From positions 2,102-66,101 of IMG/VR virus record IMGVR_UViG_3300020044_007046: 64,000 bases of DNA; one strand, written 5' to 3'. The stretch comes from a virus. Its lineage: Duplodnaviria > Caudoviricetes. The notes beneath the pieces are model-generated. The model saw only the letters and a program-made list of their open reading frames with translations, had not been told where the DNA came from and made no database searches. Positions 1 to 64,000 of the stretch are shown here, one piece after another. The position numbers and the translations under genes are program-made. Every line of letters starts with the position of its first letter. The first letter of the stretch is position 1.

Positions 1-174
1 ATGTTGAGTTAACTTTAGTGCTGAAAATTCACGGCAAAAATCTGCAAACTGGTCTTCAGGCATCTGTGAAACATCAATGGCTTCAACAAATTTGGTTGGG
101 CCAAACAATGGAATTGCAGCACGCTTTGAGACAGTGCCATCTGCTTTTGTGTAAGTGAATTCTAGGAAATTCAT
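1..174 (-). CDS. Hypothetical protein, runs off the window start
   Basis: ATG at 174 after an AAAGAAAG RBS-like run and a TTGACC-17-TATAAT promoter (about 206-234); open frame MNFLEFTYTKADGTVSKR... to the window edge. Confidence 0.6.
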   Translation of the reverse strand, partial: MNFLEFTYTKADGTVSKRAAIPLFGPTKFVEAIDVSQMPEDQFADFCREFSALKLTQH

Positions 175-244
175 AATTTGTCTTTCTTTCGTAAATTAAG
201 TATATATTATACCGCTTTTGCAGTTTAGGGTCAAATGTAAAATT

Positions 245-508
245 TTAGGTTTGACTTTCCAATACGGCTCGTTCAATACCAGTTTTAAATCGTTCGCTAA
301 AACTTGGTATAAAAATAGGCAGCACAGCAAATGGAGCAGTAATGGAAGTTATTGTAATATAAATAAAGTAACTTAACCAAGTACTTTCAGTAAAACTATT
401 AGTGACGTTCATGTCTTTAGCTAAAGATATTGCGGGTGCTAAAAATAATACGCAACTTGTAATGCCCGTGGTTAGCGCAAATAAAAGATATAGCTCAATT
501 ACTTCCAT
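245..508 (-). CDS. Small membrane protein (two hydrophobic segments)
   Basis: 87 aa ORF in a co-oriented block; hydrophobic stretches. Confidence 0.6.
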   Translation of the reverse strand: MEVIELYLLFALTTGITSCVLFLAPAISLAKDMNVTNSFTESTWLSYFIYITITSITAPFAVLPIFIPSFSERFKTGIERAVLESQT

Positions 509-891
509 ACTAAGTTACCTTTAGAATCGTGTGCTCGAGCACCCAAACTAAAGCTAACTTTACCTTCGATAACCTTTACATTATCCCAATCAGGTCTATA
601 AGCAAGGGCGGCAGCTTGAACCTTAGGGTTACTACTGAATAAATCTACACTGGCTCGACCTGTAAACTCTTTGAATAATTTAGCGAGCCTAATGTTTCCA
701 TGACTCCATACAGTTTTTGTTGTAGGAGTGTGTCTACGATATTTAATATTTGCTAATGCGTCTTTAATTTGTTCGTTATTAGGTTGTTGCTTTAGTATTC
801 TTGTTAATTTAATTTTTCTGTTTGTAGCCCAACGTGTGCTAGACTTATACAAGGCAGAATATGCCTGCTTAGATTTACTTGCTGAAGCCAT
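499..891 (-). CDS. Hypothetical basic protein
   Basis: 130 aa ORF overlapping its neighbours in an operon-like arrangement. Confidence 0.7.
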   Translation of the reverse strand: MASASKSKQAYSALYKSSTRWATNRKIKLTRILKQQPNNEQIKDALANIKYRRHTPTTKTVWSHGNIRLAKLFKEFTGRASVDLFSSNPKVQAAALAYRPDWDNVKVIEGKVSFSLGARAHDSKGNLVWK

Positions 892-894
892 TAT

Positions 895-1224
895 TTACTC
901 CACTGTGTCAAAGTCTACTTCGTATTCATTGTGCCATGCTTGTGTAACATAGCCTTCAACATTAGATTCAGCACGCTCTGTCATCTCAGCTGCACGCTTA
1001 ACAGCTTCACCAATTCTTTGAATTTCTTGTAATGCAGCGATTAGTTCAGGAACTGCTTCAAGATGAATAGGTACATAACGAGTACAGCCATCAAAGATAC
1101 GAACTTCATCCATTCCGCCAGGACCTGTGCCATGCTCTACACCATAATAAAACTGGCTGCTATTGCAAGTAAATAAGCCGTCGCTAAAAATGTCTTCGTT
1201 AGCATTACCAAAATAAATTTTCAT
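895..1224 (-). CDS. Hypothetical protein
   Basis: ORF track 895..1290; start moved to MKIYFG, which follows an AAGGA RBS. Confidence 0.6.
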   Translation of the reverse strand: MKIYFGNANEDIFSDGLFTCNSSQFYYGVEHGTGPGGMDEVRIFDGCTRYVPIHLEAVPELIAALQEIQRIGEAVKRAAEMTERAESNVEGYVTQAWHNEYEVDFDTVE

Positions 1225-1303
1225 TGTGTTTCCTTGTGTTAAAATTCTGTGGAGAACTTGTATTATATCAAAAGTAGTATAAGAGTTCAAGTATGTTTTT
1301 TAC

Positions 1304-1332
1304 AAACAAAAAACCCAGCTTAACGCTGGGTT
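1304..1332 (-). terminator. Intrinsic terminator
   Basis: Stem AACCCAGC/GCTGGGTT followed by a T-run on the minus strand. Confidence 0.6.
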
Positions 1333-1414
1333 GGTTGTTTTGGGCTTATAATTGGATGAGGAATAAACTTAGGTCTAGGTAGACTTAATAGTCGGTCTGG
1401 TATAAAGACGGGTT

Positions 1415-1546
1415 TCATTCAAATAAAACGTAATCTTCTTTACCTACTCCGCACTCAGGACACTCAAAGTTTTCTGGAAGTGTATCCCATGCGCCCTCAG
1501 TAGCTTCATCGTGAACGTGATCACATACTACGCAAACATATGTCAT
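1415..1546 (-). CDS. Rubredoxin (43 aa, below the ORF-track cutoff)
   Basis: Manual translation MTYVCVVCDHVHDEATEGAWDTLPENFECPECGVGKEDYVLFE with two CxxC motifs; TAATG overlap with the upstream gene. Confidence 0.9.
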   Translation of the reverse strand: MTYVCVVCDHVHDEATEGAWDTLPENFECPECGVGKEDYVLFE

Positions 1547-1995
1547 TATAAGGACTCCAATTTTTGTTGATATGCCTGTGCGTGACGTTTTTCAACACCA
1601 GCAAGTGCGGCAAAACGTTTTTCTGCTAATGCAAGTACTTTTTGGAACTGTTCTGCGTGTTGCTTAGACTCATCAATTTGATGTGTTGCTTCAGCAACAG
1701 CTCTAGCATTGTTTTCATGCTCTGCTGCACGACGAAACTCTGGATACATAGTTGTGAACTCGTATGTTTCACCCTCAATAGCAAGCTCCAAACACTTGCG
1801 TGTATCAGGTTTACCAATCAGTAACTCTAAGTGTCCCCAAGCGTGTTTAATTTCTTGGTCGGCAGTATGTTCAAAGTGTTGTGCAACTTCTTCAAAACCC
1901 TCATCACGAGCAAGTTTAGCAAAATAGCGATATTTAATATGTGCCATCGACTCACCAGCCAAGGCACTTTCTAGATTTTTAATTGTAAGTGACAT
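1546..1995 (-). CDS. rbr: Rubrerythrin (ferritin-like diiron domain, no fused rubredoxin)
   Basis: NLESALAGESMAHIKYRYFA...EIKHA...AIEGETYE...MYPEF...VEKRHA diiron pattern; start taken at MSLTIKN. Confidence 0.85.
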   Translation of the reverse strand: MSLTIKNLESALAGESMAHIKYRYFAKLARDEGFEEVAQHFEHTADQEIKHAWGHLELLIGKPDTRKCLELAIEGETYEFTTMYPEFRRAAEHENNARAVAEATHQIDESKQHAEQFQKVLALAEKRFAALAGVEKRHAQAYQQKLESL

Positions 1996-1996
1996 A

Positions 1997-2890
1997 TTAT
2001 GCAGGAGTATATTCAATACCTGTTGTAGCTAAACCTACTAAACCGATGGTTGTTTCAAACGCAGACAACTCACTAGCCATTACTAATACATCTGCTTGAC
2101 TGTAGTTATTGGCTGTCATCCAACCTGTGTATGCAGTTACATCTGCTAATGTAGCATTTGTGCCCATAACATTTTTGTAAACGTGCTTGATGAAAGTTTC
2201 ATCACTAACACCGCCTGCATCAGTTTTGTATGTGTCGGTAGCTAACAATGCTGTGGCTATTTGTTTGTTTGTCCAACCTGCATCAGCAAGATGGATACCA
2301 ATACCTGTATAAGCTTTAGTAACATCACTAGTACCCAGTGCAGCTGCTAACAGTGCGTAAACATCGCCTGCACGACCTGCGGCATCGTAAGCAATGGCTT
2401 TATCTGTAAATACAACGCGCTCGTGATCAGCAAGTTTGAACTCAAGGTTACTAACTAAACCACTGGTTAAGTTTACTTCATCAGCAGTTTTAGTAATTGT
2501 ATATTCAGTGCTTGCGCCACCAACTGTGTAAGTATCTACACCAGTTGTGCCTGTAACATCGATTTGAACGTCTACTGTGCCATCGCCAATTCTACCAGTA
2601 CCTACTACACCAAAAGTAGCAATTTTACCAGCAGCACCAACTGTGCCAACTGTAACGATTAAATTGTTAGCTACTGTACCACCTAAGGCAGTACCTGCCA
2701 ATGTGATAGTGTCGCCTGCAACATAGCCAGTGCCTGCACTAGCAGCTACGGAGTCAAGTACTACTGAGTAAGTTCCGTTGGTTTTTGTAACATCAAATGT
2801 AGCACCATCACCAGTGCCTCCAGTTAGTCCAGTAACATTTTGATAAGTAGTATTTACTGCCTTATCTTTGATTGTAATTGTTGTTGTCAT
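1997..2890 (-). CDS. S-layer/RTX-associated-like protein with C-terminal DUF4214-like domain
   Basis: Thr/Gly-rich beta-type N-terminus, then HERVVFTDKAIAYD...AGDVYALLAAALG...FIKHVYKNVMG, typical of DUF4214-bearing surface proteins. Confidence 0.65.
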   Translation of the reverse strand: MTTTITIKDKAVNTTYQNVTGLTGGTGDGATFDVTKTNGTYSVVLDSVAASAGTGYVAGDTITLAGTALGGTVANNLIVTVGTVGAAGKIATFGVVGTGRIGDGTVDVQIDVTGTTGVDTYTVGGASTEYTITKTADEVNLTSGLVSNLEFKLADHERVVFTDKAIAYDAAGRAGDVYALLAAALGTSDVTKAYTGIGIHLADAGWTNKQIATALLATDTYKTDAGGVSDETFIKHVYKNVMGTNATLADVTAYTGWMTANNYSQADVLVMASELSAFETTIGLVGLATTGIEYTPA

Positions 2891-2912
2891 AAATTTCCTA
2901 TGTGTGTTGTGT

Positions 2913-2988
<76 letters not shown>

Positions 2989-2998
2989 GACTCGTGAG

Positions 2999-3072
2999 TG
3001 GAGCGGGATATCAGGCTCGAACTGATCTCTCTAGTTTGGAAGACTAGGGCACAACCCCTATACCAATCCCGC
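2999..3072 (-). tRNA. tRNA-Gly (TCC)
   Basis: GCGGGAT...CTAGT-CTTCCAA-ACTAG...TTCGAGC...TCCA. Confidence 0.9.
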
Positions 3073-3163
3073 TTAAATTTCTAAGTTTACTTTTTCTACT
3101 TGCACAAAGCCGTGCTCATCTATTGCCCAGATTAATACTTCTAGCATATTAGGTGTTGAGTAA

Positions 3164-3436
3164 TCAAAAAGGGACATCTTCATCTTTCCAAGGTGCAATC
3201 TCATTTTGATAATATTCTTCAGCTTCACGAAAGCCTGCACGTGCTAGTAGGTCTGTCATAACAGGAGTTGTAAAATTAACAAAACCTTGTTTGTTTAACC
3301 AAATCAGGTATTCAAAATCATCAGCAATAATATCACATATTCGACAACCAGCAAACTTGCCCATTGTAAGTTTATCTAACATATCTAGTTTGTTTGATTT
3401 TAAATTACCAAATGTTTTAGCCATTTTCTTTCTCAA
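3164..3436 (-). CDS. Small protein with GKF/GKY-type motif (exodeoxyribonuclease X C-terminal-like)
   Basis: LTMGKFAGCRICDI...EYLIWL pattern; ends in DVPF. Confidence 0.5.
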   Translation of the reverse strand: MRKKMAKTFGNLKSNKLDMLDKLTMGKFAGCRICDIIADDFEYLIWLNKQGFVNFTTPVMTDLLARAGFREAEEYYQNEIAPWKDEDVPF

Positions 3437-4007
3437 CTTCAGTTTCTTCTAGTGCTGCCATTTTAGCTAACACCAAATCAATTCGTGCTAACACTTGCTG
3501 ACTGGTCATCCAAATGTCTTTGTTGTCTAGCATTGACTTGATTTCTTCAGGCGTTAAAAACTCATGATATACTTCGCGCAAGAAGTTTTCACTCCAAGCA
3601 CGTTCAAACTGAAGTTGATCAAACATTTCTCCGCCTTTGCCAAACACGCCTGCACTATAATTGTGGAACATAAATAAACTGTGAGGAGTTACTTCGAACT
3701 CATCTCCGTGTAAAAAGATCATTGTTGCAGCACTCATACAAGCGCCTTCTACACTGGTAATTACATGGGCATCAGTTTCACTTAGCACGCGCAAAAATTG
3801 CAAGGCAGTATATAAATCGCCTCCACAACTGTTAATATAAATTTTAACTGTGTCGGTTGCACGAGCATTACGAATGGTATCAAACCACTCTATGTATTCA
3901 TTGGCTTCTTCAATTTCGCCTGACAAATAAAATTCGTATAGGTTTCCAGTTACTTTAGAAAAAGAACTTTTACCTGTGGTTAGCAAGGAATCTAATTTAT
4001 CTGTCAT
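3417..4007 (-). CDS. clpP: ClpP/S14-family protease
   Basis: IYINSCGGD, CMSAATMIF (catalytic Ser) and FMFHN (His); start taken at MTDKL. Confidence 0.85.
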   Translation of the reverse strand: MTDKLDSLLTTGKSSFSKVTGNLYEFYLSGEIEEANEYIEWFDTIRNARATDTVKIYINSCGGDLYTALQFLRVLSETDAHVITSVEGACMSAATMIFLHGDEFEVTPHSLFMFHNYSAGVFGKGGEMFDQLQFERAWSENFLREVYHEFLTPEEIKSMLDNKDIWMTSQQVLARIDLVLAKMAALEETEVEKENG

Positions 4008-4021
4008 GTGTGTTTCTTTAG

Positions 4022-4159
4022 TTAAGTTGTTTTTAAATATTCTCGGCAAGCAGTTACCCAAGCGACAACAGTCATGTTGTCTGTAACATGACTGTAGTTT
4101 TGGATAACCCATTGACATATGTCTGGGCTTTTGGCATGATAGCCTGGTATTAAGTCCAT
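4022..4159 (-). CDS. Small hypothetical protein (45 aa)
   Basis: AAAGGA RBS then MDLIPGYHAK...; only the 3' part of track ORF 4022..4402 lies outside tRNAs. Confidence 0.5.
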   Translation of the reverse strand: MDLIPGYHAKSPDICQWVIQNYSHVTDNMTVVAWVTACREYLKTT

Positions 4160-4172
4160 GTTTATCCTTTGT

Positions 4173-4250
4173 TGGAAGTGTGAGTCAGATTCGAACTGAC
4201 GGCTTTCAGGATTTGCAATCCCGTGCATTGGACCGCTCTGCCACCACACT
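4173..4250 (-). tRNA. tRNA-Cys (GCA)
   Basis: AGTGTGG...CGGGA-TTGCAAA-TCCTG...TTCGAAT...TCCA. Confidence 0.9.
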
Positions 4251-4255
4251 GTATT

Positions 4256-4329
4256 TGGCATATCTCCAGGGACTCGAACCCCGACTAGCGGTTTTGGAGA
4301 CCGCGGTGCTGCCATTACACTAGAGACAT
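4256..4329 (-). tRNA. tRNA-Trp (CCA)
   Basis: ATGTCTC...GCGGT-CTCCAAA-ACCGC...TTCGAGT...GCCA. Confidence 0.9.
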
Positions 4330-4336
4330 ATGAATT

Positions 4337-4411
4337 TGGCGGTCTTATGGGGTAACGATCCCCATCTACAGCAGTGACAGTGCTGTGTGCGTCCGTGAAC
4401 ACTTTAAGACC
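4337..4411 (-). tRNA. tRNA-Asp (GTC), atypical T-loop
   Basis: GGTCTTA...CAGCA-CTGTCAC-TGCTG...TGGGG-ATCGTTA-CCCCA-TAAGACC-GCCA. Confidence 0.8.
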
Positions 4412-4520
4412 TGATAAATAGTAAGTAATATGCTACTACAGCTATTCCTGCAACAACAATTATGTTGCAGACAATATTGTATATTTTTTCGCCATTAGAA
4501 GTCATACTATCTCCTTTGTT

Positions 4521-4595
4521 TGGGCAGACGTTATGGTTTCGATCCATATCTACGAATTTCACAGATTCGGGTGCTCCCAGTACACTAAACGCTGC
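4521..4595 (-). tRNA. tRNA-His (GTG), bulged acceptor stem
   Basis: CGAAT-CTGTGAA-ATTCG anticodon arm, ATGG-ATCGAAA-CCAT T-arm, CCA end; the acceptor GCAGCGT/ACGTCTGC needs a 1-nt bulge. Confidence 0.65.
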
Positions 4596-4697
4596 ATACC
4601 ATTTTTAGTAGCGCCTGGTCGCCATATCCAGGTTGCCTCAGCGTCAGGGAGGAGAATAACGCTTACATGCAATAGCCAATGAATTCGCTACTAAAAA

Positions 4698-4773
4698 TGG
4701 TACTCGGTACGAGATTCGAACTCGTGTGCTCGCCGTGAAAGGGCGGTATCCTAGGCCTCTAGATGAACCGAGT
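4698..4773 (-). tRNA. tRNA-Glu (TTC)
   Basis: ACTCGGT...CGCC-CTTTCAC-GGCG...TTCGAAT...ACCA. Confidence 0.9.
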
Positions 4774-4779
4774 GTTGTT

Positions 4780-4863
4780 TGGTACGAGTAATCGGAGTCG
4801 AACCGATACGTTTTACACGGCAGATTTTAAGTCTGCTGGGTCTACCAATTCCCCCATACTCGC
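4780..4863 (-). tRNA. tRNA-Leu (TAA)
   Basis: GCGAGTA...GCAGA-CTTAAAA-TCTGC, long variable arm, TTCGACT, ACCA. Confidence 0.9.
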
Positions 4864-4868
4864 AGTAT

Positions 4869-5072
4869 TTATACTACTCTAACTACAAGTGTAATTAGGT
4901 CAAGCCATACTGAACTATAAGTATCCTTAAGATAGTTAACATCTCGAATACTAAGGTATGGTCCGTTAACAATCTTAAAATCTTTTCCAGCGTTCCAATC
5001 AGCTTTGGCTTCTTCGCTAGTTTTATAGTGTCTGCCATATGCAGGCATAATCATTAATGGCTTTGAGTTCAT
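4869..5072 (-). CDS. Hypothetical protein
   Basis: 67 aa ORF with an AAGGA RBS. Confidence 0.65.
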   Translation of the reverse strand: MNSKPLMIMPAYGRHYKTSEEAKADWNAGKDFKIVNGPYLSIRDVNYLKDTYSSVWLDLITLVVRVV

Positions 5073-5098
5073 AGATTATCCTTGTCGTTAAAGAATAA

Positions 5099-5281
5099 TT
5101 ATAACAAACTTTTACCACTTGAGTCAACTTTGAAATTTTGTGCGTCTTGAGTTTCTTGATTGTTGCGAGTAGGTTTATCTGTTTCCGAATCCGTAGCAAA
5201 GATAGCATCCCAACGAGCTGCATACTCTTGGTCTGACACACTGTAGGGTCTTGGCTTTGAACCTTTTCCACCATCTGACAT
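5099..5281 (-). CDS. Small phage hypothetical protein (MSDGGKGSKPRP...)
   Basis: GGAGA RBS; 60 aa ORF. Confidence 0.65.
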   Translation of the reverse strand: MSDGGKGSKPRPYSVSDQEYAARWDAIFATDSETDKPTRNNQETQDAQNFKVDSSGKSLL

Positions 5282-5492
5282 TTTGTTTCTCCAATTAAAT
5301 AAGGTTTAGGATTACCCACAATACACTCCATCCTGCAGGCCTAGGTGGAGATTTAACTCTGAAACTGTTGCACGTGCACGCACTAGGTTTCTCACCCGCT
5401 TTGACTTAGGGTCGAAAGGTGTTGTAGGTAAACCTAAACCTTAGTTTAGGGCAGGCGTTTCACCTGCATGGGGCGTTATTTCAGCCCATGTT

Positions 5493-5563
5493 TGGTTGCG
5501 GCGGAAGGACTCGAACCTTCTAAGCGGAGCTTATGAGACTTGCTTCTACCCTGACTCACCGCG
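5493..5563 (-). tRNA. Degenerate initiator-type tRNA-fMet (CAT)
   Basis: C1:A72 mismatch (CGCGGTG/CGCCGCA-ACCA), CTCATAA loop and good T-arm, but a weak anticodon stem lacking the three G-C pairs and a short D-arm. Confidence 0.55.
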
Positions 5564-5568
5564 GTATG

Positions 5569-5715
5569 TTAATAACAGTTATTGAATAGTTTGCGCTCGC
5601 GATAGTTTTGCCAAACTGCTTCTAATCGTTGCACATCTTTGTGGTCTACAGGTTGTGCATCTTCCATAAAGTCATCTAGCGTATAAGGTTTGAATATATC
5701 CTGTAAACGCTGCAT
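5569..5715 (-). CDS. Small hypothetical protein (48 aa)
   Basis: Manual translation MQRLQDIFKPYTLDDFMED...; fills the gap between the adjacent CDS and the tRNA. Confidence 0.5.
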   Translation of the reverse strand: MQRLQDIFKPYTLDDFMEDAQPVDHKDVQRLEAVWQNYRERKLFNNCY

Positions 5716-5719
5716 TAGA

Positions 5720-5947
5720 TTACTTAACATCTTTGACAAACCCATATAACTTGTTTGCTTCTTTTAAGACTTCATCAAAAGTATACATTTTAGGAGCATA
5801 CTCTTTCCAGTCGTCAGCAACTTTTTTACCTTCTTTTACAAGTTGTTCAAAAGTCTGTTGAGCAAAATCCAAGTTAATTTCCTGCTGTTTTTGCAGGTAG
5901 TCTTGCGCCATTTTTAGCATTTCTGCACGAATTTCAAAAGGATTCAT
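5720..5947 (-). CDS. Helical hypothetical protein (MNPFEIRAEMLKMAQDY...)
   Basis: 75 aa; overlaps the next ORF by ATGA. Confidence 0.7.
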   Translation of the reverse strand: MNPFEIRAEMLKMAQDYLQKQQEINLDFAQQTFEQLVKEGKKVADDWKEYAPKMYTFDEVLKEANKLYGFVKDVK

Positions 5948-6162
5948 TTTGATTCCTTTTTAGGGTACATAATGTCTGATTGTTTGTCAAAGTAATACTT
6001 TGTCATAGTTGTTGTGTTGTCAACAACCATTTTAGCCCAAGCTGTTTGAGCGTCAATAAAGTCATTAGCTGCTTTATTTAGTGTTGGATCAGTGATTACT
6101 TTGTTAGTAAAACTGTGTTTAAGATTTTGAAAAGAATCAATATAAAATTGAGGAGTAAACAT
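5944..6162 (-). CDS. Helical hypothetical protein, possibly phasin-like
   Basis: 72 aa amphipathic sequence with an AAGGA RBS. Confidence 0.6.
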   Translation of the reverse strand: MFTPQFYIDSFQNLKHSFTNKVITDPTLNKAANDFIDAQTAWAKMVVDNTTTMTKYYFDKQSDIMYPKKESK

Positions 6163-6264
6163 AATAGTTCCTTGTGTTGTGTGTGAAAAGTCCGAGAAAT
6201 ATTTACACAGCCTTGCTCGGACTGCTGTAAGGATAGTTTTCTTGGTTTCCTTAAACCTGAGGGG

Positions 6265-6393
6265 TTATTCGTCTAAACTGCGGTTTAGCCTGCCACGCAG
6301 TTGTTTGTGTGTTTTAGTATGTGACCCAGCTTTACGACGGATCATATGCACAACCATTAAGTTGCGCTGTTTAGGAATTTTTTTCTTTTTCAT
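6265..6393 (-). CDS. Small very basic protein (42 aa)
   Basis: Manual translation MKKKKIPKQRNLMVVHMIRRKAGSHTKTHKQLRGRLNRSLDE. Confidence 0.55.
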   Translation of the reverse strand: MKKKKIPKQRNLMVVHMIRRKAGSHTKTHKQLRGRLNRSLDE

Positions 6394-6581
6394 AATAATC
6401 CATTGATGTGTTTATTGTTTACTGCAACCCCCGCTAAGAGGCAAGGTCTAATTTATATAGTTAATTACGCTATCCTATATAGACACAGAACTATAGTATA
6501 TGCGGGTCTAGAATACATATACAATTCGGTTCCCAAAGCTCCAAGACTGAACTGGAATCGAGCAATAAACACAGCAATAGA

Positions 6582-7191
6582 TTATGATATCATCACTGCT
6601 TGTGTTTTAGTGTAATTTCTTAGTTCTTCTTTTTGTAAGTCGTGTACCACGAGCTCGTGTTTGCCGTACCACCAGTCTAAATTGACATCTAGTGCTACTT
6701 CATAACATCTAACTGCTGAAACAAAATCTACTCCGCCTTCGTATCCAGCGCGAACAACTTGCATTTCGGGATCGTGTTGTTGTAATTCTTTAATGAGGTC
6801 TTTTATTTTCATGAGTATTTATCTACATTCAAGCCTACTGATTTAGTCGGATGTAATTCTCCGACTTTGTTATAGTAGTACTGAACATATTCCATATTAT
6901 ATGTTTCTGTTTTAGGGTCAAATACTGCTTTACTTATAATCTTTTTCTCAAGATTATAGTAATTGTATATATCGGTTGCAATACCTGTTACTATCATTGC
7001 ATAGCCTTGTATTCACGAATAGCTTCTGCATCTAAACAAGCGTACACACGAAATGAGTCACGACCAACTCGATCATAAAGATCAAGAGCCATTTTTTCTA
7101 ATCGTTCTAGTTTTTCAATAGGAATCGTATCACAATTAATGTAACGACTCATAAAAGCATCAATTAAAAACTCTCGTGTATACCCAGCCAT
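6582..7191 (-). CDS. Three small overlapping hypothetical ORFs (6582-6812, 6809-6997, 6994-7191)
   Basis: ATGA-type overlaps, co-oriented, promoter upstream at about 7213-7242. Confidence 0.65.
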
Positions 7192-7248
7192 ATTTCCTCC
7201 AAAGTAGTCTATATTATACTACAAAAAGCAATATAAATCAAGTCTAAA

Positions 7249-7689
7249 TTAATAGGAGGTTTTGCCACCAAATGCGCGAACCCAGTCAATCTGCCGTTCA
7301 AATTCTATAATAAGATCAGACTCATTGAAGTTATATATGTCAGGTATATCTAGTACTAGTGATCTTAATGTTAGTATATTATGTAACATTTGATGATCTT
7401 TAAATAGCTCTAAACATTCGTGATAGTTTTCTTCGTTAACAAACACAATTTTGTCTGCCCACATAATTAAGTTAGCGCTAATAGGAATTAGCGCATAGTC
7501 AATTGCACTACCACAACTGCGAGCATTTAACCCTTTGCGAATGGCTAGTGCAGCACCTGTTGGGCTACGCAGTAACCCAGCGCTGCACACAAAAAGCCAG
7601 CGAGGAGCACTGCCTTGACTATAATTATTATAAGGAGCTGTTGTTTTAAAGATTTCTGCATTTTTAGTGCCTGTTTCAAATCTGTTCAT
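7249..7689 (-). CDS. Low-molecular-weight protein tyrosine phosphatase-like protein
   Basis: LFVCSAGLLRSPT (CX5R P-loop) and a downstream LDIPD motif. Confidence 0.8.
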   Translation of the reverse strand: MNRFETGTKNAEIFKTTAPYNNYSQGSAPRWLFVCSAGLLRSPTGAALAIRKGLNARSCGSAIDYALIPISANLIMWADKIVFVNEENYHECLELFKDHQMLHNILTLRSLVLDIPDIYNFNESDLIIEFERQIDWVRAFGGKTSY

Positions 7690-8674
7690 ATAGTGCCTGT
7701 GATGCTAAGTTTTTTTGTTTTGATTCGCACATAATATCACTGTGTGGAAGAAAGCTAAGTGCCCACTTGTTTACTTCACGATTCCAGTAATAATCACTAT
7801 GAGCACGAAGCTTAGCACTAGTAAATTTCATAGACTTAAGTTGTTGCAAGTCTGGTCGCATAAAAGGATCGTGATCTACTAACACATCTTCTCGTGACAC
7901 ACTATAGTGAATAGTAGGTCTAACACCCCGCCATGAATCAACCACACGTTTGAAGCGAGAATCGCATGGAGTAATATACTCGCCACTATGAATCCAGTGG
8001 TGGTGAATGTCTAGGACAAGTGCACAGTGGTCTACTAGTTCTAGACTTGCGTCAAGACCCCAGGTAAACTCGGCATTTTCGATGGTTAAACAGTTGCGTG
8101 CTTCGGGACTAAGGCGTTTAAGAGCGCGTTTAATGCCGTCAGGACCTTGCTTGCCGCCAATGTGTACATTGCACTTGAAGTCTTGAAATTGCTTGCCGTA
8201 GCCCATGTACCTGATAAGGTCGCAGTGATACTCGAATTCTGTGATTGAGTTTTCAACGACTTGATCTTGCTCACTGGCAAGCACACAAAATTGACCTGGG
8301 TGAAAGCTGAGTTTAATATCGTGTTCACGAGCAAAGTCACCACACATCGATAAGTGTGCTTCTAGTTTTGCAACTACATCGGGTTCAAAATAGAACGGCA
8401 TATAGTCTTCGTATGTGTAAGCAGGCAGCAGGTCGCTGGTAATGCGAAACATACGTTGTCCAGGAGGTTGTTTGGCAACCCACTTGAGCTGACGATAAAG
8501 AGCATTGACATTATGGTCAAGCAAACCCCACAGCTTTGATCGAGCGCCGTCTTCAGTCTGGCGTTTTAGATAGCTGATAGTTGTAGATTTAGTATTTAAA
8601 TCTGGGTGAGCAGTATCCTCAGCTGACTGAATCTTACAGGCAAAGCCAATGCGTTTGATATTTTGATTGAACAT
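7676..8674 (-). CDS. uvsE: UV-damage endonuclease (UvsE/UvdE)
   Basis: RIGFACK, MFRITSDLLP, LSFHPGQFCVLAS, LTIENAE, VLDIHHHW, LRAHSDY. Confidence 0.9.
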   Translation of the reverse strand: MFNQNIKRIGFACKIQSAEDTAHPDLNTKSTTISYLKRQTEDGARSKLWGLLDHNVNALYRQLKWVAKQPPGQRMFRITSDLLPAYTYEDYMPFYFEPDVVAKLEAHLSMCGDFAREHDIKLSFHPGQFCVLASEQDQVVENSITEFEYHCDLIRYMGYGKQFQDFKCNVHIGGKQGPDGIKRALKRLSPEARNCLTIENAEFTWGLDASLELVDHCALVLDIHHHWIHSGEYITPCDSRFKRVVDSWRGVRPTIHYSVSREDVLVDHDPFMRPDLQQLKSMKFTSAKLRAHSDYYWNREVNKWALSFLPHSDIMCESKQKNLASQALYEQI

Positions 8675-8734
8675 AGTGTGCGGTATTTGTGCGTTAATTG
8701 TTTATTATAGCAGTTTAAGCAAGGCGTGTCAAGT

Positions 8735-8968
8735 CTACAAACCAGTTAGTCGAACACAAACTGGGCAAACGGGATTTTCGTCTAAGTCTAGTACTAGCTG
8801 TTGAGACCATATGTTACAGTGTGAGCATTGATCAATTATGCTCATTAGTACATGGTCTTCAATATCGTCAACGTCTATATTTAGATCGTGACAGGTTTGG
8901 GTAAGAGATTTGCGCGTTTTATTTAGTATTTTAGCAAGTCTTTTATAATTAGGGCTTATATCGATCAT
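8735..8968 (-). CDS. Hypothetical protein with zinc-ribbon (CxxC...CxxC)
   Basis: CSHC and CPVC motifs. Confidence 0.65.
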   Translation of the reverse strand: MIDISPNYKRLAKILNKTRKSLTQTCHDLNIDVDDIEDHVLMSIIDQCSHCNIWSQQLVLDLDENPVCPVCVRLTGL

Positions 8969-9449
8969 CTAGCTCTTTATGAGTCTTCTCAAATTCGAGC
9001 AAGAACATAATGCAACAAGCTGCGTGAGCCAAGTGCGATAGTCCAGACTCGGGGTCTTTGTCTTCACCAGCGTTAAACGCTGTAATATGACGCATTGCTG
9101 CGGCTAAGGGTCTGCTCCACACAAAGCCTTTACGCCAGTTGTGTGCTGCATATTTATCTGCGCCAAATTGTAACACTGCTGCAGTTTGGTTCATTGCTTC
9201 AGTACTCAATAAATGAAGCGGTAGTTTGCCATCATCAAACTTTAGTGCAGTTCCAAACTGTTTTTCGATTGCTGCTACAGTTTCGGCAGGAATCTGTACA
9301 TTGTCTGGAATACCAAACACTGTTTGGTGTTCTATCTGTTTTTTAATATACATTGTATCGCCTGTGTCAGGATCAGTAAGGGAGATTATATCGTCTTGTT
9401 TTGGCATAGGAGTTGGTTGTGGTTGGTTGTTTATAAATTGAAAAGTCAT
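8949..9449 (-). CDS. dATP/dGTP diphosphohydrolase N-terminal domain (DUF5664) protein
   Basis: KFDDGKLPLHLL...VLQFGADKYAAHNWRKG...AAMRH...DPESGLSHLAHAACCIMFL. Confidence 0.85.
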   Translation of the reverse strand: MTFQFINNQPQPTPMPKQDDIISLTDPDTGDTMYIKKQIEHQTVFGIPDNVQIPAETVAAIEKQFGTALKFDDGKLPLHLLSTEAMNQTAAVLQFGADKYAAHNWRKGFVWSRPLAAAMRHITAFNAGEDKDPESGLSHLAHAACCIMFLLEFEKTHKELDDRYKP

Positions 9450-9451
9450 GT

Positions 9452-9649
9452 TTAAAACTCATCGTTTACTTTGGGCATAAATAGTCGGGGAATTGTTTTC
9501 TTTTTCTTTAACTGTTTTAACAGTTCTGGATTAATTTCACTGCGTAGTGAAGCAATCCCTCGCTGACGACAGTGTTGTTCGTATACTGGTAATAACACAT
9601 CTAAGATCAATCTTTCTAGCTGTGCAGTATAATTTGGTTGTGTTGACAT
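9452..9649 (-). CDS. Hypothetical protein
   Basis: 65 aa ORF; first gene downstream of the leftward promoter. Confidence 0.6.
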   Translation of the reverse strand: MSTQPNYTAQLERLILDVLLPVYEQHCRQRGIASLRSEINPELLKQLKKKKTIPRLFMPKVNDEF

Positions 9650-9669
9650 TAAAATTCTCCGAGTGCCTT

Positions 9670-9770
9670 TATTATATCATTCTGGCAAATATTTTTCAAG
9701 AGTATTTGAGCTTTAGGTTAGCCCAAACCTTAAAAACACACTTGCCTAACGTTTGGTCTTGTGATATAAT
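9670..9770. promoter_or_regulatory. Divergent sigma70-type promoter pair at the strand switch
   Basis: Minus strand TTGAAA-17-TATAAT; plus strand TTGCCT-17-TATAAT. Confidence 0.7.
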
Positions 9771-9798
9771 TGAAAGTTCATTCACACATCAAACAAGC

Positions 9799-10116
9799 AT
9801 GAGCTACGATATATTAATTAATAACTTGGTTAATGGGGAAACTGTTACAGTAACTAGACCAGACGGTACTACTTATACAGAACCCAGACCACCAAATCGC
9901 ACAGCATTAGCAGCGGCTAAAGCTATTCAGAATCTGCAAGGTCAACTAAACTTTGGTACAGCTGCTATTGCTCAGCTTACACAAGAACGCAATGAACTTT
10001 GGGAACTTTGTGATAAAGTTCAGCAAGAAAATAAAAGGCTGCAAGATGAAATTAACATTAAAACAAGCACTAATACCAGTGCTAATGGGAGTACTAGTAG
10101 CTCTACCCCTGGATAG
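9799..10116 (+). CDS. Coiled-coil hypothetical protein
   Basis: Start taken at MSYDIL, downstream of the promoter. Confidence 0.6.
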   Translation: MSYDILINNLVNGETVTVTRPDGTTYTEPRPPNRTALAAAKAIQNLQGQLNFGTAAIAQLTQERNELWELCDKVQQENKRLQDEINIKTSTNTSANGSTSSSTPG

Positions 10117-10525
10117 GGCTGAAAGAGCAATTAATACTGCATATCAAACAGTAAAAGCCACACAACACGAAATGTTGTGTTTGGCTAAAAATATTTACTT
10201 TGAAGCCCGTGGCGAGCCTATGCGGGGTAAAATAGCAGTTGCACAAGTTACGCTAAATCGTGTAACACATCGCACCGAATTTCATTCAAACATTTGTGGA
10301 GTTGTATATGCAAAACATCAATTTTCGTGGACTGTGGAACGGCATCGTGAACCACGTGGGCCAGCTTGGCTTGAAGCTCAAGCACTTGCTAAAGCGGTCG
10401 TCTTAGGCACGGCACATTTACCAAATTTCAACGCACTATACTTTCATAATTTGACAGTAAATCCTAGTTGGAATCGAACAAAAGAATTAGTTGCCAGAAT
10501 AGGTAATCATATCTTTTATGCTTAA
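10046..10525 (+). CDS. SleB-family cell wall hydrolase (Hydrolase_2)
   Basis: N-terminal hydrophobic segment, then CLAKNIYFEARGE...AVAQVTLNRV...QFSW...IGNHIFY. Confidence 0.9.
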   Translation: MKLTLKQALIPVLMGVLVALPLDRAERAINTAYQTVKATQHEMLCLAKNIYFEARGEPMRGKIAVAQVTLNRVTHRTEFHSNICGVVYAKHQFSWTVERHREPRGPAWLEAQALAKAVVLGTAHLPNFNALYFHNLTVNPSWNRTKELVARIGNHIFYA

Positions 10526-10608
10526 CCAAAAGGGCAGACAGGCTAATTATTTTTGGCTTGCTGCCCTTTTTGTTTTCTGTTATAATAATGGCTTAACAGA
10601 GAAATTTT

Positions 10609-11367
10609 ATGAAAATCAGACTGCTCTCAGACCTACACACAGAATTCCGTTTACCATATAAAACTCACGCCTTGAGTGAATATCATGGTGAAGATGTGCT
10701 TGTTTTAGCAGGTGACATTGCCTCAGGTGCTACAAACACACAGGATGTTATCAAATTCTTTTTAGATCAAGGTTTTCCTAAAATCGTTTATGTACCTGGT
10801 AACCACGAATATTATGGTACTACTATCAATGACTTTGACGATAAGATGTTAGACTTTTGTGAGCGTACACGCAACGCACATTTTTTACGTCCTGGCACAG
10901 TTACCATTGATGGTGTGTTATTTACTGGCGGCACACTATGGACTAACTTTGCAGACAATCCTATAGTACAAAGCGTTTGCGGTCGTATGATAAATGACTT
11001 TCGTCAAATCAAAAACTTTAAAACCAGCTCTGCTTACGATCTATACTACAAACATCTAGACTATATTCAACAAAGTTACAACTATCGTGCCGATAAGAAA
11101 GTAGTTGTAGTCACACACTTTTTACCAGCCCGTGAGTGCATTGCACCACAGTGGCGGGGTAGTGATTTACTCAACGACTACTTTGCTAACGATTTAGGGT
11201 CAATGATCACTGATATGGAAAACACCACTTGGTTGTTTGGACATACACATGACGCTATGGACTTCCAACTTGGCAATACTCGTTTAGTCTGTAACCCACA
11301 CGGATATTATGGTTCTAGCGAGCCAGGCACTAACGGATTTGATCCACACAAAACTATTATAGTATGA
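10609..11367 (+). CDS. Calcineurin-like metallophosphoesterase
   Basis: SDLH, AGDI, GNHEYY, VTHFLP, GHTH motifs. Confidence 0.9.
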   Translation: MKIRLLSDLHTEFRLPYKTHALSEYHGEDVLVLAGDIASGATNTQDVIKFFLDQGFPKIVYVPGNHEYYGTTINDFDDKMLDFCERTRNAHFLRPGTVTIDGVLFTGGTLWTNFADNPIVQSVCGRMINDFRQIKNFKTSSAYDLYYKHLDYIQQSYNYRADKKVVVVTHFLPARECIAPQWRGSDLLNDYFANDLGSMITDMENTTWLFGHTHDAMDFQLGNTRLVCNPHGYYGSSEPGTNGFDPHKTIIV

Positions 11368-11528
11368 AAAATTTAACTGACTATTTTAATTTACTGTTAC
11401 TGGCTATGTTAGGCGATCACGAGTTGGTTAAACGTTGGTGGGATACACCAAACTTAGCTTTTGATAACAAGTGTCCCAAAGACGTAGACGAAAACAAAGT
11501 TAAATCTTACCTTGAAGGATGCCTTTGA
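11364..11528 (+). CDS. Small protein resembling the Xre/MbcA/ParS antitoxin toxin-binding domain (54 aa)
   Basis: Manual translation ...VKRWWDTPNLAFDNKCPKDV..., similar to the W-x-x-x-P-N-x-A-L-x-x-x-x-P motif. Confidence 0.5.
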   Translation: MKNLTDYFNLLLLAMLGDHELVKRWWDTPNLAFDNKCPKDVDENKVKSYLEGCL

Positions 11529-11737
11529 AAAAACTAGAATATTACGAAATACGCGAAAACTGTAAGCTCATAGACTATAGCTTACTGCTTGCTGGCAAAG
11601 GCAAACTTTGGGTCGAAGTCTACAGAGACAACCAATACGAATACCGAGCACTGTTTCCAGACGTTGAGAGTTGGTCAGCAGTGCCTATGACAATTTTAAC
11701 ACACAAACTACATGAAACACAAACTGATTACCGCTAA
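11519..11737 (+). CDS. Hypothetical protein
   Basis: 72 aa ORF in the operon. Confidence 0.55.
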   Translation: MPLKKLEYYEIRENCKLIDYSLLLAGKGKLWVEVYRDNQYEYRALFPDVESWSAVPMTILTHKLHETQTDYR

Positions 11738-12635
11738 AGTTATTGCAGACAGCGTATGCCCACAAGGTGTACGCATGACTACTATGGAGATTGAGTATCC
11801 GCGTTTTATCTTAGCAGAACTCAACACACATCGTATGTTGTCAAAGAATAGTGCTAGTTCACGGGCTATTCCTGTTAAGGCTATGCACGACTTTATCAAA
11901 GAAAACCCTGCTACTCCTGTACACTGGGGCAAAAACCAACCAGGCATGAAAGCCAGTGAAGAACTGGTTGGTGTTGATTTAAAAGAAGCACATCGACTAT
12001 GGAATCGTGCTAAAGAAGATGCACTACATTGGTCATGGGCATTATCTGAACATCTAGGTTTGCACAAACAAATTTCTAACCGCGTTACAGAGCCTTGGAT
12101 GACAATGAAAACTGTTATCAGTGGCACTGAGTGGACTAACTTTTTTCACTTACGCAATCATGCAGACGCACAGCCTGAGATTAAGGCACTAGCAGAAGCA
12201 ATGACTGTGGCTTATACAACACATTTACCTGTTGAACTAAAACCAGGTGAATGGCATTTACCTTATATTACTATCGGAACATATGTACCTACTGGTGAAC
12301 TACAGTATTTTGACGAAAACTTTAATCGTCTATCTCTTGAAGACGCTAAGATCATTAGTGCTAGCTGCTGCGCTCAAGTTAGCTATCGTAAAAACGACCC
12401 TGGATTTACAAAAGCATTTAAAATCTGGGAACAATTAATTGAAAACGATCCTGTACACGCCAGTCCAATTGAGCATCAAGCCACTCCTATGGATATTGAT
12501 AGTATGTCTAGGTTTGAACCTGAGACCTGGCAATTGGGAGTTACTCATGTCAGTGCTAATAGCGATCTATGGTCAGGCAACTTGCGTGGCTGGATTCAGC
12601 ATCGCAAACTTATTCAAAATGAGGCGGTATGGTAA
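11712..12635 (+). CDS. thyX: FAD-dependent thymidylate synthase
   Basis: YPRFILAELNTHRMLSKNSASSRAIP and the HASPIEHQA phage Thy1 signature. Confidence 0.9.
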   Translation: MKHKLITAKVIADSVCPQGVRMTTMEIEYPRFILAELNTHRMLSKNSASSRAIPVKAMHDFIKENPATPVHWGKNQPGMKASEELVGVDLKEAHRLWNRAKEDALHWSWALSEHLGLHKQISNRVTEPWMTMKTVISGTEWTNFFHLRNHADAQPEIKALAEAMTVAYTTHLPVELKPGEWHLPYITIGTYVPTGELQYFDENFNRLSLEDAKIISASCCAQVSYRKNDPGFTKAFKIWEQLIENDPVHASPIEHQATPMDIDSMSRFEPETWQLGVTHVSANSDLWSGNLRGWIQHRKLIQNEAVW

Positions 12636-12802
12636 ATAATCAACCACTTAAACGCTGGGTTGTTGAGCTAATCGAGGAAGGTGAAGATTTAATACTTCCG
12701 CTTAACGATGAAATAATAGAAGCCACTGGCTGGAAACCTGGTGACGAACTGCTTTGGGAACAAAAAGCAGGCAATGCTTGGACATTAAGGAAAAAACCAT
12801 GA
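12629..12802 (+). CDS. AbrB/MazE/SpoVT-type DNA-binding protein (57 aa)
   Basis: Manual translation ...EDLILPLNDEIIEATGWKPGDELLWEQ... Confidence 0.65.
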   Translation: MVNNQPLKRWVVELIEEGEDLILPLNDEIIEATGWKPGDELLWEQKAGNAWTLRKKP

Positions 12803-13170
12803 TAGTTATACTCTACACAGAAGACTTTGAACCTATTATTCCCATTGACTTACCGCTTTGGTTACTAGAGCGATTAGAGGTTGAGGGTCAGGTACGTGTA
12901 GCTGTTAACAGACCAACACAGTTTGTTGATTCAAAGATTCCTGTAGGTAACTTAGAACCCAACATACCCACTGTGCGTATTCGCTGTGAGCGATTGCGGT
13001 GGCGGGATGGCTCACTAAAAACACTTTTAGTTACCGAAGACGAAGAACTTGCACTGAGCCTAAACCCAGAGTGGTTGCCTGGTCAGCGCGCCCCTATTCA
13101 AATGTATATGGGAGCTATGCGTAAGATGCATGAAGAACTAATCAAACAAATCAGAAAAAATCAGAGTTGA
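12799..13170 (+). CDS. Hypothetical protein
   Basis: Start taken at MIVILY (AAGGA RBS, ATGA overlap). Confidence 0.65.
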   Translation: MIVILYTEDFEPIIPIDLPLWLLERLEVEGQVRVAVNRPTQFVDSKIPVGNLEPNIPTVRIRCERLRWRDGSLKTLLVTEDEELALSLNPEWLPGQRAPIQMYMGAMRKMHEELIKQIRKNQS

Positions 13171-13220
13171 CTCATAGTCTAATCTTTAGTATAATATATA
13201 TTATTGATTAGGAGAAAACT

Positions 13221-13648
13221 ATGTTTTATTGCGTGTGTTGTTCAGATACTGTTAACCCATTGCGTTGGCAGTTAGGCAGGCATACCTGTCTTCCGTGCGG
13301 TGAAAAATCTGCACGACAGCACAAACACACAATAGTGCCTATGCCTAAATCAAACTACATTGTAGTTACCGACAAGTCACTACTCCTAAACTTAAACTCA
13401 TCTCACAAAGGGGGCAGATAATGAACATTGACCGCGAATTTATCAAATGGTTCTATGAAGAACACTATCCTGAACAGGGATCAAATCGTCGCCAATGCTA
13501 TGGCATGACTGCAGGTACAACCAACATTGACGTTATTGACTACTGGATGCGTGAAGCTTTTCGTGCAGGTGCAGCCAGTCAACACTATCAAATTGGTGAC
13601 ACAACCGAACAACAAGCCTTTGACAAACAACGAGAATATAAACTATGA
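13221..13648 (+). CDS. Zn-finger protein (13221-13421) and hypothetical protein (13421-13648)
   Basis: CVCC...CLPC motif; TAATG coupling; upstream TTGACT-17-TATAAT promoter. Confidence 0.65.
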
Positions 13649-14304
13649 AAGTCGTAATCGGACCTTACAAAAACTGGATCGGGCCTTATCAGATTGCTGA
13701 AATGCTGTGCTGGTGGGTTCCAAAGATTAAAGATCCCATGGACATTATTGCACGCAAACCTGACTGGGTTCATGACTTTGGCACTTGGTTGGCTAATGAC
13801 AAGAATGGTGAAGATTCCAAACTCACCAAGCTATGTCAGTGGGTTGAATCAAAACGTCATCGTCAGATTTACATTCGCATAGACAAGTACGATAGTTGGA
13901 GTGCAGACCACACAATTGCACTGATTGCAGTTCCACTGCTCAAGCAACTACAGATTACCAAGCACGGAGCACCCAATGTTGATGATGAAGATGTTCCTGA
14001 GGGTCTAGGACTTCGTAGCTATGAAACTGACAAATTGCCCAAGTCTGAATACGATGTTGATGAGAACCATTTCAAGCGTTGGGACTGGGTACTTGGCGAA
14101 ATTATCTGGGCATTAGAACAAAAGACTAGTGACACAGCTGACTCACAGTTTTATACTAAGCTGGATCCTGATTTAAAATCCAAAGATATTAACACACAAA
14201 TGGGAAATATTGTGGTTGACATGGCGGGAATGGAATCTTGGCAGCAACGTAAAACACGTGGTTACAAGCTATTTGGCAAATATTATGAAAACTTATGGGA
14301 TTAA
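13645..14304 (+). CDS. Conserved phage hypothetical protein
   Basis: 219 aa; IRIDKYDSWSADHTIALI...RWDWVLGEIIWA, a motif commonly seen in large phages. Confidence 0.75.
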   Translation: MKVVIGPYKNWIGPYQIAEMLCWWVPKIKDPMDIIARKPDWVHDFGTWLANDKNGEDSKLTKLCQWVESKRHRQIYIRIDKYDSWSADHTIALIAVPLLKQLQITKHGAPNVDDEDVPEGLGLRSYETDKLPKSEYDVDENHFKRWDWVLGEIIWALEQKTSDTADSQFYTKLDPDLKSKDINTQMGNIVVDMAGMESWQQRKTRGYKLFGKYYENLWD

Positions 14305-14305
14305 A

Positions 14306-15583
14306 CATGACTATTGAAACTGTAATAATTATTTGTGTAGCAGCAGCATTTTGTTGCTATTTAGTATATCGTTGGCAAACTGCTGTGGTCGATAGCGTAG
14401 TTCCTCCAGCACCTGAACCTTATCCAGTTCCACTAAACGAACCAGAGCCAGTACAACTAAACCCAGTAAACTGGCCTTTTCCTACATCTCAAAAACCATA
14501 ACTCAACCACCTCAAGGGGGCTCAGGCTAATATTTATTGGCTTGAGTCCCCTTTTGTTTTGTGTTATAATATACTATTACAAAGGAGATTATTAAAATGA
14601 TTAAATTAGCAGATAATAGAGTAGAGATTCCCCTAGACTTTTCAGACGAAGAACTACTTGTGCTTTTTAAACAAGCACACGAAGCAGACTTGACATTCAA
14701 CGACTTTGTTGAAAAAGCCTTAACAGATTACTTGGAACAAATACAAAATGAGCATAACTTACTCAACAAACTGGATGGGACCGGTGTCGATGAACTGGTA
14801 CCGAGACCGTGGCCTTACCCGAACTGAGCACCATGTTGGTGACCATGACTGTATGCTTTATAGTGCTGGCGAAGCCTTTACATCAGAAACAATTACCACA
14901 CACTACAGCTGTGGTCGCATAGACGTACACAACGTTCCTGGCGAGCCTTATGGTGACGAGATTGGTGTACCACCAATGCTAAGCACAGACTGGCAACACT
15001 TTTCCAACTGGCTAGACGACGTACAAACTTGCAGCGTATGGTCGTTGCAAGACTTGGTGACCGCATACGAACATCAAACAAACACAAAAATAACTTGGGA
15101 CACACATGATTAAACCAAACACACTTTGCATGATTCGTGGTATACTACCCACAAGTCGAGGCTATGATGCCAACGGCATGATTGTGGTTGCCACAAAGCC
15201 TGAAACTATTGTAGGCAAACCAGCTTGGTATATACAACCACACCTACACTCACGCGACGGACTATTCCTAGGCGTGCTACAAGAAAACCTGTTTCCATTA
15301 CTAGATCCACATGATAGTGAATTGGACACACACTCAACTCGCGAGCTTGCCCATGAACATTAACCAACTATTACAACAAGCCTCACACAAAAATGGTGAG
15401 ATTGACATCTTGCACTACACAAACCTAGTCCTACAAGAAGCCTGCAGACTAATCAAAGAAACACCTACTACCGCAGCATTTACAACATTTGATCTAGCAG
15501 TAGCAGAAACACAAAGAGCTGATTGCTTTAAATCAGTTTACAATTTAATCGTAGAAAATATCAAAAATGGCAACAACTCCTAA
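14306..15583 (+). CDS. Block of small hypothetical ORFs (about 14306-14501, 14597-14827, 14748-15113, 15106-15363, 15353-15583)
   Basis: Co-oriented, overlapping ORFs from the track; no function recognised. Confidence 0.6.
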
Positions 15584-15929
15584 TTACTCAATTCCAGCTT
15601 ATCAAGCACTTAAATCTCCTACTCAAGAAGTACTAGCTGCTGAAGTGTCCAAAGATTTGCCGCCTACAAGCTTGCGTCAAGCACAAACCAACTTTCTACT
15701 AGATAAACTGCAAGAAGAAGCGGCTGAGGTAATTCAAGCAGTTAACAAAATTCGCAGATTTGGTGAAAACAACAAGCACCCTGAGCGTAATACAACCAAC
15801 AAACAAGACTTGGCTAATGAACTAGAAGATTTTCTTGCAATTCTCGCAGCTCTTGAGTATACAAAGTATCTTGATTTAGTTCCGCACCAACAAAACATCC
15901 TCCACAAGACACATAAGCTAATTGTTTAA
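15567..15929 (+). CDS. MazG-like NTP pyrophosphohydrolase
   Basis: LQEEAAEVIQAVNKIRRFG...DLANELEDFLAI (ExxE...ExxD). Confidence 0.75.
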   Translation: MATTPNYSIPAYQALKSPTQEVLAAEVSKDLPPTSLRQAQTNFLLDKLQEEAAEVIQAVNKIRRFGENNKHPERNTTNKQDLANELEDFLAILAALEYTKYLDLVPHQQNILHKTHKLIV

Positions 15930-16314
15930 CTGACCCTAAACTGTAATAAGTACGCTAATTTAAACTGCATACCCTTATGCAGCAACTGTATCAAAGACGT
16001 TGCCATTCTATACCGCAAGTGTTATAATAATTATAATTCGCAAAGTTTGTAATCAACTTTTACAATATGCATAAAAAAATTACACTTGTATATACACTAT
16101 CAAATGTGCTATAATTTAGTATAACTTGTTAAGAGTTAAAGACTAGACTGATTTTAGAAATTGCGTAAACCATCATGTGTGGGAGGGGTCCCCCCAGGGG
16201 TTGGGGCCTACATAATATGATGCGGTTTAGGGTCAATTTGATAAAATCTGTGTCTAGTCTTATTGCTTATCGACTATTACTGTATCTAAAATAAATCACA
16301 TATATTAAAATAAA

Positions 16315-17112
16315 ATGCTATTTAAAAAACAAGAATTACATTCAATCGACTTTGAACCCACTTATGGTAAATCGGTGGAATCTTTTGAAGTTTGGGCTGA
16401 ATCACACGAACTGTCCCACCTTTCCAGTTGGTTGCTGCCCCAGCTTGTTGCCTATTTTGGTAACTGGACTTTAGTTTATACAGACTCTGGTTCAGTTGAT
16501 TGTTTAGCGACTATTTACCACAACTGCCCTGACCCTCAGTCTAGGGCATTTTACACTTTGAGCAGGATTAAAAGATCAGTCCTAGTCTCAAACCAAACCA
16601 AGAGTCCTGATTACGCAACACTTACCCCGCTTATCTTAATGGGGCAAAAGCGTATGAGAGGAGTCAGTTACGAATCTTGGAGAACAGCTAAAGATCTTAG
16701 CTGGATGCTTGAGCCTAGGCTTTATGAAGCCCTAATGCTGGATCCTATGGTAGTAGAAAATTGCTGCAGTTTAGGGTCAGAAAGACTTATTGAAATTAGA
16801 GACCAAGGTCTTTTAGCTCGAACTGGAGTAAAAGCAGGCCAAACAAAGCCTGCTAAATCTACTTGGAGCTTGACTGGAATTCAAGACACAGAGTTAGGTA
16901 GTTTGCCAAAATTAACACAAACTATCCTAACTCAATGTTGGTTGGCACACCCTGAATCTAGAACATCTTATATGATCCTAGATCTACAAGACTGGGACTC
17001 AATGCCACAACCTTTAGTTACCAATGACATTTTTAAAGCACCAGTGCAAAAACCAGAACCAACCAAGAAACTAACAAAAGAGAAGGCAGAATTGCTGCCA
17101 TGGGACCTATGA
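16315..17112 (+). CDS. D2: T5 D2-like protein
   Basis: TLTPLILMGQKRMRGVSYESW...RTGVKAGQ...QCWLAHPESRTSYMILDLQDWD..PQPL...PW matches the T5 D2 pattern as recalled. Confidence 0.75.
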   Translation: MLFKKQELHSIDFEPTYGKSVESFEVWAESHELSHLSSWLLPQLVAYFGNWTLVYTDSGSVDCLATIYHNCPDPQSRAFYTLSRIKRSVLVSNQTKSPDYATLTPLILMGQKRMRGVSYESWRTAKDLSWMLEPRLYEALMLDPMVVENCCSLGSERLIEIRDQGLLARTGVKAGQTKPAKSTWSLTGIQDTELGSLPKLTQTILTQCWLAHPESRTSYMILDLQDWDSMPQPLVTNDIFKAPVQKPEPTKKLTKEKAELLPWDL

Positions 17113-17462
17113 AATACACCAAAGAAATCACAGACAAATTGATTGCAGACTATAAGGCAGGAGTGCCTGTTGCGGTAATAGCTCAAGGGCTAGATGTACC
17201 AGAACGTAGTGTGATTGCTAAATTAAGCTCTCTGGGCGTCTATACCAAGAAAAGCTATGTCAACAAGCGTGGTGAGGTACCAGTTAAAAAATCGGAGCAC
17301 ATCGAGCGTATTGCTGAGCTATTAGACGTGGATGAAGAATTGCTGGAATCGCTGGAGAAGGTAAATAAAACTGTACTTAAGCTAATTGAACACAAATTGG
17401 CCCAGGTTGACCCTAAACTGCCACAACTTGGCACAAAATCGGAGTTATTTGCACTTAATTGA
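17109..17462 (+). CDS. D3: T5 D3/A2-family DNA-binding protein
   Basis: RSVIAKLS...VY...VKK..H...LESLEK motif; directly follows D2 as in T5. Confidence 0.7.
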   Translation: MKYTKEITDKLIADYKAGVPVAVIAQGLDVPERSVIAKLSSLGVYTKKSYVNKRGEVPVKKSEHIERIAELLDVDEELLESLEKVNKTVLKLIEHKLAQVDPKLPQLGTKSELFALN

Positions 17463-17493
17463 CCCTAAGCTGAGCAAATCAGCCTAATTAAAA

Positions 17494-17530
17494 GAAAAGC
17501 CCACTTAAATTGCTTTAAGTGGGCTTTTTT
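17494..17530 (+). terminator. Intrinsic terminator after D3
   Basis: AAAGCCCACTTAAA-TTGC-TTTAAGTGGGCTTTTTT. Confidence 0.8.
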
Positions 17531-17647
17531 GCGTCTGTTACCGTGGTGGTCGTAATTGCACTGGTTTGTTGCGGTTTAGGGTCAGAACAGTCAAGAATTA
17601 CCACTTGACAAGATTTAGCACTATGTGGTATAATGGCGCCGAGCACA

Positions 17648-17687
17648 CAAAACAAAACCCCGTCACCATTACGTGTACGGGGTTTTG
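17648..17687 (-). terminator. Intrinsic terminator (possibly bidirectional)
   Basis: 11-bp stem CAAAACCCCGT/ACGGGGTTTTG with a T-rich tail on the minus strand. Confidence 0.75.
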
Positions 17688-18241
17688 AAAGCATTTACTA
17701 CTGCAGTAGCGTTGTCTTTTTTGCTCTAGCAGGACTATTAAGGGAATCACCACCGCCTGACCCTAAACTGTAGCCTGTCGCTACATACATCCGCTGGTGA
17801 TGAGTCCATTGCGATGTTGTTTAGGTGAGTATGCACGTTTCAGTCCTGTCAACCTCTACTTAACGCGAAGCGTCTCGATTGGGTATGCAAGGATATCCGT
17901 GACTAACTGGTTTAGATTTATGTGGTTCCGCACAACTGTTTTTTCAATTATTTTAACGACCCGCCACAGTTTAGGGTCGATGTGCGTCTTTAAGTATAAG
18001 CTGAAGCGCCCTTCGAATATACTCGCCAGAGAGATTCCATACTCTCATTACAGTCAATAAAGTCTGCTCTTGGTTAGAAGATAGCTGTATTTAATTTAGG
18101 AGTTCTTTCTCCTAGAGGTTCCTATGTTATGTTACCTCAAAACCAGTTAGCAAGTACGTATGCAGACGACGTGGGATATAGGTGGGACACGCTACCTAGA
18201 ACTACTCTTTACCTAACACCAGCAAGTGGTACACGCTAGGG

Positions 18242-18353
18242 ATTTCGTCCTGACCCTAAACTGCTGACATTTAGAAGTATTGAAGTCTTCAGGAATGTCT
18301 GCGATTGTAAAGGGTTTCGCCTGTATTTCAGAGGCTCATCAGAGGATTAAAAT
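18242..18353 (-). ncRNA. Type I hammerhead ribozyme
   Basis: Minus strand UCCU-CUGAUGA-GCCU(CUGAAAUAC)AGGC-GAA-ACCCU...AGGGU-C/AGGA: full core, stems I, II and III, GUC cleavage triplet at 18254-18252. Confidence 0.8.
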
Positions 18354-18763
18354 GGGCGATAACTTAAGTCTTTCAGTCATCATTAAAAACTTATCCAGTT
18401 CCATGGAGAGCTGGTCTTGGTTTACCCAATCTGTAGGGGGCTGTGGCTCGGGTAATTATTCCCCACAATTAAGACGCATAGCAGATATATCCCGCTTCCG
18501 CTGTCACCCTTATTCATCAATTTATATAATAATTATACAGTATTTAACACACTATATCAAGTAAGAAATTAGACACTCGTTGCAATCAGACTACTCACAA
18601 AACAGACTAATATTAATTTGCGTGGTTGAGGTGAGATTCATTTGCAGACGGACACCAACTTTCGCTGGTATTCATTAAGCCCTTCCCGACTGTCTAAGAT
18701 ATTATTATACATGAATTGGGGTTGAGGATCAAGAGTAAATTTTCTGACCCTCAACCGTTACAA

Positions 18764-19072
18764 TCAACGCAAGTTTGCGAGGATTGCTTCCAAGACTTCG
18801 TGATTGGCTTTTTCCAAGCTATCAAAAGTTTCTGGAGCTACACCAACTCGGTTGGCGATGCGATCAACCAATTCGGCTTTCTTAACACGGGCTACGCCAG
18901 TGCTCTTAGATTTGGCATGGTAAACTCCTTCTCTGGAGAGTTTTGCCACGATTGACCGAGTGGTCTTGCCAAACATTTCGGCCAAGCTTTCCACGCTTAC
19001 GCCGTCGTTGTATTTGGCTACGAGCTGAGCAGTTTGCTCAGGTGTGTAATTTACGGTTTTGTCAGTCATCAT
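18764..19072 (-). CDS. A2: A2-family DNA-binding protein, paralogue 1
   Basis: VNYTPEQTAQLV...GKTTRSIVAKLSREGVY...VKKAELV...DSLEKAN; own promoter TTGTAG-17-TATAAT. Confidence 0.7.
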   Translation of the reverse strand: MMTDKTVNYTPEQTAQLVAKYNDGVSVESLAEMFGKTTRSIVAKLSREGVYHAKSKSTGVARVKKAELVDRIANRVGVAPETFDSLEKANHEVLEAILANLR

Positions 19073-19129
19073 ATGTCCTTTCAAATGGTTTCTGCGCTGT
19101 TAAAGATATAATTATACGGGATTTGAACA

Positions 19130-19252
19130 TCAACTACAAGTGAGAATTTCTTCGGGTATGAGCATGTCTTCAAGAATTTTCGACACCTCGTCGTCCACAA
19201 AATCCTCAAACCATTGTTGCTGATCCTGCCTGAAAAAATCATTGTCTGTCAT
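19130..19252 (-). CDS. Small acidic protein (40 aa)
   Basis: Manual translation MTDNDFFRQDQQQWFEDFVDDEVSKILEDMLIPEEILTCS; AAGGA RBS and TTGAAC-17-TATAAT promoter. Confidence 0.6.
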   Translation of the reverse strand: MTDNDFFRQDQQQWFEDFVDDEVSKILEDMLIPEEILTCS

Positions 19253-19444
19253 GTTGGTTTCCTTCTCATCAATACAATAATTATACAAAATTTCGCAAAA
19301 CAGTTCAAATTTAAATTTTTGCTGGTTTCACGCCAAGAAATATTTACTTGACACAACAAGCTTTTCCACTATATAATGGGCGCACAAGCAGCACAAAGTT
19401 TTCCACTTGACAAGGATTACCACTGGCGCAGCATGCTGACTGCG

Positions 19445-19530
19445 CAGTCACAAAATGAACGCTCCAGTCACAATTTGAACCGAACAGTCGCAAAATGAAC
19501 GCTCCAGTCACAATTTGAACCGAACAGTTC
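19445..19530. repeat. Tandem repeat, 4 x 20 bp (2 x 40 bp higher-order unit)
   Basis: CAGTCACAAAATGAACGCTC / CAGTCACAATTTGAACCGAA / CAGTCGCAAAATGAACGCTC / CAGTCACAATTTGAACCGAA / CAGTTC. Confidence 0.95.
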
Positions 19531-19721
19531 AACTTAATTAATAATTACGGGCGTGGCGCAAGAATCGTGCCAGGTTGCGTAAAAACAACATAGGGGTAAA
19601 CACCTATTGACACGCTTCAAAATTATATGCTATAATTTTGGCGCCAGCGAAGTGAGTGCTTACTTCGCTGGGAGATAATAAAAAGCCGATTATAAATAAT
19701 CGGCTTATAATCATTATATGA

Positions 19722-20042
19722 TTATATTGGCTTTGAATTAGCCAATGCTTCGAAAATCGCTTTTAAAGCATTTTTATTTGCTTTAGTTAATGATTCAATA
19801 TCATTTTCGGGTAATCGCAAAATCGCACCAATAGCATCTGCGTGAGTATCTTTTTTAACTGGAGATTCTCCAGTTTTAGATTTATATTCTTTTTTAATAT
19901 AAACCTTTTCACGAGATAATTTAGCGACAATACTCCGAACAGTTTTACCGAGATTATCTGCGATAATCTCAACTGATTTACCCGCTTGATAATCAGCGAT
20001 AATCTGAGCAGTTTGCTCAGGGGTATAATTAATGTTTTTCAT
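19722..20042 (-). CDS. A2: A2-family DNA-binding protein, paralogue 2
   Basis: INYTPEQTAQII...GKTVRSIVAKLSREKVY...PVKKDTH...ESLTKAN; terminator hairpin at 19683-19706. Confidence 0.7.
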   Translation of the reverse strand: MKNINYTPEQTAQIIADYQAGKSVEIIADNLGKTVRSIVAKLSREKVYIKKEYKSKTGESPVKKDTHADAIGAILRLPENDIESLTKANKNALKAIFEALANSKPI

Positions 20043-20054
20043 TTATTTTCTCCT

Positions 20055-20288
20055 TTAAAATGAATTATATAAACCAAGAATATTAGCTAAAAAGAAAGTA
20101 CCATTAAGAACCATTAATGATTTATCTTTTCGATAATATCCAACTATTAACCAAGATAATGAACCGATAATAAAAAAGCAATATCCCAAAAAGAATAATT
20201 GACTGGCAACAATAAATGCACCGATAATGCTAGATATAGTCCCAATCCAAGAAACTATATTAAGTAATTGAATAATATTAAAAATCAT
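20055..20288 (-). CDS. Small three-helix membrane protein (PnuC/PQ-loop-like half-unit)
   Basis: SWIGTISSIIGAFIVA...GYCFFIIGSLSW...FFLANILGLY. Confidence 0.6.
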   Translation of the reverse strand: MIFNIIQLLNIVSWIGTISSIIGAFIVASQLFFLGYCFFIIGSLSWLIVGYYRKDKSLMVLNGTFFLANILGLYNSF

Positions 20289-20662
20289 CGTTTTATTTCC
20301 ATTGAGTGATATTTATCGGGAGATAATCCATAGTTAATCATTATCTCTTGCCATTTTTTACCATGACCACATTTTGCTTCTGATAATCCAAACAAATTAT
20401 AATCGGCTTGGTGGATTAACTCATGCGGTAATATAACTTTAGTCATATTATTTGCATAATCGGGAGAATATACAAAGAATTTATAACCTAATTCGACAAT
20501 ATTAGATTCTTGGTGGCATAATCCCGCATTACGCCACAAATAACCATTTAATTCTATAATCGGTGGATTATAGCGAGTTAATCGGGGATATAATTCGCAA
20601 AGATTATCCCAAATAATCAGGGTCTGATTATTTAAAATATTAATTAGCTTTTTTCTGTCCAT
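20285..20662 (-). CDS. SprT-like zinc metalloprotease
   Basis: NAGLC, ILPHELIHQ (HExxH), HGKKWQEIM. Confidence 0.8.
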   Translation of the reverse strand: MDRKKLINILNNQTLIIWDNLCELYPRLTRYNPPIIELNGYLWRNAGLCHQESNIVELGYKFFVYSPDYANNMTKVILPHELIHQADYNLFGLSEAKCGHGKKWQEIMINYGLSPDKYHSMEIKR

Positions 20663-20840
20663 GTCCTACATTATACACAAGTCACAAACCATTGCAAATT
20701 ATTTTTGAATACACAAGTACACATTCGCCAAAATACAACATAGGGGTTTACCCCTATTGACACGGGCTCCAAAATTATGATATAATTTTGGCGCAAAATT
20801 GAATACCTGAGTATTCAATTTTTATGGGAAACAAAAGTAT

Positions 20841-21089
20841 TCATTTTGATTTTATTTTATAATAAATAATAACCGATAAAAAGATTACATTTGCAGTATA
20901 ATTAAATAATAATGGTAAATCCATTTTAGGGAATACATATATTATTGTGAATATCTCGCCAATAAACCACATTGAAATAAATCCCCAAGTTAATCCCTCA
21001 GAGGATTTTGTTTTATATGATTCTATTGCTTGCGGTAATCCGCAAAATGCCAATAATATAGAACCAATCCAACCTATATTTTCTATCAT
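20841..21089 (-). CDS. PQ-loop/SemiSWEET-like membrane protein
   Basis: IGWIGSILLAFCGLPQAIESYKTKSSEGLT...; three hydrophobic helices. Confidence 0.75.
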   Translation of the reverse strand: MIENIGWIGSILLAFCGLPQAIESYKTKSSEGLTWGFISMWFIGEIFTIIYVFPKMDLPLLFNYTANVIFLSVIIYYKIKSK

Positions 21090-21224
21090 AATATTAAATC
21101 CCTTGTTAAAAAGTTATTATACCGCATTTCATAATGATCGTCAATATCATATCGTTTTTGGGTATAAATAAAAAACAATAATAAGATAATCCATAAAATT
21201 CTATTATTAGTTAATCTCATTTTA

Positions 21225-21920
21225 TTATGCCTTAAAATTATCTCGCACCTGAAATTTATTCCAGTCATAAGGGACTATATTATCTTGCCAATTACGTTTT
21301 TTGAGAATATGAGTTAAAATAGGTAATTCAAAATCTCGGGCATCTTCTAAAGCAGTATGCGGTTCAATAATAAAATTATTATTAATATAACCACAAACCA
21401 TTTCTGCATTAGTTTTAAATGTCATATTACCATGTTTAGTAACATTATTAAAACCATGATTATCTAAACAGAATTGTTTATATTTTTTGGTTTTGCAAAT
21501 ATTGCCAATACTGGCTTGCCATAAACAAAACTTCTGATTAAAACCTGATAAATCAATACCAGTATTTGAGCATTTATTTAAATCAAAAGCGAGATTATAT
21601 GCAGTTAATGAGGGATTATATTTGCCGATTGCCTGATTAATCCATTTATTAATTGCATTAACTGAGGCAATCATTCTCACGCCATTTTCTAACATGGCAA
21701 TATAAGCCATTTTGCGCTTAGTTAATCCCTCATAACCCCAAATATCATTTGCTTTTTTATCATGGAATAATTCCATTGTATTATAATGCCCATTAACTAA
21801 AACAGCGCATTGATTATAAATGCGACCTTCACGATCACAAATAACCATTGCAAAATCAGCGACAGTATCGCCCATTGTGGTTTCTGTGTCTAGAATACAA
21901 AAGTATTGCTTTTTTGCCAT
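21225..21920 (-). CDS. DEDDh 3'-5' exonuclease
   Basis: ILDTETT (ExoI), AYNLAFD (ExoII), HTALED (ExoIII); start taken at MAKKQY. Confidence 0.85.
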   Translation of the reverse strand: MAKKQYFCILDTETTMGDTVADFAMVICDREGRIYNQCAVLVNGHYNTMELFHDKKANDIWGYEGLTKRKMAYIAMLENGVRMIASVNAINKWINQAIGKYNPSLTAYNLAFDLNKCSNTGIDLSGFNQKFCLWQASIGNICKTKKYKQFCLDNHGFNNVTKHGNMTFKTNAEMVCGYINNNFIIEPHTALEDARDFELPILTHILKKRNWQDNIVPYDWNKFQVRDNFKA

Positions 21921-22123
21921 GTATGCTTTCAGTTGGTAGACCTGCATCTTACCACAAAATTTAAAAAATCTGTGTTGTATTTTAATCACACACAAAAAAT
22001 AAGTTATTAAAAAATGCTTGACACGGGCTCAATTATACTAGTATAATTGGCGCAAACTGTGGTTTTAAAACCACAGTTATTTTGAAAACCTGAGTATTCA
22101 AAAATTTTTGAAAACCTGAGTAT

Positions 22124-22282
22124 TCAAAAATAAGGTTGAGCCGATTCGCTTTTGTCCATAATATCCGCCCAGCCATGCCAGCCCATTTGCCAAGCCTCCG
22201 ATTGTGCCTTGTCTAATGGTTCACCTAGTGAATGGGCATCAAAACCCAATTCATAATCTCGATTATTAAAATAGTTAATCAT
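22124..22282 (-). CDS. Small hypothetical protein (52 aa)
   Basis: GGAGA RBS; manual translation MINYFNNRDYELGFDAHSLGEPLDKAQSEAWQMGW... Confidence 0.55.
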   Translation of the reverse strand: MINYFNNRDYELGFDAHSLGEPLDKAQSEAWQMGWHGWADIMDKSESAQPYF

Positions 22283-22408
22283 TAGTTTATTCTCCGAGTT
22301 AATATATCTAAAATCTGTCTTAATGGTATTTGCATTATGTCTACAATATCATAAAGATTATAGCCTTCGGCTAAAAAATCTTTAATTAATGTTTCGGCAT
22401 AATCAATA

Positions 22409-22885
22409 TTAATGCCCTTGTTTACTTGGTACATATACACCCCTTATATTGAAACGATCACAAACTGCTTTTAAATAAGTTACATTATCCTCATAAAATG
22501 TAAATTCAGCATCTTTAAATGTAATTAAATTAAAGAATTTAGCCAAACCATTAATTTTTAATGTAGCACCTGAGATATTAGAATTCTCAGGTCTTGAAAT
22601 AATATAATCAGGTTCACCCAGTATCTGATTAATAAATGTATAATCAGGGGTATTAAGAACACGGGCAGTAGCAATAATGACATAACACGATTCATCTTTT
22701 AAATCCTTTTTATATTGTTCTGCTAATGGCAAAAGAGAATCATTCAAGGCTAAATCTTGATTTTCTCTCCAATAATTTAAATCTATTCTCTCGCCATTTT
22801 CATCTACAATAGTGCGATATCTATGCAAAGAACAAACGATTGTTCCATCCATATCATAAATTGAAACCTTTTTAATTTTAGCCAT
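22409..22885 (-). CDS. dmp: HAD-family deoxynucleoside-5'-monophosphatase (T5 dmp-like)
   Basis: IYDMDGTIVCSLHR...IDLNYWRE...DSLLPL...IIATARV...FYEDN matches the T5 Dmp pattern as recalled. Confidence 0.75.
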   Translation of the reverse strand: MAKIKKVSIYDMDGTIVCSLHRYRTIVDENGERIDLNYWRENQDLALNDSLLPLAEQYKKDLKDESCYVIIATARVLNTPDYTFINQILGEPDYIISRPENSNISGATLKINGLAKFFNLITFKDAEFTFYEDNVTYLKAVCDRFNIRGVYVPSKQGH

Positions 22886-22888
22886 TTT

Positions 22889-23020
22889 TTAATCCTTGAA
22901 ATATTGTCTGATTGCCGATTTGTATTCTGCCATTGTAGCAAATTTTAAACCATGTCGCAAGCAAAATTTGCGAAATTCTGCAAATTGTTTTGTAGTGTAC
23001 TGATATTCTTTTTTCATCAT
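22889..23020 (-). CDS. Small basic protein (43 aa)
   Basis: Start taken at MMKKEY, downstream of a TATAAT element. Confidence 0.55.
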   Translation of the reverse strand: MMKKEYQYTTKQFAEFRKFCLRHGLKFATMAEYKSAIRQYFKD

Positions 23021-23175
23021 AGCCCCAATTATACACGCAAAACCGCCCAAAAACCATGTGTGCAAAAATACAACATAGGTGTTTACACCTATTGACACGG
23101 GCTCCAAAATTATGATATAATTTTGGCGCAAAATTGAATACCTGAGTATTCAATTTTTTCTGCAAACCTGAGTAT

Positions 23176-23538
23176 TCAAAATGAAACAATATCTATATTG
23201 TAATAAGCCTTAAAATAATTTCGCCATTGGGTAAAGCCTGATTTTGTGTCGTGCGTTATATCCTTGTCTTGTTCCATTTGCCATGCGTGAACATACTCAT
23301 GCGCTAATGTTGAAAATAAATCAAGGTCTGATTTTATTTCGCTAGTGGCAAGCCTGATTTTGTGATTGTATTTCTTAGGGCTAATCTTTTCGCCCTCATA
23401 CATTCCCATGCAAGAGTCACCATCAAAACGCAAAACCTTAGTCTTTGCAAAGTTAATCCGTGATTTTAGCTTAAACTCATTTTGTAGTATAAGCTGGAAC
23501 AATCTTGTTTTATCTGATCTAATCATTTTGAAATCCAA
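23176..23538 (-). CDS. Second HExxH zinc metallopeptidase (SprT-like)
   Basis: LFSTLAHEYVHAWQ...H. Confidence 0.7.
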   Translation of the reverse strand: MDFKMIRSDKTRLFQLILQNEFKLKSRINFAKTKVLRFDGDSCMGMYEGEKISPKKYNHKIRLATSEIKSDLDLFSTLAHEYVHAWQMEQDKDITHDTKSGFTQWRNYFKAYYNIDIVSF

Positions 23539-23821
23539 AGCAATAGCGCAACCTTAACGCATATAAACGCAACGACACCCAAACACACATTAAAGAATTC
23601 TATATCTGTCATTAGTCAACCTGTATATCTGTTATTACATTATTGTTTACAATAAAGTACATTTCAACCAAACCCATGCTAACCCAAACGCAACGATTAC
23701 CCTCACGGATAGCATAAGGTTTATTAGGGTATTTTTTAGCTAAGTAGCTTTCAACAATTTCAAAATTTTTCATAGGTCTATTATATCAGATAAAACAAGA
23801 TAGGGGCAAAGCCCCTATTGA

Positions 23822-24142
23822 TTACAAGGTCTTTTCAGCCTTGATAAAATCGGCAATTTTAGCAAGTGCTACCTTGTTTGCCTTAGTAAGTGATTCTGTA
23901 TCGGCTTCAGTCAAGCCCAACATTTCACCGATAAAATCAGCGTGAACATCTTTTTTAATCGGTGTTTCGCCTGATTTTGTTTTGTATGCCTTAGCAACAT
24001 AAACCTTTTCGCGTGATAGCTTCGCAACAACTGAACGCACAGTTTTACCTAATGCCTCAGCAATAGCGTCAACTGTCATACCGCCTTCGTAGTCGGCAAC
24101 CATGCGAGCAGTTTGCTCGGGGGTGTAGTTTACTGTTTTCAT
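23822..24142 (-). CDS. A2: A2-family DNA-binding protein, paralogue 3
   Basis: VNYTPEQTARMV...GKTVRSVVAKLSREKVY...PIKKDVH...ESLTKAN. Confidence 0.7.
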   Translation of the reverse strand: MKTVNYTPEQTARMVADYEGGMTVDAIAEALGKTVRSVVAKLSREKVYVAKAYKTKSGETPIKKDVHADFIGEMLGLTEADTESLTKANKVALAKIADFIKAEKTL

Positions 24143-24466
24143 TTTTTCTCCTTAAAAATATATTATATCACAATGGCTTCATTAATGCAAGCCATATCCA
24201 CAATGGTGAAAAGGTTATTGCAACAAACAAGATAGCTTGCAAAATTTCTGTTATCAATTTCATGTTGGTTTCCCTTGTCATCATGTTTTCAATTATAGAT
24301 CAATGAAAATTTTTGTCAATACATTTGTTGAAATACAACATAGGTAGATTCCCTAATTGACCACGGGGGCGGTTATCAGACTATTTTTTACCCCACGCCT
24401 ATGGGCCCACCGACACGGCCTACATATGGGAAATTTCCAAAAACACTTGGGTGCCAAAATCCACAC

Positions 24467-24495
24467 TTGCCCTAAACCTGCTAAACTGGTATAAT
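24467..24495 (+). promoter_or_regulatory. Promoter for the packaging/late genes
   Basis: TTGCCC-17-TATAAT; the spacer contains CCTAAAC-like copies of the 13-bp motif. Confidence 0.65.
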
Positions 24496-24515
24496 CAACA
24501 CAAAAGGATACCTCT

Positions 24516-24989
24516 ATGACAACTCACCTGCCTGCAGAAACCGTACGAATCAGCCCCGAAGCACTGGAAGTAGCAAATGCCTATCTCCAGCTTAACGACG
24601 CCCGTGCAGTCGCCCAAGAACTAGACTTAGACCCTGAAGTGGTAACAAATCTCCTAGCTCGCCGTGAGGTCAAAACTTATATTGACTCAGTATTTTTCGA
24701 TAGTGGATACAACAACCGTTTTCTTATGCGACGTGCCATGGATGCACTAATCAAACAAAAGTTTCAGGAACTTGAGGAATCACAAACTGGATCAACTAAA
24801 GATATTGCCGAGCTACTACAAATGTCACACAAAATGTCAATGGATTTACTAGATCGCGAGATTGCCTTAGAAAAAGCACGTATGACAACTGCACCGCAAA
24901 AGCAAGTTAACGTTCAGATCAATGAAGGTCTAGACGGCAGCAAATACTCACAACTTGTGCAGCGCTTAATCACAGGAGAAGGCGTATGA
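24516..24989 (+). CDS. terS: Terminase small subunit (T5-like)
   Basis: ISPEALEVANAYL...VKTYIDSVFFDSGYNNR...KFQELEE...SHKMSM...QVNVQIN; position upstream of terL. Confidence 0.8.
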   Translation: MTTHLPAETVRISPEALEVANAYLQLNDARAVAQELDLDPEVVTNLLARREVKTYIDSVFFDSGYNNRFLMRRAMDALIKQKFQELEESQTGSTKDIAELLQMSHKMSMDLLDREIALEKARMTTAPQKQVNVQINEGLDGSKYSQLVQRLITGEGV

Positions 24990-25270
24990 AAAAGCTATTA
25001 CTTATCTTAGCACTACTACCTACCTTCGCATTTGCACAACACTACCATCACCACAATCATCGCCCACACTGGCGTTATCAAGGGGGTAATTGGCACTGGA
25101 TGGTTCCTGCAATTATTGGTGGTGTGGTAGTTTATGAGGCCACTAAACAGCCAGCCCCTCAACCGCCAATAGTTATCCAACAAACCCAAACTACCGAAAC
25201 CTGTGGCCCATGGACTGAGGTTCAAACACCTGATGGTAAAACATATCGCGAAAGAACTTGTCAGAAATAA
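24986..25270 (+). CDS. Small exported His/Pro-rich protein
   Basis: Signal peptide MKKLLLILALLPTFAFA, His-rich segment, C-terminal Cys pair. Confidence 0.6.
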   Translation: MKKLLLILALLPTFAFAQHYHHHNHRPHWRYQGGNWHWMVPAIIGGVVVYEATKQPAPQPPIVIQQTQTTETCGPWTEVQTPDGKTYRERTCQK

Positions 25271-26556
25271 TGCTAGTAGTCTCCCGACCCGAAGTTAACG
25301 TAGACGCCATAGTTGAGTTCGACCCTCAACAGCGGTTTATTAAGCTACCCATCACAAACTATCTCAAACTGCTTAATGTCTGGGACACAATCAATCGCCC
25401 ACAGATTGCACTAATCAATGCAGTTAATGATCCCAAGTACCGTTTTATCTGTGCTGCCTTGGCTCGACGATTGGGCAAAACTTACATTGCCAATATTATT
25501 GGTCAGTTAGTAACACTGGTCCCAGGATCAAATGTACTAATAATTTCCCCTAACTATAACCTTTCAAGTATCTCATTTGAACTCCAACGCAAACTCATCA
25601 AGCATTTCGACCTCGAAGTCGCACGTGATAACCTCAAAGACAAAATTATCGAGTTATCAAATGGCAGTACCATTCGTATGGGTTCTCTTGGTACCGTTGA
25701 TAGTACTGTTGGCCGATCGTATGACTTAATCATATTTGACGAGGCTGCACTTGGTGAAGGGGGTGAAGCAGCCTTTAATGTGGCACTGCGCCCCACGCTA
25801 GACAAACCACAAGCCAAAGCTATTTTTATATCGACCCCACGTGGTCGTAACAACTGGTTTAGTCAATTTTGGAATCGTGGCTTCCAAGAAGATTTCCCCG
25901 AGTGGATTAGCCTACAAGCTGATTACACTGAAAATACCCGTATGGCTGAATCGGATGTTGCGGAAGCCCGCAGGTCTATGTCAAAAGCCGAATTTGAACA
26001 AGAATACCTGGCCTCATTTACTGTGTTTGAGGGTCAGATTTATGCACTAAAAGAAGAAGATGTTTGTGAAATTCCCGAAGACCTCAAAGGCGAGGCATTT
26101 GCTGGGTGCGACCCTGGTTACCGAGACGCTACTGCTCATTGCACTATCGTGTATGATTGGAACCGTGATTGCTTTTTTATTGTCGACGAATACTTAAAGT
26201 CAGAAGTTACCACGCAGGAACATGCTGCGGCGTTTACTGAGTTCAATGATCGGCACGGTGTTGAAGTAACTTTTATTGATAGTGCAGCTGCACAGTTTGC
26301 TTCGGACCTGGCTTATCTTTACAACATTTCAACCACCAAAGCCAAAAAAGACGTATTACCCGGCATTGCTTATGTGCAAACCTTACTACAACAAGGCCGA
26401 TTAAAGGTAGCTCCTCATTGTACCAATGTACGCGCTATGTTTGACCAATATCGCTGGGATCAACGCGAGGGGCTCCAACGTGAACGTCCCATGCATGATC
26501 AATATAGTCACATGGCCGACGCAGTGCGCTATGCACTGTATACTTATACCGTATAA
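25270..26556 (+). CDS. terL: Terminase large subunit
   Basis: ARRLGKT Walker A, IIFDEAA Walker B, ISTPRG, CDPG and HMADAVRY nuclease motifs. Confidence 0.95.
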   Translation: MLVVSRPEVNVDAIVEFDPQQRFIKLPITNYLKLLNVWDTINRPQIALINAVNDPKYRFICAALARRLGKTYIANIIGQLVTLVPGSNVLIISPNYNLSSISFELQRKLIKHFDLEVARDNLKDKIIELSNGSTIRMGSLGTVDSTVGRSYDLIIFDEAALGEGGEAAFNVALRPTLDKPQAKAIFISTPRGRNNWFSQFWNRGFQEDFPEWISLQADYTENTRMAESDVAEARRSMSKAEFEQEYLASFTVFEGQIYALKEEDVCEIPEDLKGEAFAGCDPGYRDATAHCTIVYDWNRDCFFIVDEYLKSEVTTQEHAAAFTEFNDRHGVEVTFIDSAAAQFASDLAYLYNISTTKAKKDVLPGIAYVQTLLQQGRLKVAPHCTNVRAMFDQYRWDQREGLQRERPMHDQYSHMADAVRYALYTYTV

Positions 26557-26576
26557 TGGTTCAAAAAATTTGTGCA

Positions 26577-26605
26577 TTGACTTTTGGTTGCTGTTCTGCT
26601 ATAAT
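26577..26605 (+). promoter_or_regulatory. Sigma70-type promoter for the head genes
   Basis: TTGACT-17-TATAAT. Confidence 0.7.
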
Positions 26606-26628
26606 AAGTGGAAATTTAGAATAATTTT

Positions 26629-27060
26629 ATGGCAAAAAATACAAACAAGCGAATACCAGTCAAATGGGTTCGTGACAGAGCCAAAGCAGCTTACGAGAAA
26701 AAATCGAGCTGCTACATTTGCGAGACTAGTGCGGACTTAGAGCTGCACCACCTGCATTCAGTTACAATACTCTTGGATAAATGGTCTGAGGCTAAGGGAT
26801 ACGACATTTCAACCGACGACGGCATTTTAGCTGTGCGAGATGAATTTATTGCTGAGCATCGTACTGAGTTATATGATCAAGTTTACACCCTTTGTAATCG
26901 TCATCATGTAGCACTACACGGTGTTTACGGTAAAGCTCCTCGACCTGGTAGTGAACCCAAACAAGCACACTGGATCGAATCGCAAAAGGCCAAGTTCGCT
27001 GGAGGTGAAACTGTTGTTCCGCCTAAAAGCTTTGGTAGTTTTTTCTCGGAGTTTACTTAA
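26629..27060 (+). CDS. HNH nicking endonuclease (T5-type, between terL and portal)
   Basis: CYICE...LELHHLH...TLCNRHHVALHGVYGK; same position as the T5 nicking endonuclease. Confidence 0.8.
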   Translation: MAKNTNKRIPVKWVRDRAKAAYEKKSSCYICETSADLELHHLHSVTILLDKWSEAKGYDISTDDGILAVRDEFIAEHRTELYDQVYTLCNRHHVALHGVYGKAPRPGSEPKQAHWIESQKAKFAGGETVVPPKSFGSFFSEFT

Positions 27061-27069
27061 GGGAAAACT

Positions 27070-28245
27070 ATGGCAAGATTTACAGACTGGATTCGCGAAA
27101 AGCTGAATCCAGCACAAGAACGAATTTATACAAACGAAGGTACACAAGTTGGTACTGAAGCGAAGCTTACTTACAAGATGGCTTTTAAGCGTTTGGAGTC
27201 TGTTAACCGCTCGGTTAATATGTTGGCATCGGCCTGCGCTAGTTTAGATTACGATATCAAAGACAAGCTAAACGAAGGCGTTGCAATTGGCGTACGTCAA
27301 AAGTCGCTGAACACACTGCTTAACTTCAGACCAAACCCATACCAAACCGCACAAGATTTTCGCCAAGCACTATTCACAGACTTTATCCTAGAAGGTAATG
27401 CATTTGTACACTTTGATGGTGTGTTTATGTATCACCTGCCTGCATCGGATGTAGAAATCTTAACAAGCGCAAAAACCTTTATTAGCGGTTACCGCTTTAA
27501 CGGTGCTGTGGATTTTAAAGAATCAGAAGTGTTCTACTTTCGCGATTTGAATTCAGATTCGATCTATCGTGGTAGTTCGCGGCTAGAGTCGGCACAAAAG
27601 TCGATTAGTACTTTATACTCCATGCAGCAGTTTCAAGAACAGTTCTTTGATAACGGTGCTGTGTTTGGACTTGTGCTTACATCAGAAAACACACTTTCGC
27701 AAATTGCCAAAGAAAAAACAATTCAGTATTGGTTACAAAAGTACTCAGCCAAGCAAGGCGGCAAGCGCCCTGTGATCTTGGATTCGGGACTTAAGCCTGC
27801 ACAGGTATCTAACCAAAATTTCAAAGACATGGATTTTGACCTTTCAATCAAAACCCATAGCGAACGTATTATGCAAGCAATTGGTGTACCTCCTATTTTA
27901 ATGGCTGGTGGCAACAATGCTAACATCTCGCCTAATCTTCGCTTATTTTATCTTGAAACAGTAATGCCTATTAATCGTAGATTTATTAGTGCTGTTGAAA
28001 GATACTTCGGATATGATGTTGAGGCTATTACAAGCTCAGTTTCCGCACTACAACCAGAACTAAAAGATATTGCTGCCTATCATTCGACACTTGTCAATGC
28101 AGGCATCATAACAGCTAACGAAGCACGTGAAGAATTACGTTATGACAAGAAAACTGGTCATGACGAAATAAGAATACCAGCTAATATTGCTGGTTCGGCT
28201 GCTGATCCGTCGCAAGGTGGAAAGCCAAAAGATAATCAGCAATAA
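27070..28245 (+). CDS. Portal protein (HK97/T5 type)
   Basis: RPNPYQT, DFILEGNAF, FFDNGA, ILDSGLK, IGVPPIL, ITANEAREEL. Confidence 0.95.
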   Translation: MARFTDWIREKLNPAQERIYTNEGTQVGTEAKLTYKMAFKRLESVNRSVNMLASACASLDYDIKDKLNEGVAIGVRQKSLNTLLNFRPNPYQTAQDFRQALFTDFILEGNAFVHFDGVFMYHLPASDVEILTSAKTFISGYRFNGAVDFKESEVFYFRDLNSDSIYRGSSRLESAQKSISTLYSMQQFQEQFFDNGAVFGLVLTSENTLSQIAKEKTIQYWLQKYSAKQGGKRPVILDSGLKPAQVSNQNFKDMDFDLSIKTHSERIMQAIGVPPILMAGGNNANISPNLRLFYLETVMPINRRFISAVERYFGYDVEAITSSVSALQPELKDIAAYHSTLVNAGIITANEAREELRYDKKTGHDEIRIPANIAGSAADPSQGGKPKDNQQ

Positions 28246-28256
28246 AAGGGGTATTT

Positions 28257-30221
28257 ATGGTAGATAAAAATAAAGTGCTGTATGTAAACAGTTCTTTTAC
28301 TAAGAGTGAACCTACTACCACAGACGAAAGCGTTGAAATGTTAACCATTAAAGGTTACGCTTCAACTACTGACGTTGATAGACAGGGCGATATTGTTCCT
28401 GTAAGCGTTTGGGAAAAAGGTATTCAAAATTACTTGAAAAATCCAGTAATTTTAGCATACCATAATCACAGCGCTCCTATCGGTAGAATGACAGAGCACA
28501 AGGTTGATGAAAAAGGATTGCTTGTAAAAGCACGAATTTCTTCTGCAGCCGGTGACGTTTATAAACTAGTAAAAGACGGTGTACTCACAGCTTTTAGTAT
28601 CGGATTTCGCATTGTAGATGCGGAGTACAATTCAGCTGCAGAGCTGTTTGTGGTAAAGGAGTTGGAGCTGCACGAAATTTCAGTAGTGTCAGTACCTGCA
28701 AATCAAAACACATTATTTAGTCTCTCTAAGTCGTTTGAAAACGACGAAGAATTTAAATCTTTCAAAATGCAGTTTGCACCCAAAAGCGAATCAGCTAAAG
28801 GGCTAGAATCCTCTACGGAAGCGAACAGCGATGTTACAAAGGAATGGAAAATGGATCCAAAACAATTAGAACAAATGTTAGCTGATGCAGCTAGCAAAGC
28901 GGCTGAGCAAACTGCTAAAGCCATCGGAGAAAAGCAAGCTAAAGATGCTGCTGAGAAATTAGCTGCTGAAAAAGCTACTGCTGATATCGACGCACGCGTT
29001 AAAGCCGCTGTTGCAGCTATCTCCACTGTTGACACTGGTGCTGAAAAGCTCTTGGCTGAAGTCGAGAAGCGTTTGGCCTCTGCTGAAGAAACAAACAAAT
29101 CCGTGATCGCTGGTTTGGAGTCTGCTCTTAAAGAGAAGGCTGCTGAAATCGAAGCAATCACAAAGTCAAAAATGTCTTTTGCAGACACAAAAGCTGCTGG
29201 TGACGGTTTGACATATGCTGAAAAAGAGAAGGCAATCTTGTTGTCAAAGATGTCTGGTAAGTCTGTTGAAAGCACACGTACCGGCCGCGCTTTGATCGAG
29301 AAAGCTTCTGGCTATACTGCTGGTGACGTATCTACAACTGGTGCACACCTGCCAAGCGGTATCTGGGAAACTGAAGTTTCTATGAACATGGAAGCTGAGA
29401 TTCGTCGTCGTTTAGTCGTTTCTCCTATCTTCCGTAACATCGCTATGCAAACCAACGTGATGACTATGCCTGTTAACCCAGAAGCTGGTTTAGCACAGTG
29501 GGTTCAGAACGCTGGTTTCGGTACTAGCGCTTCTGCTGGTAACACAGCTACTCATCAGCTCAAAGAAATCACTTTGAACGCATATAAAGTTGCTACTAAC
29601 GAGTACACTGCATATGAAGAAGAAGAAGATGCTTTGTTGGCTTTGATGCCCGTGATTCGTGATGGTATGATCCGTCGTGTTGCACGCGCTGTTGATAAGG
29701 CCTTCTTGTTAGGTGCTGGCGCTGGTGCTGACCCCGTCAAAGGTTTGGCTAACTGGGCTACTAACACCACTGCCACTGGCAACACCGTTGCTGCCGGCAT
29801 GACAGTTGCTAAGTTGCGCACATTGCGTCAAGGTTTGGGTGTTTGGGGTCTCGATCCCGCTGAAGTTATCTTCATCGTTAACACCGACGCCTACTACCAG
29901 TTGTTAGAAGATCCTATCTTCCAAACTATGGACAAAGTTGGTGCACAAGCTACCGTGTTGACAGGTCAAATCGGTCAAGTTGGTGGAAGCCCCGTGTTGG
30001 TGTCTGCTGAGTATGCAGCCCCCGGTACAGGTGTTACAGGTGCTATCGCTGTTAACCCAGGAAACTTCTTGGTTGGTAACCAGCGTGGTCTCCGCATCGA
30101 CACACAAGAGTTAGTTGAGACACAGCGTCGCGTTATGGTGGCTAGCCTCCGTACCGGCATGACTCAAGTTACTACTGCACAAGGTACAGGCGTAACAGCT
30201 CACAAGTACACAGCATCCTAA
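28257..30221 (+). CDS. Prohead protease fused in frame to the major capsid protein (HK97 fold)
   Basis: N-terminal GYAST.DVDRQGD...HNH..PIG...FSIGF...EISVVSVPANQ, then a coiled-coil scaffold (delta) region and the capsid domain; no intervening stop. Confidence 0.9.
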   Translation: MVDKNKVLYVNSSFTKSEPTTTDESVEMLTIKGYASTTDVDRQGDIVPVSVWEKGIQNYLKNPVILAYHNHSAPIGRMTEHKVDEKGLLVKARISSAAGDVYKLVKDGVLTAFSIGFRIVDAEYNSAAELFVVKELELHEISVVSVPANQNTLFSLSKSFENDEEFKSFKMQFAPKSESAKGLESSTEANSDVTKEWKMDPKQLEQMLADAASKAAEQTAKAIGEKQAKDAAEKLAAEKATADIDARVKAAVAAISTVDTGAEKLLAEVEKRLASAEETNKSVIAGLESALKEKAAEIEAITKSKMSFADTKAAGDGLTYAEKEKAILLSKMSGKSVESTRTGRALIEKASGYTAGDVSTTGAHLPSGIWETEVSMNMEAEIRRRLVVSPIFRNIAMQTNVMTMPVNPEAGLAQWVQNAGFGTSASAGNTATHQLKEITLNAYKVATNEYTAYEEEEDALLALMPVIRDGMIRRVARAVDKAFLLGAGAGADPVKGLANWATNTTATGNTVAAGMTVAKLRTLRQGLGVWGLDPAEVIFIVNTDAYYQLLEDPIFQTMDKVGAQATVLTGQIGQVGGSPVLVSAEYAAPGTGVTGAIAVNPGNFLVGNQRGLRIDTQELVETQRRVMVASLRTGMTQVTTAQGTGVTAHKYTAS

Positions 30222-30239
30222 TCAGATAGTGTAATTGCT

Positions 30240-30265
30240 AACAAGACCCTTCGGGGTCTTGTTTT
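30240..30265 (+). terminator. Terminator after the capsid gene
   Basis: AACAAGACCC-TTCG-GGGTCTTGTTTT. Confidence 0.85.
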
Positions 30266-30308
30266 ATAAAGGTATATCTTGTGCCTTTATAAAACAAGTG
30301 AGGTATTT

Positions 30309-30875
30309 ATGGCAACAGATTTAGTTACAAAAGCTGAATACAAAACTTACATGGGAATTACCAGCACAAATTCAGATTCAGAAATTGATTTTTTAATACC
30401 CAAAGTCAGCGACTTGGTAAAATCATACTGCCGTCGTACCTTTGTAGACTTCTACAGCGACATTAAGGTTGAAGTTTTTGATGGTGGGTTTCGCGAGATC
30501 TTGCTAAAAGAAACTCCCGTTGTAAGTATTAGTTCAGTAGGCTATAGCGAAGACTATGGCAAAACATATACAAACTTAGTAAAATTTACCGACTGGGTTC
30601 AAAAAGGCGACTCAGTTGTAAGTATTAAGACACCTATATTTGAAGAAGCAATTAACGGATATCGTGTAAGTTACTTTGGTGGATACGATCCTATTCCTGG
30701 AGACTTAAAACTAGCCGTCTTGGATTTAATTGAGTATTACTCGCGCAACAATGGCGCCGTACATAGTAGTCGCGATTTAAATCCTAACACTACGCAAATT
30801 AATTATGTTGCATCTACTAATTTACCCGCTACTATTAAGCGTGTTTTAGATCAGTACGTGGCGGACTTTACATAA
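30309..30875 (+). CDS. Head completion / head-tail connector protein
   Basis: LVTKAEYKTYMGI...LIPKVSDLVKSYC...PGDLKLAVLDLI..Y; position after the capsid gene. Confidence 0.75.
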   Translation: MATDLVTKAEYKTYMGITSTNSDSEIDFLIPKVSDLVKSYCRRTFVDFYSDIKVEVFDGGFREILLKETPVVSISSVGYSEDYGKTYTNLVKFTDWVQKGDSVVSIKTPIFEEAINGYRVSYFGGYDPIPGDLKLAVLDLIEYYSRNNGAVHSSRDLNPNTTQINYVASTNLPATIKRVLDQYVADFT

Positions 30876-32257
30876 TGGCATCAAGGCAAGTAACTTTAGA
30901 TGATTTAATAAATAGTCTAGATCCTGAAATAAAAACTTTATTACAGGAAGATACTAGAAAAGTGCTGGACAAACGACCAACTATTCTTGATATAAGTTAT
31001 AATAGCCTATTAGTTAACAACAAGGATAGCGTACAAGATTTTAAAATATTTCATAAAACGCTATTACAAGTAGTAAAAGAAAAAGCGCCTAGGTCTTATA
31101 GCTCAATAGAATCAATTCCTAGAGGATACTTTCAAGGATCTACCCCTTATTTAATTTACATAGATGGTGGCCCGGATAGGCAGTTTCTTATTGGAAAATC
31201 TGTAGATCCAATAAGAAAGTTTGTAACCGATAAAATATCAAAAGATCCACGACTTGTGGACAGTATATTTGGCGTGCGGAAAGAAGAAACAGAAATATTA
31301 AACCGAAAAGGCATCCCTACAGGAGATGTAAAAACTAAACTTATTAGTAAGGCAGATATTGGGCACGCAGCAACAGAAGGCGAACTAGCGCCAGTCGCCG
31401 TATCTCCTTTAGCTTATAAACTTTATGGTTTAATAGAATACGGAGAACTTACTGGCAGCCCTGTTTTAAAGTATGCTACAGATGCGCTAAACAAACTCTA
31501 CGCCCTACAAGCAGATATACAGTATAGTTTTAAGAATAATGCTCCAGAGGTTATACAGTCAGGTGAAAAAACTTTAGGTGATCTTTTTGTTGTTGTAACT
31601 TTACATACTTCTGACCTAAACCAACAATTTTCTGAACAAGAAAAACAGATATTTTTTGATCTTCGACGAAAGATTGCTCTAATGGCAAATAAAGCTATTA
31701 GAGATAAGTTCTTGATGCAAAACATTGAGGGCTCTAATACTATAGCTCAAGATATTGAACAGGGCTTAGTAAATATATTAAAAACTGGTAAAGTTAATTT
31801 AGCAAAACACACGCCTAATAAAGGCAAATCTAAAAAAGAACAGATAAATGTAGATAAGACACCAAACACTACTAAAAAATTAGTTTCTAAGGTATCTAAA
31901 CAAGGTTCCGTTACTAAGCCCCCACCTAATGCAAATCTAATTAATTTAGCTGTATTGATTAATAGTCAATTACAAGATGTAATTAGTGCAAATATGGGAG
32001 ACGGTAGTAGTCGTAGTGTTTTAAATTATCGCACAGGTAGATTTGCTAGTACTGTTAAAGTAGAGCAACTATCTATAAGTAGACAGGGAATGATTACAGC
32101 TTTTTATTCGTATATGAAAAATCCGTACGCAACATTTAGTACTGGAGGTAGACAGTCCATTCCTAAAAGTCGAGACCCTAAGCTATTAATTTCTAAGTCA
32201 ATTAGAGAAATTGCACAGCAAGTAGTATCTAATAGTTTAAGGACTATAGCATTATGA
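30875..32257 (+). CDS. Putative tail completion protein
   Basis: C-terminal LNYRTGRFA...YMKNPYATF...DP.LLI.KSIREIA; T5-like gene order. Confidence 0.6.
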   Translation: MASRQVTLDDLINSLDPEIKTLLQEDTRKVLDKRPTILDISYNSLLVNNKDSVQDFKIFHKTLLQVVKEKAPRSYSSIESIPRGYFQGSTPYLIYIDGGPDRQFLIGKSVDPIRKFVTDKISKDPRLVDSIFGVRKEETEILNRKGIPTGDVKTKLISKADIGHAATEGELAPVAVSPLAYKLYGLIEYGELTGSPVLKYATDALNKLYALQADIQYSFKNNAPEVIQSGEKTLGDLFVVVTLHTSDLNQQFSEQEKQIFFDLRRKIALMANKAIRDKFLMQNIEGSNTIAQDIEQGLVNILKTGKVNLAKHTPNKGKSKKEQINVDKTPNTTKKLVSKVSKQGSVTKPPPNANLINLAVLINSQLQDVISANMGDGSSRSVLNYRTGRFASTVKVEQLSISRQGMITAFYSYMKNPYATFSTGGRQSIPKSRDPKLLISKSIREIAQQVVSNSLRTIAL

Positions 32258-32694
32258 CAAAAAGAATTAGTATTGTAACAGCCCTGGCTGAAAAATTTAA
32301 ATTAATAGATGGTAATCCTCCTTATAGTACCGATCTATTTGATAATAGCTACCCTAAGCTTAAATTCTGGGATGAAGTTCAGGATTTTCCTTGCGTATAT
32401 CTTACGCCTGGCACAGAAATCCGCGAATATCACCCAGCCGATTTTACTTGGGGTATGTTAAACGTAAACGTTAAAGTGTATGTTCGCAGTGAAAACGAAG
32501 CGCAACAGCAGCTGGAAGATTTAATTAACGATCTCGAAACTGTAATTAACGCTAATCGTGTATTAGTATATGACGTTACTAATAACCTTTCAACAACTGA
32601 AATATTAATTCAGTCTATAACTACTGACGAAGGGCTATTAGCTCCTTATGGTGTCGGTGAAATCAATCTACAAGTGCGCTACGCATTGGTATAA
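32254..32694 (+). CDS. Tail terminator protein
   Basis: KLKFWDEVQDFP...I.SITTDEGLLAPYGVGEI; immediately upstream of the tail tube gene. Confidence 0.75.
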   Translation: MTKRISIVTALAEKFKLIDGNPPYSTDLFDNSYPKLKFWDEVQDFPCVYLTPGTEIREYHPADFTWGMLNVNVKVYVRSENEAQQQLEDLINDLETVINANRVLVYDVTNNLSTTEILIQSITTDEGLLAPYGVGEINLQVRYALV

Positions 32695-32776
32695 CTCGGA
32701 ACTATAACAAGTACGACAACAGATAAATATCTAGTCAGAGTGCTTAAATATTTCCAAAAATCATAAAGGAAAGAGT

Positions 32777-34015
32777 ATGGCATTAAATTTACTACGCAAT
32801 AGTCGAGTGTTCTTCACTACTGACTTAGATAGCAGCGGTAAGGTAAACACAGGCGCAGTTATGACTGCAGCAACAACACGAGAACTCCAAGTATTAGATG
32901 GATTCTCTTTTTCACAAAACACAGGTCAAGAAACCGTTACTACAAACGAGGCAGGTATTTCCCCAGTACGCGGACAGCGCAGCTTTAATACTTCGCTAGA
33001 GCCAGTAGATTGGAGTTTTACTACCTATATTCGCCCTGTAATTGCAGAGGGTGCTACAACTACTACCGGCATTGACGCTGACGACGTGGTTGACGCAGAA
33101 GAGTCGGTTCTTTGGGGAGCTATGTCCAGCACAAATGGTGGTAGTTGGACACAAACAGCAGGTACAGTATCCGCAGGGCCTCCTGTAAGCTATAGTGTTA
33201 AACCTGTTTCTACAGTTAGTTTTGCAAATTCTAATGTACACCAATTACAAGCTTTTGGTCTGATTATTGTTTTTGAAGACGTTACTTATGTTATCGATAA
33301 TTGCGCTATTGATTCAGCTACTATCGATTTTGGATTAGATGCAATTGCTGCCGTTCAATGGGCTGGCAAAGGTACAGAAATGCGCCAATTAGCTAATACT
33401 GTACTTATTGGTGCTGCTACAGCAGGTACTGTTGCCCTAACCGGAGGTATTACAGGAGCTTCCGCTGTTGCTAAAGCAAAAAATACTGATGCTCGTTTTA
33501 TTGCTAATAAACTATCAACAATGACGTTAACAGCTGCTGCCTTTGGTGGTGTACCTGCTGGAAGTTACACTATTGCATTAACAGGTGGTAGCTTAACAAT
33601 TAGTAATAACTTAACTTACTTAACTCCTGCTAATTTAGGCGTAGTTAATAAGCCAATTACTTATTTTACAGGTACTCGCTCTGTTACAGCTAACGTAACC
33701 GCATACTTAAAAACCGGCTTAGCTGGTAGTAATAAGCAAGGTGCAGGATTGCTAAACGACTTACTAACTGCTAGTAGCTCAAGCACAGAAAATAAGTTTT
33801 CTAGTGTAATTTCACTAGGTGGTGCAAGCAACGATACTCGCCTTGATTTAGATATGCCTACAGTTCAGTTAACTATCCCATCAATTACTTCTGAGCAAAT
33901 TATTTCTACTTCGATTACAATGACTGCTCAGGGTTCTACAACTGGTGCTGCTGGTGGTAGTTATGATCTTGAAGGCAAGAACGAAATATCAATTAAATAC
34001 TACGCAGCAGTTTAA
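32777..34015 (+). CDS. Major tail (tube) protein, T5 pb6-like
   Basis: LQVLDGFSFSQ...TNEAG..P.RG...FNTSLEPVDWSFTTYIRP; followed by a terminator at 34035-34066. Confidence 0.85.
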   Translation: MALNLLRNSRVFFTTDLDSSGKVNTGAVMTAATTRELQVLDGFSFSQNTGQETVTTNEAGISPVRGQRSFNTSLEPVDWSFTTYIRPVIAEGATTTTGIDADDVVDAEESVLWGAMSSTNGGSWTQTAGTVSAGPPVSYSVKPVSTVSFANSNVHQLQAFGLIIVFEDVTYVIDNCAIDSATIDFGLDAIAAVQWAGKGTEMRQLANTVLIGAATAGTVALTGGITGASAVAKAKNTDARFIANKLSTMTLTAAAFGGVPAGSYTIALTGGSLTISNNLTYLTPANLGVVNKPITYFTGTRSVTANVTAYLKTGLAGSNKQGAGLLNDLLTASSSSTENKFSSVISLGGASNDTRLDLDMPTVQLTIPSITSEQIISTSITMTAQGSTTGAAGGSYDLEGKNEISIKYYAAV

Positions 34016-34083
34016 TTAACAGCTGCATTTCTATAGAGACTGGGTTGATCTCCAGTCTCTCTTTTTAACCTTATTATTATAAA

Positions 34084-34503
34084 ATGACTACTCTCTCTTT
34101 AAAAACACTGTTAGTTCCCAGTAAATCGGTACAGGTAGAATATCCTGGTATGCCTGGTTTTGTTATTGATTTGGCATTTTTATCTCGCGAAACGCTTTTG
34201 TCGATTCGCAAGAAGTCTACCAAAACAAGTTTCAAGAACCGTCAGGCTTCGGAAGACTTCAACGAAGATTTATTTTTACAGCTGTATGTTGAAAATGCTG
34301 TTAAAGGCTGGAAAGGCTTTAAACTAAGTTATCTTGAGCAATTGGCTCCAGTTGACTTAAAAGGTCAAAATATGGACGACGAACTAGAGTACACTGCGGA
34401 AAACGCATTATACTTAATGAAGAATTCCAGCAATTTTGACGGTTTTATTAGTGAACAAGTTACAGACTTGGGAAACTTTTCGACGACCAACTCCGGCAAG
34501 TAA
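34084..34503 (+). CDS. Tail assembly chaperone (G-like)
   Basis: Position between tube and tape measure genes; ends near the slippery heptamer G GGA AAC (34470-34476). Confidence 0.75.
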   Translation: MTTLSLKTLLVPSKSVQVEYPGMPGFVIDLAFLSRETLLSIRKKSTKTSFKNRQASEDFNEDLFLQLYVENAVKGWKGFKLSYLEQLAPVDLKGQNMDDELEYTAENALYLMKNSSNFDGFISEQVTDLGNFSTTNSGK

Positions 34504-34862
34504 ATCAGCAGTTGGTCAACTATCTTCAAAATATGGGTGTTGGTATGACCAAAGAACAGTATTTTGAGATGTGCGAAGCACTAGGCACAGAGCCTAGTGA
34601 ACTTGAAATTCCAGTAGAGTTTGACGACTTCCCATTAGAAGTTCAACAGGCATTTAACGGATACCGAATGTTACGAGATGAGTGGGATACCATGAATGGT
34701 AACTATTTGGGTAAGTCACTTATTGGTATAAAAGACGTTCTTGAAGCAACAGAGATTGAACCGTCTGAACATAAGTTTATTGTCATGCTAATTCGTATGA
34801 TTGACAATGTCAGATCGGAAGAAATCAATAATAAGAAAAAGATGCAAGAGCCCGCTAGCTAA
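34476..34862 (+). CDS. Tail assembly chaperone, frameshift extension (GT-like)
   Basis: The -1 frame is open from the heptamer through track ORF 34512..34862. Confidence 0.7.
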   Translation, partial: LFDDQLRQVNQQLVNYLQNMGVGMTKEQYFEMCEALGTEPSELEIPVEFDDFPLEVQQAFNGYRMLRDEWDTMNGNYLGKSLIGIKDVLEATEIEPSEHKFIVMLIRMIDNVRSEEINNKKKMQEPAS

Positions 34863-34928
34863 AAATTAGCGGGCTTTTTTGCGTTAAAAATTTTTTGGTT
34901 TGACAAAAGTATGGTTGCATGTTATAAT
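34849..34928 (+). promoter_or_regulatory. Terminator followed by a consensus promoter for the tape measure operon
   Basis: GCCCGCTAG...TTAGCGGGCTTTTTT, then TTGACA(34900)-17-TATAAT(34923). Confidence 0.75.
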
Positions 34929-34983
34929 GTACACTAGTCAAGCTATTAAAAGTTTTAGCCACCAACCCTAAAGAGGAGTACAG

Positions 34984-37900
34984 ATGGCATCAAATCAAGT
35001 TAATATTAATTTAAGCCTACAAGATCAGGCAGGCAGTATCAAACAGCGTACTGACGAAGTCAAAGGCTTAAATAAAGAATTACAAAAAGCCCAGAAAATG
35101 GCTGAAACCACTAAGACTGGAGCCAAAGCTCTTCAGGCTAGTTTTAGTGCAGCTGAAAACATAGAGTACGGACGTGCTCGTGGATCAATGGGATCTACTG
35201 GAGCAAGCGGACGTGACTTTGCAAACCAAGCACAAGGTCTTGGGGGATTAGTTCGTTTATATGCTACCTATGCCGCCAATGTGTTTGCGGTTAGCGCAGC
35301 GTTTAAAGCATTAAGTGATGCTATGGACACTACTAACATGATCAAAGGTTTAGATCAGTTAGGTGCTGCAAGTGGTGTAGCAATGGGCTCTTTAGCCAAA
35401 CAGTTTACGCAAGCTAGCGGAGGCGCCATTAGTTTACGTGAATCTATGGAAGCCACCGCCAAAGCAATTAGCAGTGGTATGACGCAAAAACAGTTCTTAC
35501 AGTTAGGTGATGTTGCCAAGAAAGCTTCACAGGCACTCGGTGTTAATATGTCAGACGCTGTTAGTCGTTTAACTCGCGGTATTACAAAGCTTGAGCCTGA
35601 ACTTTTAGATGAATTGGGATTGTTTACCAAAGTTGGTAAGTCCTCAGAAGATTATGCTCGTAGTGTAGGTAAAAGTGTAGATAGTTTAACTGATTTTGAG
35701 AAGCGACAAGCTTTTGCTAACGCAGTATTAAAAGAAGGTATTGATAAATTTAATGAGATTGATATTCCTACCAATCCTTATGACAAGTTACTGGCCTCAC
35801 TAAAAAATATTGCACAAACTATCTTAGAAGTATTAAACAAAGCTTTTGGCCCTCTAGTAGATATATTAAGTGCTAGTCCTGCAGCTTTAACTGCAGGAAT
35901 TGCTGCGCTTGGTTCTATGATTGTTAAGCAAGCTGTTCCTGCAATTACTAACTATCGTGATGAGTTGCGTAAAACTGCGGTAATGGCTCAAAGCATTACT
36001 AAAGAAAAGATCAATACTGCAGAAACTATGCTTGCACAAAGACGAGCAGATATATTAGCAAAACAAGATAAAGCTGCCGACGATAAGGCTGCAGTTATCG
36101 ATAAGCTAGAAGCTAAACTTCGTACGCTAACTGGTGGGCGTATTCGTAAAGACATTGCAGAGATTCTTACCCCTACTCGCGGTATTCAAGATATTACTGA
36201 ACAAGAAATTAAACGGATCGAAGCTGCCGGCAAAGGTTTAAAGAGCAATAAAAATATATATAACGAATTAGCAGTAGCTATTCGTGCCGCTAAGCTAGAA
36301 CAAGAAAAATTTAATGTAGTTCAGGCAAAATTAAAAGCTGAAGAAACCGCCCCTGTAAGTAGATATAGCGCATTAGGAAGATTGCAGATAGGTGCAGAAG
36401 AGCAGCGCAAACGTTCGTCTTCAAGCACTATTATTAGCAATGCCGCAGATACTGCAAGTTTAGTAGGTTTCCGTTCCGCTTTTAGTGAAATGGTAGAAAG
36501 TCTAAGAACTGAAAAGTTGGGCGTATTACGAACTATTTTTACTGGAGTAACTGGTACAATAACTGCTGCAACAACTCGACTTATGGGTTTTGTTGGTATG
36601 CTTGGTAATATTGGTATGGTAATTGGAGTAGCAGTAGGTGCGTTTCAAGCACTAAACGCAATGTTTAGTTCTAATACAAAACAAGTAGAGAAATTTAATA
36701 GTAGCCTAGAGCTTGGAGACGAGAATGTTAAAGCTTTAACAAGCACATATAACAAGTATAAAGAAGCCTTAACAAGTTCTTCAGTTATAGCATTATCAAC
36801 AGCTTTTCAAAGTTTATCTGATAACGTAGCAGAAAGTTCAAAGAATTTTGCAGAAGCTATAAAAGAAGCAAGTAAGTTTGATTATGCTGTAAACCAGTTA
36901 AAAGGTATTTTTGGGCAAAGCCTAGAAGATGATTTTTCTAAAAGTCTTAGTAAGCAAATATCCCAAGGACTAAAGGGTATATCAGACCCAGCTATGCAAA
37001 AAGAGACTAGGCTTAGATTAATGTCGATGCTTAACGTCAACGAACTGACTGAAGGTACAATAAAACAATCATTAGGTAGTATGAGTGCAGATAAGCTGGC
37101 TGCTACTGGAGCTCGAATAGCTGATGTATTTGAATATGCTTCTAAAGCTGGACAAAAAACAGCAGCAGTATTAAGCTCAGTTAAAGATGGCTTCAAAGCT
37201 TTAGACACTAGCTATACAGAGCTGTCCAATACTCTAATACAAAAAGATGCTCTATCTAATTTTGGAAAAGATTTAGCTTCACAGGGATTTAATCTACAAA
37301 CAGCATTAAAAGACCCTATAGCAAACCTGGCCACTTTACGCGACCTATTAACAGATATTAGTAAAATAAAACTTTTATCTCCTGAATCCCAGGCGATATT
37401 AATGCAAAACCGTGATGCATACATTGCGCTAATCAATACTGCAAAAACCTATGAAGCTCAGTTTACTGAATCACAAAATAAGATCGAAGAATTAAAAGCT
37501 GTACAAAGTAGGTTTAATAGACAAAGCTCCTTTGGAGGTCAGCTGGCTATGGGAGAAAGTCCTCTGGTTACTGCAGAAAGAGGTAAATCTTCGGAAGCCA
37601 AAGCTAAACTCGACGCTACCAGACAAGATATGTTGGCTTTAGCCAAATCTTTTGAAGGAGCTGCAGAAGCTTCAATTAAAAAAGGTTTTGAGCTAATAGA
37701 AGGCGGGTTTACTCGCAAGATGGCAGAAACTGTATTAACTTCACAGAAATCTTTATTAGACAAATTGCCACAAACTGCAGAAACCGCAAAACTAGGTGCT
37801 CAACTTGAAAATCAAAAGCTTGATTTGCAGATTAAACAATTAACTGAAACTCAGCGTTTAATTAAAGAAATGGAATTAAGCCGATTACAGAGTGAAAAGC

Positions 37901-39624
37901 AATTTATAATAACTCAAAGAGATCAATCTTTAGCCGTTCTGGGCGAAGATAGGAGCGCACGAGCACGAGTTAGTAACGATGCCGAAGAAAAGATAGCAAA
38001 AATAGATGCTAGATCAAAACTACTTACTAGCACTAATATTAGCAAAAGTATTAGAGCAGGAGAAATAGAAAGAACACCAGAATCTCTAAAAGCTATGCAA
38101 GAACAACAAGGTACTCTTGCACAAATTGGTCAGTTAAATGAACAGAAAAAGATGAATCTGATCAATGCAGAAATTACTGCAGTACAATCAGGTTTTGATA
38201 AGGCAAGAAAAACTTTAGATAGTTCATTAAAAGATATTGGAAATATTCGCGATGAAGAAACAAAGAGTGCAGCGTTTCAAACCCTAAGCTTAGAAAAACA
38301 ACAAGAAGTTGTTAACAAATATATTGAGCAAGAAGATGTAGTTAAACGAGCTTTAGCTAGTTTAGAAAACCAAAAAGAAATTGGTATTGCAACCACTATT
38401 CAAATTGAAGCTCAAAATCGTGGCTGGGATAAGATTGCTAACGCAGCTGGTAATGCTCTGGCAACTGCAAAAGAACAATTTAATGTTACAGACGATCAGT
38501 TTATTACTGCACAGAAAAATACAAATGAAGAACGTAAGAGAAAAGATCTTCTTGCAGTTATGTCAATAACTATGAATTCAATGACGCAATCTTTGGATGC
38601 TCAAGCTAATTTAAAACGCATATTAAATGAAACTGATAGTAGTTTACTAGGAATTCAGAAAGAGACTTTGCAAACTCAGCTAGATCTAGGAATGATAACT
38701 GCAGAAAGTTATAGATCAGAAATAATAGAGCTAGAACAAATTGACAGAATTAAACAACGAGACATTAAACTTGAACAATTACAAAACAGCCTAATTGTAA
38801 AACGTATAGAGTTAGCTAAAGAATATGCAGAAGCTACTACTGGAGAAGGTAAAGCTAGTGCCCTTAAGAAGGCCGAAGATGTTTCCGTAGCATATTTAGC
38901 TGAAGTTGACGGTGTTAACAAAGTATATGACGCACAGAAAAGATCTAAATCTTTAACAGAAGACTTAACTGGTCGTCAGCTTGCATACGGTGAAGTGTTT
39001 AAACAAAGCTTTGAATCGATGGGTGACGTCATCATTGAATTTACTAAAACGGGTAAACTTAATTTTAAGGGCATGATTGATAGCATGATCGAAGGCTTAA
39101 TTCGATACGAAATGCAGCAACAAGCCTTAATGATGTATAAGTCTTTTAGACCAGGCTTAATGGATGTTGTAGGCAGTGTTTTTGGATTTAAAGGCGGATT
39201 TACAAATGACATGGGTGGGAACGAATTAGCAGGATCTTTAGGTTTTGCTAAAGGTGGAGTTTTTGAATATGCAAAAGGCGGTGCATTTACAAACTCTATT
39301 GTAAACTCTCCAACATTGTTCAAATTTGCAAAAGGTACTGGATTAATGGGCGAAGCAGGTCCTGAAGCTATTATGCCCCTAAAGCGTGACAGCAATGGAA
39401 ATCTTGGTGTTCGCGCAGGCGGTGGCGGAAGCGTAGACGTAGTCGTTAACAACTACGGAAGCGAAAAAGCAGAAACTCGCGAAACTGTTGATAGCCGTGG
39501 TAATCGTAAGATTGAGGTTATTATCGGTGACATGACAGCTGGTGAAATTGCCCGCAATGGCAGCGCTTCGCAAAAAGCTATTCGTGGAACCTTTGGACTA
39601 CAGCCTCAGTTAATTAGGAGATAA
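34984..39624 (+). CDS. Tail tape measure protein
   Basis: 1546 aa, Ala/Leu/Lys helical; C-terminal FAKGG...MGEAGPEAIMPLKR lambda-H-like motif. Confidence 0.9.
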   Translation: MASNQVNINLSLQDQAGSIKQRTDEVKGLNKELQKAQKMAETTKTGAKALQASFSAAENIEYGRARGSMGSTGASGRDFANQAQGLGGLVRLYATYAANVFAVSAAFKALSDAMDTTNMIKGLDQLGAASGVAMGSLAKQFTQASGGAISLRESMEATAKAISSGMTQKQFLQLGDVAKKASQALGVNMSDAVSRLTRGITKLEPELLDELGLFTKVGKSSEDYARSVGKSVDSLTDFEKRQAFANAVLKEGIDKFNEIDIPTNPYDKLLASLKNIAQTILEVLNKAFGPLVDILSASPAALTAGIAALGSMIVKQAVPAITNYRDELRKTAVMAQSITKEKINTAETMLAQRRADILAKQDKAADDKAAVIDKLEAKLRTLTGGRIRKDIAEILTPTRGIQDITEQEIKRIEAAGKGLKSNKNIYNELAVAIRAAKLEQEKFNVVQAKLKAEETAPVSRYSALGRLQIGAEEQRKRSSSSTIISNAADTASLVGFRSAFSEMVESLRTEKLGVLRTIFTGVTGTITAATTRLMGFVGMLGNIGMVIGVAVGAFQALNAMFSSNTKQVEKFNSSLELGDENVKALTSTYNKYKEALTSSSVIALSTAFQSLSDNVAESSKNFAEAIKEASKFDYAVNQLKGIFGQSLEDDFSKSLSKQISQGLKGISDPAMQKETRLRLMSMLNVNELTEGTIKQSLGSMSADKLAATGARIADVFEYASKAGQKTAAVLSSVKDGFKALDTSYTELSNTLIQKDALSNFGKDLASQGFNLQTALKDPIANLATLRDLLTDISKIKLLSPESQAILMQNRDAYIALINTAKTYEAQFTESQNKIEELKAVQSRFNRQSSFGGQLAMGESPLVTAERGKSSEAKAKLDATRQDMLALAKSFEGAAEASIKKGFELIEGGFTRKMAETVLTSQKSLLDKLPQTAETAKLGAQLENQKLDLQIKQLTETQRLIKEMELSRLQSEKQFIITQRDQSLAVLGEDRSARARVSNDAEEKIAKIDARSKLLTSTNISKSIRAGEIERTPESLKAMQEQQGTLAQIGQLNEQKKMNLINAEITAVQSGFDKARKTLDSSLKDIGNIRDEETKSAAFQTLSLEKQQEVVNKYIEQEDVVKRALASLENQKEIGIATTIQIEAQNRGWDKIANAAGNALATAKEQFNVTDDQFITAQKNTNEERKRKDLLAVMSITMNSMTQSLDAQANLKRILNETDSSLLGIQKETLQTQLDLGMITAESYRSEIIELEQIDRIKQRDIKLEQLQNSLIVKRIELAKEYAEATTGEGKASALKKAEDVSVAYLAEVDGVNKVYDAQKRSKSLTEDLTGRQLAYGEVFKQSFESMGDVIIEFTKTGKLNFKGMIDSMIEGLIRYEMQQQALMMYKSFRPGLMDVVGSVFGFKGGFTNDMGGNELAGSLGFAKGGVFEYAKGGAFTNSIVNSPTLFKFAKGTGLMGEAGPEAIMPLKRDSNGNLGVRAGGGGSVDVVVNNYGSEKAETRETVDSRGNRKIEVIIGDMTAGEIARNGSASQKAIRGTFGLQPQLIRR

Positions 39625-39626
39625 TT

Positions 39627-39992
39627 ATGGCGTATACATATATTTGGCCAACAACACTACCGCAAAGTCCACAAAAAGGATTTTCTGAATCTATAGGAGC
39701 CTTAATTATAAGGACTCCTATGGATGCAGGTCCTGCAAAAGAACGTTATCGTGGTCGTAGACCAAGTACGATGAACTTAACGTTTATTATGAAAACTGCA
39801 CAAGTTGCTGATTTGGAAACATGGATAGTAAATACTCTTCGTGGCACTGCGCGTTTTGGTTTTCCACATCCTCGTACTGCTGCGGTTGTAGAAGCCCGCA
39901 TAGTTCCTCAAGGCGATGGTGAACTATTTAAAACAACCTACATAGCGCCAGGATACTGGAACATATCACTAGTTTTTGAGATCTTACCATGA
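39627..39992 (+). CDS. Distal tail protein (Dit/gpM-like)
   Basis: WPTTLPQ...IRTPMDAGPAKER.R...F.FPHP; follows the tape measure gene. Confidence 0.7.
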   Translation: MAYTYIWPTTLPQSPQKGFSESIGALIIRTPMDAGPAKERYRGRRPSTMNLTFIMKTAQVADLETWIVNTLRGTARFGFPHPRTAAVVEARIVPQGDGELFKTTYIAPGYWNISLVFEILP

Positions 39993-40510
39993 GCAGACTA
40001 ACTACAATGTCGCCAGACGCAATTCGTGCGATTTTCTCGCCGGAAGCAGACAGCGACTTGCTTTTCTTGTTAACAATCTATGACCCTGTTAATCCAAGCA
40101 CAGTAGTTGCACGATTAGCAGACGGCTATACAAAGCGTATTAGTGAAACTGCAGACGAAGTTGTTTATGGTGTAACCAGTAATAGCCAAGATTTTATTTT
40201 CTTGCCTATGGAAATTTCACTGCCAACTGAAGAAGAAGCACAGGCTCCTCGTTGCTCAATCATCCTACGCGATGTTACCAGATATGTAATACCTATTATA
40301 CGAACTATTGTAGGTCCACCTACTGTAAAAATGGAGTTAGTACTATCTAAAACTCCAGATACCGTAGAAGCTAGTTTTGCTGGTTTTTACATCAGTAATT
40401 TTTCTTACAATGCTGACTCAGTGACTGCAGATCTATCTATGATAGATTATGAACGTGAACCGTTTCCAATGCACTCATTTACTCCAGCATATTTTCCAGG
40501 AATGTTCTAA
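39989..40510 (+). CDS. Minor tail protein (DUF1833/gpL-like)
   Basis: FIFLPMEISLP...A..CSIILRDV...EPFP...FTP..FPGMF. Confidence 0.7.
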   Translation: MSRLTTMSPDAIRAIFSPEADSDLLFLLTIYDPVNPSTVVARLADGYTKRISETADEVVYGVTSNSQDFIFLPMEISLPTEEEAQAPRCSIILRDVTRYVIPIIRTIVGPPTVKMELVLSKTPDTVEASFAGFYISNFSYNADSVTADLSMIDYEREPFPMHSFTPAYFPGMF

Positions 40511-43500
40511 TGTGGCAAAATAAATACATAGGCATACCTTTCCTAGATAAAGGTAGGGATACAGACGGCATTGATTGCTGGGGGTTAGTACGTCTTGTTT
40601 ATAAGCAAGAGTATAACATTGATCTACCTAGTTTTAGCAGTGAATACGAAGCTGACGATACTGAGCGTATGAGAGATCTGTTTGCTCAGTACAAAGAAGG
40701 CTGGGAAAAGATCGAAGAACCTGTAGAAGGTTGCATTGTATTATTTAATATTTTTGGTATAGAATCACATATGGGTATTGCCGTTAGCAGTACCCACTTT
40801 TTGCATGCGCGCGATAAATATACTAGCGCAATCGAATCTTTTGACTCTGTGGGCTGGCGTAATCGCATCACAGGGTTCTACAAATACAGCGAAAATAAAA
40901 GCGCAATCTTAAATGTAGTACCACACCCACTACGAACTGAGCGCTTTACTGTACCTATTCTACCTGGTACAACTCTTGATAAATTGGCTAATTGGATTAA
41001 GTTTGAATATAAGATCGCTGAAGAATTAGCTAGCAAAATTACTATTTTGGTAAACGGTATCGTAGTCGACTCTAGCAAGTGGTCTACTACTGCACTAAAA
41101 GACACAGATCGTGTTGAGTATCGTGCTGTGCCTGGAAAAGGCAATACACTTCGTTTAGTGCTTACATTGGCATTAGTTGCTGCTGCGCCTTGGCTTACTA
41201 CCCAAGTGGGTATTGCAATGGGAACTACAGCTGCTGGAACAACCGCAGCTGCTTTTGCCGCAGCTAGTCCTCTTGCTTATACTGCTATTTCAACTGGCGT
41301 TATGATGGTTGGTGGAGCACTTATAAATGCTATTTCACCAATTCGCCCACCTGATATTAATACACCTGGAACAAACATTCAGCAGTATATGGTTAGTGGT
41401 GGTGCAAACCAAGTACGCCCATATGAAGCTATTCCCGTAATCTTAGGTAAAGTAAAAATAACTCCTCCGCTTGGCGCCGTTAACTATCTTACTTATGAGA
41501 ATGATACTGAAAGTTACCTTTCAATGCTTTTGTTGTGGGGCTACGGCCCACTAAACATTGATGCTAGTACACTTAAAATTGGTAATATTTCCCTAACCGA
41601 ATATACATTACCAGTTCCACCAGTTACATTAGACCGTAAAACTACACCTACAGCACAACAATTACTTGATTTTACAGCTATTTATGGAAAAGATGTAGAC
41701 GTAGTTACTAGTAATGCTACACTAACGTGCCCTGGGCAATATAATGCTGTATTAACTGAAGGCAGTTTCGGACCTTGGGTACCTGCATCTAGCGGCGTAG
41801 CTGTGTATGATGCTAACGGAGCGGTTGTTCCTATTAGTCAGTTTACTGTGTCTCTTCACCTGCCACAAGGTTTACGCAGAATTTTTGCTGAAGGCAAGGA
41901 GTCTGGTAAGGAAGAATCCGTGTGGGTACGTATAGAAATTCAAGTAAAAGACGGGGCTGGTCCTTGGACAACCTGGACAGATTTTGCACTAGGCGATGGT
42001 ACTGTTAAAAAAGATGCCTTTACTGTTAATAAAACCTACTATAACTTGAACTCTTTAAATGAAGTTCAGGTACGAGTTCGTAGAAAAACAGGTGCTGACC
42101 TTGAGTGGACTAAAGAAGCCAATGGTTATGCTAAAGCACAGATTTATGGGCAAGTAGTTTTATTACAAACAGTATTTCTACGGAACACTTCACCAATCAA
42201 AGAACCAATTAACTGTACCCTTGCAGGCACAGCACTAAAGATCAAAGCCAATGAGCAACTAAACGGTCAGATTGAAGGAATTAATGCTATTGTTCAAACA
42301 TGGGCACCTTCATGGGATGGCACAGCTTGGACTACAATGGAAACTAATAATCCTGCTGCTTTATTTTTGTATGTGTTAAAGCACCCAGCTAACCCGCAAC
42401 GAGTAAAAGAAGCAGACGTTGCTAGTAAAATAAATTTAGCTCAAATTCAATACTGGCATAATTATTGCGTTACAAAAGGATTTGAGTTTAATAGCGTAGT
42501 AGGCTCACAGCGAAGTATCTTAGAAGTATTGCGGGATATTTGTGCAGCTGGGCGAGCAAGTCCTGCAATGATAGACGGCAAATGGTCTGTGGTAATCGAC
42601 GAACCAAAGTCAAATATTGTGCAGCATTTTACCCCGCACAATAGCTGGGGTTTTGAATCTACAAAAGCTTTAGCAAAAATGCCCGATGGTTTACGAGTTA
42701 CATATATAGACGAAGACCAAGACTATCAACAAGCAGAAGTAATTGTTTACAACAGCGGAAAATCTGCAAGTAATGCAGAGCTTTTTGAAAGTATTCAGTT
42801 ACCTGGTGTTACTAAAAAATCTTCCATAATAGACCATGCACGCTGGCATTTTGCACAAGCAAAGCTGAGACCAGAAGTATACCGACTAAATTCAGATATT
42901 GAATACTTAGTGTGTAATCGTGGAGATCGTGTAAAAGTAATGCACGATGTACCTATGTGGGGCACTGGCAGCGGACGTGTTAAAACACGCGTTAGCAGCA
43001 CAGCGTTTGTGTTAGACGAACAAGTATTTATTGATGTTACCAAAAACTACACTATTCGTTTTAGATCTGCGTTAGGTGGAACGGTAGAGCGTACGCTGAA
43101 TAAAACTGGCATGACTACTGGGTATCATACTACAATCACGCTAGCCACTAGTACAACAAGCACCGAAGTAAATGCTGGTGACTTGTATATGTTTGGTGAA
43201 TACCAAGAAGAAGCTCAAGACTTACTGGTACTTAGTATTGAACCTTCATCAAATAAATCTGCTACTTTAACAATGGTAGATTATGGGGTTACTGACACAT
43301 ATAACATTTTTACTGATTACGCCACACTAACAGCAGCAACTGTATTTGAGTCTCAAATTACATTGCCTGGTAAAGATTTGCGAGATAGCTTTATTGACAC
43401 AGATGTGCCCACAATTAGTCTAGCAGTAAGTGACGAGTCTGCTGCAAGATTACTATCAACTGGAAATTATGAGCAACGTATAAAGATAAGCTATACTAAT

Positions 43501-44109
43501 CCTCAAGAACTACCACGTAGTACCCAGAAGATACAGTGCAGTTATTATTTACAAACTAGCTCTACTACAAGTAGTGGCCTTACAACGTCGAGCACACTTA
43601 TTAATGCCAATACATTTACAGAAGATTATAGTGCCGGCTCTATTTATATTACTGGAGTTGTAAAAGGCGAAGTTTATAAAATAAAACTACGATATGTTGC
43701 AAGTGACGGTCGTACAGGTCCTTGGACAAGTGAAATCACTCATACAGTAGGACAATTTACAAACTATGCTACTGTCGCCAGTGTTGATGTAGACTTAGAT
43801 ACTTATCATTTAGTGATGAAAGCCGTATCTACTACACCAGTTAATCCAGCATTATTTAAGCACTATGAGTATAGGGTTTATCGTGATACTGGTACAGGAG
43901 ATTTTTGGACTACAGTTCCAGATTCTACAAATCAAATTAAAGTTGTAAAGTCAACTGGTACTGCTCAGCAAAGCTTACTAGATTTTACTGGATCTCGTAT
44001 TTCTGAAGCTGGTGTAAAATATCGTATAGCCTGTCGTACAGTAGACATTCATGATAGTTACGGAGATACGAGTGCGTTGTCTTCTATACTTATCAAAACA
44101 ATTATTTAA
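40510..44109 (+). CDS. Fused tail tip protein: NlpC/P60 peptidase + gpI-like + gpJ/TipJ-like hub with FN3-like tail
   Basis: YIGIPF...GIDCWGLV...HMGI...FLHA, then an I-like segment and hydrophobic linker, then IPVILG...NNPA...F.FN...FTPHNSWGF...GDRVKVMHD. Confidence 0.8.
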   Translation: MWQNKYIGIPFLDKGRDTDGIDCWGLVRLVYKQEYNIDLPSFSSEYEADDTERMRDLFAQYKEGWEKIEEPVEGCIVLFNIFGIESHMGIAVSSTHFLHARDKYTSAIESFDSVGWRNRITGFYKYSENKSAILNVVPHPLRTERFTVPILPGTTLDKLANWIKFEYKIAEELASKITILVNGIVVDSSKWSTTALKDTDRVEYRAVPGKGNTLRLVLTLALVAAAPWLTTQVGIAMGTTAAGTTAAAFAAASPLAYTAISTGVMMVGGALINAISPIRPPDINTPGTNIQQYMVSGGANQVRPYEAIPVILGKVKITPPLGAVNYLTYENDTESYLSMLLLWGYGPLNIDASTLKIGNISLTEYTLPVPPVTLDRKTTPTAQQLLDFTAIYGKDVDVVTSNATLTCPGQYNAVLTEGSFGPWVPASSGVAVYDANGAVVPISQFTVSLHLPQGLRRIFAEGKESGKEESVWVRIEIQVKDGAGPWTTWTDFALGDGTVKKDAFTVNKTYYNLNSLNEVQVRVRRKTGADLEWTKEANGYAKAQIYGQVVLLQTVFLRNTSPIKEPINCTLAGTALKIKANEQLNGQIEGINAIVQTWAPSWDGTAWTTMETNNPAALFLYVLKHPANPQRVKEADVASKINLAQIQYWHNYCVTKGFEFNSVVGSQRSILEVLRDICAAGRASPAMIDGKWSVVIDEPKSNIVQHFTPHNSWGFESTKALAKMPDGLRVTYIDEDQDYQQAEVIVYNSGKSASNAELFESIQLPGVTKKSSIIDHARWHFAQAKLRPEVYRLNSDIEYLVCNRGDRVKVMHDVPMWGTGSGRVKTRVSSTAFVLDEQVFIDVTKNYTIRFRSALGGTVERTLNKTGMTTGYHTTITLATSTTSTEVNAGDLYMFGEYQEEAQDLLVLSIEPSSNKSATLTMVDYGVTDTYNIFTDYATLTAATVFESQITLPGKDLRDSFIDTDVPTISLAVSDESAARLLSTGNYEQRIKISYTNPQELPRSTQKIQCSYYLQTSSTTSSGLTTSSTLINANTFTEDYSAGSIYITGVVKGEVYKIKLRYVASDGRTGPWTSEITHTVGQFTNYATVASVDVDLDTYHLVMKAVSTTPVNPALFKHYEYRVYRDTGTGDFWTTVPDSTNQIKVVKSTGTAQQSLLDFTGSRISEAGVKYRIACRTVDIHDSYGDTSALSSILIKTII

Positions 44110-44118
44110 GAGGTAGAT

Positions 44119-46221
44119 ATGGCAGCAACCTTATCCGCAGGCGTAAATTCTGTTATATTAAAACTGGATACACCTTATGATACTATTAGAACTACTGATA
44201 TTCGGGATGATTTAATCAAGGTAAAAGTATGGTGTTCTACTACTACAAATTTTACACCAAGCGACTCAAACAAAGTATTTGATGCACTAAGCCTATCAAT
44301 TGTTATATCTAAATTAGCTGATGGTACAGATTTAGTTGCGGGCACACCTTACTTTGTAAAGTATGCCTATATCAGCAATATTGATGAAACTGTATATACT
44401 GTATCTAGTCAGCTTACTGCCACACCTATTGTAGCTAGTGCACAAACTGTTGATATTTCTGGGTACAGCGGGTTTAGCAAAACTGGAACTACATTCACAC
44501 CAGTAACAGCAACACTAACAGCTGTAATAAACGGTATTACAAGCCCAGTATATGCCTGGACAATTACAGGTGGTACACTATCCGCTACCAATACTGCCTC
44601 AGTTATAGTAACCCCTTCAGTCAGTGCTACTTCAATCAGCGTCACTCTTAGTGTTACTGGTACAGGGTTAGCTACGCCTATTACAAAAACAATCGTAATG
44701 GCGATTACAGCTGTAGTTCAATCTATTGACATTTCAGGATATGCGAGTTTTGTACAAAATGCTGCACTAGCTTTTACTCCTACAAACACACAAGTTTCTG
44801 CAATATTACAAAATATTACTGGAGCGAGCATTGGTTGGACAGTTACGGGCGGAACATTTACAGGTAGCGGCACTACTATAACTATTACTCCTAATTCTGG
44901 ATCTACAGGTATAACAGTAGTTTTAAATGTTAGCGGTGGAAATTTACCTACACCATTATCTAAAACTATAAATATGCCTGTTGTGTATAATGGCGCAAAA
45001 GGTGAGGTAGGTGCTGCTGGTACAATGTCGGCATTTATATCTATTTATAAGTGGACTAGTAGCTCCACGCCTCCAGCTCGTCCTACAACTACTTCTACGT
45101 ATACTTGGGGTACTGGAGCATTTACAGAGCCCGATACCTGGAATAAAACAATACAAACAAATACTACTCCTGGAGACTACTTGTGGTCTATAACAATACC
45201 ACTTATTGCAGCAGGAACAGTTACAGAAAGCACACTAGATTGGACAAATGTTGCTAACCCTATAAGAAGTATTTCTTATAACGGTAGCAACGGTGTTCCT
45301 GGCAGTAGTGGTAGTGCAACATATTTAATTGAACGAGGTGCTTCTACTAATAATGCTGCACCTACTAATGCCGAAGTAATGGCACTAATAGGTAGAAATC
45401 CAGTAGCTGGTGATATAGCCACAGTTAGTTACAACAACTACAACGGTGCATTAATATACAAATATGCTGCTAGCTGGTCACTGATGACTACTTATATTCC
45501 TGGTAGTTTAATTGTACAAGGAACTATTACTGGAGATAGGCTTGTTACTGGCACAGTTACTGCAGACCTAATTGACAGTCGTGGTTTATCTATCAAAGAC
45601 TCATCAGGAAATGTAATTCTTTCCGCTGGAGTACCACTAACCTCCAGCAATATCACAGCTCCAAGTAGCTGGGTAAATTCTAACATCAGCATTAGCAGTA
45701 ACGGCACGCTTAGTGGCGGTGGTGGTGGACAGGTTAGTATTACTGGACTTGGTTACACAGGTGACCTAAATGCCACCAACGGTGCGCCTACAGGAACACT
45801 TGTAGCAGGAACATTAGCACAGACTGTTGTAGCTAATGCTAATGATGCAAAAGTAGCAGCAGATGCAGCTACATTAGCAGTTGCTGGAAAATTAAACAAG
45901 AGTACAGCCGATACACTAAGTGCAACCATTAGCATTAATGCTGTAACTGGAGCAGGTTTTCGCGCAGGAGATTTGCAGTGGAATTCGTCCGGGGTTAGAA
46001 CAAGTGGTTCGGGGGTAGCTATGACCCCCGGAGGTATCGTTGGCTACAACGGAGCAACAAATACTTTTAGTATTAGTGCTTCTACAGGAGATGCTTATTT
46101 TGCTGGCACTCTTAATGTATTAGGACAAACCGCAGGTCAAGGCAGTATGGCAGTAACTAATAATAACATTATTATCAGAGATGCCTCTAATAATATACGT
46201 GTTAAATTAGGTTTATTGTAA
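44119..46221 (+). CDS. Tail fibre / central straight fibre-like protein
   Basis: Thr/Ser-rich beta repeats; GSLIVQGTITGDRL motif; C-terminal NNIRVKLGLL. Confidence 0.65.
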   Translation: MAATLSAGVNSVILKLDTPYDTIRTTDIRDDLIKVKVWCSTTTNFTPSDSNKVFDALSLSIVISKLADGTDLVAGTPYFVKYAYISNIDETVYTVSSQLTATPIVASAQTVDISGYSGFSKTGTTFTPVTATLTAVINGITSPVYAWTITGGTLSATNTASVIVTPSVSATSISVTLSVTGTGLATPITKTIVMAITAVVQSIDISGYASFVQNAALAFTPTNTQVSAILQNITGASIGWTVTGGTFTGSGTTITITPNSGSTGITVVLNVSGGNLPTPLSKTINMPVVYNGAKGEVGAAGTMSAFISIYKWTSSSTPPARPTTTSTYTWGTGAFTEPDTWNKTIQTNTTPGDYLWSITIPLIAAGTVTESTLDWTNVANPIRSISYNGSNGVPGSSGSATYLIERGASTNNAAPTNAEVMALIGRNPVAGDIATVSYNNYNGALIYKYAASWSLMTTYIPGSLIVQGTITGDRLVTGTVTADLIDSRGLSIKDSSGNVILSAGVPLTSSNITAPSSWVNSNISISSNGTLSGGGGGQVSITGLGYTGDLNATNGAPTGTLVAGTLAQTVVANANDAKVAADAATLAVAGKLNKSTADTLSATISINAVTGAGFRAGDLQWNSSGVRTSGSGVAMTPGGIVGYNGATNTFSISASTGDAYFAGTLNVLGQTAGQGSMAVTNNNIIIRDASNNIRVKLGLL

Positions 46222-46222
46222 T

Positions 46223-46537
46223 ATGGCATATGGATTAACTACTTACAAAGCAGACGGAACTACTGTTGTGCTACAAAACTCCACCAAAAGTGGGGTTTTT
46301 GGTGAAGCATATACTATATCCAAAAGTGGGACTGCAGGACTACAAACAGTTGTAGAATTCCCACAATATACAGGTAGAAGTATTAGGCCAATGCAACTTA
46401 GACCTGGTGGGCATGTATGGTATGTAGGAGTAGTCAACAATATTCCAAGAATAACTTTTACTGAAAATTCAGCAATTGGTGTTACTAGCGCTAGTTTTTA
46501 CTATAATGATACAGTTCTATACATTTTTGTTAAATAA
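46223..46537 (+). CDS. Small tail-associated protein
   Basis: MAYGL... start, as in the next gene; position in the tail module. Confidence 0.55.
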   Translation: MAYGLTTYKADGTTVVLQNSTKSGVFGEAYTISKSGTAGLQTVVEFPQYTGRSIRPMQLRPGGHVWYVGVVNNIPRITFTENSAIGVTSASFYYNDTVLYIFVK

Positions 46538-46545
46538 GGATATCT

Positions 46546-49500
46546 ATGGCCTATGGTCTACAAATAATAAATGATGATTCAGAGCTGTTGGTTGATAGTG
46601 AGTATCTTAATCCTACATTTGTACAAAAACTAGAATTTGATACAACCCCTACTATTGTAGAAGCTGCAAGCGGCTTTATACATCCTGGGTATATAAAAAG
46701 AGAATATAAAACTACAAATACAGTTTCATTAGGTGTAGCTGGAATGGCTTATGTTGTAATGTGGACTTTACCTGATAATGGTACTAGTGACATTTATTAT
46801 AATTTTGATAGTTCTATAGCTTATTTAAATGAAAAACTTACTTGTTTTGTTTATGCAAATTCTACTGGTAGTGCTTTAACTTACACATTACCTACTGCAT
46901 ATGTTTTTGCAGTAACTGCAGCAGGTGTTAATAGTCTAACGTCAACAGGTCCAGCCTTACGCATGTATAATACTACTGGGCAAAAAACTTTTGACAGTAA
47001 TTTTGTACAATTAGCTCCTTATAGTATTACTGATACATTTGCTTTTTCTGTATCAGGAGCAAATGTAAATAATTATGGAACTACACCAGTTTCTATTAGT
47101 TTATCAATACCAACCAATCCGATATTTATGTTACCGGATTTTCATGCACTTAGAATAAACAAAGGCCCTGTTAATAGTTTTGCTCACCAAGAATATTTAT
47201 ATGAGACCGCATTTAGACGAGTCGGTAGTACACTATATACCCGTCTATATGTTGTAGATTACTATAATGAGGACTATGCTTGGCCGTTAACACAAACAAC
47301 TTTTACTAGTGGCAATAACAATCAACTATCCATTATTGTAGCGGATGCTAATTTATATGAAGCTGTATCTGCTGGGGGTGGGGGCGGGGGTTCTAATCCT
47401 ACATACACACTTTCTTCAAATTTTACTTCAAGAGATGAAGGTACAACAGTCGTAGTTACTTTAAATACTACTCTAGTAGCTGATTATACAGAGTTTTTCT
47501 ATACTGTTACTGGAGTTGCCGCAGCTGATTTAAGTGCCGGCGGAGTAACTGGTAAATTTATAATACTTAACAATACAGCAAGTGCTAGTTTTACTTTTGC
47601 AAACGACTTGTTAACCGAAGGTACTGAAACATTTACCCTAAGCCTAGACGGTTTAACACAATCGGTAAGTGTAACAGTTAACGATACTAGTAAAGCGGGT
47701 ACATTTAGCTGGAGTACACCTGGAAATGTAAATGAGGGTTCAACAGGCTTTACTACATTTAATGCTACTAATGCCAACGGCAAAGTCGTAACATTTAGCG
47801 TAATAGCCCCTAGTACAGGTACAAGTATATCTGGTTCCAGCGATGGAGCGCTGTTAACAGGTAGTTGGACAGTTAGTGGTGATGCACCCACTTCTATAAA
47901 TGTACAGTATTCGGCAGTAGCAGACTCAACCACTGAAGGTCCGGAAGCGTTTAGACTTACAGCAACAGTAGATGGTGTCACATACACAAGCAATGATATT
48001 ATTGTAAATGATACTAGTAAGACAATTGGATATTCTGTTTCGGCAGCAGACAATTGGGATGAATCTGGTACTTATACGGTAACTATAGGTGCTAACAATG
48101 TTAATGGCACAACATTATATCTAACGACAGACAATGCACTAGTAACACCAAGTTCAAGCACAGTAACAGTAAATTCGGATACTTTTACTATTAATGTAAA
48201 TTATACCGCAGGTATTGTAACTGCTAATACAACAGTACGTCTACATGTAAGAACAGGCAGTGCGACTGGAACAATACAAGCCTTCAAAGACATTATTTTA
48301 ACTAACGTAGCGGCTTCCTATAGTTTCGGAACAGTAGCTGCTTTTAATGAAGGCAGTTCAGGCTCAGTACAGTTTAATTACAGTTATGCTGCTAATAAAT
48401 CCGTAACATTTTCGGTTGCCGCCCCTACCAGTGGCACAAGTGGTGTATCTGATGTTACATTAAATACTACAACTCACAGTATTGGGGCAACAAATGCTTC
48501 TGGAAATGTAAGTGTTACGTATTCAGCAGCAGCCGACACTACTACCGAAGGCCCAGAGTATTTTCGAATTGCAGCAACAGTTGATGGTAGTACATATTAT
48601 AGCAACAATATTACTATAAATGATACCTCGCTAACGCCTACACCAACGTATGTTTTAACACGATCTGTTGCAAGTGTTAACGAAGGCGGCAGTTTTTCAA
48701 TAACTTTTGCTACTAATCAAGTAGGTAGTTTTGCTTATACTATTACTGGAGTTAGTTCCGCAGATATTAGTGGAGCAAGTTTAACAGGAACTGTTAGTAA
48801 TGGAAGTACTTTAAATTATACAGTTGCATCAGATGCTACTACTGAAGGAACAGAAACATTTAGTATTACACTAAACAACGGACTATCTAATACTCCAACT
48901 GTTACAATTAATGATACATCACTAACACCTGCGCCAACTTATAGTTTAACACGATCTACTGCAAGTGTTAACGAAGGTGGAAGTTTTACTATAACTTTTG
49001 CTACTAATCAAGCGGGTAGTTTTGCTTATACTATTACTGGAGTTAGCTCAGCAGATATTGGCGGAGCAAGTTTAACAGGCTCAGTTAGTAATGGAAGTGT
49101 GTTAAGTTACAATGTAACTGCTGATACTACTACTGAAGGATCCGAAACATTTAGTATTACGCTAAACAATGGACTATCTAATACTCCAACTGTTACGATT
49201 AATGATACCTCGCTAACCGCTCCAAGCTATAGTTTAGGAAATACTTGGAATGGCCAAACTATAGCAAATGGCACAATTCTTTTCTTCTATTTACGATCAA
49301 CAAATGCCAGTGGAGTAACGGTAAACGTTAGCAAAAGCGGAACAGGGTCTAGTCGTGTTACTATAGATCCTATTAGTTTTACAATTGCTGGTAATGGTCA
49401 AACAGATACTTACATACAAGTAACTACAAGTAATCCTTCTAGTCCTATTGCTCAGCAAAGTGTAACTATTAGTTTAAGTACTGGTCAATCTTTTAGCTTT

Positions 49501-49902
49501 AATATTCAAGAAGTTACAGCGCAAATACCTTGGGTAACTTCTGTTGTAGATACTATGTATAACGATACTTACTATAACGGAGAAACTATTACCTACTCAA
49601 TTAATATGGCTAGTCCAATAACTGCAGCTACTGTGGTAAGGGTTGCAGTTTGGATAAATGTTGCAGCTAATGGCACCGGCGGGCAAGAAGCAGGATATAA
49701 TGATTTTACAGGTGGACAATCTATTAGTGGTATTAATGGATTCTTTCCGTTAGGTGCAAATGATGGGTACTATACTACTGTTCCTAATCCTGGCTTAAAC
49801 ACTAAAGTAATGGTTAAAGCCAGAACAATTAGTGCCGGTAATCCACAATCAAACTATGTTAATGGTACTGTGCGCCAGTTAAGTAGCAGTGCACCTCCAT
49901 AA
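46546..49902 (+). CDS. Large virion protein with tandem Ig/Calx-beta-like repeats
   Basis: Repeated NEG...ADxTTEGxETF..TLN..INDTS units of about 100 aa; two near-identical copies at about 48640-49230. Confidence 0.75.
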   Translation: MAYGLQIINDDSELLVDSEYLNPTFVQKLEFDTTPTIVEAASGFIHPGYIKREYKTTNTVSLGVAGMAYVVMWTLPDNGTSDIYYNFDSSIAYLNEKLTCFVYANSTGSALTYTLPTAYVFAVTAAGVNSLTSTGPALRMYNTTGQKTFDSNFVQLAPYSITDTFAFSVSGANVNNYGTTPVSISLSIPTNPIFMLPDFHALRINKGPVNSFAHQEYLYETAFRRVGSTLYTRLYVVDYYNEDYAWPLTQTTFTSGNNNQLSIIVADANLYEAVSAGGGGGGSNPTYTLSSNFTSRDEGTTVVVTLNTTLVADYTEFFYTVTGVAAADLSAGGVTGKFIILNNTASASFTFANDLLTEGTETFTLSLDGLTQSVSVTVNDTSKAGTFSWSTPGNVNEGSTGFTTFNATNANGKVVTFSVIAPSTGTSISGSSDGALLTGSWTVSGDAPTSINVQYSAVADSTTEGPEAFRLTATVDGVTYTSNDIIVNDTSKTIGYSVSAADNWDESGTYTVTIGANNVNGTTLYLTTDNALVTPSSSTVTVNSDTFTINVNYTAGIVTANTTVRLHVRTGSATGTIQAFKDIILTNVAASYSFGTVAAFNEGSSGSVQFNYSYAANKSVTFSVAAPTSGTSGVSDVTLNTTTHSIGATNASGNVSVTYSAAADTTTEGPEYFRIAATVDGSTYYSNNITINDTSLTPTPTYVLTRSVASVNEGGSFSITFATNQVGSFAYTITGVSSADISGASLTGTVSNGSTLNYTVASDATTEGTETFSITLNNGLSNTPTVTINDTSLTPAPTYSLTRSTASVNEGGSFTITFATNQAGSFAYTITGVSSADIGGASLTGSVSNGSVLSYNVTADTTTEGSETFSITLNNGLSNTPTVTINDTSLTAPSYSLGNTWNGQTIANGTILFFYLRSTNASGVTVNVSKSGTGSSRVTIDPISFTIAGNGQTDTYIQVTTSNPSSPIAQQSVTISLSTGQSFSFNIQEVTAQIPWVTSVVDTMYNDTYYNGETITYSINMASPITAATVVRVAVWINVAANGTGGQEAGYNDFTGGQSISGINGFFPLGANDGYYTTVPNPGLNTKVMVKARTISAGNPQSNYVNGTVRQLSSSAPP

Positions 49903-49924
49903 CCCTAAACCTTCGCAAAAACTA

Positions 49925-49990
49925 TACCCTGTCCAATCTTTGGGCAGGGTATTTTTTTGCATTGACAAACTCCCGCCCTTGTGGTATAAT
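49925..49990 (+). promoter_or_regulatory. Terminator followed by a consensus promoter
   Basis: TACCCTGTCCAA..TTGGGCAGGGTATTTTTTT, then TTGACA(49962)-17-TATAAT(49985). Confidence 0.75.
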
Positions 49991-50113
49991 ATACCAAAAT
50001 GTCAGAACATTTCAATATTTTTTCTTGACAAGCTTTTACCCCAATTTAAAAGGCGGACTCGCCGTTTGGATTATAATTAAATATATAACCACTGCTAATA
50101 AGGAGATCTGATT

Positions 50114-50464
50114 ATGGTGGAGATTGATAACCACAGCGTCATTCAGACAGTTTCACTAGTTGCGTTAGCAGTTGTTGCTTTCTCAGTTGGAATACAGAAA
50201 CTTCTAAAAGACTGGAAAAGTACTGGTGCGGAAACTAGCATTATTAGTTTAATGCACACGGAACTAGAACGTATGAGCGAACAGAATGGCTTACTAGCAA
50301 CTGAATTAAATCGCTTGCAGCAAGAAATGATTTTATTAAATGCACAACTATCACAGTTATGCATTGAGAATCAGCAACTACAAACCGAAGTTGTAGCTTT
50401 AACAGAAGAAGTAAATAAATTTAGAGTGTCGGCTACACTTGCAGCAGCAAAGAAAGTAAGGTAA
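50114..50464 (+). CDS. Membrane-anchored coiled-coil protein (possible holin/spanin-like)
   Basis: One N-terminal hydrophobic helix plus a long coiled coil. Confidence 0.5.
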   Translation: MVEIDNHSVIQTVSLVALAVVAFSVGIQKLLKDWKSTGAETSIISLMHTELERMSEQNGLLATELNRLQQEMILLNAQLSQLCIENQQLQTEVVALTEEVNKFRVSATLAAAKKVR

Positions 50465-50468
50465 TCCA

Positions 50469-51325
50469 ATGGAACCAGCAAAGATTAGTTATAAAATTTA
50501 CCAAGGTAGTACTTTCCAGGAGACTCTTCGCTGGGAGTCCGAGACAAAACAATACGCTCCAATTTCTGCTATTACTCAAGCAGCGCCTTGTGTAATTACT
50601 ACTAGTAGTGCGCATGGTGTGCCATTAAACTGGAGAGTACGAGTAACTGGCGTTAATGGTATGAAAGACATTAACACTATTAGTGAAGATGCATACTATT
50701 TGGTTACTGGCAAAACATCTACTACAGTAACCCTAAACCAAGTTAATTCAGCAGGTTACGGTGCTTATACATCAGGTGGAACTCTAGAGTACAATACACC
50801 AATTCCTATTACTGGCTACACTGCACAAATGCAGATTCGTGAAACGCTAGAGTCTACTACAGTTTTACACGAGATGACAACTGCTAATGGTGGCATTATT
50901 ATTGATCCCGTTAATTACACAATCTCACTGAAAATTACTTCTGCAGTTACAGGCACATTTAACTTTGATGCAGCAGTATATTCTTGTGAATTAACAGATA
51001 ATCAAGGTAACGTAATTCCCTTTCTTAGCGGAAGTATTAGTTTAGTAAAAGAGGTCACAAGATGACAACTAATGTAATTGTAACCGAAGTTAACAATGCA
51101 GTTATTATTGAGCGCAAGGAACCTGTTGTTGTTTCTTCGCAATCACAAACCAAAGTAGTAGTAGGCGGCATGATTGGCCCCACAGCTACGACGTTAAGGG
51201 GGCTGTCTGATTTAGACTTAACCCAACTAGCGGCAGGAAGCTTATTAGTTTATAATGCCGGAAATCAGAAATGGACTGCTACAAATTTGTTGGATCAACA
51301 AGTTTTTGAGTCCGGTCAATTTTAA
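50469..51325 (+). CDS. Two virion-associated proteins (50469-51065, 51062-51325)
   Basis: IYQGSTF...YTAQMQIR...YSCELTD pattern seen in baseplate/adaptor proteins; ATGA overlap. Confidence 0.55.
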
Positions 51326-51335
51326 AGGATAAAAA

Positions 51336-52889
51336 ATGGCTTCTATTTTAAGAATTAAACGCAGTGAACTAAGTGGTAATCCTGCGGTACTGGGTGCTGG
51401 TGAGTTAGCCTACTCAGCATTAGCAAACAATGGCTCAAACGGTGGTGACCGACTTTATATTGGTACAGGCACTGAAAGTGGCGGAAATGCTGTAAATCAC
51501 GTTGTAATCGGTGGTAAATACTTTACTGATACAATCGATGCAGCTACCGCAACAAAAGTTAATGGCACACTAGTAAAACGTAATGCACAAGGTGCAGCCT
51601 ATCTAGATATTGTAGGTAACTTACTGGGTAATGTAACTGGTGACTTAAACGGTAATTTTACTGGGCCTGTTACAGGTAATGTAACTGGTAACGTAACTGG
51701 TAACGTAACTGGTGATTTAACTGGTAACGTAACTGGTAATACTACCGGTACACATACAGGTGCTGTAACTGGTAACGTAACTGGTAACGTAACTGGTGAT
51801 TTAACTGGTAACGTAACTGGTAACGTAGTTGGTAATTCAGCTACTGCCACACGACTTTTAAACGCACGCAGCTTAAGTTTAACAGGTGATGCAACGGCTA
51901 CATTATCAAATTTTGATGGTTCGGCTAATGTTAGTGCCGCTATTACTCTTGCAAATTCAGGTGTTACAGCTGGTGACTACGGATCTGCAACCGCAATCCC
52001 AGTTATCTCAGTTAATGCCAAAGGTTTAGTAACTGGTGTTACAACTGCTAATATTGCAACTACATTGGGCATTGCAGGAGATACTGGCACAGACCAAGTT
52101 AACCTATTAACAGATACACTAACATTCGAAGGCGGTAACGGATTAGTAGCAACAGTTACTAATAACAAAGTTACAGTTGGTTTAACAGGTTCTATTAACA
52201 TATCTGCGCTGACAACTGCTTCGGTTAATGCAGGAGCGCTAACAGTTACAGGCACAATTACTGCAGGTGATACAAGCACAGCAAACATCAGCGTTAACGG
52301 AAATGCAGTTATTACTGGTGACTTAACAGTTCAAGGTACAACAACCACTGTTAGCTCTACAACAGTTACAATTGCAGACCGAAACTTACAACTTGCTCCT
52401 AGTGCTAACACAGCTATTTTAAGTGATGGTGGTGGTTTAACAGTTGGTACTACTTTAAGTGGATTTACTGCTGCAACACTAACATATTCTGCACTCGATA
52501 ATCGTTGGAATTTAAACAAAGATTTAAATGTTGCTAATGTTTACGCAGCATTAAAAGGTAATGCAGATACAGCTACAATATGGGCAACTGCTCGTAACTT
52601 GAGTTTAACTGGCGACGCATCTGCAACACTTTCTAGTGTTGATGGTAGCGCAAACGTTAGTGGTGCACTTACCCTAGCAACAGTTAATACTAATGTGGGC
52701 AGTTGGGGTGATAGCGTAACAGTCCCTAGTTTTACGGTTAATGCTAAGGGTTTGATTACTGCTGCAAGTAACACACCAATTCCTTTGGCTACAATAAGTG
52801 TTAAAGGTCTAGCTAGTTTTGACTCTACACAGTTTTCAGTCACTTCGGGTGCAGTAACTATTACTCAAGTTGACGGCGGAGCGTATTAA
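51336..52889 (+). CDS. Tail fibre protein with (G-N/D-V/L-T) tetrapeptide repeats
   Basis: ILRIKRS...LGAGELAY N-terminus; GNVTGNVTGDLT repeats at about 51600-51840. Confidence 0.75.
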   Translation: MASILRIKRSELSGNPAVLGAGELAYSALANNGSNGGDRLYIGTGTESGGNAVNHVVIGGKYFTDTIDAATATKVNGTLVKRNAQGAAYLDIVGNLLGNVTGDLNGNFTGPVTGNVTGNVTGNVTGDLTGNVTGNTTGTHTGAVTGNVTGNVTGDLTGNVTGNVVGNSATATRLLNARSLSLTGDATATLSNFDGSANVSAAITLANSGVTAGDYGSATAIPVISVNAKGLVTGVTTANIATTLGIAGDTGTDQVNLLTDTLTFEGGNGLVATVTNNKVTVGLTGSINISALTTASVNAGALTVTGTITAGDTSTANISVNGNAVITGDLTVQGTTTTVSSTTVTIADRNLQLAPSANTAILSDGGGLTVGTTLSGFTAATLTYSALDNRWNLNKDLNVANVYAALKGNADTATIWATARNLSLTGDASATLSSVDGSANVSGALTLATVNTNVGSWGDSVTVPSFTVNAKGLITAASNTPIPLATISVKGLASFDSTQFSVTSGAVTITQVDGGAY

Positions 52890-52937
52890 TAAAAGGGAAA
52901 CTTCTATAAGTTTCCCTATTCCTTTTTAGGGCTAACT

Positions 52938-55900
52938 ATGGCAACAAATAAGATTATTCTTAAGAAATCATCGGTAGTAGGTAAAGTTCCTGTTACAAGT
53001 GATCTCGAGTATGGCGAGTTAGCCATTAATTATGCTGATGGCAGAATTTATTTCAAAGCATCTGATAATTCAGTAAAGTATTTTAAAGACTTAGCTAGTA
53101 TTAGCTTAGATAATTTATCAGACGTAACAGTCTCAAGCCCTGTCAATGGACAGGCACTAATATACAACGGCAGTAACTGGGTTAATAGTAACCCAGGCGG
53201 TACTGCCTTTAATGCGAATACCAGATACTATACTGGTAATGGAAGTACGACTACATATATAGTCACACCAGGTATAACTGCTGAAAGTTTCCTAGTATTC
53301 GTTGGTGGTATTTCGCAAGATGCCAATACTGATTTCTCGGTAGCCGGTGGATACATTACTTTTTCTAGCGCGCCTCCTGTTGGTCTAAAAATCGTTATCA
53401 AAGAACTAACAGGCCACTTGGTTGGTACAGGCTTACAAGGTCCCAAAGGTGATCCAGGCGATCCTGGTATTAATATTGCTGCTATAACTGGCAGTTTAAT
53501 TCCTGCAACAGATCAAACATATGACATTGGCTCACCAACAAAACGTTGGAAAACTGGTTACTTTGCAGCTAACACAATTGATTTGGGTGGTACACCTATT
53601 TCAGCTTCAGGTGGATTCTTAGTTGTTGACGGGCAAAGTATTGGTTACGGAGCAACCGGACCAACAGGTCCAACAGGTCCAGCTGGTGTATCTGGCGTCC
53701 AAGGTGAGGCATCTACAGTACCAGGACCACAAGGTGGTGACGGTCCAACAGGACCCGCTGGTGTAGCTGGAGCAGACGGCCCACAAGGACCACAAGGCCC
53801 CACAGGTGATCAAGGTATTCAAGGCATTGTAGGTCCAACAGGTGCTCAAGGTATTCAAGGTATTCAAGGTGTTGACGGAATACAAGGTATACAAGGCCCA
53901 ACAGGTGCCCAAGGTATACAAGGTGTTACAGGACCCACAGGTCCAACAGGTGCTCAGGGTATACAAGGTATACAAGGTGTTACAGGTCCTACAGGTGCAC
54001 AAGGTATTCAAGGTGAAGTAGGCCCTACAGGTTCTCAAGGCGTCCAAGGTATTCAAGGCATACAAGGTGAAGTAGGCCCAACCGGTGCTCAAGGCATACA
54101 AGGTATCCAAGGCGTTACAGGTCCTACTGGTGCTCAGGGTATACAAGGCGTTCAAGGTGAAGTAGGCCCCACAGGTGCACAAGGCGTACAAGGTATCCAA
54201 GGCGTTACAGGACCAACAGGTGCTCAAGGTATACAAGGCGTTACAGGACCAACAGGCGCTCAAGGTATACAGGGCGAAGTAGGCCCAACAGGACCACAAG
54301 GTATTCAAGGTGTACAGGGCGACATAGGCCCCACAGGTGCACAAGGCATACAAGGCGTTACAGGTCCTACTGGTGCTCAGGGTATACAGGGTATACAAGG
54401 TGAAATAGGTCCTACTGGTGCTCAGGGTATACAAGGTATTCAGGGCATACAAGGTGTTACAGGTCCTACAGGCGCTCAAGGTATACAGGGCGAAGTAGGC
54501 CCAACAGGACCACAAGGTATTCAAGGTATACAAGGCGACATAGGCCCTACAGGTGCACAAGGTATCCAAGGTATTCAAGGTGTAACAGGCCCTACAGGTG
54601 CACAAGGTATTCAAGGTATTCAAGGTATTCAAGGTGTAACAGGTCCTACAGGTGCTACAGGTCTTGGGTTTGCAATTGCTAAAACTTACGCAAGCGTAGC
54701 TGCACTAACAGCCGACACAGCTCCAACAGGAATTGTTGCAGGTCAGTTTGCTGTAATTAATACAGGCAACGTAGAAAATCCAGAAGATTCTAGACTATAT
54801 TTATGGAACGGCACAAGCTATACATATACAATTGATCTTAGCGGAGCAAGCGGTTTACAAGGACCACAAGGTACTCAGGGTATTCAAGGTAATCAGGGTG
54901 TTACAGGCCCTACAGGTGCACAAGGACCTACAGGTGCTCAAGGTGTCAACGGCGTTATAGGCGTTGATGGTGCTACAGGCCCCACAGGTGCTCAAGGTAT
55001 TCAGGGTATTCAAGGCATCCAAGGTATTCAAGGCGTTACAGGTCCTACAGGTGCTCAAGGCGTTAACGGTGTTATCGGTGTCGATGGTGCTACAGGCCCT
55101 ACAGGGGCTCAGGGTATTCAAGGTGTTACAGGTCCTACTGGTGCTCAGGGTCCAACAGGTGCACAAGGCACTAATGGTGTTATAGGCGTTGATGGTGCCA
55201 CAGGTCCTACAGGCCCACAAGGTATACAAGGTATTCAAGGTATCCAAGGCGTTCAAGGTATCCAAGGACCCACAGGTGCTCAGGGTACTAATGGTGTTAT
55301 AGGTGTTGACGGTGCCACAGGTCCTACAGGCCCACAAGGTATACAAGGTATTCAAGGTATCCAAGGTATTCAAGGTGTTACAGGACCTACAGGTGCACAA
55401 GGCGTTAACGGTGTTATAGGTGTTGACGGTGCTACAGGTCCTACAGGTGCACAAGGTATTCAAGGTGTTGCGGGACCCACAGGTTCACAGGGTACGCAAG
55501 GTATTCAAGGCGTACAGGGTATACAAGGTCCCACAGGTGCTCAAGGCGTTCAAGGTCCCACAGGTGCTCAAGGTGCAGATTCTACTGTAGCAGGTCCCAC
55601 AGGTTCTCAAGGTGTTACTGGCCCCACAGGTGCTCAAGGTACGCAAGGTGCTGTAGGACCTACAGGCCCACAAGGTATTCAGGGTATTCAAGGTGTACAG
55701 GGTGTTGCAGGTGCAGATTCTACTGTAGCAGGTCCTACAGGTTCTCAAGGTCTTACAGGTCCAACAGGTGCTCAAGGACCACAAGGTCCAGCAGGTACTG
55801 GAAGCCCATTTATTATTACCACAGAAAGTTTTACTGGCAACGGTAGTGCTACCACATACACAATTAATGCAGGCTATACTACTGATAGTTTATTAGTAAT

Positions 55901-58625
55901 AGTTAACGGATCAGTACTAAAACCAACAAGTGATTATACACTAAGTGGAACAACACTTACATTTGTGGTTGCACCAGAAAACGGACAAGAAATTGTAGTT
56001 CGTGAAATGATTGGTGATGGTCCAACAGGACCACAAGGATCGCAAGGTATTACAGGACCCACAGGTCCACAAGGTACTAATGGTATTATAGGTGCTGATG
56101 GAGCAACAGGTCCAACAGGTTCAACAGGTCCAACAGGTGCTCAAGGGGCTGCATCAACAGTTGCAGGACCCACAGGACCACAAGGTACTCAGGGTACTGC
56201 AGGTGTTGCAGGACCCACAGGTTCACAAGGCGTACAAGGCCTTCAAGGCGTTCAAGGTGATGTAGGTCCCACAGGTCCACAAGGTACGCAAGGTGTAGCA
56301 GGCCCAACAGGTGCTGCCGGAACTAATGGCGTTATTGGAGTTGACGGCGCTACAGGGCCTACAGGCTCTACAGGGCCCACAGGTCCTGGCGGAACTGGGA
56401 TGCCTTTTACAGTTATTAGTAAAAACTTTACTGGTGACAATACTACTGTTAACTTTACAATCGATGCTGGTTATACAATTGATAACTTACTAGTTGTTGT
56501 AAACGGTATTGTATTAAAAGCTGTTAGTGATTATACACTAAGCGGAACTATACTTACATTTGCCAGTGCGCCTAAAACAGATCATGAGATCGTAGTGCGT
56601 GAAATGATGGGCGATGGTCCAACAGGTCCAGCAGGTTCTCAAGGCTCACAAGGTACTACAGGTCCAACAGGTGCACAAGGCGTACAAGGTATTGCAGGAC
56701 CAACAGGTCCACAAGGCATCCAAGGTACTCAAGGTATTCAAGGTGTACAAGGTATTCAAGGCAATGACGGTGCTACAGGACCAACAGGTTCTCAAGGGCC
56801 AACAGGAGCTGCAGGAACTAATGGTACTATAGGTGTTAATGGGGCTACAGGCCCAACAGGAGCACAAGGTAACACAGGTCCAACAGGTCCACAAGGTACA
56901 AATGGCACTATAGGTGTTGACGGTGCTACAGGTCCCACAGGACCCACAGGTGCTTCTGGTCTTGGATTTACAATAGCTAAAACATATGCTAGCGTAGCTG
57001 CACTAACAGCCGACACTGCACCAACAGCTATTGTTGCAGGGCAGTTTGCAATCATTGATACTGGTGATGTAAACAATGCCGAAACTTCCAGACTATACTT
57101 ATGGAATGGATCTAGTTATACATATGTAACTGATCTTAGTGGTGCACAAGGTATTCAAGGTTCAACAGGGCCAACAGGTATTCAAGGTACGCAAGGTATC
57201 ACAGGACCCACAGGTGCTAATGGTATCCAAGGTATTCAAGGTGTAGCAGGCCCAACAGGTGCCACAGGTGCTCAAGGCTTAACAGGTCCTACAGGTGCTG
57301 ACGGTTTAGCAGGTCCCACAGGTGCTCAAGGATCTGCAGGCCCAACAGGTAGCCAGGGTCCACAAGGTATTCAAGGTGTTGCAGGTACTACAGGACCACA
57401 AGGTCCAAGCGGTATTGGTAGTCCCTTTACAGTTACTACAAAAGCTTTTACTGGTGACGGTACTACTGTTAACTTTACAGTTGACAGTGGCTATACAGTT
57501 GATAGTTTACTGGTAACAGTTAGCGGTGTTGTATTAAAACCAACTAGTGATTATACATTAAGCGGAACTACACTGACATTTGTAAGTGCGCCAGGAGCCA
57601 GTCAAGATATTGTAGTTCGTGAAATGCGTGGCGATGGTCCAACAGGTCCAGCAGGTACAGCAGGTACAAATGGTACTATAGGCAATGACGGAGCTACAGG
57701 TCCTACAGGTCCTCAAGGTAACACAGGCCCAACAGGTCCTCAAGGTAACACAGGCCCAACAGGTGCTACAGGCTCTACTGGTACTACAGGACCAACAGGC
57801 CCAGGTGGTATAGGTATGCCGTTTACTGTGGTTACAGAAACCTTTACAGGTAACGGAACAACTACAGCCTTTACAGTTAATAGTGGTTATACTATAGATA
57901 ACTTACTAGTTGTTGTAAACGGCTTGTTAATTAAACCAACTACTGATTATACACTAAGCGGAACAACACTAACATTTACAACTGCTCCAGATGACGGAAA
58001 CGAAATTGTAGTACGTGAAATGATGGGTGACGGACCAACAGGACCACAAGGTTTACTTGGTCCAACAGGACCACAAGGTGTACAAGGTATCCAAGGTATC
58101 CAAGGTATCCAAGGCGTTACAGGTCCAACAGGTAGTCAAGGTTTAACAGGTCCAACAGGTGCTGATTCAACTGTGGCTGGTCCAACAGGTCCAACAGGTA
58201 GTCAAGGTTTAACAGGTCCAACAGGTGCTGATTCAACTGTGGCTGGTCCAACAGGTCCAACAGGTAGTCAAGGTATTCAAGGTCCGGCAGGTGGTCCAAC
58301 AGGACCAACAGGTACTATAGGTCCAACAGGTCCGGCCGGCACTAATGGTATAATAGGCGTTAATGGAGCTACAGGCCCTACAGGTCCTGCAGGTACAACC
58401 TATATTAGTGATACAGTGCCTAGTAGTCCTATTACTGGACAACTATGGATGGATTCTACTAGTGGAGAGTTTTACATATATACAGGTAGTACCTGGGTTA
58501 TCGCGGTTGGAGCAGCCGGAGCAGCCGGAGCAGCTGGTCCAACAGGATCGGCAGGACCAACAGGACCCGCGGGATCTGGATCAACAGCAAAAACTTTAGG
58601 CTATTCACTAGTCTTTGGAGGATAA
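52938..58625 (+). CDS. Giant collagen-like tail fibre/spike protein (1895 aa)
   Basis: Long Gly-X-Y tracts (GPTGAQGIQ) interrupted by repeated globular modules; KIILKKSS...[11 protein letters not shown]-terminus. Confidence 0.85.
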
Positions 58626-58626
58626 A

Positions 58627-58998
58627 ATGGCAGCACCAAATTTAATTGGAGCAACAACAATAACAGGCAAGACAAGTGGCACTAGTTTAACAACAACTAG
58701 TGCCACTAGTGTGCTAAGCAATGCAGCGAGTAGCGGCAAATGTTTAAAGGTTAATACACTAAACGTTGCCAATACTACAAGCACAGCGGCTACAATTACT
58801 GTTGCATATTACAATGCAGCAGCTATTGGTGGTACTGCTTTTGCAATAGTCGGAACACTTCAAGTTCCAGCAAATTCAACAATCAACGTAATTGACAAAT
58901 CAAGTCAATACTACTTAGAAGAAAATTCTAGTTTAGGTGCTACTGCAGGTACTGCTAACGCACTCGTAGTAACCGTAAGTTACGAGGATATAAGTTAA
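58627..58998 (+). CDS. Small virion-associated protein
   Basis: MAAPNLIGATTITGKT...; GGAGG RBS; TAATG coupling to the next gene. Confidence 0.6.
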   Translation: MAAPNLIGATTITGKTSGTSLTTTSATSVLSNAASSGKCLKVNTLNVANTTSTAATITVAYYNAAAIGGTAFAIVGTLQVPANSTINVIDKSSQYYLEENSSLGATAGTANALVVTVSYEDIS

Positions 58999-59810
58999 TG
59001 ACTAAAAGATACATCGGTGGGATTTTATCTGCAAATATGCTGAATGTTAGTGCTACCGGTGCATCAGGTATCTGGAGCCCTAGTATGGCTGCAGGATATC
59101 GAGCAGGGTATAAATGGCCTGGTACATTAGTACCTGTAGATTACTTTATGGTAGGCGGTGGCGGTGGTGCTACTGGCGGAGTTAGTAGTGTAAACTATGG
59201 TTCTGGTGGTGCAGGTGGAGTTGTACGTACAAGTACTGGTGTATTTTTTGTTCCTGGTGTTACTTATACTGTTACAGTAGGTGCTGGTGGATCTGGTGGC
59301 ACTTCAACTACTCCAGGCACAAGTTCTATTATTAGTGGAACTGGAATTACAACTGTATCTGCTACTGGCGGTAGTGGTGCTAGCAATGGTTTTGCTGGTG
59401 CAAATAACGCTGATTTTGCTGGTGCAGCTTCAGGAAGTGGGCAATACGCTGCTGGTGGCGGAGCCGGTGCTGGTGGAAATGGCGTAAATCAAAACGGTGG
59501 TATTGGTGTATCAAATTCTTGGACAGGCGCTGCTGTGTTTTATGGTGGCGGAGGTGGCGGTGGACCAGACGGTACTGGTGGCAGTGGTGTTGGGGGTGTG
59601 GCTGGCGGAGGATCCGGTATAGCTAATAGCGGAGGTGGTGCTGGTGGTAGCGGTTCACAAGGACCTTATGGTTCTGGTGGATCAGGAGTTGTATTATTCA
59701 GAGAACCTGAAACACGAACACTTGCTACAACAACTGGCAGCCCAACAATAACTATAAGCAATGGTTACAGAATATATAAGTTTACTGCTTCTGGAACAAT
59801 TATATTTTAA
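58998..59810 (+). CDS. Glycine-rich domain protein
   Basis: VGGGGG...GGAGG...GSGVV...IYKFTASGT. Confidence 0.7.
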   Translation: MTKRYIGGILSANMLNVSATGASGIWSPSMAAGYRAGYKWPGTLVPVDYFMVGGGGGATGGVSSVNYGSGGAGGVVRTSTGVFFVPGVTYTVTVGAGGSGGTSTTPGTSSIISGTGITTVSATGGSGASNGFAGANNADFAGAASGSGQYAAGGGAGAGGNGVNQNGGIGVSNSWTGAAVFYGGGGGGGPDGTGGSGVGGVAGGGSGIANSGGGAGGSGSQGPYGSGGSGVVLFREPETRTLATTTGSPTITISNGYRIYKFTASGTIIF

Positions 59811-59822
59811 TAGGTAAATAAT

Positions 59823-61610
59823 ATGGCTTTTTCATTTCCTAGCAGTCCTGCACTAAATCAGACTTACACTTTTAACAACAGTATTTGGACTTACAATGGC
59901 AAAGGCTGGAGTAAGGCAAGTGCTGGCGGAGGTGCTTCTGTTACTGTAAGTGATACAGCTCCTACAAGCCCTACTGAAGGTGCTGTTTGGCTGGCCTCTG
60001 ATACTGGCGAACTATACGTATATGCAGCAAGTAACTGGGTTTTAGCAAACGGCATGAGTTTGACTAACTTAGAGTTATCAGGCTCATATACTAAACTGCC
60101 AAGCGGTACTACTGCTGAACGGCCTAGTTCCCCTGCAGTAGGTATGGTAAGATACAATACCACACTTAATGCAGCTGAATTTTATACAAACATTGGCTGG
60201 GTTCCTTATGGCAATCTTGCTATAAGCACAGTTAGCCCAACTATTTATAGTGGTGCATCAGGTACAAGTTTTACTATTAATGGTGGTGGTTTTGTTCCTG
60301 GAACTACTGTTAAATTTGTTAACGCAGCAGGTACAGCCTATACAGCAGGTACAGTAACTATCGATAGTTATGCTCGTATAACTGCTACTACGCCACAAAC
60401 CTTTGACGCTACACAAGGTCCACTGGATGTACGTGTAGAATCTCCAGGTGGATTTAGTGTAACACTAACAGATTGCATTAGTACGGGTACTGTTCCAGTA
60501 TGGTCAACAGCCGCAGGTAGTTTAGCTACTATTAGAGATGTAGAGCGTTTAACATATACGCCATTATCCGTAGTAGCTGTAGATTCCGATGCAGGTGCCA
60601 CAGTAACGTACTCATTAATTTCAGGATCAGTGCCAGCAGGCCTAACGCTAGCAAGCAACGGACAATTAACCGGCACACCAACTGCAGTGGTTTCAACAAC
60701 TACTAGCACATTTACAGTGCGTGCCTCCGATGGTGTAAATTCACCAAGTGATAGAACATTTAGTATTACAGTTAATGCTCCAGTTATAACAACATTGGAT
60801 TTTACTGGCTCATTACAAACATTCACAGTTCCTGCAGGCATTACAAAAATAAAAGTAACTGCTTGGGGCGGTGGTGGAAGCGGTGGTACAGTAGGTGGGT
60901 GGAGTGTTGGATCACCTGCCGGAGCTGGCGGATATGCAGAAGGCATATTAACAGTTACTCCTGGTAGCAGTATTTATGCACTTGTAGGTGGCGGAGCTGC
61001 CGTAAATAGTAGTACTAATGCTTATGGTGGTGGTGGTAGTACCAGCGATGGTGACAATCGTTATGGCGGATCTGGTGGTGGATACAGTGGCATATTTTCA
61101 AGCACCACAATAAACCAAACTAATGCAGTTATTATAGCCGGTGGCGGTGGCGGTGGTGGATCAAGCCGAGCTGGTGCAGGCAACGTTGGCGGAGCTGGCG
61201 GTGGCACTAGTGGCGTAGACGGTACTTCTGCATACGATTCAAAACCATTATATGCTGGTAAGGGCGGTACACAAAGTGCTGCAGGTGCTGATGCAAGTTC
61301 AGACGGTCCAGGGTACGCAGGCGGTCAAGGCGCACTACAAGGCGGACGTCCAAGAACAGGTGCTTATGGCGGAGCAGGCGGTGGTGGATATTATGGCGGT
61401 AGTGCGGGTGGATATAGTGAAGCCAATACCATGGCCGGTGGAGGAGGTGGTAGCGGATATGTTCATCCAACACTAGTTACTTCAGGAGTATTAACTGCTG
61501 GAAGTGGTACAACTCCTGGTAACGATACTTCTACACTTCGTGGTGGTAAAGGTGTTGGCGGAGCAGCTGGAGTGGCAGGAACAGCCGGACGTATAGTAAT
61601 TCAATATTAA
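59823..61610 (+). CDS. Glycine-rich virion protein with IPT/Ig-like domains
   Basis: MAFSFPSSP.LNQTY..., LPSGTTAERP motif, Ig repeats, Gly-rich C-terminus. Confidence 0.7.
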   Translation: MAFSFPSSPALNQTYTFNNSIWTYNGKGWSKASAGGGASVTVSDTAPTSPTEGAVWLASDTGELYVYAASNWVLANGMSLTNLELSGSYTKLPSGTTAERPSSPAVGMVRYNTTLNAAEFYTNIGWVPYGNLAISTVSPTIYSGASGTSFTINGGGFVPGTTVKFVNAAGTAYTAGTVTIDSYARITATTPQTFDATQGPLDVRVESPGGFSVTLTDCISTGTVPVWSTAAGSLATIRDVERLTYTPLSVVAVDSDAGATVTYSLISGSVPAGLTLASNGQLTGTPTAVVSTTTSTFTVRASDGVNSPSDRTFSITVNAPVITTLDFTGSLQTFTVPAGITKIKVTAWGGGGSGGTVGGWSVGSPAGAGGYAEGILTVTPGSSIYALVGGGAAVNSSTNAYGGGGSTSDGDNRYGGSGGGYSGIFSSTTINQTNAVIIAGGGGGGGSSRAGAGNVGGAGGGTSGVDGTSAYDSKPLYAGKGGTQSAAGADASSDGPGYAGGQGALQGGRPRTGAYGGAGGGGYYGGSAGGYSEANTMAGGGGGSGYVHPTLVTSGVLTAGSGTTPGNDTSTLRGGKGVGGAAGVAGTAGRIVIQY

Positions 61611-61619
61611 GGTATAATT

Positions 61620-62912
61620 ATGGCTTTTCAATTTCCAAGTAATCCAACCCTAAATCAAACATACACATACAATTCAATAACTTGGACATACAATGGCCGA
61701 GGCTGGTCAAGAAGTACATTTGGTACTTCCTCTTCAGTAATCACAGTTACACCTGCAAATGTCAGTGATCAAGCTAATACTAGCACAGGATATTTTAGTA
61801 TTCCCAAGGGCAGCACGGCCGAGCGCCCAGGTACTCCTAGCACAGGAATGGTTCGTTATAACAGTACCCTAAACATTGTTGAACAATACAACGGTACTAC
61901 TTGGGCCGCAGTTGGAGGAGAACCACCTGTAATAACTCCAGCATCAGTAAGTGATCAAGTAAATACAAGTACTGGATATTTTGATTTGCCAATGGGCACA
62001 ACAGCTCAAAGACCTGCAAGTCCTGCTAATGGATATACCCGTGTGAATACTACTACCTCTGCTCTTGAAATGTATTACGCAGGTACTTGGGCCACAATTA
62101 AAAGTGTAGGCATATCTTCTGCAACGGGCGGTACTGTTACCACAAGCGGAAATTTTAAGATACATACCTTTACTAGTTCTGCTAACTTTGTAGTTACTCA
62201 AGCTGGCGCATCTTTTGATATTTTAATGGTTGCTGGTGGCGGAGGTGGTGGTGGTTCTACTGGTGGCGGAGGTGGTGCAGGTGGCTTAATATATACCACT
62301 GGGGTAACACTTACTGAAAGTACTTATGCTCTTGTAGTGGGTGCAGGAGGTGCAGCTGGACCTAATCAAGGAGCCGCAGGGGACGGCTCTAATTCTACAG
62401 GATTTAGTTTAATAGCTGTAGGCGGAGGCAAAGGAGCGTTTAGTAACCCCAGTACTTTTGGATTAGCTGGTAATGGTGGTTCGGGTGGCGGTGCACAAAT
62501 GTATGAAGGTCGAGGCAATGTGACTGGTGGGCTTGGAACTTCTGGACAAGGTAACAATGGCGGAGCAGGGTTCAACGGTGCTGTTAATGGGGCGGCAGGT
62601 GGAGGTGGTGGAGCAGGGTTTGCAGGTGGAGCAGGTACTGCTGCAGGCGGTACTGGCAATGGCGGCAATGGCTTATCCGTTGATATTAGTGGTACGGCAA
62701 CTTATTACGCCGGTGGCGGTGGAGCAGGCTCAGGAGGCGTAGTCGGTACTGGTGGGCTTGGTGGAGGCGGAGCTGGTTGGAATGGTTCTTACGGTTTACC
62801 AGGCACTGTTAATACTGGCGGAGGCGGAGGTGGAGGCTGGAATTACTCAGGTGGATCTGGTGGTGGAGCAGGCGGCTCTGGAATTATAATAGTTAGATAT
62901 AGGTTTCAATAA
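61620..62912 (+). CDS. Glycine-rich virion protein, paralogous to the upstream gene
   Basis: MAFQFPSNP.LNQTY..., duplicated VSDQ.NTSTGYF..P.G.TA.RP unit, Gly-rich C-terminus. Confidence 0.7.
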   Translation: MAFQFPSNPTLNQTYTYNSITWTYNGRGWSRSTFGTSSSVITVTPANVSDQANTSTGYFSIPKGSTAERPGTPSTGMVRYNSTLNIVEQYNGTTWAAVGGEPPVITPASVSDQVNTSTGYFDLPMGTTAQRPASPANGYTRVNTTTSALEMYYAGTWATIKSVGISSATGGTVTTSGNFKIHTFTSSANFVVTQAGASFDILMVAGGGGGGGSTGGGGGAGGLIYTTGVTLTESTYALVVGAGGAAGPNQGAAGDGSNSTGFSLIAVGGGKGAFSNPSTFGLAGNGGSGGGAQMYEGRGNVTGGLGTSGQGNNGGAGFNGAVNGAAGGGGGAGFAGGAGTAAGGTGNGGNGLSVDISGTATYYAGGGGAGSGGVVGTGGLGGGGAGWNGSYGLPGTVNTGGGGGGGWNYSGGSGGGAGGSGIIIVRYRFQ

Positions 62913-62913
62913 T

Positions 62914-63270
62914 ATGGCACATTTTGCAAAAGTAACAGATGGCGTAGTAACACAAGTGATTGTTGCTGAGCCAGAATTTTTCGAAACATTCGTGGACACA
63001 AGTCCTGGCGAATGGATTCAAACATCATACAACACATATGGCGGTGTACATAAACTTGGGGGTACTCCTCTACGTAAAAACTTTGCAGGTATTGGGTACA
63101 CTTATAACGCTGCAGAAGACTGTTTTGTACCTCCAAAACCATTTGCTTCTTGGACACTGGATACTAATACTTGTTTATGGCAGCCTCCAGTACCTATGCC
63201 CACAGATAATAAATTTTATACGTGGAATGAATCCACACAAGCCTGGGACGAAATGCCAGCAATGGTTTAA
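62914..63270 (+). CDS. Conserved phage protein (MAHFAKV...WIQTSYN...LRKNFAGIG)
   Basis: Motif commonly found next to glycine-rich fibre genes. Confidence 0.7.
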   Translation: MAHFAKVTDGVVTQVIVAEPEFFETFVDTSPGEWIQTSYNTYGGVHKLGGTPLRKNFAGIGYTYNAAEDCFVPPKPFASWTLDTNTCLWQPPVPMPTDNKFYTWNESTQAWDEMPAMV

Positions 63271-63288
63271 TAAGTAAAGGATTACTCT

Positions 63289-64000
63289 ATGAGTATAGCA
63301 GCATATTTAGGTAAATTAGCCCAAGGCTTAAGCTCACAGGGTATTCTAGGTCCTGCAAAAGGCGGAACAGGTGTTTCAAGTCCTGGTGCTACTGGTAATG
63401 TATTAGTTTCTGACGGCACTAATTGGACTAGTCAAAATATACCGCTTGGAGCAACTGGTCCTACAGGGCCAGGTGGCTTGGGGTTTACTATTGCCAAGAC
63501 TTATGCCTCCGTAGCAGCATTAACAGCTGATACAGCTCCCACAGGGATTAGTGCAGGACAGTTTGCATTAATCGACACTGGCGATGCCAATAACGCAGAA
63601 AATTCACGGTTATATGTATGGACAGGTAGTACATATACATATACCAGTGATTTAAGTGGAGCACAAGGTATTGTAGGTCCAACAGGACCGCAAGGAACAA
63701 ATGGAACTATTGGTGTTAACGGCACTCAAGGACCTACGGGCCCAACAGGTCCTGCGGGAACTGCTGCCACAGGAGGTGCAAGTTTTTATACTGGCGATGT
63801 TGTACTAAGTGCTAATACAACGCAATATACTACCCCTACTTGGATTCAAGCACAAGGTCAAATGTTTGATACCGGCACTTATCCTGGCTTAGACACTCTG
63901 TACTCAACTAGTGGTAGTTATGATGGTATTGCTACACAAATATCACAAGCAGTACCCAGTGGCAGTTCAACTCCTATAAGTTTTACTACTACTGTAAGTG
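63289..64000 (+). CDS. Collagen-containing fibre protein, runs off the window end
   Basis: AAAGGA RBS, ATG at 63289; Gly-X-Y tracts and a third copy of the [13 protein letters not shown] module. Confidence 0.75.
   Translation, partial: MSIAAYLGKLAQGLSSQGILGPAKGGTGVSSPGATGNVLVSDGTNWTSQNIPLGATGPTGPGGLGFTIAKTYASVAALTADTAPTGISAGQFALIDTGDANNAENSRLYVWTGSTYTYTSDLSGAQGIVGPTGPQGTNGTIGVNGTQGPTGPTGPAGTAATGGASFYTGDVVLSANTTQYTTPTWIQAQGQMFDTGTYPGLDTLYSTSGSYDGIATQISQAVPSGSSTPISFTTTVS

Follow-up and report, generated by a model that had tools for sequence, protein, structure and literature searches.

Predicted sigma-70 promoters built into palindromes face against the leftward gene blocks beside the terminase genes of an uncultured T5-like phage

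The window, by which we mean the whole 64,000-nucleotide stretch that was analysed, comes from an uncultured T5-like siphovirus. All ORFs from 18764 to 24284 lie on the minus strand, several of them backed by PHROG hits, and they form leftward blocks of small genes separated by repeated plus-strand units (Table 1). Several of the leftward genes have their own promoters with 16–17-nt spacers and a start codon 6–7 nt past the -10. No plus-strand ORF was found in the window downstream of any of the six intact units, in agreement with the original prediction that most lead to no ORF.

Table 1. Features of the promoter-palindrome array in the window (z, single-strand fold against shuffled sequence)
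Feature	Position	Strand	Description	z
Unit A	17605..17639	+	-35, 18-nt spacer with DnaA-box-like word, TGn, -10, GGCGC abutting the -10; no P2	
Two-way terminator (predicted)	17654..17686		G+C-rich hairpin, A-run before and T-run after; immediately follows unit A, where an ORF-free leftward region has its 3' end	
Leftward small-gene blocks	18764..24284	-	Separated by the units; three 106-aa HTH paralogues (18764-19084, 19722-20042, 23822-24142) and a polynucleotide-kinase-like gene (22409-22885)	
Unit A'	19348..19383	+	Perfect promoter, N18, GGCGC 1 nt past the -10; palindromes absent	-0.2
Degenerate A-type copy	19407..19429	+	No promoter; terminal GGCGCAG; of all sites in the window, the one most like the T5 nick context of the injection-stop region	
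Unit B1	19590..19671	+	P1 19590-19607, promoter 19607-19636, GGCGC 19640-19644, P3 19644-19671 (a LacI-type-looking palindrome)	-6.2
Unit B2	20740..20822	+	P1 20740-20757 (predicted minus-strand terminator), promoter 20757-20786, GGCGC 20790-20794, P3 20795-20822	-8.1
Unit B3	22018..22127	+	Promoter 22018-22047, 20-nt P2, GGCGC 22049-22053, P3 22055-22078; no P1; tail with the 12-nt downstream motif twice in direct orientation (22090 and 22116)	-5.3
348-bp segment	22057..22404	-	Two 52-aa ORFs; missing from the 95%-identical relative G001; left edge at the GGCGC/P3 junction of B3	
Unit B4	23075..23179	+	P1 23075-23092 (predicted minus-strand terminator), promoter 23092-23121, GGCGC 23125-23129, P3 23130-23157; motif copy 23168-23179 includes the stop codon of gene 23176-23538	-7.2
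Decayed unit	24340..24400	+	Outer array edge; P1-like and -35-like parts left; -10, P2 and GGCGC gone	

Searching the window for perfect TTGACA-N16-19-TATAAT sites revealed ten, against 0.13 expected. Six of these lie on the plus strand amid the minus-strand genes, as had been predicted, and carry GGCGC; together they range from 17605 to 23129. Their spacers are exactly 18 nt, and GGCGC follows the -10 at offsets of 0, 1, 3, 3, 1, and 3 nt (units starting at 17605, 19348, 19607, 20757, 22018, and 23092, respectively). The other four have 16–17-nt spacers and no GGCGC.

The same design is present in at least 119 IMG/VR stretches, with 4–7 units to an array of 5–8 kb beside the terminase genes. 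Because exactly N18 + GGCGC was the search pattern for these loci, the pairing of an 18-nt spacer with GGCGC in 258/273 units is an inflated count; ordinary gene promoters in the same loci had a 17-nt spacer without GGCGC in 69/81. Two elements were not imposed by the search: an extended -10 TGn (T 0.79, G 0.69) and phased, UP-like A-tracts about 11 nt apart at approximately -40/-44 and -51/-55. Within the window, the -35 and -10 hexamers matched the sigma-70 consensus at 12/12 positions in all six units, across the N18 spacer. In two variant -10 hexamers, TAAAAT and TACAAT, the change is confined to position 3 and the key positions are preserved. The units are predicted to be genuine, very strong host sigma-70 promoters. 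GGCGC may also recall rRNA P1 promoters, purely by resemblance, and the units may act as RNA polymerase sinks or roadblocks, as originally suggested.

Three palindromes accompany the promoters. P1 is perfect at 19590, 20740, and 23075 and degenerate at 24340, just as first described. It was called as an intrinsic terminator at 20757-20740 and 23092-23075, in the minus sense only, and its simpler reading is as a predicted terminator that ends leftward transcription. When folded as single strands, the four full units gave the three hairpins (z = -5.3 to -8.1 against shuffles), whereas unit 17605 gave the terminator hairpin only (z = -2.9) and unit 19348 gave none.

P2 spans the spacer and the -10. 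The number of T residues past the -10 covaried with the number of A residues in the spacer (31/38, 20/30, and 84/99), the altered -10 hexamers were matched by a compensating change in the left arm, and compensatory indels as well as substitutions were found. With a median palindrome score of 10, against 3 when the spacer was shuffled, P2 is under selection as a palindrome. GGCGC closes the P2 stem and has no fixed distance from the -10: it lies 0–3 nt away in the window and 14 nt away in the long-P2 variants of relatives. The proposed TTGACA-N18-TATAAT-GGCGC layout thus stands for the N18 spacer and falls for the position of GGCGC.

P3 starts 2–6 nt past GGCGC. Its 130 distinct sequences were 97% Watson-Crick paired, with a median palindrome score of 10 against 4 for shuffled sequences, and P3 is likewise under selection as a palindrome. 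The compensatory changes in P2 and the diversity of paired P3 sequences uphold the original prediction that structure rather than sequence is selected. A 12-nt word occurs in five copies in the window, all on the plus strand just past B units; there, therefore, the sequence matters and not symmetry alone.

Family-wide, most of the 130 P3s lacked the marks of intrinsic terminators. A U-rich tail was found on few, 24/130 (18%) in the plus sense and 7/130 in the minus sense, and the RNA-type G:U bias was absent: P3 mismatches were G:T versus A:C = 5:9, compared with 78:27 in terminator-like hairpins of the same loci (n = 369). Because this G:U signature of RNA hairpins is absent, P3 appears to behave like a double-stranded DNA site, either an operator or a cruciform, rather than an RNA hairpin. 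These values weaken the proposal that the units yield hairpin decoy RNAs of about 35–50 nt. In a broader form, with short 5'-hairpin RNAs of 30–50 nt acting as decoys or as antisense regulators like lambda oop and P22 sar, the idea seems to us highly improbable. The predicted start 2–6 nt ahead of P3 and the T-rich tails on four of the five post-unit hairpins of the window (17683, 20819, 22079, and 23154) speak for it; besides the scarcity of tails and the mismatch ratio, the P3 sequences are too diverse for one shared RNA target, and no match was found in Rfam.

Orientation was highly consistent. All units lay on one strand in 60/60 multi-unit loci, and the flanking ORFs were opposite rather than on the same strand at ratios of 123:28 downstream and 121:18 upstream. 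The convergent ORF ended a median of 54 nt past GGCGC, and a leftward TATAAT was present 40–100 nt upstream in 109/279 units, against approximately 7% expected. In 5/5 near-complete relatives, the array lay directly upstream of TerL at 1.5–4.3 kb and co-oriented with it, and in the window, too, it stands immediately ahead of TerL and on the same strand. This placement suggests that the units could be rightward promoters of the terminase/structural operon, from which polymerase would cross the pre-early blocks in antisense and continue into the late genes, with resistance to termination perhaps conferred by the 5' hairpin (as in put RNA) or by a phage factor. In the window, prediction gave no plus-strand terminator from the last unit up to the small terminase gene, most P3s are not terminators, and the RNA would gain stability from a hairpin 2–6 nt from its predicted 5' end. 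However, the late operon has its own predicted promoter at 24467-24495, an antisense leader of up to 7 kb would be wasteful, P3 shows neither the sequence conservation expected of an antiterminator RNA nor RNA-type covariation, and late timing is not expected from constitutive consensus promoters. We regard this role as decidedly unlikely.

By synteny, the array region is the probable equivalent of the first-step-transfer/terminal-repeat region of T5, and the units probably lie on first-injected DNA, as originally proposed; this placement draws on T5 and the T5-like Vibrio phage X1. Examination of both phages showed that neither contains the units, and the T5 A1 shut-off gene is missing from this clade. 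T5 has single-chain interruptions and an injection-stop repeat region (NC_005859; Davison, bioRxiv 10.1101/866236; PMC3517423), in which the nicks follow R/GCGC according to the T5 record notes, with R/GCGCRGG as the consensus (PMC3517423).

GGCGC could accordingly be a T5-type strand-specific nicking site presented by P2/P3, with the promoter opening the site or being secondary, and with the nicks or cruciforms serving packaging, terminal-repeat duplication, or injection control. Several features are shared with T5: R/GCGC is found on the sense strand of the late genes, the strand that is nicked in T5 and here bears every unit; the map position, in the inner part of the terminal-repeat/first-step-transfer region, is the same; at the 7.9% nick of T5, in the injection-stop region, R/GCGC runs straight into a perfect palindrome; and the core word of the repeats before the T5 nick also occurs in A-type spacers of relatives. 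The almost purely Watson-Crick pairing of P3 on both strands is what a DNA structure would show, and GGCGC tracks the end of P2 rather than the -10. However, GCGC is a short word, and the full R/GCGCRGG was present in 0/6 window units, all six having R-GCGC without the RGG part; the sole near match, RGCGCRG, is the promoter-less copy at 19425. The T5 sites, moreover, have neither a surrounding promoter nor a P2, and nicking leaves the strict upkeep of the UP-like tracts, -35, TGn, and -10 unexplained. We consider a nicking role unlikely.

The synteny with T5 first-step-transfer DNA would also suit landing pads for host proteins on the DNA that enters first, with the promoter capturing RNA polymerase and the palindromes capturing ParB at parS, LacI/Fur-type regulators, or, at A-type spacers, DnaA. 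Such sites could ratchet or anchor the entering DNA, work as decoys, or be sensors that gate the antisense promoter. A canonical parS (≤1 mismatch) was found ≤110 nt downstream of 33/304 units in relatives, against a background of 10 hits per 1.03 Mb, and a symmetric lac-operator core was present in 7 units; A-type spacers hold words one mismatch from the DnaA box. The missing G:U bias of P3 and the recurrent 12-nt word would also fit. However, no parS was found in the window, and its P3s matched none of the tested host operator consensuses, which, like the operator assignments, were borrowed from model bacteria. Abundant proteins could not be titrated by a handful of sites, and a ratchet needs neither units on one strand nor a palindrome over the -10. 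We assign landing pads a low probability.

Comparison between relatives revealed that adjacent blocks had been replaced while flanking blocks were unchanged and block order was largely conserved. Homology breakpoints fell inside units in 32% of cases against 15.6 ± 2.1% at random, an approximately twofold excess among compared loci that are related and not independent, and one to which faster divergence of intergenic DNA may contribute. Between orthologous units of the window and G001, the promoter cores had been swapped, and a 348-bp indel lay at the GGCGC/P3 junction. Unit A has a kept orthologue in G001, where the stem of the hairpin downstream is rebuilt from other letters. Judged from these comparisons, the breakpoints, swapped cores, and indel support cassette exchange; because the module is repeated, it would be a preferred crossover point for promoter cores and gene blocks. 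Of the original idea that the units shuffle gene cassettes, the recombination points and local block replacement are supported, and wholesale reordering is not.

The closest known parallel is the promoter-early stem-loop (PeSL) cassette of T4-type phages (Arbiol et al. 2010, PMC2839356; Comeau et al. 2014, PMC4122927). Both PeSLs and the units recur as intergenic cassettes of roughly 100 bp where the genome is plastic and rich in small orphan genes, and both have a strong sigma-70-type promoter with AT-rich DNA upstream and a stem-loop located in the spacer or covering the -10 (PMC2839356). The units also appear to be associated with insertions, deletions, and replacements among close relatives, as PeSLs are. 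PeSL promoters aim at their own gene and terminate with that gene's ribosome-binding site and start codon, whereas the promoter of the units faces against the neighbouring genes, which have separate promoters, and no ORF follows it. The units further differ in their GGCGC clamp, second exchangeable palindrome, and fixed 18-nt spacer, and in belonging to a T5-like siphovirus with a single 5–8-kb array by the terminase genes. With host-type promoters aimed against the earliest genes and built into palindromes, the units resemble the PeSL design in inverted form.

The reading that we favour, tentatively and at somewhat below even probability, is that each unit marks the boundary between leftward pre-early blocks as a PeSL-like cassette that carries an antisense promoter. 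Leftward transcription would leave a block, cross P3, GGCGC, and P2, and end at P1 through its hairpin and U-rich tail, with the next block's own promoter beginning about 40–100 bp beyond P1. The embedded plus-strand promoter, its -10 locked within P2 and P2 closed by GGCGC, would fire across P3, an exchangeable near-perfect palindrome, into the block just ended; its transcripts would run antisense to the pre-early genes and in the sense direction of the terminase/structural operon that lies downstream. Most likely, such convergent transcription would insulate the pre-early blocks or time their shut-off, and a protein bound or a structure formed at P3 could gate it; we infer these functional steps, which go beyond the identity of the promoters. 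An extra insulator seems redundant because P1 already terminates the leftward genes, and the scarcity of G:U pairs in P3 together with parS beside P3 in relatives speak for DNA-level roles, for which the antisense model has no need.

An extension of this antisense reading, which we think quite unlikely, would make the cassettes logic inverters on first-injected DNA, with P3 occupancy deciding whether convergent transcription silences the adjacent pre-early block. Operator-like P3s of several kinds (parS, LacI-type, Fur-like, and others), bound by host or phage proteins, would then report host state to the phage separately for each block during the first minutes of infection, and the repeated core would allow recombination to swap in new pairs of sensor and gene.

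Convergent antisense promoters are also known from temperate phages, namely lambda pO with oop RNA and P22 Psar with sar RNA. Each of these is a single site whose product, a defined RNA of about 70 nt, stops at a terminator and has a sequence-specific target. The units share with them a strong promoter that lies at a gene's 3' end or beyond it and fires back into that gene, and differ in forming arrays of 4–7, whose varied palindromes are mostly without a terminator tail.

Perfect TTGACA-N16-19-TATAAT promoters occurred at ten sites in the window against 0.13 expected, which rules out a chance origin. Six of them (17605, 19348, 19607, 20757, 22018, and 23092) were all located on the plus strand with an 18-nt spacer, and each was followed by GGCGC 0–3 nt past the -10. 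P1, the palindrome abutting the -35, was perfect at 19590, 20740, and 23075; the original prediction had described the units correctly, both as six plus-strand N18 promoters with GGCGC and in the three perfect P1 sites. The units at 17605 and 19348 (A-type) lacked both P2, the palindrome over the -10, and P3, the palindrome after GGCGC. When the four full units (B units) were folded as single strands, three hairpins formed side by side (z = -5.3 to -8.1). A minus-strand peptide running through the cassette (ORFs 20699–20818 and 22878–23189) was rejected because the distance from the -10 to GGCGC varies over 0–3 nt, not in 3-nt multiples, and because promoter positions rather than codons are conserved. 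A second, minus-strand promoter using a mirrored -10 in P2 was also rejected, the mirror position having no -35-like word.

The window belongs to a siphovirus related to T5, and its large terminase subunit (TerL) is approximately 50% identical to that of Vibrio T5-like phages. From 24.5 kb to the window end, the plus strand carries a small terminase candidate (24516), TerL (25258), and structural genes, including a protease-capsid fusion, a T5 p143-like tail completion protein, a tape measure, and tail genes. A 1895-aa tail-fibre-like protein (52938–58625) has a T7 tail-fibre N-terminal domain together with 19 stretches of collagen repeats, and in one 654-aa ORF (28257–30221) the major capsid domain is fused to a prohead protease. 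The tRNA, nucleotide-metabolism, and other early-type genes are located to the left of the unit array. No credible ORF was present at 17.46–18.76 kb, and every ORF at 18.76–24.3 kb was small and on the minus strand, including three 106-aa HTH paralogues (phrog_323) and a polynucleotide-kinase-like gene. Searches among cultured phages with the array region and one unit (megablast, blastn) and with one HTH paralogue (tblastn) gave no relevant match; an Rfam search of 17000–25000 at E <= 1 returned no hammerhead or other family, apart from one weak chance-level match.

The unit design is real and conserved, and it is undescribed in the literature searched. A pattern scan of IMG/VR revealed at least 119 stretches with the design, many carrying 3–7 copies. 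One IMG/VR contig (G001) is approximately 95% identical to the window across most of the latter. All units shared one strand in each of the 60 IMG/VR loci with two or more units, and flanking ORFs were predominantly on the opposite strand (opposite vs same strand, 123 vs 28 downstream and 121 vs 18 upstream). Across five near-complete relatives (94–104 kb), the units were restricted to a single 5–8-kb array, located 1.5–4.3 kb upstream of TerL and on the same strand, down to 56% TerL identity. No units were found in T5 or Vibrio phage X1, and the literature searches turned up no account of comparable elements for T5-like phages.

Positions that the search pattern had left free showed further promoter features: TGn ahead of the -10 (T 0.79, G 0.69) and A-rich tracts at the proximal and distal UP positions. 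Conservation of these non-imposed positions as a promoter demands argues that the plus-strand units are genuine promoters, that is, promoter-grade polymerase sites. A profile search recovered approximately 190 more copies missing the exact pattern, with TTGACG or TTGACC as the -35 and a -10 altered at the third position only (TAAAAT, TACAAT), the change being compensated in the P2 left arm in each case. The ordinary gene promoters of the same loci had a 17-nt spacer, with no GGCGC in 69 of 81, whereas GGCGC accompanied 258 of 273 promoters with an 18-nt spacer, a figure inflated by ascertainment. With their 18-nt spacer and a GC-rich stretch past the -10, the units resemble stringently controlled promoters, a likeness of sequence features only.

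Within P2, the T run after the -10 covaried with the A run of the spacer (31/38, 20/30, and 84/99 on the diagonal), the loop was 3 or 4 nt, and both arm length and centre were variable; a rigid protein dimer accounts for this variability less well than within-strand pairing or cruciform formation. GGCGC, which had been taken for a discriminator, is indeed present after the -10 of all six units, but it is not a fixed discriminator and forms part of the P2 foot. Where P2 is longer, as in some relatives, the -10 is at the P2 centre and GGCGC is 14 nt downstream; GGCGC therefore tracks P2.

P3 began 2–6 nt past GGCGC and comprised 130 distinct hairpins, mostly with arms of 10–13 nt and loops of 3–4 nt or 8 nt, with a mean free energy of -15 kcal/mol on either strand. 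Pairing was 97% Watson-Crick, with G:T and A:C mismatches at 5:9, compared to 78:27 in terminator-like hairpins elsewhere in the same loci (n = 369; p = 6e-7). A U-rich tail followed P3 in 18% of cases in the plus sense and 5% in the minus sense. Given this mismatch ratio and the few U-rich tails, neither strand of P3 is an ordinary RNA hairpin, and P3 resembles an element of double-stranded DNA or one under constraint on both strands. Family-wide, mismatches and tails likewise gave no support for P3 as the terminator of either the leftward genes or a short plus-strand RNA, and the suggestion that the units are sources of short decoy RNAs is highly improbable. Taken on their sequences, the unit palindromes are evidently under selection. 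The terminator scan called P1 as a terminator on the minus strand; P1 is therefore the terminator of the leftward genes, whose 3' untranslated region contains the plus-strand promoter.

The stop codon of the convergent ORF was located at a median of 54 nt past GGCGC. Opposite this side, 109 of 279 units had a leftward TATAAT 40–100 nt away from their -35, compared to approximately 7% expected, often with a start codon 6–7 nt after it. This placement makes the unit convergent with the right-hand block and back-to-back with the promoter of the left-hand block. The 6–7-nt spacing, the commonest upstream of units in relatives (57 cases), indicates leaderless mRNAs. Several pre-early genes of the window also begin 6–7 nt after a perfect minus-strand TATAAT (see the table).

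The units occupy the 3' borders of the leftward blocks and are oriented like the late operon. That they supply this operon as its promoters is quite unlikely. Units and the promoter-early stem-loop cassettes (PeSLs) of T4-type phages (PMC2839356) have in common a strong promoter, a stem-loop over the -10, and, probably, a modular-exchange role; however, PeSLs drive the next gene and the units do not, so a defining PeSL feature is absent. Our preferred but tentative reading, at somewhat under even chances, is a PeSL-like boundary cassette: the plus-strand promoters would fire antisense transcripts, which would serve to insulate the blocks of pre-early genes or to switch them off at the right time, with firing possibly gated at P3.

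Comparison with cultured phages suggested a place for the array on the T5 map. When TerL is set to the plus strand, Vibrio phage X1 (Demerecviridae) has, in order, early genes, a non-coding stretch, a leftward small-gene block, A2-like, A1, and dmp genes, and terminase. Flipped T5 has the same order, its terminal repeat running from the injection-stop region to dmp. The window matches both, but without the A2-A1-dmp block: its 24300–24520, set against 9569–13091 of X1 (L127), shows that this clade lacks these genes between the leftward block and terminase. T5 requires A2, A1, and dmp for second-step DNA transfer and for shut-off. From the shared gene order, we infer that the array is the counterpart of first-step-transfer/terminal-repeat DNA. 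The "direct terminal repeat" flags of relatives in IMG/VR do not put the array at contig ends.

A rival reading takes the units as T5-type nick or DNA-structure signals. The T5 7.9% nick is R/GCGC with a perfect palindrome immediately after it, and a short word from the direct repeats preceding it in the injection-stop region recurs in the A-type spacers of some relatives. None of the six window units matches the published nick consensus R/GCGCRGG (PMC3517423), and we consider this reading unlikely.

The control, then silencing, of genes on the first 8% of injected T5-like DNA is a long-standing question, as is what the repeats, palindromes, and nicks of this region are for. The clade without A1, A2, and dmp has in their place a sharply defined, deeply conserved DNA module. 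It consists of a promoter with a palindrome across its -10, GGCGC, and a second palindrome that is exchangeable, each testable on a plasmid. Convergent transcription or a protein-gated switch, if true, would represent a regulatory design new to phage early regions and would offer synthetic biology a compact natural part; if the module marks nick sites, the unexplained nicks of T5 would be linked to transcription signals.

Operator-like sites raise the possibility of landing pads or sensors for host proteins. Canonical parS, the palindrome bound by ParB, occurred within 110 nt past the promoter in 33 of 304 units in relatives, against 10 matches in 1.03 Mb, an approximately hundredfold enrichment over background, and a symmetric lac-operator core was sometimes present after units. 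Relatives with parS at this place include L033, L079, and L056, and two sites sometimes occur in a row. Neither site was found in the window, and consensus sites for LexA, CRP, FNR, ArgR, sigma-54, DnaA, and IHF were not enriched after units; such a host-protein role seems doubtful. Just past the B units of the window, a 12-nt word occurred in five copies, on the plus strand every time, and included the stop codon of the convergent gene in three cases. Spread through the array are small HTH proteins (phrog_323/1725), four paralogues of which one is encoded on the plus strand and three on the minus; they are candidate binders of P1, P3, or this word. Copies of a 12-nt word in both orientations lie in the ORF-free stretch of approximately 0.85 kb at 17690–18530, flanked by a minus-strand promoter (18560–18532) and a hairpin (17654–17686). 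The A-type spacers and a promoter-less copy bear words one mismatch off the DnaA box.

Coordinates of features in and around the unit array
Feature	Positions	Strand or location
Start codons 6–7 nt after TATAAT	20662, 23020, 23773, 24284	minus
DnaA-box-like words	17611–17628, 19354–19371, 19400–19424	A-type spacers and promoter-less copy
HTH paralogues	17100–17462, 18764–19084, 19722–20042, 23822–24142	first on plus, others on minus

Among related loci, 32% of high-identity alignment ends fell within -70 to +110 of a unit, compared to 15.6 +/- 2.1% for random positions, with a peak just past GGCGC. The units at 22018 in the window and 15963 in G001 are at the same flank but have different cores, and the 22018-type core is located at another position in G001. 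The segment 22057–22404 is absent from G001, and its left edge is the GGCGC/P3 junction. These breakpoints suggest that the units act as crossover points. In 39 loci compared, inter-unit blocks mostly kept their order, with single-position replacements. Of the cassette shuffling originally proposed, local exchange at the units was supported, but wholesale reordering was not, and the identical gene order named as evidence against shuffling was seen only in part. Judged from these alignments, exchange at the units is probably real but local. An approximately 20-nt sequence in four tandem copies lies at 19440–19530, between the promoter-less A-type copy and the unit at 19590 (B1).

Follow-up and report, generated by a model that had tools for sequence, protein, structure and literature searches.

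The locus and its homologues

The stretch of DNA analysed here (the window) comprises 64,000 nucleotides of a virus that, judged from its sequence, is an uncultured freshwater T5-like phage: its large terminase (TerL) shares about 50% identity with the terminases of T5-like Vibrio phages and also has matches in hundreds of T5-like phages of Salmonella and Escherichia. Positions 17463-18763 of the window form a 1.3-kb gap, with convergent genes for small HTH proteins on both sides (Table 1). The adjoining minus-strand block (18764-24142) is AT-rich (28-33% GC) and contains a homologue of the T5 pre-early dmp at 22625-22876 (36% identity over 87 amino acids, E = 4e-12), which places the RNA gene described below at the pre-early block's inner edge, in agreement with the first-pass annotation of this DNA. 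The corresponding position in T5 is taken up by a 1.66-kb gap, non-coding and rich in repeats, within which the injection-stop signal is found (10.1101/866236; AY543070). Comparison of the flanking proteins with Pfam and PHROGs returned only weak HTH, SprT-like and PQ-loop matches and no RNA ligase or RNA-binding family. The contig ends found beside the RNA gene differ between assemblies and are therefore uninformative on genome termini.

Homologues were retrieved by pattern scans based on the core of the hammerhead ribozyme described below, which yielded 46 IMG/VR and 51 metagenome loci. Sixty-one of these loci carry the same RNA (group A); 40 of the 61 copies are full length from promoter to terminator (832-1130 nt), and after redundancy was removed at 97% identity, 36 group A copies remained, which share 66-86% identity with the window. 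Wherever a locus has sufficient flanking sequence, the RNA gene lies between orthologues of the same two convergent HTH genes. The nearest relative, IMG/VR contig G001, shows 80% identity over the region, its 5′ third being nearly identical to that of the window and its 3′ part variable and rich in indels. The remaining forms are a short one of about 450 nt (group B), which occupies the same locus, has a different 5′ domain and carries its terminator directly after the cleavage site, and a third (group C) with a GUA cleavage triplet and other domains. BLAST of 17400-18800 against 50,697 cultured phage records (INPHARED), in near and distant modes, gave no match, and a pattern scan of 185,579 cellular species genomes gave two, in a Geobacter MAG and a Saccharibacteria MAG; the RNA is not evidently of cellular origin.

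Variation among the copies is concentrated in recognizable segments. The segment GGGUGACAGCGG...CCACAGCCC of the 5′ domain is missing in five loci (L032, L035, L057, L069 and L074), and two others (L055 and L072) carry an inserted tRNA-Glu(UUC) in their 5′ part; ARAGORN detected no tRNA-like element in the window's copy of the RNA. The family has evolved in a modular way: the ribozyme is constant, while the RNA around it comes in long and in short forms, with domains that may be absent and with tRNA inserts. It is a good system in which to study how large RNAs are built.

Table 1. Features of the RNA locus, in window coordinates
Feature	Position	Strand	Evidence and remarks
HTH gene	17100-17462	+	phrog_323 'D5-like regulator' match
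Second terminator hairpin, bidirectional	17495-17528		15 pairs; between RNA gene and HTH gene 17100-17462; identical in G001
Sigma-70 promoter, TTGACA-18-TATAAT with TG extension	17605-17634	+	12/12 matches; faces terminator, antisense to RNA
Intrinsic terminator of RNA gene	17644-17687	-	hairpin 17687-17653, then UUUUGUUUUG
3′ cleavage product, abundant highly structured mature RNA, ~540 nt	17715-18251	-	contig depth; covarying helices
Domain closed by long-range helix 17978-17957 / 17780-17759	17759-17978	-	GACCCUAAACUGUGGC pairs with GCUACAGUUUAGGGUC
5′-proximal hairpin of mature RNA, CCUAGCGUGUACCACUUGCUGGUGUUAGG	18212-18240	-	nearly invariant; stems invariant in all group A copies, loop alone varies
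Type I hammerhead ribozyme (predicted)	18248-18346	-	complete core; R1 model 96.4 bits
Predicted self-cleavage site, between GUC and A	between 18252 and 18251	-	GUC triplet ends at C18252 (H17, not G)
Helix III	18315-18311 / 18257-18253	-	carries ~53-nt inserted subdomain; A15.1-U16.1 = A18315-U18253
GAA (G12 A13 A14)	18318-18316	-	sequence
Helix II	18335-18332 / 18322-18319	-	covariation
Core CUGAUGA	18342-18336	-	C3 U4 G5 A6 N7 G8 A9
Helix I	18346-18343 / 18251-18248	-	UCCU/AGGA
5′ domain of covarying hairpins (e.g. 18381-18375 / 18364-18358)	18347-18525	-	covariation; first part (~18514-18430) optional
Promoter P2, TTGATA-17-TATAAT, start near 18525	18532-18560	-	11/12 matches
P1 leader, conserved structured segment	18561-18697	-	hairpin ACCAGCGAAAGUUGGU and CUCAC/GUGAG pairing covary among homologues
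Promoter P1, TTGATC-17-TATAAT	18704-18732	-	10/12 matches; within hairpin just past stop of upstream HTH gene
HTH gene	18764-19084	-	phrog_323 'D5-like regulator' match

An ORF-free transcription unit

On the minus strand, 17648-18525 is a transcription unit with no credible ORF; its promoter is near consensus and its terminator strong. The first-pass annotation had described the promoter, an intrinsic terminator and the lack of a credible ORF, and each of these was confirmed. The promoter it had named is present as P2, and 58 of the 61 copies have TTGA-N19-TATAAT at a distance of 80-330 nt (mostly about 180 nt) upstream of the hammerhead; it was not found in L048, L095 and L096, the upstream sequence being too short to tell in two. 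The terminator hairpin (17687-17653) has a folding energy of -24.3 kcal/mol (z = -4.5), its stem shows compensatory changes in relatives, and a terminator follows 465-891 nt past the hammerhead in every copy whose contig is long enough. The longest sense ORF in the RNA gene has 32 amino acids; an antisense ORF of 87 amino acids keeps neither its position nor its length among 36 homologues, and ORFs of at least 30 amino acids in these homologues differ in place and length or are absent.

Further signals surround the unit. The P1 element is 100% identical in G001, and the arrangement of a promoter within a hairpin recurs at group B loci; the P1 leader would belong to a transcript of about 1050 nt if P1 reads through P2. 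On the opposite strand, the promoter at 17605-17634 is conserved in G001, and in group B loci it recurs, with GGCGCC, after the terminator.

Covariation supports a structured RNA encoded on the minus strand

RNAalifold, applied to the 36 non-redundant sequences, gave a consensus fold of 40 helices and 206 base pairs, in which most helices were more than 90% canonical and many compensatory changes were seen. As a check on circularity, the fold was learned on half of these copies and scored on the other half. Under this cross-validation, the fold was 93-96% paired, compared to 31-47% when partners were slid by 1-3 columns, and 56-68 pairs were changed on both sides, compared to 3-34 in the slid controls. 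The covariation among homologues that the first-pass annotation had proposed as a check was therefore found, and the region encodes a conserved, covariation-supported, structured non-coding RNA. There were 533 G-U cells versus 114 A-C cells, an excess which indicates that the RNA is on the minus strand, the strand to which the same kind of argument had earlier assigned the 16-bp long-range helix.

The earlier account of individual pairings fared less uniformly. Its 16-bp long-range helix (17978-17963 with 17774-17759) was 93% paired with canonical pairs in the 36 sequences and extends to 19 bp in the consensus (17978-17957 / 17780-17759), with four pairs changed on both sides; at least 10 contiguous pairs were present in 30 of the 32 sequences in which both strands could be located. 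Beyond this helix, the detailed secondary structure proposed before is mostly wrong. The 11-bp pairing of CUAACUGGUUU with AAACCAGUUAG was 63% paired and complete in the window only, the 8-bp pairing of UGCGUCUU with AAGACGCA was complete in 7 of 36 sequences and has lost its partner by deletion in G001, and that of GGGAUAUA with UAUAUCCC was complete in 14 of 36, with UAUAUCCC retained also where the entire 5′ domain is missing. As for the direct repeat UAGCGUGU.CCAC, both copies are indeed in the window, but the second is not conserved in relatives.

About 25 of the covarying helices lie within 17715-18251, including the closing helices 18206-18202 / 17732-17728. The exact pattern of the hairpin at 18212-18240 recovered only members of this RNA family from IMG/VR.

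A predicted hammerhead ribozyme within the RNA

All core nucleotides of a type I hammerhead are present in the RNA and are invariant in 38 distinct homologues, an invariance that is in part ascertainment, since the retrieval patterns contained core motifs. The cleavage triplet is GUC in all group A and group B copies and GUA in group C. In the same 38 homologues, four of the five helix II pairs were changed on both sides and the helix was 97.7% paired; helix III also covaries (L015, for instance, has ACCCC/GGGGU, and most others show a bulged-A register), and two pairs of its extension were changed on both sides. The hammerhead structure as a whole was 83% paired, compared to 32-43% when slid. 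Helix I has 3-4 bp, of which three pairs are invariant and the fourth is broken in 10 of 38 sequences (CCU/AGG); it shows no covariation because it is short and invariant. In group B it is longer, at 5-6 bp.

The minimum free energy fold of the isolated 114 nt reproduced the hammerhead structure exactly, and covariance model R1, built from the alignment, had only one match in the window (96.4 bits). The only Rfam model to respond at this site was Hammerhead_3, at 19.5 bits versus a gathering score of 48.5 (E = 0.54), a score that probably falls below threshold because of the insert of about 53 nt in helix III and the 3-4-bp helix I. Taken together, the conserved core and the covarying helices suggest that the embedded hammerhead most likely cuts the RNA itself.

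Abundance of the predicted 3′ product in lake metatranscriptomes

Six freshwater metatranscriptomes in a public-run index contain part of this stretch, and four of these, each from a different study, were analysed through their assembled contigs. Summed contig depth, which assigns one depth to each assembled contig, pools related strains, is strandless and has inexact ends, was 300-97,000 over 17727-18275 (3′ of the predicted cut) in the four runs, 0-200 over 18276-18519 (5′ of the cut) and 2-360 in the flanking coding DNA (17300-17482 and 18764-19100); the P1 leader, at 23-1190, was at the level of mRNA. In three of the four runs the bin 18276-18336 had a depth of 0-51 versus 297-5791 in the bin 18215-18275, and depth rose at least 100-fold within about 25 nt downstream of the predicted cut. 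Run X17 departs from the range given for 17727-18275, since it had no cover between 18093 and 18458. The high-depth contigs stop at or below 18241, and the sole contig that bridges the cut has a depth of 32. Conservation bias cannot explain this step, since the 5′ domain and the P1 leader are conserved at least as well as the 3′ domain.

There is thus good but indirect support for a cut in vivo at or near the position between 18252 and 18251 and for the 3′ product as the stable species, and we infer that hammerhead cleavage causes the step in depth. A possible internal promoter, CTGAAA-16-TACAAT at 18331-18304 (9/12 matches), was rejected, as it is not conserved in relatives and would have the high-depth contigs stop near 18297, whereas they stop at or below 18241. 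In contig data of this kind, an RNase cut near the same position would look identical.

The 3′ terminus of the mature RNA could be at any point between about 17715 and the terminator at 17650. No run had RNA contigs over 17544-17665, a gap that says nothing firm on the 3′ end because the terminator region varies between strains. Adapter-joined contig ends were seen at 18233 (run X15) and at about 17713 (run X17), each in a single contig, and hint at RNA ends. The far greater abundance of the mature RNA than that of neighbouring phage messages, in independent lake metatranscriptomes, indicates that it is very likely functional. Together, the covariation, the complete hammerhead core, the step in depth and the lack of a match in Rfam or the literature support the central proposal of the first-pass annotation, that of a new class of large phage non-coding RNA matured by its own ribozyme.

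These data also bear on a possible role in replication. One such role would be that of an origin pre-primer or R-loop RNA, like those of ColE1 (RNA II) or T4 ori. In its favour, the transcript is long, structured and untranslated, an antisense promoter lies at its end, and the gene adjoins a cluster of iteron-like repeats. However, it is established chemistry that hammerhead cleavage leaves a 2′,3′-cyclic phosphate, which is unable to prime DNA synthesis; moreover, the abundant species is the 3′ piece and no short primer, the GC skew shows no inflection or origin signal at the locus, and the locus is a convergent junction rather than a divergent one. We consider an origin primer highly improbable.

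A dispersed motif in the RNA and its surroundings

The 16-bp helix consists of two inverted copies of a dispersed motif, TTAGGGTC, which occurs 14 times in the window versus 1.4 expected, in both orientations and in some cases within coding DNA; nine exact copies fall in 15.9-18.8 kb, along with a variant (TTGAGGGTC) at 18743-18756. Three copies lie inside the RNA, namely at the hammerhead site and on both strands of the 19-bp helix. At 17759-17769 and 17968-17978 the motif does not vary although its flanks do, and copies at homologous places are kept in G001 and in group B loci. This persistence would fit a cis element that acts at the level of DNA, either a counterpart of the T5 injection-stop signal, whose position this non-coding gap between convergent pre-early and early blocks matches, or a set of sites bound by the flanking HTH paralogues, with the transcript being incidental. 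Yet such an element would leave unexplained the roughly 60 compensatory pairs across the whole 880 nt, the excess of G-U over A-C and the very high RNA depth confined to the 3′ product, and is very unlikely to account for the locus. A role of the motif (GTTTAGGGTCA) in DNA that coexists with the RNA, for example as binding sites for the HTH paralogues, is possible, if rather doubtful. Trans-cleavage at other copies of the motif, GGGUC/A (the slash here and below marks the cut), was rejected, as helix III is closed in cis and the AGG that helix I needs is not conserved in the dispersed copies.

The copy at the hammerhead site raises the question of whether the ribozyme could be controlled. In the window, an anti-strand (GACCCUAAAC...) could pair over 13 nt with the cleavage-site strand, and in group B the strand CCUGACCCUAAACCG, about 50 nt upstream of the hammerhead, complements 14-15 nt spanning the cleavage site; these pairings would suit a regulated switch in which the anti-ribozyme strand sequesters the site and a signal governs both cleavage and the fate of the RNA. 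However, in 22 of 32 group A sequences GACCCUAAAC is limited to 8 nt of pairing with the hammerhead site, while it pairs over 10-17 nt with the copy at 17759-17774, and it is the helix with this second copy that carries the covariation. The preference indicates that in group A the strand forms a structural helix and not an anti-ribozyme. Since the massive accumulation of the product in nature also implies that cleavage is not generally blocked, a switch of this kind is unlikely.

A second GGGUC/AGG site could also, in principle, serve as a second cleavage site. The 493-nt segment between the two sites (18251-17759), flanked by the direct repeat CAGUUUAGGGUCAGG, would then be excised and ligated into a circular RNA in the manner of retrozymes or viroid-like RNAs, and hammerhead products in general carry the ends that RtcB-type ligases join. 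The window, though, has only one catalytic core, whose helix III is closed in cis and would have to unfold to accommodate the second site; that site is itself locked in the covariation-supported 19-bp helix, and RNA cover runs past 17759 to about 17724. Such a circle is therefore extremely improbable. No back-joints were found in the metatranscriptome contigs, which drop rare forms and hence give no evidence of absence.

Proposed maturation and role of the RNA

The reading we favour, and hold to be likely, is that this T5-like freshwater phage has a dedicated gene for a large structured non-coding RNA that is matured by its own hammerhead. Host RNA polymerase would start at P2, and probably also at P1, 170 nt upstream, and would be released at the terminator near 17650; the primary transcript would thus be about 880 nt long. 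The type I hammerhead, its helix III closed by the subdomain of about 53 nt, would fold and cut after C18252. The 5′ piece of about 270 nt, which holds the catalytic core, would remain at mRNA-like levels, while the 3′ piece, from 18251 to about 17715-17650, would begin with a 5′-OH, fold into some 25 helices with long-range closing pairings and accumulate to 100-1000 times the level of the neighbouring phage messages. The hammerhead may thus act as a built-in device for 5′-end maturation and insulation, providing one defined 5′ end whichever promoter had fired and setting free a compact, very stable RNA of about 540 nt, and the 5′-OH presumably contributes to the stability of the mature RNA.

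What the mature RNA does is a matter for more tentative suggestions. Because of its abundance and its inner pre-early position, which matches that of the T5 injection-stop region, it may be an abundant trans-acting RNA, a scaffold or a decoy, of early host takeover, a guess that could well be wrong. That the mature RNA of about 540 nt represents a new functional class and that the RNA, or the transcription of its gene, is a working part of an injection-stop or second-step-transfer locus seems quite unlikely. If this last suggestion were true, it would be worthwhile to reinterpret the 'bewildering' inverted repeats, long described from the same place in T5 relatives, in terms of RNA structure, and the dispersed GUUUAGGGUCA motif would be a link between the RNA and the DNA or transcripts of the locus.

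Large, intricately folded RNAs of bacteria and phages are rare, and most have no known function. In the present case, the hammerhead apparently sets the 5′ end of the mature RNA, which would give natural phage hammerheads a concrete job, an open question since their discovery. The RNA moreover occupies the place of the unexplained injection-stop region of T5, the model phage for two-step DNA injection.

Comparison with known RNA families and systems

At the gathering score, Rfam 15 identified only six tRNAs in the 64-kb window, and at E values up to 10 the region 17300-18900 gave only matches at chance level. GOLLD, ROOL, OLE, HEARO and the other catalogued large RNAs had no covariance-model match in the window, in line with the inability of the first-pass annotation to relate the RNA to GOLLD or ROOL. 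Literature searches found no paper describing it. The RNA thus corresponds to no Rfam 15 family and to no described RNA in the literature searched.

GOLLD and ROOL nevertheless resemble this RNA in general character, being several hundred nucleotides long, rich in covarying helices, phage-encoded and abundant, and sometimes lying beside or containing tRNA genes; they differ in that neither the sequence nor the structure of the present RNA matches theirs in Rfam 15. To our knowledge, no ribozyme is known in either of them.

With the T5 injection-stop region, the locus shares a non-coding gap of 1.3-1.7 kb, repeats and inverted repeats, a place at the inner end of the pre-early region and convergent genes. 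Whereas the T5 region has been read as a DNA signal with DnaA boxes (10.1101/866236), the constraint seen here is on RNA pairing. A search of the genomes of T5 and Vibrio phage D51 with model R1 gave no hammerhead match, and the T5 injection-stop gap had no Rfam match.

The ribozyme itself has the hallmarks of type I hammerheads (Rfam clan CL00010), with CUGAUGA, GAAA, the A15.1-U16.1 pair, GUC and three helices of which helix I is open, but differs from known hammerheads in its conserved helix III subdomain of about 53 nt and its helix I of only 3-4 bp. For hammerheads in phage and prophage transcripts, a role in the processing of long RNAs has been proposed (Perreault et al. 2011, PMC3088659). 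The one described here likewise lies within a phage transcript; it does not separate genes of an mRNA but is embedded in a large non-coding RNA that it appears to mature.

The arrangement also recalls engineered insulators of the RiboJ type, in which a hammerhead strips the promoter-dependent leader and leaves a uniform 5′-OH followed by a hairpin. In both cases a hammerhead lies 5′ of a functional RNA, but RiboJ-type insulators are synthetic and placed ahead of mRNAs, whereas here the element is natural and the RNA downstream of it is non-coding.

Variation in the structured RNA and its leader

The short form of the RNA found at the same locus (group B: L006, L013, L025, L028, L041, L043 and L098) and the form with a GUA triplet (group C: L011, L021 and L027) are subfamilies of the same RNA, in which the ribozyme is retained and other domains have been exchanged. 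In group B, a terminator lies immediately after the cut and forms the end of the RNA, and the RNA's own cleavage site is complementary to a 14-15-nt strand elsewhere in the same RNA. The leader transcribed from the upstream promoter P1 is also conserved and its hairpins covary; a homologous leader (GGGAAGGGC...) constitutes the start of the group B RNAs. Two metagenomic relatives, L055 and L072, carry a tRNA-Glu(UUC) gene within the 5′ part of the RNA, and in L055 this tRNA gene ends 7 nt upstream of the hammerhead.

Elements surrounding the RNA gene

An 11-13-bp motif, (A/G)GTTTAGGGTCA, occurs 14 times in the window compared to 1.4 expected, with a cluster of copies surrounding the RNA gene and the adjoining HTH genes, and relatives keep it at homologous places. 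Besides forming part of the RNA, it is probably a protein-binding DNA site. At the 3′ end of the gene, a promoter antisense to the RNA is directed into its terminator; this promoter and its GGCGCC start region are kept in the nearest IMG/VR relative, G001, and in the group B loci. A short antisense RNA could arise from it; alternatively, it could serve as a roadblock to transcription.

Features in the window and in relatives of the RNA
Feature	Position	Strand	Description
P1-transcribed leader	18561-18697	-	conservation, covarying hairpins
Motif (A/G)GTTTAGGGTCA	cluster 15929-18757; scattered copies 225, 5406, 6912, 11194, 32174	both	
Sigma-70 promoter	17605-17634	+	TG extension; 12/12 consensus matches
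tRNA-Glu(UUC)	L055:405-479		inserted in RNA's 5′ part
tRNA-Glu(UUC)	L072:2084-2158		inserted in RNA's 5′ part
SprT-like protein	20285-20662	-	small, zinc metalloprotease-like; AT-rich pre-early block
PQ-loop membrane protein	20841-21089		
Dmp homologue	22409-22885	-	PHROGs 'polynucleotide kinase' (phrog_415)
SprT-like protein	23176-23538	-	small, zinc metalloprotease-like; AT-rich pre-early block
654-aa protein	28257-30221	+	head maturation protease family match (N-terminal); major head protein family match

Encoded proteins and the T5 counterpart

By its sequence, the product that PHROGs labels a polynucleotide kinase is a homologue of Dmp, the T5 pre-early deoxynucleoside-5′-monophosphatase (36% identity, 87 aa, E = 4e-12). 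The 654-aa protein, since it matches both head families, looks like a protease-capsid fusion. Searches of the T5 injection-stop gap (L104, AY543070 9157-10936) with Rfam and with the hammerhead model gave no match. This gap occupies the same relative position as the RNA gene of the window and, like it, is flanked by convergent pre-early and early genes.

Follow-up and report, generated by a model that had tools for sequence, protein, structure and literature searches.

A complete type I hammerhead ribozyme can be read directly on the minus strand at positions 18353-18242 of a 64-kb stretch of uncultured phage DNA, hereafter called the window. The way in which it is conserved makes it probable that this is a functional, cis-acting ribozyme, catalytically competent and used as such, which would punctuate an early phage non-coding precursor. 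As deduced from sequence comparison, the hammerhead is the central module of a ~0.9-1.1-kb non-coding RNA of an uncultured T5-like (Demerecviridae-related) phage. The large terminase is ~50% identical to terminases of Demerecviridae Vibrio phages, and the phage is a distant relative of the T5-like phages; D5-like regulators, a thymidylate synthase and a tRNA cluster are also encoded in the window.

The elements of the ribozyme follow one another in the order stem I 5' strand, catalytic core, stem II hairpin, GAAA, stem III hairpin, C17 and stem I 3' strand. An earlier note on this DNA had listed them, and direct reading recovers each in its place. The 5' strand of stem I, UCCU (positions 2.4-2.1; 18346-18343), pairs with the 3' strand, AGGA (positions 1.1-1.4; 18251-18248). 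The core CUGAUGA (C3-U4-G5-A6-U7-G8-A9; 18342-18336), recovered both by direct reading and by a descriptor scan, is followed by the stem II hairpin (18335-18319), in which the strands GCCU (18335-18332) and AGGC (18322-18319) enclose the 9-nt loop CUGAAAUAC (18331-18323), and then by GAAA (18318-18315), which supplies G12-A13-A14 and A15.1. Stem III is a 63-nt arm (18315-18253) that begins with the pair between A15.1 (18315) and U16.1 (18253) and is laid out as P3a, an internal loop, P3b, a 3-nt bulge, P3c and an apical loop of 8-9 nt. In the window, P3a is ACCCU/AGGGU (18315-18311 with 18257-18253), and the 53-nt insert between its strands (18310-18258), which contains GACAUU/AAUGUC, carries P3b (GCAGACAUU/AAUGUCAGC; 18302-18294 with 18271-18263), P3c (GAAG/CUUC; 18290-18287 with 18277-18274) and a 9-nt apical loop (18286-18278). 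The window and its closer relatives have ACUUCAAUA as this loop; in the other relatives the loop mostly contains UCCCA. C17 is at 18252, with the predicted scissile bond between 18252 and 18251. Beyond stem I come a single-stranded joiner, CGAAAU (18247-18242), and the hairpin P4, in which CCUA (18240-18237) pairs with UAGG (~18215-18212). The topology is that of type I, with stem I open and stems II and III closed, as read directly and as found in the fold of the isolated 116 nt.

A hammerhead descriptor was composed of CUGAUGA, a stem II of at least 4 bp, GAAA, a stem III of at least 4 bp closed by A15.1-U16.1, H17 and a stem I of at least 3 bp. On both strands of the 64-kb window it matches at exactly one site, the 18353-18242 module, and it has no match in 300 simulated 64-kb sequences drawn from a first-order Markov model with the same dinucleotide statistics. 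The minimum-free-energy structure of the isolated 116 nt is the hammerhead fold, at a folding energy that is not unusual (z = -1.0).

Rfam does not report the module at gathering score, tRNAs being the only matches, and the window module reaches the curated gathering threshold of none of the hammerhead models RF00163, RF00008, RF02276 and RF03152. When the scan is narrowed, the core and the stem II half align to RF00008 with 25.1 bits (E 0.0013), against a gathering score of 48.5. Over 17400-18900 no Rfam family has a meaningful score, and the E-value mode returns only a partial RF00008 match. Canonical short hammerheads of other phage contigs likewise fall below the Rfam gathering threshold. 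We attribute the miss of the window module to model sensitivity and to the 53-nt insert in stem III rather than to the absence of the biological feature.

The final model-based alignment contains 42 distinct homologues, which come from three pattern scans in IMG/VR and one scan of metagenomes. In the nearest virus record compared, identity is 79-85% over the whole 1.1-kb non-coding region, and the ribozyme is identical except for one loop base. The core is kept in ~25 distinct homologues from the pattern scans. Since these scans fixed the core, loci were fetched instead via the neighbouring convergent 265-aa ORF, which gave 60 loci, 55 of them with enough downstream DNA to judge. The module lies on the expected strand, 1-2 kb beyond the 265-aa ORF, in 45 of these 55 informative loci, which makes ~45 related uncultured-phage contigs with the module at the matching syntenic place. 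C3, U4, G5, A6, G8, A9, G12, A13, A14 and the A15.1-U16.1 pair are all kept in 39 of the 40 distinct copies sampled through the ORF, where the core varies only at N7 (U/C) and H17 (C/A, never G). These are the two positions that the hammerhead consensus leaves free. The GAAA segment (G12-A13-A14 and A15.1) is invariant in all homologues, and A15.1-U16.1 is A-U in 42 of 42 sequences. The identification as a complete type I hammerhead with all invariant core nucleotides, made earlier from the window alone, is thereby confirmed, with a core invariant but for N7 and H17 and three stems that covary.

Stem I is rebuilt in the relatives as YCCU/AGGA, CCCU/AGGG, UCCA/UGGA, GCUAU/AUAGC, CUUCU/AGAAG, AUCUU/AAGGU and CCUU/AAGG. 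Its pair 1.1-2.1 is U-A in 39 and A-U in 3 of the 42 sequences and is never broken. The stem is 3-5 bp long, mostly with 3-4 Watson-Crick pairs per copy, and 23 of 42 sequences have a C.A mismatch at 1.4-2.4. An extension of stem I by AUUUU/GAAAU, which the earlier note had proposed, exists in the window sequence but is neither conserved nor compensated in relatives. An anchor-based, alignment-free parse shows stem II of the relatives as a 5-bp GCNNA/UNNGC helix with the loop UGNAAKU, in six distinct compensating combinations; the stem is 98-99.5% paired, with both-sided changes at 2-3 positions.

Compensated changes in stem III, again from an alignment-free parse, include ACUCACAGU/ACUGUGGGU, ACUCCCAG/CUGGGGGU, ACUCUCAGU/ACUGAGGGU and ACUCUAAGU/ACUUAGGGU, and the stem is 89% paired, with three covarying pairs and three one-sided (wobble) pairs. 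Every homologue folds individually into the same stem III rod, in which both-sided changes affect 3 of 8 pairs of P3a, 8 of 8 of P3b and 5 of 5 of P3c; in divergent relatives P3a reaches 8-9 bp with compensated changes. The inserted subdomain that had been noticed in stem III is thus real in its elements but is no incidental insert, since it belongs to a conserved arm of ~63 nt whose P3b and P3c covary at 13 of 13 pairs.

In a MAFFT alignment the core stems are 89.5% paired and have a covariation score of 0.259 against 0.105 when shuffled, a value reached in 0 of 500 shuffles, while slid controls give 0.02-0.09. The model-based alignment of 42 distinct sequences is 85.8% paired, with a score of 0.459 against 0.164 shuffled and both-sided changes in 21 of 30 pairs. 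Hairpin P4, 3' of the CGAAA joiner, also covaries (CCUA/UAGG, CCAGA/UCUGG, CAGGAG/CUCCUG, CCACC/GGUGG). Core conservation and covariation together give strong comparative backing to the cleavage site at 18252/18251 that had been predicted from the window. A core that varies only at N7 and H17 in the copies sampled through the ORF, with a stem I rebuilt in unrelated sequences, is the pattern that selection for catalysis would predict. It would be very unlikely to arise by chance, from a DNA-level motif or from a junction that is purely architectural.

A tertiary contact between loop II and stem I is needed for fast hammerhead cleavage at physiological Mg2+. The segments UAA, 5' of stem I, and CGAAA(A), 3' of it, are conserved as single-stranded joiners and are candidates for a contact with loop II. 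By inspection, no Watson-Crick covariation was seen between loop II (UGNAAKU) and the UAA/CGAAA flanks. A Watson-Crick pseudoknot between loop II and the 5' flank was considered and rejected, 3-4 bp being possible in some sequences without consistent covariation by inspection. The shortness of stem I and the putative nature of this contact would suit a purely structural three-way junction of hammerhead-like sequence that does not cleave, and large RNAs do use conserved junctions as architecture. Such a junction would, however, have no need to keep every catalytic nucleotide and a non-G17 in 39 of 40 copies while N7 and the helices drift, and other phage contigs contain canonical short hammerheads whose stem II loop is the same. 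We therefore regard a junction without cleavage as very improbable.

The substrate strand overlaps a repeated DNA motif. One full copy of the 14-bp motif GCAGTTTAGGGTCA is formed by the stem III 3' strand, C17 and A1.1, and ~12 copies are present in the window, on both strands and within and between genes. They lie at 15931-18757 and at 224, 6911 and 11193, and are densest around the RNA gene (15.9-18.3 kb), where the motif is equally dense in relatives (loci L001-L024). The 10-bp core TTTAGGGTCA has 19 matches at up to one mismatch against 4.8 expected, and 14 copies contain TTAGGGTC. The motif probably serves as the binding site for one of the small HTH/D5-like proteins encoded nearby, or else represents an origin or iteron cluster. 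Because of this overlap, part of the invariance of the substrate strand may have a DNA-level cause, which is probably why GGGUCA is more invariant than a hammerhead requires.

The full motif copy at the cleavage site and the excess of matches to TTTAGGGTCA could be taken to mean that the hammerhead is a chance match, or that its conservation comes solely from a putative protein-binding site in the DNA. The absence of matches in the simulated windows speaks against this, as do the remaining ~100 nt of the module, which are conserved with RNA-type covariation. Moreover, several relatives have CUGUGGGUC, CUGGGGGUC or CUGAGGGUC at the motif site, with the stem III 5' strand compensating, and so keep the ribozyme without the motif. 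The covariation data effectively refute this explanation, to which we assign next to no probability, and the DNA motif would not account for the ribozyme itself.

Other copies of the motif were considered as further substrates. Trans cleavage of motif copies was rejected, the other genomic copies having no stem I match at all. A second substrate copy cut by the same core, UUUAGGGUC followed by AGG (17766-17755), was likewise dismissed, AGG following GUC only in close relatives of the window and not in divergent ones. The motif also recurs in a different arm of the ribozyme: at the loci L260, L274 and L284 (and probably L237), stem II carries an insertion of ~35-55 nt with the motif in antisense (UGACCCUAAACUG), followed by CAGUUU.

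In contexts longer than the isolated module, thermodynamic folding favours pairings other than the hammerhead. In the 318-nt fold, as in the RNAalifold consensus for the entire RNA, the partner of the substrate strand is either the nearby CCCUA or the distant GACCCUAAA element; these long-context folds were weighted below covariation. They would fit a real hammerhead that is kept mostly uncleaved as a conformational switch, so that processing is regulated rather than constitutive, with the gate provided by competing pairings (the GACCCUAAA element downstream or a local GGG/CCC hairpin) or by a protein bound to GCAGUUUAGGGUCA. An antisense copy of the motif (17982-17971 in the window) is indeed found 150-370 nt downstream in nearly all relatives, and small HTH/D5-like DNA-binding paralogues are encoded next door. 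Yet the substrate-strand changes CUGUGGGUC, CUGGGGGUC and CUGAGGGUC are compensated by the stem III 5' strand, and no matching downstream change was seen by eye in the one case inspected, L027, where the nearest element is GACCCUG and not GACCCCCAG. The antisense copy, by inspection, pairs at least as well, and with compensated changes, with a second sense copy in the 3' domain (17769-17755). It would also be transcribed ~270 nt after the ribozyme is complete. As for a local hairpin of GGG(U) and (A)CCC around the cleavage site, it is always possible, but its downstream CCC is part of the covarying hairpin P4, and it was rejected as the main fold. A gated switch is, on balance, unlikely. All readings other than a competent ribozyme and such a switch would, taken together, account for only a small part of the probability.

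The competent ribozyme that we favour lies within a gap of ~1.3 kb in which no ORF is conserved. On one side it is flanked by a gene on the same strand that encodes an HTH/D5-like protein of 106 aa, on the other by convergent genes for proteins of 120 and 265 aa, and this gene order holds across the ribozyme family. Two sigma-70-type promoters on the minus strand are conserved in relatives. From the inner one (TTGATA-17-TATAAT; 18560-18532) the predicted 5' cleavage product is ~273 nt, and from the outer one (TTGATC-17-TATAAT; 18732-18704) it is ~446 nt if transcription reads through; the ~270 nt proposed earlier for the 5' RNA therefore stands for the inner promoter and not for the outer conserved one. 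An intrinsic terminator, CCCCG...CGGGG with a U tract (17682-17648, minus strand), was missed by a simple scanner because of its long loop. Its hairpin covaries in relatives (CCCCG/CGGGG versus GCCCC/GGGGC), and the predicted 3' cleavage product that runs to it is ~600 nt, in agreement with the length proposed for the 3' RNA in the earlier note.

The outer promoter and the next ~170 nt are nearly identical among relatives. Between the two promoters (18697-18560, minus strand), 140-170 nt are almost 100% identical and include a covarying GNRA-capped hairpin, ACCAGC-GAAA-GUUGGU, which is CCACA-GCAA-UGUGG in L011. This stretch would be the true 5' domain or else a small RNA of its own. A perfect consensus promoter (TTGACA-18-TATAAT with a TG extension) is present on the plus strand at 17605-17634, antisense to the large RNA and facing its 3' end and terminator. 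The nearest relative has kept this promoter, from which a short antisense RNA may arise or which may occlude the terminator.

The whole ~1.1-kb non-coding region (18732-17648, minus strand) represents a conserved, covarying RNA family without an Rfam match. Its layout comprises a 5' domain with the GNRA hairpin, a three-way junction, the hammerhead, P4 and a 3' domain of ~600 nt, the last with a probable long-range helix between 17982-17968 and 17769-17755. The 3'-domain elements after P4 are conserved and common to all subtypes. A blastn search of the 1.6-kb region against 50,697 phage records returned no match. The ribozyme model R1 has no match in phage T5 or in Vibrio phage 234P1, and a weak 14-bit match (E 0.125) in Vibrio phage D51. 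The ribozyme family seems to be confined to an uncultured clade, and the enclosing ~1-kb RNA family may itself be new. The host could not be inferred, because bacterial genome contigs gave only four small MAG contig matches.

A three-way junction domain lies directly 5' of the ribozyme (18417-18354, minus strand), with 13 predicted pairs of which 9 are changed on both sides. Its closing helix, GGU/GCC in the window and GG(Y)/(R)CC in general, ends at GCCCA, 6 nt before stem I. Neither ARAGORN nor Rfam called a tRNA or tmRNA in this domain of the window, whose own tRNA-Glu is at 4698-4773 and not beside the ribozyme. In many relatives the junction closing helix is followed by A-CCA, and in at least ten (L234, L243, L245, L249, L252, L281, L283, L039, L041 and L049) the hammerhead directly follows an inserted, real tRNA-Glu(UUC), whose CCA lies 1-4 nt before stem I. 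The unit of tRNA-Glu and hammerhead is duplicated in tandem in L281, which would place the cut of the first ribozyme ~10 nt ahead of the second tRNA. A contig of 100 kb (L032 and L035) carries two diverged hammerhead modules with compensated differences in P3b, each ~90 nt downstream of a tRNA-Glu. The position of the ribozyme directly behind a tRNA-Glu(UUC) or a CCA-ended domain, together with the tandem unit, argues that it would act as a transcript-punctuation device.

Hammerheads are abundant in phage DNA. Type I hammerheads of bacteria, phages and prophages have been described (Perreault et al. 2011, PMC3088659) and are represented by Rfam RF00163 and by the RAGATH-1 hammerhead, RF03152. 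The window module shares with them the core consensus, the open stem I topology, the GUC/GUA site and the non-coding location in phage DNA. It differs in its conserved three-segment stem III arm of ~63 nt with a conserved apical loop, in its stem I of 3-5 bp flanked by the conserved UAA and CGAAA joiners, and in its placement, which is not between genes but within a structured, conserved RNA of ~1 kb. Canonical type I hammerheads with a short stem III were also seen in unrelated phage contigs, namely L048, L051 and L056 (three copies each), L057 and L007; in the three-copy contigs the copies are spaced 0.7-1.2 kb apart, with a stem II nearly identical to that of the window (GCCUUUGAAAUACAGGC). 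One such canonical relative scores 37.6 bits with RF03152, whose gathering score of 56.3 it does not reach. With the type III hammerheads of viroids and satellites (RF00008), the core, stem II and loop II are almost identical to the consensus CUGAUGA-GYC-CUGAAAUA-GRC-GAAAC, but the window module has stem I open and stem III closed and belongs to a DNA phage, not to a circular RNA replicon.

Theta ribozymes, which are HDV-like, adjoin phage tRNAs and cut at their own 5' edge, so that the tRNA's 3' end is freed (Kienbeck et al. 2024, PMC10879173). Both they and the hammerheads next to tRNA-Glu in the relatives of the window belong to small self-cleaving classes placed directly 3' of a phage tRNA, and both are read as providing nuclease-independent processing. 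The ribozyme class is different, however, and so is the site: the hammerhead is predicted to cut at its own 3' edge, ~110 nt beyond the CCA, and would thus stay attached to the upstream module, whereas the cleavage site of theta ribozymes coincides with the tRNA end; no tRNA is present at this place in the window. The large structured RNAs GOLLD (RF01998), ROOL (RF03087), OLE and HEARO, known from phages and bacteria, are likewise long, ORF-free, covarying, phage-encoded and sometimes near tRNAs, but none of the family covariance models matches the 1.1-kb region of the window. To our knowledge, none of these four RNAs contains a self-cleaving ribozyme. A literature search for hammerheads that lie directly 3' of tRNA-Glu, within a large phage RNA or in any T5-like phage returned no paper. 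Hammerheads as a class are well known, and what is uncatalogued is the long-armed version and its setting.

According to the mechanism that we propose, host RNA polymerase would transcribe the ~0.9-1.1-kb RNA from strong sigma-70-type promoters in the early region of the phage. The nascent transcript would fold into a three-helix junction made of the short stem I, a stem II of 4-5 bp with its conserved loop of 7-9 nt, and the long stem III arm. The 2'-OH of C17 (18252) would then attack the adjacent phosphate, probably co-transcriptionally, and the precursor would be split in two. The 5' piece would comprise the upstream three-way-junction domain (tRNA-Glu in relatives) and the ribozyme, ending in a 2',3'-cyclic phosphate, and the 3' piece would be a structured RNA of ~600 nt with a 5'-OH at 18251. 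These ends are predicted from established hammerhead chemistry, which generates 2',3'-cyclic phosphate and 5'-OH termini. The ribozyme would in this manner separate RNA modules without a host nuclease. Cleavage in vivo, its co-transcriptional timing and the roles of the products are what we infer from the motif, its conservation, its covariation and its synteny as observed here. A biological use of the ends, through decay resistance of the 5'-OH RNA and its joining by RtcB as a substrate, is a suggestion of the earlier note.

A broader reading, which we offer tentatively as a possibility and no firmer than that, would make the hammerhead the hinge of an undescribed modular family of large RNAs in T5-like phages. 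Its modules would be the 5' domain with the GNRA hairpin, the three-way-junction domain (with a CCA-ended closing helix in relatives) or a true tRNA-Glu, the long-armed hammerhead, and the ~600-nt 3' domain. Self-cleavage would be an obligatory maturation step yielding an end-protected 5' piece, with the junction domain, the ribozyme and a 2',3'-cyclic phosphate, and a large RNA with a 5'-OH. The unit of tRNA-Glu and hammerhead would be a movable cassette, and the stem III arm and the overlap of the substrate strand with the genome-wide 14-bp putative protein-binding motif would couple RNA processing to early regulatory DNA-binding proteins.

Together these observations indicate that a whole clade of hammerheads with a long stem III escapes current Rfam models. 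The ribozyme is a fixed and syntenic part of a large conserved RNA, at the boundary between its 5' and 3' domains, which suggests a concrete role in processing, and the exact predicted ends of the products are defined as 18252>p and HO-18251. Should the products of cleavage turn out to be the forms that function, we would have here, to judge from the literature searched, the first large phage RNA to be matured by its own ribozyme.
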